Program-made: the position numbers and the translations under genes | Shown here: positions 1 through 64,000 of the stretch, piece after piece | Numbering within the stretch: the stretch's first letter is position 1 | Layout of the letters: every line of letters starts with the position of its first letter | From: Leucoraja erinacea | Taxonomy: Eukaryota | Direction: 5' to 3' | NCBI RefSeq assembly: GCF_028641065.1 | Contig: NW_026576860.1 | Location: forward strand, 1 to 64,000 | DNA: 64,000 bases | Notes under the pieces: model-generated | The model's database searches: none | Seen by the model: the letters and a program-made list of their open reading frames with translations, nothing else | What the model was told of the DNA's origin: nothing

Positions 1-352
1 CGGCCACAGGAGCCAGGGTGAACCGCAGGAAGAGCGAAGCCATGCTCTTTGGCAACTGGCCCGACCGATCTTCCATCCCCTTCACCATCAAGCCAGACTT
101 CTTGAAGGTGCTGGGGATCTGGTTCGGGGGGGCTGAGGCGAGTAACAAGAATTGGCTGGAGCGGATAGCCAAGGTGGGGAGGAAGCTGGAGCTGTGGAGG
201 CAACGCTCCCTCTCCATAACGGGAAAACATTTGGTCATCAGGTGTGAGGTGCTCTCGGGGTTGCTGTACTTGGCACAAGTGTGGCCTGTCCCTCCCTCCT
301 ACGCCACGGGGATCACCCGGGCCGTCTTCCAGTTCATCTGGGGGTCGAGGAT
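1..352 (+). mobile_element. Tx1-clade LINE ORF2 fragment (post-RT region)
   Basis: ORF 18..410 reads LKVLGIWFG...NWLERIAKV...WRQRSLSITGK...FIWG, typical of L1/Tx1 ORF2 after the RT core; breaks into tandem repeats at ~350. Confidence 0.85.
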
Positions 353-504
353 CGGACGACTTCACCGCCCCCCTAGACCGCCCACCAGACCCTCACCTGC
401 CCACCGATGATGCCCCTGGACCCCCTCGCCTCGCCGCCCTCAACTCACCAACACTTGGCACCCCCCCAACTCACCTCACCATTCCTGCCCGAGTCCCTCG
501 CCCC

Positions 505-1060
505 ACCCTGGACCCCTGGACCCCCCCCCGACATCACCATCACCCCTGGACCCCCCCGACATACACCATCGCCTTCGCCCCCTGGACCATCACCATCGCC
601 CGACCATCACCATCACCATCACCCCCCTGGACCCGCCCCGCCATCACCATCACCATCACCCCCTGGACCCGCCCGACATCACCATCACCCCCTGGACCCG
701 CCCCCTGGACCCGCCCGACATCACCATCACCATCACCCCCTGGACCCGCCCGACATCACCATCACCATCACCCCCTGGACCCGCCCGACATCACCATCAC
801 CATCGCCCCCCTGGACCCGCCCGACATCACCATCACCATCTCCCCCTGGACCCGCCCGACATCACCATCGCCCCCTGGACTCGCCCGACATCACCATCAC
901 CATCGCCCCCTGGACCCGCCCGACATCATCACCATCTCCCCCTGGACCCGCCCGACATCACCATCACCATCACCATCACCATCACGCCCGACATCACCAT
1001 CGCCACACCATGCCATCACCATCACCATCCACCCACCGGGACCCGCACGACATCGCCCGA
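505..1060. repeat. C-rich minisatellite (CCCCTGGACCCGCCCGA + variable (CATCAC)n, ~30-36 bp unit)
   Basis: Directly visible repeated units. Confidence 0.9.
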
Positions 1061-1068
1061 CTAAACCG

Positions 1069-1325
1069 CCACTGGACCCGACCATCGGGCCCGGTGACCC
1101 TTGACCCGCGCCACTGGACACCACCATCGGGCCCGGTGACCCTTGACCCGCGCCACTGGACACCGACCATCGGGCCCGGTGACCCTTGACCCGCGCCACT
1201 GGACACCGACCATCGGGCCCGGTGACCCTTGACCCGCGCCACTGGACCCACCATCGGGCCCCGGTGACCCTTGACCCGTGCCATGGTCCCACCATCGGGC
1301 CCCGGTGACCCGTGACCCCGCGCCA
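1069..1325. repeat. 42-43 bp tandem repeat, ~6 copies
   Basis: CCACTGGA...CATCGGGCCCGGTGACCCTTGACCCGCG recurs at 1069, 1111, 1153, 1196, 1239. Confidence 0.92.
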
Positions 1326-1892
1326 CTCCACCGCCCGCCTCCAACAACCCACATTACAGCCCTCTCACACCCCCCACCCCCTGACCACCCCCCCCATACC
1401 CTCAACCACCCCCCCCCCCCCTGGCCACCCACCACCCCCCCCAACACCCCCCACCCCCCCCACCATACATCGCCCCATCCCCAGTCGACCGACTTGCCTT
1501 CCTCCGGCCCCAACCCGCATCCCTGCCGGGTGTTCACCATCCCCCCGACCTCCCCCTCTCCCCCACCGAACGGTCTGTCCATAGCAGAGGTCTTACGTTT
1601 GTCCCCCTCCGTTTGACATTTGACAAGTTGATGATCAAGAATCAATGCAGTACTTTTGCAGTGTACACAAGCTACATAATTTAAATTATGAATCACTCTC
1701 TTCAGTAGCACACAACCTATTGTTCATAAGTGATCGGAGCAGAATTAGGCCATTCGGCCCATCAAATCTACTCCGCCATTCAATCATGGCAGATCTATCT
1801 CTCCCAACCCCATGGATTAAAAGCACCATTGGAACCATTGACTACTGATGTGTAATAAGCTTCCATGGGAACAAAAACAATAAAAAATACAT

Positions 1893-2208
1893 AGGGTGGC
1901 CCGGTAGCAGCTGAAGAGTTGCTGCCTTACAGCGATTGTAGCGCCAGAGACCTGGATTCGGTCCTGACTACGGGTGCTGACTGTATGGAGTTTGTGTGTT
2001 CTCCCCGTGACCATGTGGGTTTTTTCCAAGGTCTTCAGTTTCCTCCCACACTCCAAAGGCGTACAGGTTTGTAGGTTAATTGGCTTTGGTAAAATTGTAA
2101 ATCGTCCCGACTATGTAGGATAGTGTTAGTGTAAGGGGTGATCACTGGTTGGTGTGGACTTGGTGGACCAAAGAGCCTGGTTCTGCACTGTATCTCTAAA
2201 CTAAAATA
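1893..2208 (+). mobile_element. tRNA-derived SINE (HE1/V-SINE type)
   Basis: tRNA-like head, core GGAGTTTG...TTCTCCCCGTGACC...TTCCTCCCACACTCCAAAG, and (CTAAA)n tail. Confidence 0.85.
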
Positions 2209-2857
2209 AAGTTTAAAGAAATGTACTCTGTATCTACCCTATACTGTAGTCAGAAGATTTATTTTTATTTAGATTTAGATTTTTAGATTTATTTTTCATT
2301 TCAGCAATGTTGTTGGTGTAGATAAGAAGATCATCAGCGTGTATAACTTAAGATATTACAGAGTGCTTTAGATTAAGAGTGCCCCAACAAAGTATATGTG
2401 ACAAACATGGCAAATTTAATTTATCATTGACATTTAGGGAAGTAAATTCCGCATCTAAATTAGTATTGGATTGGAGTCGCTGCCCTTTGCTGCCCTTGAA
2501 ATTAACAGGAATTACAGTGTAGAAAAATAATACTTAGCTAAAACATTGATGTGATTTCTTAATTAAATGGAGAAAACGCTAGATTGTCTATAGAATCTCA
2601 ACAGATTGATGAAACTTCCAAAAGTTTGTACTAAGTGTAAAAGTAGCCTTGAAGCCAGATGGTGCAACAAATCAAAGCTATTTTAATTTTCACCACAACT
2701 CAGCTGTGAGGAATACCAGTTCATGGTAACTTTTTAATTGATACTTGAATAACTGAACTGAAAACATCTTAACACTTTTTGAGTAAATTGTCAGTGGATT
2801 TAATTCAGTCAAAAACTGTTACAATTAAGGCAGATATTGGCAGATTAGAACGTGTGT

Positions 2858-2990
2858 CTGGGGTCATGGGGAGAAGGCAGGAGAATTGGGATGAGAGGGA
2901 AAAATAGATCTGCCATGATTGAATGGCAGAGTAGACTTGATGGGCCAAATGGCCCAATTCTGCTCCTATAACTTATGAACTTGTGAACAA
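2858..2990 (+). mobile_element. CR1 LINE 3' end fragment
   Basis: ATGGGGAGAAGGCAGGA...ATGGGCCAAATGGCC...TTCTGCTCCTAT followed by a short repeat tail. Confidence 0.7.
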
Positions 2991-3297
2991 TTATTTGTTG
3001 ACTGAATCAGGAACCAGCATGCATGTCTCCCTAAATCCCATGTTCTTTACTTATTAGATTTAATTGGTAATATTCCAAAACATAACAGGTTAAAGTGTTT
3101 GAATTCATCTCAAAATGATTTTTTTCAGTTACATATTAATATTCAGATGAGCACCTTAGTATAAACAGTCCTAAAAATGATTTTCTTATCCTGAATTAAT
3201 TTGGCTTTTGCCCAAAGAACAGTGTTCAATTATCAAAATACTTTTCGCAGACAAATTTTTTAGTGTAAGTTGATGTTGGTTTTCTGATTACAAAATT

Positions 3298-4003
3298 GGT
3301 TTGTCATCATAATTTTTATTTAGCTCTCGTAATATAAAATATCAATTAAGTTTGGGGCACAAGGTGGACTATATATTTTTGTGTCATATATATATATTTT
3401 GTGTCATGCTGTATCCAACTGTTAAACTGTGTTGTACTTCATATTGAGGTTGTGCAAATCACTGCAGGAGTAAATGTTGCAGGTAGTAGAAAATGTAATA
3501 TTTTAATAGTCTTTTATCGGTGGAAGTTTGAGCCAGGGGAGGGAGCGTATTCAAGCATTTTTTTTAAGTCGTCGCTCATAATGAGGTTTACAGCAATTGA
3601 TCCACAGGGGAAATGCATGATGGAATCATCAATTATTCCAGGTAAATTTAGAAGGATGAGAGGGTATCTTTTAGAAACATATAAAATTCTTAAGGAATTG
3701 GTGCAGGAAAATTGTTCCCCATGTTGGGGGAGTCCAGAACCAGGGGTCACAGTTTAAGAATAAGTGGTAGGCCATTTAGCACTGAGATGAGGAACAACTT
3801 TTTCAGCCAGAGTTGTGAATCAGTGAAATTCTCTGCCACAAAAGGCAGCGGAGGTCAATTCACTGGATGTTTTCAAGAGGGAGTTAGATTTAGCTCTTAG
3901 GGCTAACAGAATCAAAGGATATGGGGGAAAAGCAGGAACGAAGTACTGATTTTGGATGATCAGCCATGATCATATTGAGTGCTGGTCCGTAGGTCCGAAT
4001 GGC
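3298..4003 (+). repeat. Segment directly duplicated at 8316-9024
   Basis: Near-identical sequence; ORFs 3514..3750 and 8535..8771 are almost identical. Confidence 0.95.
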
Positions 4004-4040
4004 ATACTCCTGCACCTATTTTCTATGTTTCTATGTTTCT
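3645..4040 (+). mobile_element. CR1 LINE 3' fragment
   Basis: RRMRGYLLETYKILK...FPMLGESRTRGHSLRI, ending in (TTTCTATG)n. Confidence 0.85.
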
Positions 4041-5459
4041 AAATAGTTTGAGGACATTGCTACCATTCATGCTTCTCTCCAATTTCAGTTGCCCATATTT
4101 TTCTCACCTGCTTTTTCCTGTCATTTTGCAACCATTCTACAATTAGGCAGCATCTGTCATTTTCAAAGATCCCCAAAGCAAATTTAATTAGAGATAGAGG
4201 TAACTCAAGTGCAAACTGCCTTCATTGATGGAAATGCACTACAATTTAAAAAAAATCACTTTGTATATTGTTCTTCAACTTATTTTGACTGTCTCCTTGT
4301 GGCAACTTATTAAAGAATTTGTTAACGTATATAACTATTAAATTCCCCATCAATATTAAAGATGCAGATACGATAATTGTGCTTAGCTGAATGTATTTGT
4401 ACATTTATAACTATATTTGTGATGAACTTATTACTAGCACAATAGAAGTGTATAAATGTTTTTAAAAGAGACAGTGAGTAAATTTGTTTTAATATATATC
4501 CCTTAAAAGGCAATATTTCATTTTATACGGCATGCAGTTATAGATACATGGGAAGCCTAATGATTTTATACAAAGTTATTTTTTCTTGATATTGTGTTTA
4601 TCCTCGGGGAAAATCTTGTCTTGTTGCTGGTAAGTGTTAATCATTTCTGGAGAAGATACAGAAATCCTCGCTCAGTGTCTGAATAAATCAAGCCTTGTCC
4701 TGCTTTAAGAAAGCCAGTTAGCATATTTTATTTTAAAATAATAATGTTTTTTTCAATGATAACATGCAGTGCTTAAAGCATTGAGTTGGAGAAATTTGAT
4801 GAAAAATGATCACTTCTAAATCGTTCATTCAGCTCTGAAAATTCAGCCTGGCACACATTGTGTGAGCATCACTAATGCATTTGATGCCATTTCCTCTTGC
4901 TGCAATGCAAGCAAAATTAGTGCATCTCATCAGAGGACCGAGCAACGTTGGACACGACAGGAGGATGCCATATTTAAGTTGTAGAGTGGCCTGGTGCTCT
5001 TCTGAGGAATTTCCCATTATTACTTTATGCCCTTTGTGTCCACGATCATCTCCTAATAGAAAAGGCCCACAGCAAACAAACCATCTTACTAATATGGATA
5101 AACTGATAGACCTGATGTGGTGAGTTATCTTCTCTTTTATTAACTTCTTTCACGTTAATGTACCTGAACACTGTTCAATTCTGAGGAGCAATTTGATGTC
5201 CGTGATTCTTTAATGGCCTGTACAAGGGAAGACATCACTCAATCCTGGGGATCCAAAGATCAAGCTGTAAATTCAGTGCTTGGAATAATTTTCTGAGTGA
5301 AGGCTTCAATTAAATCTGTGACGGCTGTCAGCAATCAAAGCCTCCTTTTTGTCTGTACTGTTTGCAGCTTATCATAGTTCCGTTTAATGTAATTGCCAGA
5401 CTATGATGCCTGATTCTAAATTCTGAGTCATGCTATTCCATTCTTGACTTCTCCCTATA

Positions 5460-5750
5460 AATTATCTGAATAAGCACTGAAAGTTAGTGTTATTAGGCAA
5501 CTGAACCATCCTATCAACAACTCGACAGCGGTCCCAAGCTCCCATCTATTCATTGGAGATCCGTGGACTATCTTTAATCAGACCTTACTGGACTTTATCT
5601 TGCACTAAATAGTATTCCCTTGATCATGTTGCTGTACACTGTGGATGGCTCGATTGTAATCATGTGTGGTCTTTCCGCTCACTAGGGAGCATGCAACTAA
5701 AGCTTTTCACTGTACCTCAGAACATGTGACAATAAACTAAACTAACTAAA
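5460..5750 (+). mobile_element. LINE 3' tail fragment (Rex1/L2-like)
   Basis: CAACTGAACCATCCT...AAGCTTTTCACTGTACCTC...GTGACAATAAACTAAACTAA; related sequence on the minus strand at 53340-53850. Confidence 0.6.
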
Positions 5751-5777
5751 TAAAAACTCCCATCTGAAGTTATTTGT

Positions 5778-5895
5778 CCACAGAAGGGCCCTGACCTGAA
5801 ACGTCACCTCTCCATGTTCTCCAGAGATGCTGCCTGACCTGTTGAGTTACTCCAGCACTTTGTACATGTTTTCTGTAAACCAGTATCTGAAGTCC
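5778..5895 (+). mobile_element. Penelope-like element terminal fragment (degenerate hammerhead motif)
   Basis: GAAGGG...CCTGAAACGTCACC...TCTCCAGAGATGCTGCCTGACC, same family as 19501. Confidence 0.65.
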
Positions 5896-6159
5896 ATTTT
5901 TTCTACTGAAACTCACATCCTTGTTTCAAATCTCTCCATAATCCAACCTGGATTTTTTACATTTTCGCATTATCAAATTACTAATCATTTTCTAAAGTTT
6001 ATGGCCTTTTAATTTATAAATTTAATTCAATTCTGTAAGATCATTGCACAGCCCATAAAGATGGCATTACCGCCTACCACATGTACAAAATCTTGTTTTC
6101 AGCAAAGTAAAACTAACCCAGTGAAATCCTCTGTAAAGTGGTTTGAATGGCAATTCATT

Positions 6160-6462
6160 TATCTTAGTGATATAGCATGGAAACAGGCCCATTGGCCCAC
6201 TGAGTCCACACTGCTTATTGATCACTCATTCTCACTAGTTCTATGTTCTCCCACTTTCTCATCCGCTCCCGACACATTAGGGGCAATTTACAGATGCCAA
6301 TCAATCTACAAACCTGCGCAACTTTAGGATGCGGGAGGAAACCGAAGCACCCGGAGAAAACCCATCCAGTCACATGGAGAACATGCAAACTCCACACAGA
6401 CAGCAACTGGGGTCTGGATAAAATCAAGGTTTCTAGTGCTGTGAGGCAGCAGCTTAACAGCT
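6160..6462 (-). mobile_element. HE1-type SINE
   Basis: Reverse complement of the 1893-2208 family (GGGAGGAAACCG...GAGAAAACCCA...GCAAACTCCACACAGACAGC). Confidence 0.8.
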
Positions 6463-6599
6463 ACATCATTATATGGATATGGTAAGCAATGATATTGAGA
6501 AAAAATATTAATGCATTTTTAATTCATTTGGTGGCACTGAGACACTGTGAATTGTATTAACCTTTTTTTAAACTGATGGTTTAGCCTCTATGTTGCTTC

Positions 6600-7050
6600 A
6601 CAGAGCCACCAAGTTACACATCATTGAAACAGGTCCTTTTCAGGCCAACCTTCCCATGCCAACCAGGATGCTCCATCTACATTAGTCCCATCTGGCTGCA
6701 TTTGGCACATGTCCTTGTCTAAACCGTACCTATCCACATACATGTCCAAATATATTTTTTTAAAGTTGTTATAATACCTGCCTCAACTACCTCCTCTGGC
6801 AGCTTGTTCCATTTACCCATCAACCTCTGAAAAAGTTGGCACTCAGATTCCTATTAAATCTTTCCCTTCGCACCTTAAACCTATGTCCCCGTGTTCTTGA
6901 ACCCCACTATTCTGGGTAAAAGACACAATGCATCTACTCTATGCCGTTATAAAATCACCCCTCATCCTCCTGCACTCTAAGGAATAAAGTGCCAGCTTGC
7001 CCAGCCTCTCCCTATAGCTCAGGACCTCAAGTCCTGATGACATCCTCATT
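6600..7050 (-). mobile_element. CR1 LINE fragment
   Basis: CTCAACTACCTCCTCTGGCAGC...TCACCCCTCATCCTCCTGCACTC, the reverse of the CR1 ORF2 3' end. Confidence 0.75.
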
Positions 7051-7282
7051 CCGACCAAAATCTGCACACAAGCTTTATCGAACTATTATTTATATATTCT
7101 CGCAAATCATAGAATTCCTTTATTATCCAGATAACTTTGTCCAGCATTGGTTGAAGTATCATGTCCTTCCTGCCTGTTTTGTTCACAGATCAACCCAAAG
7201 ACGTTCTTTGTGACACCTGGGCTTTAATCTTGTCAGTCAAGATCTAAAAATAGCAAAATGTTACAGTTCTATGATGTGAAAT

Positions 7283-7590
7283 GTGGCCACATTTAGAGTA
7301 TTGTGTTCAGTTTTGGTCACCATGTTATTGGAAAGATGTTGTCAAGCTTGAATGGGTTCTGAGAAGATTTACCAGAACTCGAGGGACTGAACTGTCGGGA
7401 GAGATTGAGCAGGCTAAGACTTTGTTCCTTGGAGTGCAGGAGGATGAGGGGTGATATTATAGAGGTATAAAACCACGAGAGGAATGGATTAGGTAAACAC
7501 AATCTTTTTCCCAGAGTAGGGGAATTGAAATCCAGAGATTTAATTAGAAACTGAGGGGTAACTTAGTTGACGCTGTATGACTCTATGACT
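7283..7590 (+). mobile_element. CR1 LINE fragment
   Basis: GGCCACATTTAGAGTATTGTGTTCAGTTTTGGTCACC (RPHLEYCVQFWSP-type region). Confidence 0.8.
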
Positions 7591-7984
7591 AAGATACAAG
7601 GTCCCTGACAGCACCCTTTTTACTTCCTCATTCGGCATCATTCCCCCCCCCCCCCCCCCCCCCCCCCGACAATCAGTCTGAGAAAGGGTGAGACCTGAAA
7701 CGTCACCTATCCATGTTGTCCAGGGATGCTGCCTGACCTGCTGAGTTTCTCAAGCACTTGGAATCCTTCAGCGTATGATGGCTTTTATCAGTTTTTAGTT
7801 AGTCATTGCTTGAAGTTAATTTCACAATGACAACAGCCTAACGCGTGACAGTCCCAATTCTGAAATGTGTAGCTGTCACCATTGCACAGTGGATATACGT
7901 TTTTAGTCATGACTAATTTTGTAACCTGCAAATAAACTTACAATAAGTTACTATATCATTAAGGCATTTCTCGATGTCAAAATT

Positions 7985-10075
7985 AAATGCTATACTATTA
8001 TTGGGCCGTACATATTAAGAATATAATTTATTGGTTGGACAGTTCTGCTCAACAGTTGGAATGGATAAGAATGGAGAAAGAGGATTGCGCCCCATACGAT
8101 CTAGGAGTGATAATCTTGTCCCCAATAAAGCTGAATAATATGTTATATAAGAAGAATCCAATTATACAAAATACAATATGAATCTGGAAACAAATAAACT
8201 TAACTTTAATATTAAGAAATTTATCAGTGCTAACACCAATAGTGAATAACTCAGTATTTAAACGATCTGGTATGGATAAAACATATAAACAATGGTAAAA
8301 AGTGGGAATTAAAAAGGTTTGTCACCATAATTTTTATTTAGCTCTCGTAATATAAAATATCAATTAAGTTTAGGGGCACAAGGAGGACTATATATTTTTG
8401 TGTCATATATATATATATTTTGTGTCATACTGTATCCATTTGTTGTACTGTGTTGTACTTCATATTGAGGTTGTGCAAATCACTGCAGGAGTAAATGTTG
8501 CAGGTAGTAGAAAATGTAATATTTTAATAGTCTTTTATCGGTGGAAGTTTGAGCCAGGGGAGGGAGCGTATTCAAGCATTTTTTTTAAGTCGTAGCTCAT
8601 AATGACGTCTACAGCAATTGATCCACAGGGGAAATGCATGATGGAATCATCAATTATTCCAGGTAAATTTAGAAGGATGAGAGGGTATCTTTTAGAAACA
8701 TATAAAATTCTTAAGGAATTGGTGCAGGAAAATTGTTCCCCATGTTGGGGGAGTCCAGAACCAGGGGTCACAGTTTAAGAATAAGGGGTAGGCAATTTAG
8801 CACTGAGATGAGGAACAACTTTTTCAGCCAGAGTTGTGAATCAGTGGAATTCTCTGCCACAGAAGGCAGCGGAGGTCAATTCACTGGATGTTTTCAAGAG
8901 GGAGTTAGATTTAGCTCTTAGGGCTAACAGAATCAAAGGATATGGGGGAAAAGCAGGAACGGAGTACTGATTTTGGATGATCAGCCATGATCATATTGAG
9001 TGCTGGTTCGTAGGTCCGAATGGCCTGCAAATAAACTTACAATAAGTTACTATATCATTAAGGCATTTCTCGATGTCAAAATTAAATGCTATACTATTAT
9101 TGGGCAGTACATATTAAGAATATAATTTATTGGTTGGACAGTTCTGCTCAACAGTTGGAATGGATAAGAATGGAGAAAGAGGATTGCGCCCCTTATACGA
9201 TCTAGGAGTGATAATCTTGTCCCCAATAAAGCTGAATAATATGTTATATAAGAAGAATCCAATTATACAAAATACAATATGAATCTGGAAGCAAATAAAC
9301 TTAACTTTAAAATTAAGAAAATTATCAGTGCTAACACCAATAGTGAATAACCCAGTATTTAAACGATCTGGTATGGATAAAACATATGAACAATGGGAAA
9401 AAGTGGGAATTAAAAAAGGTAGGTGATTTATATGAATTGGGAAATTTTATTTCATTTCAACAACTAAAATTAAAATTTAAATTGAATAACAATCAATATT
9501 TTAAATACCTACAGGTATGTGACTTTATGAAGAAATATATTCCAAGATTCCAAAGTATAATTTTAGACCCACTGGAAGAAGTAATGAATATCAATGCGGA
9601 GTCAAAAAAAATAGTATCATACTTGTATAACAGTATTTTAAACATAGAATTGCCATCAACAGAGGCAATTAGAGAAGACTGGGAAAAATAATTAATGATA
9701 AAAATCTCAAAAGAATCATGGGAAAATATTTGATACATATACATAAATGTTCGATCAACGCTAGACATAATTTAATTCAATTTAAAATATTACCTAGATT
9801 ATATTATTCCAAAACTAGGTTGAATAAATTTTATCCAAATATTTCTCCCATTTGTGATAATTGTCTTTCTCAAAATGCTAATATTACGCACTCATTTGTC
9901 TCTTGTACAAAACTTTATACATTTTGGTGTGATATATTTGATATATTCTCAAAGCTATTTAAGACAAAAATGGAACTTAGCACTGAAATTATTATATTTG
10001 GAGTAAGTGGAGACGGGAACAAATTAAATACACACCACAGCTCATTGTTCAATTATGGGTTAATAACAGCAAAAC
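7985..10075 (+). mobile_element. L1-clade LINE ORF2 3' part (zf-RVT region), first ~330 bp duplicated around the 8316-9024 insert
   Basis: LYYYWA..IK; HKCSINARHNLIQFKIL.RLY; C-x2-C...H-x4-C zinc motif; stops and frameshifts. 7925-8318 recurs at 9024-9420. Confidence 0.88.
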
Positions 10076-10082
10076 AACGTAT

Positions 10083-10165
10083 ACAGGTGCACAACCTTTT
10101 ATCCAAATGCCTTGGGACCAGACACTTCTCGGATTTTGGGATTTTTCGGTTTTCCGAACTGAAGG
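10083..10165 (+). mobile_element. Probable Tc1/pogo-type DNA transposon terminus
   Basis: L1 ends abruptly at TA|CAGGTGCACAACCTTTTATCC; the partner TIR was not found. Confidence 0.4.
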
Positions 10166-10350
10166 TTTTTAGCGTAGATTTTAACACATGGTTCAGTGGT
10201 GGAGTGCTCGGCTGGTGGCCGCAAGGTTGCGTGTTTGCGCCTCGATCCCGGTAGTTACCCGGTCAGGGCCGGCCTTTAGCCGATAGGACCTATTTCTCCC
10301 AATTGGGCCCCTAAGGGGGCCCCGCGCTAAAGTAATGAAATCAGTTGGAG

Positions 10351-12679
10351 CAAAGATCTTATAGTGTGCAAGATGGTCCACTCCTGCGAAATACAATGAC
10401 CTGACGCGAAGTCCGCACCAAAGATCTTATAGCAGATCAAGGTGGGTTACTCTCACCCATTTTAGCAACCAGCCCCCGCCATCTTGTTTCGCCATCTTGC
10501 TCCACCATTTTGTTCCAGCCAAATATTTTTTTTCCCACAGCGGGGACAGGGAGTGTGGGGCCCGGGGAGAGGGAGTGTGTGGGGGGCCGGGGAGAGGGAG
10601 GGAGTGTGGGAGGGAGTGTGGGGCCTGGGTAGAGGGTGTGTGGGGGCCCGGGAGAGGGGAGAGGGGGAGGGTGTGTGGGGCCCGGGGAGAGTGGGTGTGT
10701 GTGGGGCCCGGGGAGAGGGAGTGTGGGGCCCGGGGAGAGGGAGTGTGGGGCCCGGGGAGTAGAGGTGAGTGTGGGGCCTGGGGAGAGGGGGTGTGTGTGG
10801 GGCCCGGGGAGAGGGGGGTGTGGGGCCCGGGTAGAGGGGGTGTGCGGCCCTGGGAGAGGGGGTGTGGGGCCCGGGGAGAGGGGTGTGTGTGGGGCCCGGG
10901 GAGAGGGGGGTGTGTGGGGCGGGGGGGGAGAGGGGGGTGTGGGGCCGGGGTCGGAGGGGGTGGGTGTGGGGGGAGAGGGGGGTGGGGAGTGTGGTGGGGC
11001 CCCGGGGAGAGGGGGTGTGTGGGGCCGGGGGGAGAGGGAGGGGGGTGTGTGGGCCCCGGGGGGGAGGGGGGTGTGGGGCCCGGGGAGAGAGGGGGTGTGG
11101 GGCCCGGGGGAGGGGGGGTGTGGGGCCCCGGGGGGTAGGGAGGGGTGTGTGTGGGGCCCGGGGGAGGGGGGTGTGGGGGGGGGGGAGGGGGGGTGTGGGG
11201 GACCCCCGGGGGGTGAGGGGGTGTGGGTGTGGGGCCCGGGGAGAGGGGGTGGGGGGTAGGGCCCGGGGAGGAGGGGGTGTGGGGGGTGTGGGGCCGGGGG
11301 AGAGGGGGTGTGGGGCCCGGGGGAGGGGGGGGTGGGGGGGGGGGGGGAGAGGGGGTGTGGGTGGGGCCGGGGGAAGGGGTGAGTGTGGGGCCCGGGGAGA
11401 GGGGGTGTGTGTGGGGCCCGGGGAGAGGGAGGTGGGGCCCGGGGAGGAGTGTGGGGGCCCGGGGTAGAGGGAGTGTGGGGGGGGGAGAGGGCCGGGGAGA
11501 GGTGTGTGGGGCCCGGGGAGAGGGGGTGTGGGGGGGCCCGGGGAGAGGGGGTACGTGTGGGGCCGGGGAGAGGGATTGTGGTTGTGGGGCCCGGAGGGGG
11601 TAGTGTGGGGCCCGGGGAGTGGGGGGGGTGTGTGGGGCCCGGTGGGAGGGGGTGTGGGGCCGGGGAGAGGGGGGTGTGGGGCCCGGGGGGGGAGGGGGGT
11701 GTGTGTGGGGGGGGGGGGGAGAGGGGGTGTGGGGCCCGGGGAGAGGGGGGTGTGGGGGGGGGAGAGGGGGTGTGTGTGGGGGCCCGGGGAGTGGGGGGTG
11801 TGTGGGGCCCGGGGGAGGGGGGTGGTGGGCCCGGGGAGGGAGGGGGGGGTGTGGGGCCCCGGGGAGAGGGGGTGTGGGGCCAGGGGGAGGAGTGGGTGGG
11901 GGGGTGTGTGGGCCCCGGGGAGAGGGGGGTGTGTGGGGGGGGGAGAGGGATGTTGTGGGGCCGGGGGAGAGGGGGGTGTGTGGGGCCCGGGGAGAGGGAG
12001 TGTGTGGCCCGGGGAGAGGGGGGGTGGGGCCCGGGGAGCGGGAGTGTGGGGGCCGGGGAGGGGGGGTGTGTGTGGGGGCCGGGGAGAGAGGGGGTGTGTG
12101 TGGGACCCGGGGAGGGGGGGGGGTGGGGGCCGGGGGGAGGGGGTGTGTGGGGCCCGGGGGAGAGGGTGTGTGTGGGGCCGGGGAGAGGGGGTGTGGGTGG
12201 GGCCCAGGGAAAGGGGGGGGTGTGTGGGGGCCGGGGGAGGGGGTGTGTGTGGGGCCCGGGGAGTGGGGGGTGCGGGGCCGGGGGGAGGGGGGTGTGTGGG
12301 GCCCGGGGGAGAAGGGGTGTGGGGCCCGGGGAGATGGAGTGTGTGTGTCCCGGGGGAGAGGGGGTGTGTGGGGCCCGGGGAGGAGGAGGTTGTGTGTGTG
12401 GGGCCCGGGGAGAGGGGGTGTGGGGCCCGGGGAGAGGGAGTGTGGGACCCGGGGAGAGGGGGTGCAGGGCAGCGGGGAAAGGGGCATAGAAGGGGGGGGG
12501 GAGATATTGTAGTGTGGGGCAGGCGAGGGAGAGTGTCGGGGGGGCGGGGGGGGGGGTGTTATAAGTCCTAGTGTGTGTGAAGTTGTGGGGAGGTTTACAA
12601 TGTTTCTTATTTAATGTCCCTTGTCTAGTCTGAAATAAAGTTCATCATTGGATCAAAAGAAATATAATTGTGTGTGTTA
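10351..12679 (+). mobile_element. Left part of an unclassified TIR element (terminus CAAAGATCTTATAG) carrying a G-rich minisatellite
   Basis: CAAAGATCTTATAG at 10351 and again at ~10419; reverse complement at 41510-41523; 12470-12679 is homologous to 40640-40850. Confidence 0.65.
10540..12480. repeat. ~1.9-kb G-rich minisatellite (GTGTGGGGCCCGGGGAGAGGG, ~20-25 bp unit)
   Basis: Visible tandem array with extreme G skew; source of the spurious Pro/Gly ORFs. Confidence 0.95.
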
Positions 12680-12911
12680 TCTATATTACTAAAACTCAGT
12701 TCTTGACCGCTTTTCCCGATCTGTGCTGCGATTTCCGAGAGAACGCCGCCACCTACGGCCGTCATTTTTGGCCACCTCCCTCAGAGCCCCCCTCTGCCGC
12801 ATGTGTGCCGAGGATGTTTCCCCTCGATGAAATATGACCAAGATATTAATGTTTTTACATCATTCCCCATTCTCACTGCTGCCCCCACTGGCGGCAGGGG
12901 ACGGGAGGGGC

Positions 12912-13010
12912 TATAAAACCCGGGAGCGTCCCGCTTCAACTCACTTTCTTGCCGGCCACAAAGTGAAAGGGTCACGGCTCTCTGAGCTGCTGCTCTGCTC
13001 CCAGGTGAGT
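12912..13010 (+). promoter_or_regulatory. Putative Helitron Pol II promoter: TATA box, Inr and first splice donor
   Basis: TATAAAA at 12912, TCACTT at 12941 (A 31 nt after the first T of TATA), CAG|GTGAGT at 13004/13005; conserved in copies 2 and 3. Confidence 0.5.
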
Positions 13011-13427
13011 GCTTTTTCAGCCAATTGATCTGTATGTTATTCACCATGCTCTGAAGTCTCTGGGCATTTTGTTGGAAAGAGTTTGTATATTTGTCTACTA
13101 TCTATATTGTGTTTGAACTGTGGATTGAAAATAAAAACATTTGTATATTTTTCTGTCTATATTGTGTTTGCACTGTGAATTGAAAATAAAAACCATTTGG
13201 TATTGTTATAAAGCGTTTTGTAAATTTGTTTCTCTTGGGTTTTAAAATGGTTGCACCGGTTTTCAGGTAACTAAAGCATGATGTCTATTGTGTTTGAAAT
13301 GGTGATGTAAATTGAAATGCATTTGTTGCAACGTTTTCAGGCGAGTAATGCGCGAAAGAAGCTTTTTTATTTCGATCAAACTGTTTAAATTTAAAATTGG
13401 CGGACATTTTGTGATTTTGGCGGTTTG

Positions 13428-13546
13428 AAGATGGCGGCAATGACGTCATTTCCAATGAATGGTAAGATGGCGACGATCACTTCATTTCCGGCGATCGGTA
13501 AGATGGCGGCGATTACGTAATTTCCGGTCGGAGGCAAGATGGCGCT
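13428..13546 (+). promoter_or_regulatory. ~36-bp repeated module with YY1 (AAGATGGCG), CRE-like (TGACGTCA) and ETS-like (ATTTCCGG) motifs
   Basis: Four AAGATGGCG copies; related module at 24151-24235 and, reversed, at 41958-42000. Confidence 0.5.
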
Positions 13547-13846
13547 GAAGACGCGCACGAGGTGTTAGATAATGTTACAGAGCTGGTGAGTGTTTGGCAA
13601 TTTTGTTTCAGCAAAATCTGCAATTGTGAATGTGTGTATAATAAAAGGAGGAATTGTGTCCGGAAAGTAATACGGGTGTGTTGGAGATTTATATTGTAGC
13701 ACAAACAGTATTGATTTGTGTTTCATTTTGCACAGTTTATAGCCGATTATGTAAGCCCCCCCCCCCCCCCCCCCCCCCCCCCCCGCCACAGACTATCGCT
13801 GAAGCTGCTGGCTAATGGTGCCTGCAGCGACAAAGACACACGAAAG

Positions 13847-13849
<3 letters not shown>

Positions 13850-13886
<37 letters not shown>

Positions 13887-14112
13887 GCGCCACAATGGAC
13901 TGGCAGGCAATAAATGTACAGAGATATGTTTGAATGTGAATATATATGTGTGTGTGTGAATATGTGTGTGTGTGTGTGTGTGAGAATATGTGTGTGTGTG
14001 AATATGTATGTGCGAATATATATGTGTGTGTGTGTGTTTGAATATATATGTGTGCGAATATATATATGTGTGTGAGAATATATATGTGTGTTTGCGTGAG
14101 TGTGTGTGTGAA
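13850..14112. repeat. (AG)n and (TG/TA)n microsatellite block inside Helitron
   Basis: Directly visible. Confidence 0.9.
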
Positions 14113-14776
14113 TAGGGGGTTGCACGTAAGGTCACAAGGTAATAGGACTTGACGCACGGAGCCGCTCAAACCATCTGAAGACATCCGTCACTTCCAGTAT
14201 ATGTTATTAATGCAAGAAACGCGTACTTTCCTATCTGTTAAAAAACCGCCAAAATGTTGAATTTGTGCTCTGAAAAAAAATGTGGAAGTTGGAGTAAGTG
14301 TGAGAGACATGTACCCAACATTAGAATTCCAAACGTGAAATGAAATTAAGGTAAAGGGATGCGAGAATTGAAGGGACATCAGCAGCTAAAGTGCTTGGTA
14401 AAGATTGGCTGTGCAGATATCGTAATTGAAAATATTGGAATTATCGTGTTTGCTCACTGCATTTCATCAATAGTAAGGCATTATTCGTGTTTTTTTTTGA
14501 TTCCTTTGGTATTTAAAAATTCTCAGAAGTGATAAATCTGGCTGTAAATTTTTCTTCAGATGCGTTTTCATTTTGTACGTAAAAACCCACTTGAGAACCA
14601 TGGGCGATTTATTAAAAAAAAAATACAGCCAGATTTATCACTTCTGAAACTTTTTGATGTCAAAGGAATCAAGAAAAAACACAAATAATGCTTTAGTGTT
14701 GATGAAATGTAGTGAGCAAACAGCCAATGTTCGCTAAGCACTCTGTTTATTGTCCCTTCAGCTCTCACTTCTATCT

Positions 14777-15400
14777 AGATTCAGATTCAGATTCAGATTC
14801 AATTTTAATTGTCATTGTAAGTGTACAGTACAGAGACAACGAAATGCATTTAGCATCTCCCTTGAAGAGCGACATAGCAAACGATTTGAATAAAAAATAA
14901 ATAATAATAGGTGCGGGGGGGGGGGGGTGATTGGCAGTCACCGAGGTACGTTGTTTAGTAGAGTGACAGCGGCCGGAAAGAAGCTGTTCCTCGACCTGCT
15001 GGTTCGGCAACGGAGAGACCTGTAGCGCCTCCCGGATGGTAGGAGGGTAAACAGTCCATGGTTGGGGTGAGAGCAGTCCTTGGCGATGCTGAGCGCCCTC
15101 CGCAGACAGCGCTTGGTTTGGACAGACTCAATGGAGGGGAGCGTGGAACCGGTGATGCGTTGGGCAATTTTCACCACCCTCTGCAATGCCTTCCGGTCGG
15201 AGACAGAGCAGTTGCCATACCATACTGTGATGCAGTTGGTAAGGATGCTCTCGATGGTGCAGCGGTAGAAGTTCACCAGGATCTGACGAGACAGATGGAC
15301 CTTCTTCAGTCTCCTCAGGAAGAAGAGACGCTGATGAGCCTTCTTGATCAGAGTAGAGGTATTGTGGGTCCAAGAGAGGTCATCGGAGATGTTGACTCCC
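14777..15400 (-). mobile_element. 5'-truncated Rex1/Babar-type LINE nested in Helitron copy 1
   Basis: ORF 14938..15426 reads GVNISDDLSW...KKAHQRLFFLRRLK...FYRCTIESILT...WYGNC; (CTGAAT)n tail; empty site in copy 2 at ~26440. Confidence 0.9.
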
Positions 15401-16069
15401 TGTCTACTGACATTATCTACTGTCATTATCTACTGACATATCTACTGTCATTTCTCCTCACTTTTGGAATTCTGAAGTTGGCTAAATGTCTCACATGCTC
15501 ATCCCGATATCCATAATTATTTGCAGCTCAAAAATGGACATATTCAGCGGGTTTTAACGGATCCGCTACGTTCAGGTTCAGATTCAGATTCAGTTTCAAC
15601 TTTAATTGTCGTTGTCCGTGTACAGTAAACAGAGACAACGAAATTCGGTTAGCATCTCCCTGGAACATGGAGTTGGAAACGATGGTAAGTGCCTACCTGC
15701 AGTACATCGCGTGTAATCCATTTGGTGTAGCGTAGCAACAGTACGGGTCATGGGTCGTGACCCNNNNNNNNNNNNNNNNNNNNNNNNNNNNNNNNNNNNN
15801 NNNNNNNNNNNNNNNNNNNNNNNNNNNNNNNNNNNNNNNNNNNNNNNNNNNNNNNNNNNNNNNNNNNNNNNNNNNNNNNNNNNNNNNNNNNNNNNNNNNN
15901 NNNNNNNNNNNNNNNNNNNNNNNNNNNNNNNNNNNNNNNNNNNNNNNNNNNNNNNNNNNNNNNNNNNNNNNNNNNNNNNTGAGTGAATATGTGTGAGCGA
16001 TTATATGTGTGTGTGTGCATATGTGTGTGAGTTCATGTGAATATATATGTGTGTTTGAAATAATATAAT

Positions 16070-17175
16070 ATTTTGTAGTTCAGAGCTTATTTGTTAAGTT
16101 TAATAGTGTGATGGCTGTCAGGAAGAAGCTGTTCCTCAATGTAGATGTTACAGTTTTCAGTTTACATAAGTCGGACGTGACTCCAGAAGTCGGGCATCAG
16201 TCAGTCCACAAGCTGTGAGAGTCAGTCCAAAGGCCATGAGTTAATCCCAGGGCAGTGAGTCCACACGTCATGAGTAAATCGCTCACTGCCCCCTCTACTC
16301 CACTGACACCTCAAGACGCTGCCCTCCGCCTGGCTATAGGATGCACCCCCTACTGAAGCCGTCCACATCCCTTGCATGAGGACACCCCATCCCCTTCTCA
16401 TCAGTTCACGACAACCCCCGCCTGAAGCTGCCCTTGGCTGCACGACATTTACCACCCATAGGGCAGTGTCTTGAGGTGGGGGATGAGTCCGTATATATGT
16501 GTGTGTGATTAAGTCTGTGTGTGTGAGTGAGTCCGTGTGTGTGTGTGATTGAGTTTGTGTGTGCGTGAATGAGTCTGTTTGCGAATATGTGTATGAGAAT
16601 GTGTGAATATGTGTGAGAATGTGTCTGTGTGTGAATATGTGCGTGTATGTGTGTGTGTCTGAGTGTGTATGAATATATGTGTGTGTGTACGTATGAGTGA
16701 ATGTGTGTGAGTGAATGTGTGTGTATGAATATATGTGTGAGTGCGTGTGAATATATATGTGTGTGTGTGAAACAATAGTATATCGTAGTTCAGAGATTAT
16801 TTGTTAAGTTTATTAGCGTGATGGCTGTCAGGAAGAAGCTGTTCCTCAATGTAGATGTTACCGTTTTCAGTTTACAAAAGTCGGATGTGACTCCAGAAGT
16901 TGGGCGTCAGTCAGTCCACAAGCCGTGAGAGTCAATCAGTCTAAAGGGCATGAGTCAATCCCAAGGCAGTGAGTGAGTCCACAGATAATGAGTAAATCGC
17001 TCACTGCCCCCTCTCCTCCACTGACATGCCCCACATCCGCCTGGCAATAGATGCACCCCCTACTGAAGCCGCCCTCATCCCCTGCATGAGCCCTCCCCCA
17101 CACATTTCTCATCAGCTCACGAGAACCCCCACCAGAAACTGTGCCCCTCCCTTGGCTGCACGATGTTTACCACCC
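16070..17175 (+). repeat. ~390-bp internal direct duplication of the Helitron (16070-16460 / 16780-17175) separated by a (TG)n-rich tract
   Basis: GTAGTTCAGAG...TTGGCTGCACGA occurs twice; same arrangement in copies 2 and 3. Confidence 0.88.
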
Positions 17176-17292
17176 CCCCCCCACCCCACCCTGAGAGCCC
17201 CTACCTCAAAAAAAATGTTTTCCACAAAATCTTCAGTGTTCATTAACAACTGACATTGTCTTTGGGCTGCTTTATGAACATCATGTCAGGAA

Positions 17293-17565
17293 ATGTTATG
17301 TGATGTGGCTATTGCTGTAGTATCCTCTAGGATAGCAGCTACATTTCTGCCTGGTGGAAGAACGACACATTCTCGATTCCAAATATCCATCCAAGTGGCC
17401 GAGGATACATTGTGCAACATCGAGAAGAACTCTGAGACGGCACATTTCACGAGGCAAGTGAAAGTCATTGTTTGGGATGAATGTCCAATGATTAGGAGAG
17501 AATGCTTTGAAGTTGTGGACAGAACTCTTCCAGATGTCTTCAGCAACACCAAGCATATTGGTGCC
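17293..17565 (+). pseudogene. Helitron Pif1-family (SF1) helicase remnant
   Basis: AVVSSRIAATFLPGGRTTHSRF (motifs Ia/Ib) and IVWDECPM (Walker B), followed by VDRTL. Confidence 0.92.
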
Positions 17566-18616
17566 CCCCTGCCAGTACAGGCCTCAGTGACTGAGCTGTC
17601 CGCCCAAAAATCCATTCCGCCAACAAACTCCATACTAGCCCTCTGGAAACCAGTACCTTTGGCCCAACATACTAGCTCAACAGAAATATGAAGGGAAATG
17701 TCAAAGGTTTCCTGAAGGATGGAACATCGCCCAAGAATGTTGTCATTAATAGCGTGCTTCGTTGAATGATGACTTCTGAGGTAAATTCTCAGATTTTCCT
17801 TCTTAAAATCTGACCGCTGGCTTTCTCTATATTAAAATTGTCTCTTTTTATCAACAGGAAATAGTCATCAAGAGGCAGTGAACAGCAGAACACAACAAGA
17901 CGCAACAAGACACAACAAGTAAAAATTTAATAAATCTCATCTTTAAAATTTAAATTGTTCTTATATTTTAAGAGTCATTCACATTTTAAACTTTAATAAA
18001 ACCTTTTTACACTTTTAATGCCGTGTGTTCTTCATCACAATAGAACCTAATAGGCAGGAATGGCTGCTCTGTGGGAGAGCCACTAAGAGTGCATGGGGGG
18101 GAGATTGTTTGGAGATGCACTGAATGTGTGGGTGGGAGGGGAATGGCAAGGAGCAGAGTGGGGGGGGGTGAAGGTAGGTGGGGTGACTGAGTGAACTGCC
18201 AGCGTACCAGGCGTGAGTGACTGCACTGCCAGCCCACGAGCCGTGAGTTAGTGAACTGCCAGCCCAATAATCCATTAAGTCCACACTCTCCCCCTTCTCT
18301 CTATTACTGTCTGTCACCTGTTTTGGGCTCAATTTCTGGCAGTTTCTCAGCCGCCAGCCTGCCAGGTCAGAGTGATTGTACTGCCAGGCCTCAGTGATTG
18401 AGCTGCCAGCCCAAAAATCTATTTGGTCCGCAAACTCCATTCTAGCCCTCTGGTAATCAGTACCTTCGGCCCACAACGCTCATACTAGCGCAACAGAAAT
18501 CCCCCCTCCCACTGGCCAGCAATATTGGAATTGCTGCAGAGGTGGAATATTGTATTGGGTGTCCTGCCCTCCTGTGTGATGCTGGGACCCAAAGGGTCCC
18601 ACTTAGACTAGTATGT

Positions 18617-18619
<3 letters not shown>

Positions 18620-18651
<32 letters not shown>

Positions 18652-19361
18652 TTTATTTGTTAAGCACTTTAAAATCAACCAAAGCTGACCAAAGTGTTGT
18701 ACAGAAAAAAAAGCAAGACATCATAAAACAGGCAGGATAACAGAACATACAGCCAACATGAGGCGCATAAATTACATACGAAATTCAACAATAAATTAAA
18801 AGACATAAAACATGAGTATGAACCATGCAGTAAAATTAAGCAAATAAAGTTAACACATATGTCGACACCTTACTGATCTACAAAGGCCACGGAGAATAGA
18901 TGTGTCTTCAGGAGTGATTTAAAAACAGCTAGAGAATGGGCCTGTTTAACGTGTAGAGGCAATTCATTCCATAATATCGGTGCTGACACAGCAAAGGCAC
19001 GGTCCCCTCTGAGCTTCCGCTTAGTTTTAGGCCCACTCAGGAGCAGCTGATCATCTGACATGAGAGAGCGGGTGGATGTATAAGGGTGAAGAAGCTCAGA
19101 TAGGTAGGACGGGGCAAGACCATTTAGAGATTTAAAAACAAATTAAATATTTTTTAAATGAATCCTATACTGAACAGGCAGCCATTGGAGTGAGGCTAAA
19201 ATGTGTGAAACGTGATCATGTTTTCGTGTGCCAGTTAAGAGATGAACAGCTGCATTCTGTACCATCTGGAGATGGGCGATGGAGGACCGACTAACCCCCA
19301 TATACAGTGCATTGCAGTAATTCAGCCGGGTGGTAACAACGGCATGGATTACCATCTCAAA

Positions 19362-19364
<3 letters not shown>
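18620..19364 (-). mobile_element. L2 LINE 3' fragment with (TAA)n tail
   Basis: IHAVVTTRLNYCNAL...LQMVQNAA..LLTG...LQWLPV and GDRAFAVSAPILWNELP...FKSLLKTHLF. Confidence 0.9.

Positions 19365-19403
<39 letters not shown>
19365..19403. repeat. (TA)n microsatellite
   Basis: Directly visible. Confidence 0.95.
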
Positions 19404-19408
<5 letters not shown>

Positions 19409-19500
19409 TTGGGCACGGATTAATCGGATCGCGCACGGCCACCGAGGTTCATCCGTTCCCCAAAGCCACTGAGCTCGATAGTCAGCGGCTTAAACACATT

Positions 19501-19628
19501 AGTCTGAAGAAGGGTCTCGATCCGAAACGTCACCCACTCCTTCTCTCCAGTGATGCTGCCTGTCCCGCAGAGTGACTCCACCATTTTGTGTCTACCTTCG
19601 GTTTAAACCAGCATCTGCAGTTCCTTCA
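19501..19628 (+). mobile_element. Penelope-like terminal repeat with minimal hammerhead ribozyme motif
   Basis: CTGAAGA(19504)-A-GGGTCTCGATCC-GAAA-CGTC: hammerhead core, stem II, GAAA and GUC triplet. Confidence 0.7.
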
Positions 19629-19915
19629 TGCAGCTGAAACCAAGGTTTCTTTGGTGGAAGACGACTAACACGCGGGATACGGACGAGGACATTTCGACCA
19701 GCTAGCGAGTGAGATGAAGAGAAACAGGATGATTACAAACGGCCTCTAGAACGACATAGGTTACTATAAAGCTGGGAAAGGAAAGACGAACGGACACATG
19801 ACATGAGCAGCAGCGAGACTGCTAATCCCAAATGGGAACATAGGTTAAAGTTATATCAGAACGCGGAGCACATGGTACAAAGCTTCAACACGTTGAACAA
19901 GGTGAAAGGATTTAC

Positions 19916-19985
19916 CAGGAATTCCAAACGCCGCCAGAATCGGATAGGCAATCTCCTTCATGTACAGAATCGGAGCCCGCTCCAT
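19916..19985 (-). pseudogene. Orphan exon 1 of a GPR139/142-like GPCR paralogue
   Basis: 70-bp exon encoding MERAPILYMKEIAYPILAAFGIP + G|GTAAAT donor; same length as and highly similar to 32109-32178. No exon 2 was recognised downstream in the window. Confidence 0.8.
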
Positions 19986-22194
19986 TCTGGAAGTATTTCA
20001 GCAGCATTATCGGTTGACACAATGGAGCAAGAATAGTGGTACCGATCCTCAGTAATACTCGCTGAAATCCACTGCTGGGAACGAGCCATTACATTAGTGA
20101 CAGGTTCTTTAACAAACATGTTTTTTTCCCCACACAATTAATTTAATTTCAACAATCTCACAGAGGAGATGGGGGGGGGGGGGGGGCGATGAATTCAGTG
20201 CAACGAGTAGTGTAGGTTACAGGCGCATTTCTGCTACTTTTCTGAATCCAAAATTCAGTGTAATGGACTTCTGCTGTGGCGGGAATCGCTTCATTCACAG
20301 GGCAACGGGCCTGTTGGAGATTTAGGGATTGAACACATGGAAGCCTAAAATAAAAAATATCCGAAGCAGAGACGGGTAAAAGCTCTGAAATGTAAATTGC
20401 TAAATGGAAAGGTTATAAAGTGAAAGGAGGAAAGTTTAAATTAGATTTTCCAGTACAGTTATTCTTTATGTGCCTGGATGCGCGCCTTGGGCAGTTGGTA
20501 GATGTAGATCCCATGGCAACATTTAGGAGGGATTTAACCGCACGTGTACAGGCAGACAATGGAGGTGCACACATCGTATGCACCCAGATAAGACCAGAGG
20601 CGCTGACATCATAATCGGCGCAGACATGGTGGGCGGTATTTCTTCCAACCCTGAACTGATTAGGTTCACGATGGGCCAGCAAACCGAAGGACTTGAGGGG
20701 AGCTTATGTCTGTGGCATGAATGTAAACCAGGCCAAAGATGTTCAGACAGATGTGGGGAAAACCGTGCACATATTTGGAATTGCACGCGCATGGCCACAA
20801 ATGGAAAATGAGGCTGGAGAACCGAACTGAAGTTTGCTATGAGGAGGACGTCGATGGTGCTTCAGGGATGAAATGCCACTATGGTCTATAATCCAGATGA
20901 AATGGATCTGCGAAGGATTGGTGTTTAATGGCAAATAGGCGCAATATTACGAGTAGCCTTTTAAAGTATTTTGACGACCTCAGTGTGTTGACCTGTTTCG
21001 TATGTTGGTGGTTTGAGGAAACGGGAGTCTCTCCCACTGTTGATGCCGCAAATGCATCAAAGAGCACACGACGAGCAGACAGTTCATCAACTTGTGGCTG
21101 AAGCAATGAAGCAAACTCTAACACGTTATCTCCCAGAATTAACGTGGAAACTATTGAACGGGTTAAAGTAAGAATATATCCGTTAGCAGCCCGCCAATGG
21201 TGGACTTGGCACCCACCCTGCCTCTTGAGAGAAAGGAGAGAGCGTGGTCTTCGACGGGAGACAAATGTCGGAGAGAGTGGACGAGCGCTCCGGCTGGAAG
21301 GGGAAGGAGGGGGTGTGGGGTTAGGGGTTCTAAAGAGGACGCGAGTCTCTGACGGCTCCCACTGTTCGAATGCCGATACTTTTCAACAAACATTAAAGAC
21401 GATTTGCTCAACAGGTCGTTGGTAGACGGAATATTTGACTTCAATCTGTGCATCCTGATGTCTGCCTGCATTGAGCTGAGGCTGGTGACTGAGAACTGGA
21501 TTTAAGGCTCCTGTAGTCAAAACGTTCCCTGCTCTGGGGCTCCGGTCTCGGTGCCTGATCAGAACACATCTGCTGGGCGAGGCGGCCATTGACAGGAAGG
21601 TGGTGAGCATCTCCCAAGGTATTGCGCCTGTACAGGGTTCAAACGCTTGATCTCGTCCTCCTCTCCAAATGTTTCTGCGAATCGTCAACATAGCTTGAAG
21701 ACCGCAGCCGTGACGCGACACCACTTCCTGTGGCTTGATGTCAAGTAGTCAACCCGCAGCAGAAAACAAAAGCGACCAAAACTCAACCATTGACGGGAAA
21801 TGAAGCCAACATTGGTAACAGGTCGGCCCGAGAAGATATCTCAGCGACAGAGAGAAGATAAGATCTAACCTTTACGGAAAACGTCGGTCTCCAAAAAACG
21901 GCTCCATGTTAAACTGCCTACAGACCGCGTGTGGAGATGAAACTGAGATAAACAAATGCACCAGAGGCCAATAACTAACCCTGGCATCTCCATGCGAAAC
22001 GCTGTCGTGCACTTTGATCTTCTTCACGCACTCCATGCACCGGTCCCACATACCCCAGCCTGTATATTCTGACCGCTGTAAAATAACTACCCGATATTTC
22101 GGAGAGTACAAATCAGCCAGATATCGCCTCCTGCACCCGCCGCTCCATTGAACTAATAATTTGTTTACTCATTTCCATCCAAATCCAGAACAAA

Positions 22195-23122
22195 AGGCAA
22201 TTAGGAAAGGGAAAATTGATTATGAAACAAAACTGACAGGGAACATAAAAACTGAACGCAAAACTTTTTATAGATATGTGAAGAGAAAACAATTAGTTAA
22301 AACAAATGTAGGTCCTTTGCAGTCAGAAACAGGTGAATTGGTCATGGGGAACAAGGACATGGCAGGCCAATTCAATAACTACTTTGGTTCTGTCTTCACT
22401 AAGGAAGACATAAATAATCTACCGGAAATAGCAGGGGATCGCGGGTCAAATGAGATGGAGGAACTGAGTGAAATCCAGGTTAGCCAGGAAGTGGTGTTAG
22501 GTAAATTGAATGGATTAAAGGCAGATACATCCCCAAGGCCAGATAGGCTGCATCCCAGAGTACTTAAGGAAGTAGCTCCAGAAATAGTGGATGCATTAGT
22601 GATAATTTTTCAAAACACTTTGGGTTCTGGAGTAGTTCCTGAAGATTGGAGGGTAGCTAATGTAACCCCACTTTTTAAAAAGGGAGGGAGAAGAAAACGG
22701 GGAATCACAGACCAGTTAGTCTACCATAGGCAGTGGGGAAACTGCTATAATCAGTTATGAAAGATGGGATAGCAGCACATTTGGAAAGTGGTGAAATCAT
22801 TGGACAACGTCAGCATAGATTCATGAAAGGTAAATCATGTCTGACAAATCTTATAGAATTTTTCGAGGATGTAAATTGTAGAGTGGATAAGGGATAACCG
22901 GTGGCAGTGTTATATCTGGACTTTCACAAGCCTTTCGACAAGGTCCCACATAAGAGATTAGTATACAAACTTAAAGCACACGGTATTGGGGGTTCAGTAT
23001 TTATGTGGATAATGAACTGGCTTGCAGACAGGAAGCAAAGAGTAGGAGTAAACGGATCCTTTTCACAATGACAGGCAATGACTAGTGGGGTACCGCATGG
23101 CTCAGTGCTGGGACCCCAGTTA
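22195..23122 (+). mobile_element. CR1 LINE ORF2 (RT N-half), interrupted by Helitron copy 2
   Basis: LHPRVLKEVA..IVDAL..IFQ...VPEDWRVANVTPLFKKG; downstream YLDF..FDKVPH and SGVP.GSVLGP; CR1 resumes at 29505-29740. Confidence 0.92.
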
Positions 23123-36081: not shown

Positions 36082-36668
36082 CATAGAAACATAGAACATA
36101 GAAAATAGGTGCAGGAGTAGGCCATTCGGCCCTTCGAGTCTTCACCCCCAATCAATATGATCATGGCTGATCATCTAACTCAGTATCCTTTACCTGCTTT
36201 CTCTCCCTACCCCCGGATACATTTAGCCACAAGGGCCACATCTAACCATCTTAAATATAGCCAATGAACTGGCCACCAAGACCCTGTACAACTGCAGTAG
36301 ATCCTCCCTGCTGCTATACTCAAATCCTTTTGCTATGAATGCTAACATACCATTTGCTTTCTTCACTGCCTGCTGCACCTGCATGCCTACTTTTAATGAC
36401 TGATGTATCTTGACACCCACGTCTCGTTGCATCTCCCCTTTTCCTAATCGGCCAACATTCAGATAATAGTCTACTTTCCTGTTTTTGCACTTTTGTACAC
36501 AAAAGTGGATAACCTCACATTTATCTACATTATACTGCATCTGCCATGCATTTGCCCACTCACCCAGCCTATTCAAGTCACCTTGCAGCCTCCTAGCAAC
36601 CTCCTGACAGCTACCACACCCCCCCCCCCCCCGCCCCTCTCCCCAGCGCCATGTCATCCGCAAACTTG
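36082..36668 (-). mobile_element. CR1 RT C-half and 3' end
   Basis: KFADD at ~36652-36667; LQGDLNRLGEWANAWQMQYNVDKCEVIH; continues the CR1 at 43017-43945. Confidence 0.9.
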
Positions 36669-39600
36669 GCCAGTGGGAGGGGGGGGGGGGGGGCTTTATG
36701 TTGCGCTAGTATGAGCGTTGTGGGCCGAAGGTACTGATTTCCAGACGGCTAGTATGGAGTTTGTGGGCCAAATGGATTTTTGGGCTGGCAGCTCAATCAC
36801 TGAGGCCTGGCAGTACAATCACTCGGACCTGGCAGGCTGGCGGCTGAGAAACTGCCAGAAATTGTGCTCAAAACAGGTTACAGACAGTAAGAGAGAGAAG
36901 GGGGAGAGTGTGGACTTAATGGATTATTGGGCTGGCAGTTCACTAACTCACGGCTCGTGGGCTGGCAGTGCAGTCACTCACGCCTGGTACGCTGGCAGTT
37001 CACTCAGTCATCCCACCTACCTTCACCCCCCCCCCACTCTGCTCCTTGCCATTCCCCTCCCACCCACACATTCAGTGCGTCTCCAAACAATCTCCCCCCC
37101 CTCCACGCACTCTTAGTGGCTCTCCCACAGAGCAGCCATTCCTCCCTATTAGGTTCTATTGTGATGAAGAACACACAGCGTTAAAAGCGCAAAAAGGTTT
37201 TATTAAAGTTTAAAATGTGAATGACTCTTAAAATATAAGAACAATTTAAATTTTAAAGATGAGATTTATTAAGTTTTTACTTGTTGTGTCTTGTTGTGTT
37301 CTGCTGCTCACAGCCTCTTGATGACTATTTCCTGTTGATAAAAAGAGACAATTTTAATATAGAGAAAGTCAGCGGTCAAATTTTAAGAAGGAAAATCTGA
37401 GAGTATCTCAGATCATCATTCAACGAAGCACGCTATTAATGACAACATTCTTGGGCGATGTTCCATCCTTTAGGAAACTTTTGACATTTCCCTTCATATT
37501 TCTGTTGAGCTAGTATGCTGGGCCAAAGGTAATGGTTTCCAGTGGGCTAGTATGGAGTTTGTGGGCGGAATGGGTTTTTGGGCGGGCAGCTCAGTCACTG
37601 TACTGGCAGGGGGGCACCAAAATGCTTGGTGTTGCTGAACACTTCAGTCCACAACTTCAAAGCATTCACCCCTAATCATTGGACATTCATCCCAAACAAT
37701 GACTTTCACTTGCCTCGTGAAATGTGCCGTCTTAGAGTTCTTCTTGATGTTGCACAATGTATCCTCGGCCACTTGGATGGGTATCTTGAATCGAGAATGT
37801 GTCGTTCTTCCACCAGGCAGAAATGTAGCTGCTATCCTAGAGGATACTACAGCAATAGCCACATCACATAACATTTCCTGACATGATGTTCAAAAAGCTG
37901 CCCAAAGACAATTTCAGTTGTTAATGAACACTGAAGATTTTGTGCAACACATTTTTTTGAGGTAGAGCTGTCAGGGTGGGGTGGGGGGTGGTAAACATCG
38001 TGCTGCCAAGGGTGGGGCACAGCTTCAGATGGGGGTTCTCGTGAGCTGATGAGAAATGTGTGGGGGGGGGGGGGCTCATGCAGGGGATGAGGGCGGCTTC
38101 AGTTGGGGGTTCATCTATTGCCAGGTGGATGTGGGGCATGTCAGAGGAGGAGAGGGGGCAGTGCGCGATTTACTCATGACCTGTGGACTCACTCACTGCC
38201 TTGGGATTGACTCATGCCCTTTAGACTGATTGACTGTCACGGCTTGTGGACTGACTGATGCACGACTTCTGGAGTCACATCCGACTTTTGTAAACTGAAA
38301 ACGGTAACATCTACATTGAGGAACAGCTTCTTCCTGACAGCCATCACGCTAATAAACTTAACAAATAAGCTCTGAACTACGAAATACTATATTATTTCAC
38401 ACACACACATATATATNNNNNNNNNNNNNNNNNNNNNNNNNNNNNNNNNNNNNNNNNNNNNNNNNNNNNNNNNNNNNNNNNNNNNNNNNNNNNNNNNNNN
38501 NNNNNNNNNNNNNNNNNNNNNNNNNNNNNNNNNNNNNNNNNNNNNNNNNNNNNNNNNTTCTCATACACATATTCACAAACAGACTCATTCACGCACACAC
38601 AAANNNNNNNNNNNNNNNNNNNNNNNNNNNNNNNNNNNNNNNNNNNNNNNNNNNNNNNNNNNNNNNNNNNNNNNNNNNNNNNNNNNNNNNNNNNNNNNNN
38701 NNNNNNNNNNNNNNNNNNNNNNNNNNNNNNNNNNNNNNNNNNNNNNNNNNNNNNNNNNNNACAGACTCATCCACCACCTCAAGACACTGCCCTATGGGTG
38801 GTAAATGTCGTGCAGCCAAGGGCAGCTTCAGGCGGGGGTTGTCGTGAACTGATGAGAAGGGGGTGGGGTGTCCTCATGCAAAGGATGTGGACGGCTTCAG
38901 TAGGGGGTGCATCCTATAGCCAGGCAGAAGGCAGCGTCTTGAGGTGTCAGTGTAGTAGAGGGGGCAGTGAGCGATTTACTCATGACGTGTGGACTCACTG
39001 CCCTGGGATTAACTCATGGCCTTTGGACTGACTCTCACAGCTTGTGGACTGACTGATGCCGACTTCTGGAGTCACGTCCGACTTATGTAAACTGAAAACT
39101 GTAACATCTCCGTTGAGGAACAGCTTCTTCCTGACAGCCAACGCACTATTAAACTCACCAAATAAGCTCTGAACTACAAAATATTATATTATTTCACACA
39201 CACATATATATCCACATGCACTCACACACATATGCACACACACATATAATCGCTCGCACATATTCACTCACATATTCAGACACACACATGTACACAAACA
39301 TACATATAGACACACGCACATATTCACACACACACACACATACACACACACACATTCACTCACACACATATTCGCACACACACACGTAAATATTCACACA
39401 CACACACATATTCACACGAACACATATATATTCACACACACACGCATACACAGAGGGAGGTTTCACGGCAGTCGGGTCACGACCCATGACCCGTACTGTT
39501 GCTACGCTACACCAAATGGATTACACGCGATGTACTGCAGGTAGGCACTTACCATCGTTTCCAACTCCATCTTCCAGGGAGATGCTAACCATTTTCGTTG

Positions 39601-41122
39601 TCTCTGTACTGTACACTGACAACGCCAATTAAAGTTGAATCTGAATCTGAATCGGAACCTGAACGTAGCGGATCCGTTAGAACCCGCCGAAAATGTCCAG
39701 TTTTGCGCTGCAAATAATTATGGAAATTGGGATGAGCATATGAGATATTTAGCCTACTTCAGAGAGCTGGAGGGACAACAAAGAGTGCTTAGCGAACATT
39801 GGCCGTTTGCTCACTACATTTCATCAACACTAAAGCATTATTTGTGTTTTTTTCTTGATTCCTTTGGCATCTAAAAAGTTTCATGTGATAAATCTGGCTG
39901 TATTTTTTAAAAATAAATCGCCCATGGTTCTCAAGTGGGTTTTTACGTATAAAATGAAAGCGCATCTGAAGGAAAATTTACAGCCAGATGTATCACTTCT
40001 GAGAATTTTTAAATACTAAAGGAATCAAGTAAAACACGAATAATGCCTTACTGTTGATGAAATGCAGTGAGCAAACACGATCATTCCAATATTTTCAATT
40101 ACGATATCTGCACAGCCAATCTTTACCAAGCACTTTAGTTGCTGTTTTCCCTTCAATTCTCGCAGCCCCTTACCTTCATTTCATTTCACGTTTAGAATTC
40201 TAATGTTGGGTACATGTCTCTCACACTTACCCCAATTTCCACATTTATTTTCAGAGCACACATTCAACAATTTGGCGGTTTTTAACAGATAGAAAAGTAC
40301 GCGTTTCTTGCATTAATAACATATACTGGAAGTGACAGATGTCTTCAGATGGTTTGAGCGGCTCTGTGCGGGGCCCGGGGCAGCGGGGAGAGAGAGTGCG
40401 GGGTCCGGGGCAGCGAGGAGAGAGAGTGCGGGGCCCGGGGCAGCGGGGAGAGAGAGTGCGGGGCAGCGGGGGAGAAGGAGTGCGCGGTCCGGGGCAGCGG
40501 GGAGAGGGAATGCGGGGTCCGGGGCAGCGGGGAGAGAGAGTGCGGGGGCAGCGGGGAGAAGGACTGCGCGGTCCGGGGCAGCGAAGAGAGGGAGTGCGGG
40601 GTCCCGGGGCAGCAGCGAGAGAGAGAGTGCGGTGCCCGGGGCAGCGAGCAGAGGGGCATAGGAGGGGGGGCATGAGAGTAAGGGGGCAGGCGAGAGAGAG
40701 TGCCGGGGGGGGATAAGGACTAGTGTGTGTAAAGTTGCAGGGAGGTTTACAATGTTTCTTATTTACAATGTTTGTTATTTAATGTCCCTTGTCTAGTCTG
40801 AAATAAAGTTCATTATTGGATTAGAAGAAATATAATTGTGTGTGTTATATACATTTATATAATTGTCATGTATGTGTGTTTATAAACATTTTATTCTTTA
40901 ACAAGAATCAACAGAATTATGAACTAACAGAATTATGAACCCTCTAACCCTATATCAGAGAGAGTGCGGGTACCCCCGGGGCAGCCCCCCCCCGAGTGCC
41001 CCGCCCCCCCCCATGGGAGCAGAGGTTGGGGGCCCGGGGCAGCGGTGAGAGAGAGTGCCCCCCCCGTGGGCCCCGAGGGTGCCCCCCCCCCCCCCCCCCC
41101 CACCCACACACCCCCCCCCCCC

Positions 41123-41175
<53 letters not shown>

Positions 41176-43016
41176 TGTCAATCACCCTGCGAGTCGGGTC
41201 GGTTCCGGTTACTACAAAATCAACTCAAACACTGCTTGTGAGCCATTTAAAAAGAAATGATTTAAAAAAACATTAAAAAAGACAACTACCAGAATCAAAT
41301 TTTATTCTTGACAAGAAGTTTGAACTGACAGATTTATGAATCTGACCCACACAAACTGGTGCCCCGCAACATTGATTACAGTGCGAGTCGGGTCGGGTCA
41401 GGTAGGCTCAGGTTGCTAAAATGGGTGTGGAAAAAATGCCCATGATCCCCTCCATAGCGTACTACACGTCAGTCCATTGAATTTAGCAGGAGTAGTCTCT
41501 CTTGCTTTGCTATAAGATCTTTGGTGCTGATCGAAATAAAAAGGTTCTTTTCGCGCATTACTGGCCTGAAAACGTTGCATCAAATGCATTTCAATTTACA
41601 TCACCATTTCAAACACAATAGACATCATGCTTTAGTTAACTGAAAACCGGTGCAACCATTTTAAAATCCAAGAGAAACAAATTTGCAAAACGCTTTATAA
41701 CAAAAAGAAATGGTTTTATTTTCAATTCACAGTTCAAACACAATATAGATAGACAAATATACAACTGAAAATGCTTTTCATTTTCAATTCACAGTTCAAA
41801 CACAATATAGATAGACAAATATACAAACTCTTTCCAACAAAATTCCAAGAAACTTCAGAGCATGGTGAATAACATACATATCAATTGGGTGAAAAAGCAC
41901 TCACCTGGGAGCAGAGCTGCAGCTCAGAGAGCCGTGACTTTTTCACTTCGTGGCTCGCCGGAAATGACGTAATCGCCGCCATCTTACCGATCGCGGAAAT
42001 CACAAAATGTCCGCCAATTTTAAATTTAAACACAGTCTGATCGAAATAAAAAAAGGTTCTTTCGCGCATTACTGGCCTGAAACCGTTGCAACAAATGCAT
42101 TTCAATTTACATCACCATTTCAAACACAATAAACATCATGCTTTAGTTACCTGAAAACCGGTGCAACCATTTTAAAACCCAAGAGAAACAAAATATGCAA
42201 AACGCTTTACATCAATAACAACTGGCTTTTATTTTCATTTCACAGCTCAAACACAGTATAGATAGACAAATATACAAATGGTTTTTATTTTCAATTCACA
42301 GTTCAAACACAATGTAGATAGACAAATATATAAATGGTTTTTATTTTCAATTCACAGTTCAAACACAGTATAGATAGACAAATATACAAATGGTTTTTAT
42401 TTTCAAATTCGCAGTTCAAACACGGTATAGATAGACAAATATTCAAATGGTTTTTATTTTCAATTCACAGTTCAAACACAATATATATAGACATATACAA
42501 ATGGTTTTTATTTTCAATTCACAGTTCAAACACAATATAGATAGACAAGTATACAAATGTTTTTTATTTTCAATTCACAGTTCAAAAACAATATAGATAG
42601 TAGACAAATATACAAACTCTTTCCAACAAAATTCCAAGAAACTTCAGAGCATGGTGAATAACGTACATATCAATTGGGTGAAAAAGCACTCACCTGGGAG
42701 CAGAGCTGCAGCTCAGAGAACCGCGACCCTTCCACTTCGTGGCCGGGAAGAAAGTGATTGAAGCGGGTCGCTACCGGGTTTTATAGCCCCTCCCTCCCCT
42801 GCCGCCAGCGGGGGCAGCAGAGAGAATGGGGAATGATGTAAGAACATTAATATCTCGGTCATATTTCATCGAGGGGAAAAATCCTCGGCACACATGCGGC
42901 AGAGGGGGGCTCTGAGGGAGGTGGCCAAAAATGACGGCCGTAGGTGGCGGCGTTCTCTCGGAAATCGCAGCACAGATCGGGAAAAGCGGTCAAGAACTGA
43001 GTTTTAGTAATGTAGA
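36667..43016 (-). mobile_element. Helitron copy 3 (3' hairpin/CTAG deleted)
   Basis: TCTACATTACTAAAA on the minus strand from 43016; helicase remnant at 37620-37874. Confidence 0.9.
40370..41523 (+). mobile_element. Right part of the CAAAGATCTTATAG TIR element nested in Helitron copy 3, with a ~30-bp G-rich repeat (40370-40640)
   Basis: Ends in CTATAAGATCTTTG; the terminal ~65 bp is an imperfect inverted match to 10351-10417. Confidence 0.65.
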
Positions 43017-45782
43017 TAACTGGGGTCCCAGCACTGAGCCATGCGGTACCCCACTAGTCATTGCCTGTCATTGTGAAAAGGATCCGTTTACTCCTACTCT
43101 TTGCTTCCTGTCTGCAAGCCAGTTCATTATCCACATAAATACTGAACCCCCAATACCGTGTGCTTTAAGTTTGTATACTAATCTCTTATGTGGGACCTTG
43201 TCGAAAGGCTTGTGAAAGTCCAGATATAACACTGCCACCGGTTATCCCTTATCCACTCTACAATTTACATCCTCGAAAAATTCTATAAGATTTGTCAGAC
43301 ATGATTTACCTTTCATGAATCTATGCTGACGTTGTCCAATGATTTCACCACTTTCCAAATGTGCTGCTATCCCATCTTTCATAACTGATTATAGCAGTTT
43401 CCCCACTGCCTATGGTAGACTAACTGGTCTGTGATTCCCCGTTTTCTTCTCCCTCCCTTTTTTAAAAAGTGGGGTTACATTAGCTACCCTCCAATCTTCA
43501 GGAACTACTCCAGAACCCAAAGTGTTTTGAAAAATTATCACTAATGCATCCACTATTTCTGGAGCTACTTCCTTAAGTACTCTGGGATGCAGCCTATCTG
43601 GCCTTGGGGATGCATCTGCCTTTAATCCATTCAATTTACCTAACACCACTTCCTGGCTAACCTGGATTTCACTCAGTTCCTCCATCTCATTTGACCCGCG
43701 ATCCCCTGCTATTTCCGGTAGATTATTTATGTCTTCCTTAGTGAAGACAGAACCAAAGTAGTTATTGAATTGGCCTGCCATGTCCTTGTTCCCCATGACC
43801 AATTCACCTGTTTCTGACTGCAAAGGACCTACATTTGTTTTAACTAATTGTTTTCTCTTCACATATCTATAAAAAGTTTTGCGTTCAGTTTTTATGTTCC
43901 CTGTCAGTTTTGTTTCATAATCAATTTTCCCTTTCCTAATTGCCTTTTGTTCTGGATTTGGATGGAAATGAGTAAACGAATTATTAGTTCAACGGAGCGG
44001 CGGGTGCAGGAGGCGATATCTGGCTGATTTGTACTCTCCGAAATATCGGGTAGTTATTTTACAGCGGTCAGAATATACAGGCTGGGGTATGTGGGACCGG
44101 TGCATGGAGTGCGTGAAGAAGATCAAAGTGCACGACAGCGTTTCGCATGGAGATGCCAGGGTTAGTTATTGGCCTCTGGTGCATTTGTTTATCTCAGTTT
44201 CATCTCCACATGCTTAACACGCGGTCTGTAGGCAGTTTAACATGGAGCCGTTTTTTGGAGACCGACGTTTTCCGTAAAGGTTAGATCTTATCTTCTCTCT
44301 GTCGCTGAGATATCTTCCCTGGCCGACCTGTTACCAATGTTGGCTTCATTTCCAGTCAATGGTTGAGTTTTGGTCGCTTTTGTTTTCTGCTGCGGGTTGA
44401 CTACTTGACATCAAGCCACAGGAAGTGGTGTCGCGTCACGGCTGCGGTCTTCAAGCTATGTTGACGATTCGCAGAAACATTTGGAGAGGAGGACGAGATC
44501 AAGCGTTTGAACCCTGAACCGCCGTCAGAGACTCGCGTCCTCTTTAGAACCCCTAACCCCACACCCCCTCCTTCCCCTTCCAGCCGGAGCGCTCGTCCAC
44601 TCTCTCCGACATTTCTCTCCCGTCGAAGACCACGCTCTCTCCTTTCTCTCAAGAGGCAGGGTGGGTGCCAAGTCCACCATTGGCGGGCTGCTAACGGATA
44701 TATTCTTACTTTAACCCGTTCAATAGTTTCCACGTTAATTCTGGGAGATAACGTGTTAGAGTTTGCTTCATTGCTTCAGCCACAAGTTGATGAACTGTCT
44801 GCTCGTCGTGTGCTCTTTGATACATTTGCGGCATCAACAGTGGGAGAGACTCCCGTTTTCTCAAACCACCAACATACGAAACAGGTCAACACACTGAGGT
44901 CGTCAAAATACTTTAAAAGGCTACTCGTAATATTGCGCCTATTTGCCATTAAACACCAATCCTTCGCAGATCCATTTCATCTGGATTATAGACCATAGTG
45001 GCATTTCATCCCTGAAGCACCATCGACGTCCTCCTCATAGCAAACTTCAGTTCGGTTCTCCAGCCTCATTTTCCATTTGTGGCCATGCGCGTGCAATTCC
45101 AAATATGTGCACGGTTTTCCCCACATCTGTCTGAACATCTTTGGCCTGGTTTACATTCATGCCACAGACATAAGCTCCCCTCAAGTCCTTCGGTTTGCTG
45201 GCCCATCGTGAACCTAATCAGTTCAGGGTTGGAAGAAATACCGCCCACCATGTCTGCGCCGATTATGATGTCAGCGCCTCTGGTCTTATCTGGGTGCATA
45301 CGATGTGTGCACCTCCATTGTCTGCCTGTACACGTGCGGTTAAATCCCTCCTAAATGTTGCCATGGGATCTACATCTACCAACTGCCCAAGGCGCGCATC
45401 CAGGCACATAAAGAATAACTGTACTGGAAAATCTAATTTAAACTTTCCTCCTTTCACTTTATAACCTTTCCATTTAGCAATTTACATTTCATCATATTGC
45501 TTATGCATAAAATGCCCTGGCCTTCTCCTTCATTATACTTGCCTGGAAACGTCCATGGCTTTCTTGTTTAAATTATTTCCTGCTTTCTTTATGTTCGGCT
45601 GCCTACCGTTTCCTAACTTTACATTTGGTTCTTCTTTGATTAAGGTTACAATATTTCTTATCATCCAAGGTTTACAATCTCGCCATCATGTCGTCATTCC
45701 AACTAGGCTCTAAACTCTGATTATCTGGCTTTCAAAGTATTCCCACCAATTAGACGAGGATACATTAAAAAGGCCAGTTCAA

Positions 45783-46092
45783 CCGGTGAAGCAGCGGTAG
45801 AGTTGCTGCCTGGCAGCGCTTGTAGCGCAGGAGTCCCGGGTTCGACCCCGAATACAGGTGCTGTCCATACGAGGTTTGTACTTTCTCCCCGTGGCCGCTT
45901 CTCGGAAAACTTCAGTTTCCTCCCACGCTCCAGAAGCGTACAGTCTTGTCGGTTGAGCGGCTTGGTCCACGTGTATATTATCCTTAATATGTGTAGGATA
46001 GTGTTAATGTGTGGGATCACTCGTTAATGCGGCGTTAGTGGGATGAAGGGCCTGTTTCAATGCTGAATCTCTAAACTAAACTAAATCTAAAC
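45783..46092 (+). mobile_element. HE1-type SINE
   Basis: CGGTGAAGCAGCGGTAGAGTTGCTGCC...GGGTTCGACCCCG (B-box-like); (CTAAA)n tail. Confidence 0.8.
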
Positions 46093-46390
46093 CTAATTTT
46101 TCCAGTGCTTGTCTGATAATAATGTGATCAGACTTCCACCACGTTAGTTTTTTTTTTAAATCAATATCCATTTTTTATTACGTATCAAATTATGATCAAT
46201 GTCCGCAATATGCAAAACAATTAAAATTCGATCACCAGATCATACGAATTCCTAAAATATTTTAGTGCTGCCCTATCCCTCGTTTGCGTGTTTACATATT
46301 ATTTCAAGAATCATTTGAAAGGCATCTAACAAATTGTGCCCAATCTGAGCGTCACTCTATAAGTGAGTTCGAGTCAATAAAGGCAAAGTC

Positions 46391-49300
46391 AAATAGTAAG
46401 ATTAAACGTGAACTTACCAGTTTGAAGTTTGATCTTGATTTTACGAGGAGTTGCGATGAGGGATTACACGAAGAGCCCGCCAGCCCGCATATGCGTAAAT
46501 CTTCAAAGCAGCGATGTGGAATCACAGTGGAATAAAGGTTGTTGAACTGAATATAGGAAGATTCGAGAAACTAAAACTACTAGCTGACCTTTATGAGAGA
46601 GGGTTGGGAGTGGAGGGCACGTAATCCCTCATCGTAACTCCTCATAAAATAAAGATCAAACGTCAAACTGGTAAATTTTCGTTTAATCTTACTATTTTAC
46701 TTCGGAGTCACGTGAGTGACTAGGTGAATATTTCAAAGCTCTGCGATTTCATGCCGTGGACACGAGTCCATGCGTCACACACTGCATCAATTGACCAGGA
46801 TGGGTGAAATTTAATAAAGCATGACATAGCTTTAAACATGCTGATGCTTTTTAATGACGAAATTATAATCATAGTAATCCCACTCATCCAGGAGGAATTA
46901 TAAAACAGAACCTAAAATAGAGTTAGCAAATACCCCCGGTCTGACAATGGGTCAGTTATAACACATTTGGAAATTCGCTTGTTTGACCAACCTGCAGCCG
47001 TTAGGATGTGGTCCAGCGAAACATCCATAACCCTCGCTGCTGACGTTGTTGCAGCCCTTGTGGGGTGAGTTTTGAAAAGATCAGTGTTCACTCCTGCACA
47101 AACCAAAACCCGTTTGAATCACCTTGGGATGGTCTATACCGATACCTACGTATGAGGTTTTATGTAACTTACAAACAATGCTAGTTCAGAGCCTCTAAGG
47201 CTCTAGGTGACACAATGACTGTTGTAGACCACACGCACAAAAAAAAGGTCCATGTGGTATGCCATTAAACTAGATTGAGAGCTGACGCCCCGGGTCTACT
47301 CTGCAAGACTAAGTCATGAACATAAAGTATCATCTTATTTGCGGATGTAACCATCCTGTCCAGTCGTAGCTTATGCAACGAATGCCCCGTTGTTCTGCGT
47401 TTGGGAACAGCCATAAAATGCTCTGATATGATTCCCAGTATGAGTGGACCCATGACTGTGTAGGCCAGTCAGGCACTATCAAAACCTCAGGCGGAGTCTT
47501 GCTGGATTTTAAGCAAGCACCGACTGATGAGGCAAGATGGAGGAAAGACATAAAGAACATTCCTCCGCAGCATAGCGAGAATGCATCCATCGTCTCTGCC
47601 CATGAGAATGGCCACCATGCCAGATATTTTTTATGGTGATTGAGACTAGATGCAAACAAATCGATATTTGGTGTTCCATCACGCCACAATATCAATAAAT
47701 ACTTTGTGATACAACATACATTCTGTGTTGTCATTGTATTACGTGATGATATACCAGCGCCAAATGAGGTTAGGTAAATTTATCACAGGATATTGACTTG
47801 ATTGCACCCATGTGATTAATATATGTCACCACCCGTGTGTCAACTTGTAGTTGAGCATGCAGACATGCGTATTCGCACAATAAGCCTTTAACCCATAGAA
47901 CGCACCTAGTGACTTTAGGTAGTTGATACCATGTAACTGAGGGATTGGTAACTCATGCACACCCCATCGCCTCTGTGGCTAGAGATGGGATAGTAATTTC
48001 CCATATTTGAGTACTAGCATCAGTTTTGTAATATAACTGAAGGTGTATTGACCAATAGTACTGGAGCAATGTAGAATACTGTCTGCTCATCATTGTGACT
48101 TTATATCTTCAGCTGGTAATAGCATAGACCTGTTAACAATGACCTACATTGTACTTGAGAGCTTGCTCCTTTGCGCGATGTAAGTTCTGATAATGCAAAG
48201 CCCCAATTATGCAGCTGAAAAAAACAGCCATTATTTTGCCAATTACACTGGCCACTTGATGAATAAACAACCAGATTGTTACAAACGTTCATTAATCCTA
48301 ATCCCTTGCCACAGGGCGGAGTCACAGACAATTAATGGAGTTAAAGATAAATCGCAATCTATAACTCCAGTTGATAGCAACTTAAATTCAATTGGATGGA
48401 TGAGAAACCCCAATTTCCCAAATATTAGGTTTGCGGCTGAAACAGTTAATTTAGCAAATTTTTAGAATTCAGCGTTTTTAGAATATCATCCAGATAGGCC
48501 ATAAATATGTATTTTCGAGCTTTGAGCAGCCCAAGCACTGGCTTGGTTATTTTGGTAAATAACCTTGGAGCTGAAGTTAGCCATTTTGCAACGCTTTAAA
48601 TGCTATCGTTGCCCATCCAGCTAGATTTCAAATGTCTTCAGTGAACCATGTGAATGGGTGAATCTTTGAGATCGATGCATGCCATAAATTATCATATGGA
48701 CATCCGTTGTTAGACAGTAACGAAGTTTCCCATTCTGAAAAAAAGTATATACTGCACATGTGAATGTGGGTTAATCAAGGGTGATCTGACATCATCCATC
48801 TTCCGCTTATGTCGATATCTGCTTGTATACCCAAGCCATTTGTTTGGAATGAATGGATGTCCAATTTGGTGTATATTGTATGGGTGGCAATGAGTTAACG
48901 GAAATTCAATTTGGAATCCTGTGTACTGTGCAGCACAAACTGATCTGATGTTATTCGTCGACATTCGTGCAAAAAACAAGCGTAATCTATTACCAACTCG
49001 CAACTAGTCCACACACCTCGTGTTTCGCAAATACCAGACCCACCTACCTCCATGGTTACCGGTGGTCTTATGGTAAGCCCAAGGCCCCTGATGCGGGTTC
49101 TCTTTCCGTCTTCAGGTAGTAATTCCTTCCTTGATTTGGAGGATAGGACTGCTAGGGTGCGCGGATTGCACATTTTCCCTCAGGGCCGGCCTGGGCATTG
49201 GCCTAAAAGACCTCTTCCCAGAGAATCAGCGTTCAAGGTGCCACCAGCTTCAGTGAACCGCTTAGGAGGCGCAGGGGTGTTGTCGCCGCAACGGCGAGGC

Positions 49301-50172
49301 TTTTGCCTGTCGTAGATACCTTGACTAGTCCGACAGCTTTACTTCCTCATCCAGATTTTTTACCTGTTTGGCTAGGTCTTTCCCAAGGAGAAGATTCGGC
49401 GGCTGGACATTGCTGGCCTCGCCATCCATAGTCTCCCCAGATAGCGCTGTTCACTGCCGGCACTTTGTTCCTGTAATGATGTGACGTGAGGTCACTGATG
49501 CTCACCAAGCTCCAGCTTTTCTGCAGTGGCTCCTCCGTTTGCATTGCTATCGCAACAATTGATACCATGACAGAATTTTTGAACCTCACGCATGCACTCC
49601 AGTATGTTTCGCAGACATGCCCCCGAGTTTGGACTCAGCCACACACTGACTGCCTACGCTCCCCTCCTCAGAGAGGGAGATATAATGCAGCCGTGCACCA
49701 GGCGCTGTCGCGGGCCCGCGAGACCCGCGCTGATATGACTCAGTTCCTTGGAGTATATCATGGTGGAGTATATTTTCCATGAGATGCTCTATCCGGGAAA
49801 GACGTCCGAAGACGCTCTCCACTGCAGGAGGCGAACTCTCCCGGCCGGACTCGTCCGAGTCAACAGGACGGCCGAGCCGGGTCTCCCCGCGGAGCCGGGT
49901 TCCCCTCGCGGAGCCGGGATTCCCCACGGTCTCCGTAGCCGGGTTTCCCTGCGGAGACAGGATTTAGACCAAGGAACGTCATCCAACAGGAACTCTGTAA
50001 AAGAGCTTCATGCAAGACAAAAAGCGCAACCTGATAAATAAGTTCGAAACTTGCTTTCCGGTTTAAAACTTACCGCTGGAGGAGCGAGGACAGCCAGCCG
50101 TGCGCCATGCGTGAACGCGCATGCGGGCTGGCGGGTTCTTCACGTAGTCACTCACGTGACCCCGAAGTTAAA
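46391..50172 (-). mobile_element. DIRS1-type tyrosine-recombinase retrotransposon (degenerate, termini intact)
   Basis: YR remnant HPTRAA...LTAAGWS (46912-47106); methyltransferase-like IDLFAS...DAFS...LIVPDWPTQSW (47330-47734); RT YLDD at ~48486-48497; inverted terminal repeats; ICR at 46618-46730 complementary to both ends. Confidence 0.92.
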
Positions 50173-50561
50173 TTCAATAACCGTCAGGCACATTGTACAG
50201 GTCAGTCGAATCCGCAGCGCCCTGAAGCGTCGCGTGGACGGTAATATCTGTCATCCCGAGATCAGAAACCGGAGGACTTCAATTATTCTGTTATTTGCCA
50301 TCTCGGGGAGTTTCACTGCGCTTTGGACTACGGTTATGATACTCGACGTGTTTTGAAGTCACGCACAGTTTTGTGGTCAACGCCTCGAGGTCCCGTTATC
50401 TTGCGATTAGAATATCGCTTCTGCTAATGTATTTGAGTTCCTGTAAAAACACTTGTATTCAAACACTTGGCCAGAGGAGGTTCCGGGAGGAAGCGAAGAA
50501 AGTGATAGCATATACATTTATTATTATTGTCCGGTTTTTACAAAACAAATTAGATCGTTGA
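50171..50561 (+). pseudogene. GPR139/142-like GPCR fragment (end of TM5 to C-terminus)
   Basis: NSITVRHIVQVSRIRSALK...EIRNRRTSIILLFAISGSF, then a stop/frameshift, then LMYLSSCKNTCI...QRRFREEAKKVIAY. Confidence 0.88.
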
Positions 50562-50654
50562 ATCGAAGCTCGTTGCCAGGTTTCGTGCTTTACCAGCCGT
50601 GTAACTGCCCTTCCCATTCCCGTAGGTACACAGCATCTATGGCGTGAATGAAAT

Positions 50655-50788
50655 AGTCTGAAGAAGGGGTTCGGCCCGAAACGTTGCCTATTACCTTCGC
50701 TCCATAGATGTTGCTGCACCCACTGAGTTTCTCCAGCATTTTTGTGTACCTTCGATTTTCCAGCATCTGCAGTTCCTTCTGAAACACT
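50655..50788 (+). mobile_element. Penelope-like terminal repeat (second subfamily) with hammerhead motif
   Basis: CTGAAGA-A-GGGGTTCGGCCC-GAAA-CGTT. Confidence 0.65.
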
Positions 50789-50919
50789 TCCCATTCCCGT
50801 ACCGATTCATCTGTCCTTGCCTCCTTCGTTGTCAGATGTAGACCACACGCAAACTGGAGGAACGGAACCTCATATTCCGCTGGGTTCGCTTAGCAACGGT
50901 GTGCAGATTGATGTGTAGC

Positions 50920-51495
50920 AATGGAAGGTGGGGTGAATACACATAGACCGGGGCCGTCTAAGGCGGACAGCAGAGTGGTTGATGACTCTGAGAACAATGA
51001 ATGGACCAATAAACCGGGGCGCCAACTTACTGGACTCAACGCGGAGGACGAGGTCTCGGGTGGACAGGCAGACCCTCTGCCCAGGGCGGTAGCGAGGGAC
51101 AGGGGTCCGGTGATGATCCGCCCGCCGTCTATACCTGGAAACGGTGCGGAGCAGAACAGAACGGGCCTCCCTCCAGGTCTGACGACCGCGGCGCACAAAC
51201 CGCTGGGCAGAGGGAACGGAGACCTTCTCCTCTTGATCTGGGGACAGAGGTGGCTGGTAACCTCGGGAGCAGTGGGATGGAGACAGACCGGTGGCAGAAC
51301 TGGGCCGGGAATTGTGGACATATTCAATCCACACCAACTTGCTGGACAAGGGGGTAGGATTGACAGACGCCAGGCAACGTATGGTGGTCTCTGGGTCCTG
51401 GTTGTCTCTCTCCGGCTGGCCATTAGATTGTGGATGGAACCCAGACAAGAGGCTGACGGAGGAGCCAACCAGAGAGTGGAAAGCCTTCCAGATAC
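50920..51495 (-). mobile_element. Gypsy (chromovirus/Sushi-like) integrase C-terminal fragment
   Basis: SGFHPQSNGQPER.NQ...EYVHNS..SSATGLSP...KLAPRFIGPF...IHPTFH. Confidence 0.9.
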
Positions 51496-51500
51496 AAGAC

Positions 51501-51688
51501 CGAAGATAGACACAAAATGCTGGAGGAACTGGTCGGTACAAACAGCGTCTCTGGAGAGGAGGAATTGCGGACGCTTCGGGTCGAGACAATCTGACGAAGG
51601 ACCTCGACTCGAAACATCACCCATTCCTTCTCTCCAAAGATGCTGCCTGTCCCGCTGAGATACCCCAGCATTTTGTGTCTGTCTTCAG
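51501..51688. mobile_element. Fold-back pair of Penelope-like termini
   Basis: GAAGATAGACACAAAATGCTGG...CCAGCATTTTGTGTCTGTCTTC inverted arms. Confidence 0.7.
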
Positions 51689-51886
51689 ACGTTAGTTTAG
51701 TTATACAGCGCGAAAAGAGGCCCTTCGGCCCACCGAGTCCGCATTGACCAGTGACGCATTACACTGTCATTAATGAACATTAACAAGGGCTGTAGATTTG
51801 CTGCCTCACATCGCCACAGACCCACGTTCTCCCCGTGACCTGCGTGGGTTTTCTCCGGGTGCTCCGGTTTTTTCCAACACCACAAT

Positions 51887-52919
51887 GTAACAATGTTACA
51901 AAATTTTGAGATTTAAAAAATCAAGTCTGCAATTTATCCCATCAGATAAAGCATAAAAAGAAGTTTAATTTGACACCTAATTTACGTTCATATCTCAAGT
52001 AATAAAAACGTTATGGCCATTTTCATACTCGGAAATTAGTTGTTCCCTATTGATTTTCTATGGACATAACAAAAAAGCTGCGATCATGGACAGTCAAAAG
52101 CCCATAACCTTCTTAAAATTAAGAGAACTGAATGAAAATTTCAGTTATCATAGATTGAACCATTCTGAAACAAATATAAAATAATCTTACTTGGATGACC
52201 TGAAATTAAAGCATATAATTAGTTAGTTCTCCAATTGTAGCTAATTTCGAACTTCAATTACTGGATCTAAACATCTATCCATTTCTTAATAAATGATTAA
52301 CATTTTTAAATAGCCTAAGTGTCCAAATAATATTCACAAATAATTCACAATAAAACATGATTTTTAAATCTAATTTACATCAATTTATAGGCCACATTGG
52401 AAGGAATTTAGTGTTCAATTGCTGTAAATTAAAGTCCATTTTAAATCGGCTTTCTAGTGGGATCCTGTGAACGCGCTGGTTTAGAACGTTCACATTGCAG
52501 TGGATTTTGTGCCCTCAAATGCCCAGAAAAATACTGCGGGATATAAAGAGCCTAAAATGAACTATTCGCTATAGAAAACTTTATAAACAGAGTTCTTAAG
52601 AAGCCCATTTTTATGTAAAAATAAGGTACATACCTTTAATTGTTTGCTTTATAAAACCCTGGGGCTGCAAGAGGTCGCGGGTTTAGAGAGTGATTTATAA
52701 ACTACTATAACTATTATACAAGGCCATAAAAACTAATAATACCTTTTGCGACGGGGTCTTTCAGCGTTTTTTCGTTAATGATTTACTAGGCTGGACATTT
52801 TCGATTGCAACAGCCTAGTAAAAATCGCGTTTTAAACCCGCCCCCTCTAAACAGCGCCAAAATCGCGGCCTGGGGCACATTCTCCACGACGATTCAGGTA
52901 GGCTTTGTAACATAACTAC
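51887..52919. mobile_element. 1033-bp non-autonomous TIR DNA transposon with 5-bp TSD (ACAAT), inserted in a SINE
   Basis: ACAAT|GTAACAATGTTACAAAA ... CTTTGTAACATAACTAC|ACAAT; the SINE halves (51820-51886, 52925-53050) rejoin. Confidence 0.85.
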
Positions 52920-53074
52920 ACAATGACGTGCAGGCTTGTAGGTTAATTGGCCTGGTAACATAGTAAATGACCCCCAGTGTGTGTAGGATAGTGTTAGTGT
53001 GAGGGGGTCGTTGGTCGGCCAAAGAGCCTGTGTCCCTAAATTAAACTAAAAACGAAACACACACCAGAGACATT

Positions 53075-53250
53075 TGCCAATTAACCGGCAAACCTGTACG
53101 TCTTTGGAGTGTGGGTTCCAGAAATCCCGGAAAAAAAACCCACGCGGTCACAACGAGAATGTAGAAACTGCGTACAGACAGCACCGGTGGACGGGATCGA
53201 ACCCGGGTCTCGGGCGATGCAAGGCAGCAAATCTACCGCTGCGCCACCAC
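53075..53250 (-). mobile_element. HE1-type SINE fragment
   Basis: AAACCTGTACGTCTTTGGAGTGTGGG...GGGATCGAACCCGGGTCTC. Confidence 0.75.
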
Positions 53251-53874
53251 GACACCCTTAGTGTCTAGCCGCGGCCCCCATGATGCAATGTCATCAAATT
53301 GCCGTTAAACCAGTCCGCTGTTGCCGAATTGTCAAAAGAGGTGACCGGTACTTAGTTTAGATTAATTCCGTGTCATGTTCTCACCTGTACCGAGGTCCAG
53401 TGAACAGATCTTTAGTGCCGAGCGATCCAGTGAGCGGAAAGTGTCCATGGTTACAATCACGCCGCCCACAGTGTACGGATACTGGAGAAATGGGATCATG
53501 TGAAATGCAAGATAAAGTGGATTCAACATAGTCCGGGGGTTTCCGATGAGGAAGATGAGATGAGGGCGGCTAATTGGTGATACGATGGTTCAGTTGCCTG
53601 ATAACAGCCGGGGAGAAACTGTGCCTGAATCAGGAGGGGTGCTTTTTCAATTTTCTGTGCCTCTTGTCGGATGGGAGAGGAGAGAAGAGGGATTGACCGC
53701 GTTGCTCGAGGACAAGTTGCTGCTGATGTTCTCTGCTCAGTACTTGAAGTTTTCAAACTCCGGCGCCGTCAATGTACAGCCGGATGTGTGGACCGCATCG
53801 TTTCCTGAAGTCCACCACTGTCTCCCACACAAGGTACAATCTCCCGGTCCGTTCTCCAGCGCTCCGGGTTCAGT

Positions 53875-54175
53875 TTACTTTAGAGTAGAGTTACCGCGCG
53901 GAAACAGGCCATTTAGCCCATCAAGTCGGCGCCTGCCAGCGATCCCCACACACTAACAGTACCCTACACACACTAGGGACAATTTACAATTTCACCAAGC
54001 CACTTAACCTGCAAACATGTACGTTTTTGGAGTGTGGGCGGAAACCGGTGATCCTGGAGAAAACCCACGCGGTCACGGGGATAATCTACAAGCTCCGTAC
54101 AGACAACAGCCGTAGTCAGCATCGAGCCTGGGTCTCACGCGCTGGGAGGCGGGAACTCGACCGCTGCTGCACCGT
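53875..54175 (-). mobile_element. HE1-type SINE
   Basis: GGAAACAGGCC...CCCTACACACACTAGGGACAATTTACAATT...GAGAAAACCCACGCGGTCACGGGG. Confidence 0.8.
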
Positions 54176-54546
54176 CCGCGCTCTCCCCGTCACGGATGGC
54201 CCGCCACCTCCCCCCCCCCCCCCCGCCCACGGTGCGTCCCAGTGCCCCCCTGTAGATGGCTAGTGCATGTGCCTTTAACATAGTGACCTCACCACCTCTA
54301 ACCACTCCCCCTATTAGGTGTATAATTGCATGCGCCCACCCTTGGCTCTCTCTCTCTGGCTCCGGTGACAGACCACGTACAGCTAGAGCAGTAATGTTTT
54401 GAACAGTTAATAAAACTATAGTTAAGTCAATGTGTTGTTGAGACTTCTTTACATGGTGTCACAGCTGTGACTCCGCGCCTCCTGTTTACCGGGTTTCTTT
54501 TTATTTTTCTGCCCCAGTACCCTTACCCTCTTCCTTCACTCGTGCC

Positions 54547-55350
54547 ATGGCTTACTCTTGCCGCAAGCCCGACGCGCTTGTCTTTGACGAGGACATTGCC
54601 CATCGCTGGGATGTCTTCCGACGTGATTTTCAGCATTATGTGACTATCGCCCACCCTGCTGCCACTGCTGAGACGCGTGCCTCTCTACTTCTCAACTTGG
54701 CTGGTCCCGACGCCCTGGAACGGTCCGAGTCATTTGTATATGCTGCTGGTGAAGATGCCCGTGACCCGGTATGTCTCATTGCTAAGTTCACTGCCTTGTG
54801 TGACGTTCCCACCAACTGTATTCTGGAGCGTTTCAAAATGTTTAGCCGACGGCAAAATCCTGACGAGTCGGACAATAACTATATCGCCGCTCTGAGACAC
54901 CTGGCCCGGCGTTGTCGCCTGGATGCCCTGACCCCCGAACAGGTTACCCGTGATATCCTTGTATACGGCCTCCGTGATGCTAAACTGAGAGCAGAACTTC
55001 TCAGGAAGCCTGAACTGTCTTTGGAGGAGGCTCTGCACGCCTCCCGTATGGCTGAGGCTGTCGCCTCTACCTTGCCGCCCGATGACCATGCCGTCAACTT
55101 TGCCTCTGCCGCCGGCCGGCGGCGGGACGTTGCCCCGCGGCGGCAACAGGGTCCACCCCCACCCAAGTCCGGCGTCGCTCGCCGCTGCCCCAACTGCAAC
55201 TTTGCCACCCATCAGTTCAATGTGTGCCCTGCCCTGGGGAAAACCTGCAATTTCTGCAGAAAGCTGAACCATTTTTCTGCAGCCTGCCGAGCCCGTGGGA
55301 ATCCAGCCCCCCCCCTTTCGGAGAGTGCCGGTCAACCTTGCTCAGGCTGA
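54547..55350 (+). CDS. gag: Gypsy gag-like ORF
   Basis: ERFKMFSRRQNPDES..NYIAALR; two CCHC knuckles, CPNC...H....C and CNFCRKLNHFSAAC. Confidence 0.9.
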   Translation: MAYSCRKPDALVFDEDIAHRWDVFRRDFQHYVTIAHPAATAETRASLLLNLAGPDALERSESFVYAAGEDARDPVCLIAKFTALCDVPTNCILERFKMFSRRQNPDESDNNYIAALRHLARRCRLDALTPEQVTRDILVYGLRDAKLRAELLRKPELSLEEALHASRMAEAVASTLPPDDHAVNFASAAGRRRDVAPRRQQGPPPPKSGVARRCPNCNFATHQFNVCPALGKTCNFCRKLNHFSAACRARGNPAPPLSESAGQPCSG

Positions 55351-58300
55351 TAGCGTGCCTGGCTCCGAGCACCTGCCTGATGATCTCACCCTTTCTGATA
55401 CCAGTTCCTCCCAAGGGGAGGCCAGCGTATTTTCTCTTTTGGACTCTCATGCGTTGGTAGCAAACCCCTCAGTCCGTGTGACCGTCAATGGTACGACCTT
55501 CTCAGCGAAGATTGATACTGGTGCTTTTACGAATGTTATGTCAACAAGCCTGTTTCGTCAGATAAGGTCTGGAGAGAAAGTGTCTGCTGCCCACTCCCGC
55601 CTGCATGCCTATGGGGGAGCCGTACTCATTCCCGTGGGAAAGACAACCCTGCACTGCAAAGTCCTGGAGGCCTCTCGGCCCCTCACTTTCTACCTGCTAG
55701 ACTCCGACAACGTAACCCTGCTGGGCGCCCGAGCGTGCCAGGACCTCGGTTTGGTCTCCTTTCACCGTGATATCCACCAGGTGCGGACCCTCATGGACCC
55801 CCTGCGCGAATACCCTGACCGTTTCGATGACAGGCTGGGCAGGCTGTCCAGCTACTACAAGATTGCTGTCGACTCCAGCATAGAGCCTGTGATCTGCCCA
55901 CCACACCGCGTCTCCTTCGCCATGAAGGACAAGGTGAAGTCTGCGTTACTGAACATGGTCTCCATGGGCATCCTGAAAGAGGTGAGCGAGCCCACCCGGT
56001 GGGTGTCCACCATGGTGGTGGCGCCGAAGAAGGACAAATCTGAGATTCGCATTTGTATTAACCCCAAGGACCTGAACCTGGCCATCAAGCGCCCGCACTA
56101 CCCGATGCGCACAGTAGAGGACGTCGCCGCACAGGTCGGCCCGGCCACTGTTTTTTCGGTCCTCGATGCCAAGAGCTCTTTCTGGCAGATACCGTTAGAT
56201 GAACGATCCTCCTACCTGACGACTTTCAGCACGCCTTTCGGACGGTTTCGATTTTTGCGTATGCCATTCGGCATCAACTCTGCCAGTGAGGTGTTCCAAC
56301 GGACCATGGAGCAGCTGTTCGCCGGTCTGCCGTGTGCTATAATAGTCGACGACATCCTGGTCTACGGCAAGGACGTGGCTGAACACGACCAAAACCTCCG
56401 CAAAGTCCTGGATCGGGCCCGGGACATTAACCTGAAACTCAACCCGAAGAAATGCCGATTCCGCGTTAAAGAAGTCACTTACGTGGGCCACGTCTTTACT
56501 GCCTCGGGGCTGAAGCCCGACCCGGAGAAAACTGCTGCTGTCTCTGGGATGTCCCCTCCCACCGATGTGCCCACTCTGCAGCGTTTCCTGGGCATGGTGA
56601 ATTATCTGGGGAAGTTTATCCCTGACCTCAGCGAGCTGAGTGCGCCCCTGAGGGAGCTCATCAAAAAGGACACTGCCTGGGCTTGGTTCCCGCAACACCA
56701 ACGTGCCTTCGACGTCCTGAAGTCCCGGCTGATCAGTACCCCCACCCTCAAGTTCTTCGACCTACAGCACCCCATCATTCTCACCTGTGACGCTTCCAAG
56801 TTTGGTTTGGGTGCCGCTTGCCTGCAGCTCCACGATGGCCGGCAGCTGCCTGTGTCCTATGCGTCCCGCACCATGACCCCTGCCGAGCAGCGCTACGCTC
56901 AGATTGAAAAATAACTTCTTGCTGTGGTGTTTGCTTGCTCGAGGTTCAAAGACTACATTCTGGGCAACACCTTCACGATTGAAACCGAACACCAGCCGCT
57001 GGTGACCATTCTGAACAAACCGATCCACGCTGCTTCTTCCAGGCTGCAGCGCATGATGCTGCAGCTGCAACGGTTTACCTTTACTATCGTATATCGAAAA
57101 GGCAAAGACATGTTCGTTGCCGACACACTGTCCCGCGCCCCCCTGCCGTCCTCTGCCCGCTACCCCTACGAGTCGTCGGACCTGATGGTGCTTAATGTCA
57201 ACTTTGTGCCTTCGCAGCAGATGCAGTCCCTCATTTCCCACACCGCCAAGGATCCGGCCCTGCAGCTACTATCCGACATCATCATCCAGGGTTGGCCTGA
57301 GCGCCGTTTGTCCTTGCCGGCCAGTGTTGTCCCGTATTTCCTGGTCCGCGATGAACTCGTCCTGCACGAGGGCGTGGTGGTTAAGGGGCACAAGGTCGTG
57401 GTGCCCGAATCTCTGCGATCCGCCTATTTTAAATCTGCCCACAATGGTCACCCTGGGGCCGAGGCCACCCTGTCCAGTGCCCAGGGCCAGTTCTACTGGC
57501 CCAGCATGGCCCACGACATGGGTCTCTGCTTGCCCTTCGTGCAACAGCCTGGCTCCACATCAACAACGTCAGCCGCTGCTGCAACAACTGCCCCTGATCT
57601 CCCCTGGACGGCGGTCGCTACTGACGTTTTCGAGTGGCGTGGCAAGCACTTCCTGGTCCTCGTTGACTCTCATTCTAACTGGTTTGAAGTCGACCAACTG
57701 CACTCTCTCTCCTCCTCAGATGTCATCGAGAGGCTGCGCCGCCACTTTGCCACTCCCCTGCTCGCCTTCAATCTGACAACGGCAGCCAGTTCACCAGTGC
57801 CGAGTTCCAGCGTTTCGCTTCTCAATGGAACTTCAAACATTTTACCAGCAGCCCTGAGTACCCGCAGAGCAACGGCTTGGCGGAACGTGCTGTCCGCAGT
57901 GCTAAGGGCTTGCTGGGGCACTGCCGGCTGTCCAAGTCGGTCTGGCCCTCCTAAATCTCCGCAACATTTCCCGCGACCCTGCCCTGTGCTCGCCGGCTCA
58001 GCGCCTGATGGCTCGCAAGACCCGCCCCCCCCTCCCTGTTGCCCAATAGTCCCTTACTCCCACCGTTCTCCGGCCCCGCTACTGTCCAGGAGCGTATTGC
58101 CGCAAAATATGACGTGCAGAAGCGCTCCCACGACCACTCCTGCCGCCCCTGCCCCGTCTGTTTCCCGGCCAAATCGTCCGGATGCAGACAGCCTCTGGTC
58201 ACTCCAAACTCGCAACGGTGGTCGGCGATGCTGGTTCCCCCCGGTCTTACTTGGTTGACCACGACGGCGTCATCTATCGCCGCTCCCGCTAGCATCTGCT
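55295..58300 (+). pseudogene. pol: Gypsy pol (PR-RT-RNaseH-IN), disrupted
   Basis: IDTGA protease; LDAKSSFWQ / MPFG / IVDD RT; CDAS RNase H; in-frame TAA at 56912-56914; integrase GHPG...YWPSM with frameshifts. Confidence 0.93.
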
Positions 58301-60039
58301 GCTCGTTAACGAGCCCCCACCCCTGCCTGCTGCTCCCTTCTCCCCTCCCTTGTCCGATGCGCCTCCTGCTGTTCCACGGATGCCCCGATCCCTGCCTTCT
58401 CAAGTGTTCCAGCCGCCTTCTCGGCCTCCAAGCCCGCGGTCTCCCCCCACCCCGCCGGCGGCTGTGTCCGTGCCCGCTCCGCTGTCTTCGCCTGCCGCTA
58501 CTCCCCCTGGTTCCCCGGTCCGCTCGCCTGCCCAGGCTCCGGCCCCTCTTGTTCCTGCAGGGGGAGGAGGTGGCGAACATCGCACCCGGTCTGGCAGGCT
58601 GGTTAAGCCGCCTGTCCGGTATGGGGATTTCGTTTAGTTCTGTAATTGTTGTTTGCCTGCTTGTAGCGCATGAGACGTGGTCGTTCAGTCACTACTATAT
58701 TGCTTTGTTCCAAGAGGAAGGATGTAGATGGATAGTGCATGTGCCTTTAACATAGTGACCTCACCACCTTTAACCACTCCCCATATTAGGTGTATAATTG
58801 CATGCTCCCACCCTTGTGTCTCTCTCTCTGGCTCCGGTGACAGACCACGTACAGCTAGAGCAGTAATGTTGTGAACAGTTAATAAAACTATAATTAAGTC
58901 AATGTGTTGTTGAGACTTTCTTTACACCCCCCCCCCCCCCCCCCCCCAGCACAAGCATCCACGGACAAACAGCTGGAGAACACACTGGATTGTATTGAAC
59001 ATTATGTGGCGACAGTGAAACAGAACACGCCCCCCCCCCAGCAAAGAATCACATTCCCTGATCAACCCCCCCCCCCCCCCCCCCCCCCCCACAGTCCACG
59101 GGTGGATGTGACGTCACAACGCCAGGACCCCCCTCCACTTCGTCTCCCGAGCGGCTCCGGGCTTCGGTCAACCAGCGCTGCAACGCTCCAGCTGTGATTC
59201 CCACCAGATGTTGATCTGGACTGTCCCCCCCTGAACCCCGTCATTGCAGGAACATTATGGGAAGCAGCAGCAGCCCCCCCCCCCCCCCCCCCCACCCAGT
59301 GCAGCCAGTCAATGAGCAGCGACCCACAGAGCGAAGCGCAACATCCAAATCACCAAATCAGCTGTAGATGCGCTCATTGCTCACCCATCCCCCCCACCAT
59401 TACACCCCCCCCCCCCCCAACAGCAGAAACCCCGCAAACATGTCCCGCTCTCCAGCGACGCTCCTGTACCGGCGGCACACGGCGGCACACGGCGGCCCTG
59501 GGGCAGACAGACAGACAGAGAGTTGGTTACAGAGCGACGCAAGCCCACCGGTGTAGCAGTAGTACTGACCCCCGCCCCCTGCCGGCAATACACTTCCCCA
59601 GCACCACACGACAGTACAGCACAACAACAGGCCCTTCGGCCCACACTAGCTGTGCCGACCATGCTGCCGACACCAACTATCTGTCCGCGCGTCACCCCCC
59701 CCCCCCTTGCCCTCCTCCCCCGCTCCCCGCATGTCCAAGTGCCCAGCCACAAGTCTCTTTAATGTCACTGTCGTGTCTGTGTCGTCGTCCCACATCCCCT
59801 CAATTATCAGCAATAAAGCCACCCCCCACCCCCAACCCGGGAATAACTGCGCCCCCCCCCCCCTCCTGAAATAACCGCTCCTACCCTTAGTGGATATATT
59901 ACCCCCCCCCCCCCCCCCATCCCCACCGGTGTTAATACCCCCAGCTACCGGGAATTAAACTCACAGCACCCCCCCCCCCCTCCATCAGAATACGTCTTGG
60001 GGGGGAGGGGGGTCCCGGTTCCTACCTCAGGTTCCTACC

Positions 60040-60077
60040 TCAAGAGGAGTTTGATGAGTTTTCCAAGCGCTCCGAGG
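60040..60077 (-). CDS. MHC class I last coding cytoplasmic exon (TSERLENSSNSS*)
   Basis: CCCTCCGCAG| acceptor, phase 1, TGA, then a G|GTAGG donor; resembles the Ser-rich tail of shark class I. Confidence 0.85.
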
Positions 60078-60299
60078 CTGCGGAGGGAAGGAGCGACGTT
60101 ACACGTCAACTGGCAACGCCGTGGGTGCAGTGAGGCCGGACGGACGGACACGCGCACACGGCCACATGCGCACACACGCGAGCTCGGGGACGCGCACAGA
60201 GGTACGGGTATTCGCAGGGACACGTACAAGGGGGTAGGTAGCGGGGCCAAGCACAAACGTTCACAGCGTAGAAACGTGCAGATACGCAAGGGTAACCCG

Positions 60300-60402
60300 G
60301 TCGCGCGCAGGAACACACGGACGCGCGCAGGAACACACGGACGCGCGCAGACACATACGGACGCGCGCAGATACATACGGACGCGCGCAGACACACACGG
60401 AC
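60300..60402. repeat. 20-bp tandem repeat (ACGCGCGCAG-GAACACACGG), ~5 copies, in the class I intron
   Basis: Directly visible. Confidence 0.85.
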
Positions 60403-60468
60403 ACAGCGACAATGTGTAAGACCTGCATTGTCGAACAAGGACGGAGCTGCGATTTGACGGCAACTTAC

Positions 60469-60498
60469 TCTGGGTGGGATTGTAGCCGCTCTTCCCCG
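60469..60498 (-). CDS. MHC class I cytoplasmic exon (AGKSGYNPTQ)
   Basis: 30-bp phase 1-1 exon, TTTTACAG| ... |GTAAGT; carries the conserved class I tail tyrosine. Confidence 0.88.
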
Positions 60499-61199
60499 CT
60501 GTAAAACACAGACACAGTTGGTGACGCGGCCCAGCATCAGCTTGGTCTAAACACACACATTCACCAGCTGTCCCGTCAGCTCTCAACTCAATCACACAGC
60601 GGACACGGGCTGGGCTGTGACCGGGAAGAGTGGGACAGGCCGCAGCTCAGGGCTGGGCCCGGCCGCGGGGGAGCGGAGGGGAGCGGGAGATTGGGGGGGG
60701 GGGGGGGGGGGGGGGGGATGAGTGAGGGGCAGATTGAGTTTTACTCTGTGTTTGCACCGGGTGAGGCCACGGGGTGGAGGTGCCCGGAAGATGATGCAGC
60801 CACAAGCGGCGGGCGGAAGGTGCGGTTTGAGGGAGGAGGCTTGGAGAATAATCCTCCCCTCCCCCGGGGGCTGCAATGTGTTCGCTCTGCACGAGGGGTG
60901 GGGGAGCAGAGACCCTCAGCCCGATGGATGTCCGGCCCGGAGCTGCCAGGCAGAAAACCGGCGGCCCAGAGCCGGCAAATGGGAGCAATATCCGCGGGCC
61001 CCTGACGCGCAGACACGGACACGGTGGGCCGAAGGGCCTGATACTGTGATGGCCCCAACCCCCCCCCCCCCCCCCACCCACAGTGACTCTTGTATTGGGG
61101 AGAGAGAAAGGAACAACGTTGCAGAAGGAGCGGGCGGAGGGAGGTTGAGGCGGGGGATGAGGAGTGGACGCCCCTCCACTGTCTCCCACCCATTCCCAC

Positions 61200-61307
61200 C
61201 TTGTTTCTTCTTCCAGTAGAGGACACCCCCCACAACCGCAGCTACCACCAGCACCAGGACAACGAGCACCAGGACAATGGTCATCACGGTGCGGCCCAAC
61301 TTGCGGA
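61200..61307 (-). CDS. MHC class I transmembrane exon
   Basis: 108-bp phase 1-1 exon RKLGRTVMTIVLVLVVLVLVVAAVVGGVLYWKKKQ; the acceptor is less certain than the donor. Confidence 0.85.
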
Positions 61308-61671
61308 CTGTCCCAGATTCACAAACAGAGGCAGATGAGAGACAGAGACCGGGACCCTGCTCCCCCTCCCCCCACATCTCCCCTTCCCCCAGTCTCACCT
61401 ACTCCCCCCCTCACCTTCCCACCGCCTCCTCTCCCTCCCGTGCTGCTTTCATCCTCACCCACCTGCCCTGAGCGCTTCCCCCTCTCATCNNNNNNNNNNN
61501 NNNNNNNNNNNNNNNNNNNNNNNNNNNNNNNNNNNNNNNNNNNNNNNNNNNNNNNNNNNNNNNNNNNNNNNNNNNNNNNNNNNNNNNNNNNNNNNNNNNN
61601 NNNNNNNNNNNNNNNNNNNNNNNNNNNNNNNNNNNNNNNNNNNNNNNNNNNNNNNNNNNNNNNNNNNNNNN

Positions 61672-61932
61672 GGAAGACCTCGAGGGGCTCGGATAGCCCC
61701 GGGTGCTCCACACGACAGGAGAGCGGGGCCGTGTCCCCGGGCTCCACGTGGGCCGAGCGGCGCTGCTGGAAGGTGCCGTCGTGGTTGGGGAGCGTCCCGT
61801 GGGATCGGCTCTCATCCAGGACCAGGCCGTCCCGCACCAGGTTCACCTCGATGGACCGCGGGTAGAAGCCCGTGGTGAAACAACACACGCGGCTCCCATC
61901 CCGCGACAGGAAGATGCTCACCTCGGGCTGAA
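61672..61932 (-). CDS. MHC class I alpha3 (Ig C1-set) exon; last bases lie in an N gap
   Basis: CCCCACAG|, then QPEVSIF...CCFTTGFYPRSIEVNL...PNHDGTFQ...SCRVEHPGLSEPLEVF. Confidence 0.92.
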
Positions 61933-61944
61933 CTGTGGGGAGAA

Positions 61945-62520
61945 GCTCAGTGAGGGGAAACAGTGAGGAGGGAACAGTGAGGGGAAGACAGTGAGGGGGG
62001 ACAATGAGGGGGTACAGTGAGGAGGGGGCAGTGAGGGGGGGACAGTTGGGGGGTGACAGTGAGGGGGGGCACTGAGGTGTGGGGGGTGGCAGTGAGGTGG
62101 GGGGGACAGTGGGGGGGGAGACAGTAAGGGGGAGACAGTGAGGGGGAGACAGTGAGGGGGGGGGCAGTGAGGGGGGGTGCAGTGAGGGGGGGCAGTGAAG
62201 GGGGGGGACATGGGGGGGCAGTGAGGGGGACAGTGAGGGGGGGAGACAGTGAGGGGGGGCAGTGGGGGGGCAGTAAGGGGGGCGGGCAGTGGGGGGGACA
62301 GTGAGGGGGAGACAGTGAGGGGGAGACAGTAAAGGGGAGACAGTGAGGGGAGGTCAGTGAGGGGGGGACAGTGGGGGGGGGCAGTGAGGGGGACAGTGAG
62401 GGGGGAGACAGTGCGGGAGAGACAGTGAGGGGGACACAGTAAGGGGGGGCAGTGGGGGGGACAGTGGGGGGGAGACAGTGAGGGCGAGACAGTGGGGGGG
62501 GGCAGTGAGGTGGAGGTAGT
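61945..62520. repeat. G-rich ~12-14 bp minisatellite (CAGTGAGGGGGAGA) in the alpha2-alpha3 intron
   Basis: Visible tandem array directly abutting the alpha3 acceptor. Confidence 0.92.
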
Positions 62521-62687
62521 GAGGTGGAGATAAAAGACATCGAGAGTGCAGCGTGGGGGAGACACAGAGGGGGGAGATATATGGGGGTAGACATACGGTG
62601 GGAGACAGACAGACTGGGGGCCGACAGAGGGGAGGACAGTGACAATGTGCTACACGTGAGGATGCTGAGGCAGTTGCTAGGCCACGA

Positions 62688-64000
62688 TATAACCATATAA
62701 CCATATAACAATTACAGCACGGAAACATGCCATCTCGTCCCTTCTAGTCTGTGCCGAACACTTATTCTCCCCTAGTCCCATCTACCTGTACTCAGACCAT
62801 ACCCTCCATTCCTTCTCCGTCCATATACCTATCGAATTAATTTTAAATTATAAAATCGCACCTGCCTCCACCACTTCCACTGGAAGCTCATTCCACCCAG
62901 CTACCACTTTCTGATATCAAAGCGCAGACACCAGCGCGGACAGCAGCTTGTCTGAACGGCAGAAGACAGAGAGTGGCAATATAGGGGGCTGTATCTGGTT
63001 GACTGCCAGTGACCAGTGGAGTTCCGCGGGGCTCGGTGCCGGGGCCGCTATTGTTCACGTTGTATGTTAAACATTTGGACGAGTTGATTGAAGGCTTTAA
63101 CCATATAACCATATAACCATATAACAATTACAGCACGGAAACAGGCCATCTCGGCCCTACAAGTCCGTGCCGCACAACTTGTTTCCCTTAGTCCCACCTG
63201 CCTGCACTCATACCATAACCCTCCATTCCCTTCTCATCCATATGCCTATCCAATTTATTTTTAAATGATACCAACGAACCTGCCGCCACCAATTCCACTG
63301 GAAGCTCATTCCACACCGCAACCACTCTCTGAGTAAAGAAGTTCCCCCTCATATTACCCCTAAACTTCTGTCCCTTAATTCTGAAGTCATGTCCTCTTGT
63401 TTGAATCTTCCCTATTCTCAAAGGGAAAAGCTTGTCCACATAAACTCTGTCTATCCCTCTCATCATTTTAAAGACCTCTATCAAGTCCCCCCTTAACCTT
63501 CGCAGGTAGCGCAGGTAGATGGGACTAGGGGAGATTATGTGTTCGGCACGGACTACAAGGGTCGAGATGGCCTGTTTCTGTGCTGTAATTGTTATATGGT
63601 TATATGGTTATATGGTAATGCTGATCCTCTCTAAGGCGGTGGTCAGGCCGCATTTGGAATATTGTGAGCAATTCTGGATACCATATCTGGGGAAGGATGT
63701 GCTGGCTCTGCAGACGGCCCAGAGGAGGTTTACAACAATGATACCAGGAATGGATGGGTTAACATATGATGAATGTTGACGGCACTGGGCCGGCACTCGC
63801 AAGAGTTTAGAAGACTGAGGGGGAATCGCATTGAAACGTACAGAGTAGTTAAAGGGTCGGATGGAGTGGATGTGGAGAGGATGTTTCCACTAGTGGGAGA
63901 TTCTGGGATTAGAGACCATAGTTCGTTCATTTCGGATGGCGATGTGCCGACATTTCTTCACGGTGGTGAATCGGTGGATACCATTGTCGCAGATGGGAGA
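62688..64000. mobile_element. Cluster of nested CR1 fragments in both orientations
   Basis: (CCATATAA)n tails at ~62690 and ~63100; IEVFKMMRGIDRV... (63188..63484 -); VRPHLEYCEQFW.PY (63519..63779 +). Confidence 0.88.

What the first reader, a model, noticed from the sequence alone, without database searches (positions are those of the whole stretch)
20386..45491. 25-kb quasi-palindrome (10.7-kb inverted arms, 3.7-kb spacer) enclosing a GPCR gene: a candidate invertible segment
Seen: 20386-31049 and 34776-45491 are reverse complements, and the spacer holds almost exactly one GPR139-like gene. Established: long inverted arms permit recombination that flips the spacer. Inference: flipping it puts this GPCR head-to-tail with the minus-strand paralogue at 19985. 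It also makes the right arm contiguous with its apparent native flanks (an old CR1 runs across 45491). The locus may therefore have been duplicated and then inverted, and could be orientation-polymorphic.
Basis: partly seen in the sequence, partly recalled or inferred. Interest (0 to 1): 0.75.

Follow-up and report, generated by a model that had tools for sequence, protein, structure and literature searches.

The report
Inversion scar around dead skate receptor
The mirror-image repeat is real and is likely the scar of one DNA-repair accident that flipped a receptor gene, duplicated the 10.7 kb next to it and cut off the gene's tail, a known kind of rearrangement whose middle could flip again but likely with no effect.

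Summary
The arms (20386-31049 / 34776-45491) and the 3,726-bp spacer are real. They match at 99.6-99.9% only in the outer and inner blocks (4.0 kb); the shared Helitron-like middle differs by 2-3%. Four of four paralogous contigs run from the arm into the right flank, and a fifth has the spacer gene head-to-tail with the left-flank paralogue. So there are two new joints (20385|20386 and 34759-34779) and about 2.8 kb is inferred lost. A 17-mer from the arm's outer tip is pasted into the inner joint, which ties both joints to one event: a deletion-inversion-duplication, with no later flip needed. Public contigs span both joints (3 of 4 and 1 of 4 runs). The enclosed GPR139-like gene is frameshifted and truncated. 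The left arm's Helitron interior lacks all 53 private variants of the right copy: a swap with a young copy, or an assembly fill. Orientation polymorphism is untested; depth in one sample weakly hints at a haplotype without the left arm. This is a known class, and the scan has reported similar scars in other genomes.

The parts
20386..31049 (+). Left arm. New joint at its outer end; natively continuous with the spacer at its inner end
34776..45491 (-). Right arm (reverse complement of the left). New joint at its inner end; natively continuous with the right flank
31050..34775 (+). Spacer (3,726 bp): rest of a dispersed repeat, upstream region and the broken GPCR gene
20385..20386 (.). New joint J2: upstream region of the minus-strand paralogue joined to the arm's outer tip
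   Evidence: Homology to C721 ends at 20384; spanned by contigs of runs X1, X18, X20
34760..34779 (+). New joint J1: GPCR coding sequence ends at 34759, then 2 filler bases, then a 17-mer (34762-34778) identical to the arm's outer tip, overlapping the arm's inner end by 3 T
   Evidence: spanned by one 282-bp contig of run X19
45473..45489 (+). Template of the 17-mer, ending 2 bp from the arm's outer tip (mirror copy at 20388-20404); native to the arm in paralogues
32109..32178 (+). Exon 1 of the spacer GPCR; donor reads GC (GT in 20 of the 21 other exon-1 copies found on fetched contigs)
33935..34759 (+). Exon 2 of the spacer GPCR: 1-bp frameshift at the G run 34600-34602, stop at 34603-34605, last ~22 codons replaced by J1
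19916..19985 (-). Exon 1 of the neighbouring GPR139-like paralogue; no exon 2 found in the window
23123..29504 (+). Helitron-like copy B in the left arm: same 5' insertion site as copy C, young interior, own 3' deletion joint at 29504|29505
36667..43016 (-). Helitron-like copy C in the right arm: old (53 private variants), 3' end truncated, inserted in a LINE remnant
12680..18611 (+). Independent, complete Helitron-like copy A (5' TC after A, 3' hairpin then CTAG before T, PIF1 fragment), outside the arms
21357..21632 (+). 276 bp present only in the left arm (ancestral by paralogues); the right arm has 4 filler bases instead
30864..31850 (.). Genome-wide dispersed repeat that crosses the left-arm/spacer edge and is cut at the right arm's inner end

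Best explanation
This is a real inversion of a broken GPR139-like gene plus its 10.7-kb upstream flank, with that flank duplicated at one breakpoint, likely about 2.8 kb deleted at the other, and likely formed in one repair event. The inferred ancestral order was: right flank, arm, gene, gene tail plus ~2.8 kb, next paralogue. Staggered breaks at the two ends of the arm (or replication template switches) would leave four loose ends. The arm's inner end would first prime on the arm's outer tip through 3 bases of microhomology and copy 14 bases (the start of a tandem-duplication joint), then let go and join the gene's cut tail; the outer tip would join the paralogue's upstream DNA. The present orientation is therefore the likely direct product. 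Later, the Helitron interior of the left arm was likely overwritten from a young copy elsewhere, or was filled so by the assembler. Recombination between the arms could flip the spacer, but it would move a pseudogene between near-identical flanks.
For: Right edge native in 4 of 4 paralogous contigs, which also lead from the arm to a same-strand GPCR exon 1. Left inner edge native. C721 shows the gene homologue, a 2,832-bp gap and the left-flank homologue head-to-tail. Three paralogues give the native tail that is missing after 34759. The 17-mer occurs only at 20388, 34762 and 45473 in the window; chance about 7e-7 for junction-adjacent windows. Templated insertions within ~20 bp of breakpoints with 2-3 bp microhomology are the described end-joining signature (PMC11541566, passages). 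J2 is spanned in 3 of 4 runs and J1 in 1 of 4 among the listed pieces; the right-arm deletion joint is in 4 of 4 runs and left-only sequence in 3 of 4. Copy B shares 5 exclusive alleles with copy C in its first 400 bp, but has 0 private variants in 2,972 sites against 53 in 2,871 for C.
Against: No read or contig spans an arm, so cis linkage of J1 and J2 and the spacer's orientation rest on the assembly. J1 has one supporting contig (depth 4.2, 3 differences), and that table showed 32 of 135,648 pieces. The ancestral neighbour order and the 2.8-kb loss come from one 86%-identical paralogue (1 full-length hit besides the window). Insertion followed by a flip gives identical joints and cannot be excluded. 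The arm is much longer than the Drosophila breakpoint duplications (at most 1.9 kb; PMC1885836). Copy B's lack of private variants (about 4 expected, P about 0.02) also fits a consensus fill. Run X1 matches the window letter for letter in several contigs and may be its source sample.
Confidence: 0.65

Rival explanations
1. Two steps: a copy of the arm was inserted, inverted, at a break in the gene's tail, and a later crossover between the arms flipped the spacer; both orientations may segregate.
For: Same joints as the best model. In the flipped isomer the inserted arm is bracketed by the 17-mer, as an attempted circularisation of a linear fragment would leave. Perfect arm stretches of 893, 632, 568 and 492 bp are long enough for crossover (threshold recalled). 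Spacer inversions are common in primate X palindromes (PMC8327919, passages).
Against: It needs one more event than the best model. No data here show the flipped isomer. The arms carry large heterologies (276 bp, ~470 bp, a diverged 6-kb middle).
Confidence: 0.22
2. The joints are real, but the left arm's middle was bridged by the assembler with a family-consensus Helitron, so the spacer's orientation in this contig is arbitrary and the 'Helitron swap' is not biological. This is compatible with the best explanation for the joints.
For: Copy B has the fewest private variants of 38 copies (0 of 2,972). The contig is a 64,246-bp piece. No contig spans the element (searches did not cover it).
Against: Other copies are nearly as young (1 of 1,959, 2 of 2,315, 3 of 2,930). 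B has its own 3' joint with a short insertion not seen in 8 other copies or in C. Copy C in the same contig kept its 53 private variants.
Confidence: 0.3
3. An older duplication whose unique blocks are kept alike by arm-to-arm gene conversion, the Helitron middle showing the true age.
For: Run X20 has a contig across J2 with 7 substitutions and 1 gap in the arm part and none in the flank part; X18 shares some of them. The derived 276-bp deletion appears at about twice the depth of left-only sequence in X18 and X20.
Against: If the middle were simply older, both copies should carry private variants; B carries none. Contigs merge alleles and drop minor variants, so the variants cannot be phased to arms.
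Confidence: 0.15
4. The palindrome is a mis-join of two haplotypes or a chimeric-read artefact.
For: Small unplaced-size contig in a heavily duplicated gene family (150 of 150 scored exon hits).
Against: Both new joints occur in public contigs from two studies. Both arm versions occur together in X1, X18 and X20. Arm contigs are about twice as deep as spacer contigs in X18 and X19. A templated insertion is not an assembler's product.
Confidence: 0.04

Closest known systems
CNV-flanked inversions, delINVdup / dupINVdel class of complex structural variants (PMC5338099, passages; case P2 in PMC6286558, passages)
   Same: Inversion with a deletion at one breakpoint and a duplication at the other; two new joints with microhomology and short inserted sequence.
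   Different: Described in human genomes (P2: 1.2 Mb deletion, 246 kb duplication); here about 2.8 kb and 10.7 kb in a skate receptor array, with the insertion copied from the other breakpoint.
Inversions with inverted duplications at breakpoints by staggered breaks (Ranz et al. 2007, PMC1885836, passages)
   Same: The inverted repeats are the product of the inversion, not its cause; only one breakpoint is duplicated (12 such cases there).
   Different: Duplications there are at most about 1.9 kb and about 88% identical; here 10.7 kb with blocks at 99.6-99.9%.
Templated insertions of polymerase-theta-type end joining (PMC11541566, passages)
   Same: Template within 20 bp of a breakpoint, on retained DNA, with 2-3 bp priming microhomology.
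   Different: There mostly under 10 bp and at single deletion joints in cultured cells; here 17 bp linking two joints. The enzyme was not tested.
Large palindromes of the primate X (PMC8327919, passages)
   Same: Arms over 8 kb around a short spacer; spacers can invert by recombination between arms.
   Different: Those need at least 99% arm identity and mostly carry genes in the arms; here 94% overall, no gene in the arms, a pseudogene in the spacer, and no evidence of conservation or sex linkage.
Non-allelic gene conversion among Helitron-derived elements (ISX, PMC4384637, two passages)
   Same: Sequence exchange between dispersed copies of one Helitron-derived family at fixed insertion sites.
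   Different: There a small haplotype spreads under selection; here about 5.5 kb would be overwritten with a new 3' joint and no function shown.

Membership tests
delINVdup / inversion with breakpoint duplication | Segment inverted relative to the ancestral order | tested here: met
   Four paralogous contigs give flank-arm-exon 1 in one direction; C721 gives gene then neighbour head-to-tail
delINVdup / inversion with breakpoint duplication | Inverted duplication of ancestrally single-copy sequence at one breakpoint | tested here: met
   The outer 971 bp has two ~100% copies, both in this contig; other hits are at most 86% identical
delINVdup / inversion with breakpoint duplication | Deletion at the other breakpoint | tested here: met
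   Native tail of 3 paralogues is absent after 34759; 2,832 bp lie between the homologous points in C721. Size is from a paralogue.
delINVdup / inversion with breakpoint duplication | Both joints on one molecule, formed together | tested here: inconclusive
   The shared 17-mer links them; no spanning read
Templated-insertion end joining | Inserted bases copied from within ~20 bp of a breakpoint with short priming microhomology | tested here: met
   17-mer ends 2 bp from the outer tip; 3-T overlap with the inner end
Templated-insertion end joining | Dependence on polymerase theta | not testable with these tools
   Signature only; template switching in replication gives similar joints
Large palindrome (primate X criteria) | Arms over 8 kb | tested here: met
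   10,664 and 10,716 bp
Large palindrome (primate X criteria) | At least 99% arm-to-arm identity | tested here: not met
   94.0% ungapped overall; over 99% only in 4.0 kb
Recurrent (toggling) inversion between inverted duplications | Both spacer orientations found in a population | not testable with these tools
   Only short-word contigs were offered; none spans an arm
Helitron (copies A, B, C) | 5' TC after A, 3' hairpin then CTAG before T, no target duplication | tested here: met
   Complete in copy A and in many genomic copies; B and C lack the 3' end. The end rule is recalled.
Helitron (copies A, B, C) | Rep-helicase coding sequence | tested here: inconclusive
   Only PIF1 fragments (E 6e-25 and 4e-27): non-autonomous
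GPR139 orthologue | Closer to human GPR139 than to other class A receptors | tested here: inconclusive
   Database relatives are named 'probable GPCR 139', but against solved structures GPR139 scores E 0.002, behind the vasopressin V2 and mu-opioid receptors; no tree was built

The most novel reading that the evidence does not exclude
A young rearrangement still segregating in skates keeps a frozen record of an aborted tandem-duplication joint. Its arms flip the spacer and exchange sequence, and one arm's 6-kb Helitron was overwritten in place by an active family member, making it a natural assay for how the huge GPR139-like receptor arrays of sharks and rays kill genes and how Helitron copies are rejuvenated.
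Probability: 0.2. Interest if true: 0.5.

Novelty: new member of a known kind. Interest (0 to 1): 0.3.

Why it matters
It is a clean, base-resolved example of a known rearrangement class in a cartilaginous fish. It shows that such long inverted repeats can be the product of an inversion rather than its cause, and that a gene-family member can be truncated this way. The 17-mer copied from one breakpoint into the other is an unusually direct sign that both joints formed together. The only open item of wider interest is the in-place swap of a Helitron interior, if it is not an assembly fill.

Tried and rejected
1) Arms as terminal repeats of a giant transposon: rejected. The outer and inner edges cut through older repeats, each is native on one side only, and the outer block has no other close copy. 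2) The 17-mer as a target-site duplication native to the gene tail: rejected. It is native to the arm tip in 4 of 4 paralogues and absent from 3 of 3 paralogous tails. 3) Copy B as a conversion product of neighbouring copy A: not supported. Shared sites with A and C are interleaved and other contigs hold closer copies (0.2-0.8%). 4) Sampling bias towards B: addressed by adding 15 regions picked with C; in the four segments from 26445 on, C's nearest sampled copies stayed 2.2-3.5% away, and 4.3% in 25800-26430. 5) A second Helitron 5' end inside B (a fresh insertion): none found at up to 2 mismatches. 6) Depth as copy number: X18 fits 1 left: 2 right: 3-4 shared: 2 spacer, X1 does not clearly, X20 is ambiguous. 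The tool warns that contig depth is no copy number, so this is only a hint, and an unassembled close paralogue would look the same. 7) J2 and the left-only piece are uncovered in X19, and J1 is not among the listed pieces of X1, X18 and X20: no evidence either way. 8) PDB search with the truncated protein found 0 matches. 9) Literature: searches for the receptor expansion listed no paper on it by title or abstract; I opened none of those. Supplements were not read for any paper.
Full report
Observation. The window is almost all of a 64,246-bp contig (C1679) of a 2.19-Gb genome. The closest intact paralogue of the enclosed gene is 100% identical to a database protein labelled 'probable G-protein coupled receptor 139 [Leucoraja erinacea]', so this is a skate. 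The inverted arms are at the stated coordinates: 10,664 and 10,716 bp around 3,726 bp. Identity is uneven: 0.45% substitutions in 20386-23119, 0.13% in 29505-31049, and 2.6-3.2% in the aligned middle. A low-complexity stretch near 24.5-25.8 kb barely aligns, and overall ungapped identity is 94.0%. The left arm alone has 276 bp at 21357-21632; the right arm alone has about 470 bp at 36321-36796.

Ancestral order. Four paralogous contigs (C324, C980, C1093, C1048; all four fetched for this test) align continuously across 45491 into the right flank and lead from the arm to a same-strand GPCR exon 1. A dispersed repeat crosses 31049 into the spacer and is cut at 34776. In C721 the spacer gene's homologue ends at 192544, and 2,832 bp later the homologue of the window's 19411-20384 begins, carrying the next gene on the same strand. 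It was the only full-length hit for that flank besides the window. The ancestor is therefore inferred to be flank-arm-gene-tail-next gene. The window has two new joints, J2 (20385|20386) and J1 (34759-34779). Relative to the ancestor, spacer-plus-arm is inverted, the arm is duplicated, and the gene's tail with about 2.8 kb is gone.

The joints. At J1 the coding sequence stops at 34759. Two filler bases follow, then 17 bases identical to 45473-45489, the last bases but two of the arm's outer tip, overlapping the arm's inner end by three T. The 17-mer occurs only at 20388, 34762 and 45473 in the window. It is native to the arm tip in 4 of 4 paralogues and absent from 3 of 3 paralogous gene tails. 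The chance of such a match between junction-adjacent windows is about 7e-7. Read on the other strand, the inner end primed on the outer tip and copied 14 bases. That is the start of a head-to-tail joint of the arm with itself, abandoned for the gene tail. Templates within about 20 bp of breakpoints with 2-3 bp priming microhomology are the described signature of polymerase-theta-type end joining (PMC11541566, passages); the enzyme is inferred only.

Mechanism. The simplest reading is one event. Staggered breaks at the two arm ends, or template switches, give an inversion with a duplication at one breakpoint (PMC1885836, passages) and a deletion at the other, the delINVdup class (PMC5338099 and PMC6286558, passages). 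The present orientation is then the direct product.

Is it real? Contigs of four public runs (3 samples, 2 studies; 4 of the 24 runs listed) were laid on two stretches. J2 is bridged in X1 (407 bp, no difference), X18 (268 bp) and X20 (540 bp, 7 substitutions and 1 gap), and is uncovered in X19. J1 is bridged by one 282-bp contig of X19 with 3 differences; that table listed 32 of 135,648 pieces. The right-arm deletion joint is seen in 4 of 4 runs and left-only sequence in 3 of 4. X1 may be the source sample. In X18, left-only and J2 contigs have depth 3.7-4.2, the right-only joint 9, shared arm 12.1-15.5, and difference-free spacer contigs 6.9-11.3. This would fit a second haplotype, or an unassembled paralogue, with spacer and right arm but no left arm. 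X1 (5.2, 4.7, 14-17.4, 7.3-13.7) does not show this pattern clearly, and the tool warns against reading depth as copy number. Nothing spans an arm, so orientation polymorphism is untested.

The gene. It matches 7tm_1 and belongs to a very large family (150 of 150 scored hits). It has a GC donor where 20 of 21 other exon-1 copies have GT. It has a one-base frameshift at 34600-34602 with a stop at 34603-34605, and it has lost about 22 C-terminal codons at J1. It is likely a pseudogene. A contig with the extra G exists in X18 (depth 5.6 of 12.6), which is an allele or a paralogue. The name GPR139 is a database label; against solved structures human GPR139 does not score best. The neighbour at 19985 has only exon 1 in the window. 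A flip of the spacer would leave this pseudogene between near-identical 1.5-kb blocks, so an effect is unlikely.

The arm middle. It is a non-autonomous Helitron-like element (PIF1 fragments; Helitron-type ends in the complete copy at 12680-18611 and in other genomic copies), inserted at the same base in both arms. In the first 400 bp, copies B (left) and C (right) share 5 alleles absent from all 21-22 other copies, so they stem from one insertion. From 25800 on, B has 0 private variants in 2,972 sites and C has 53 in 2,871, among 38 copies (20 regions picked with B, 15 with C, 3 in the window). B is 0.2-0.8% from copies on other contigs but 2.1-4.5% from C, so B's interior was not copied from C. 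Either it was overwritten by ectopic repair from a young copy, ending in B's own 3' deletion joint (conversion among Helitron-derived copies is known, PMC4384637, two passages), or the assembler filled it with a consensus-like copy. About 4 private variants would be expected at the flanks' age (P about 0.02 for none), so a swap would be recent. If it is a fill, the spacer's orientation in this contig is arbitrary, though the four adjacencies still force a palindrome if both joints are in cis.

Comparison and verdict. It fails the 99% identity criterion used for primate X palindromes (PMC8327919, passages) and has no gene in its arms. It meets the testable features of a deletion-inversion-duplication. 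Earlier notes of this scan describe similar scars in other genomes and the receptor family in this genome; none lay near this place. Those notes are unchecked and were seen after my reading was set. Verdict: a real, well-resolved new example of a known rearrangement class; interest 0.3.

Noticed in passing
window 19365-19411 and 1-19400: Homology of the neighbouring paralogue to C721 stops at 19411 beside an (AT)n run; its exon 2 is not in the window, so this gene is also broken or pushed off the contig by repeats.
   Followed up: partly
window 50156-50540: A third, plus-strand GPCR exon-2 3' fragment with stops (39% identity over 59 aa).
   Followed up: no
window 54547-58258: LTR-retroelement-like reading frames (RVT_1 and RNase H-like domains), split over several frames.
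   Followed up: no
window 29480-29505 and 44522 region: Two more joints with short, apparently templated filler: the 3' deletion of Helitron copy B, and the 4 bases replacing 276 bp in the right arm.
   Followed up: partly
window 23245-23353: Seven changes private or nearly private to copy B cluster in 108 bp of the Helitron 5' end, perhaps a short conversion tract from the related 250-bp repeat.
   Followed up: no
G000 C324, C980, C1093, C1048 (L001-L010): Four contigs carry the same multi-gene GPCR segment at about 85% identity to the window, with converging gene pairs and a plus-strand exon 1 whose ATG appears changed: old segmental duplicates of this array.
   Followed up: no
window 32466-32652: A 187-bp hairpin repeat (78% arm identity) in the GPCR intron, with relatives at 19500, 50660 and 51500-51690 and very high depth in public runs.
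   Followed up: no
L035, L044, L050 (G000): Helitron-like copies in which a new 5' end follows directly on a 3' end, i.e. head-to-tail or back-to-back insertions.
   Followed up: no
window 3287-4003 and 8308-9024: A 720-bp direct repeat at 97% identity, 5 kb apart.
   Followed up: no
window 10541-12478: A 1.9-kb G-rich minisatellite with a 22-25-bp unit.
   Followed up: no
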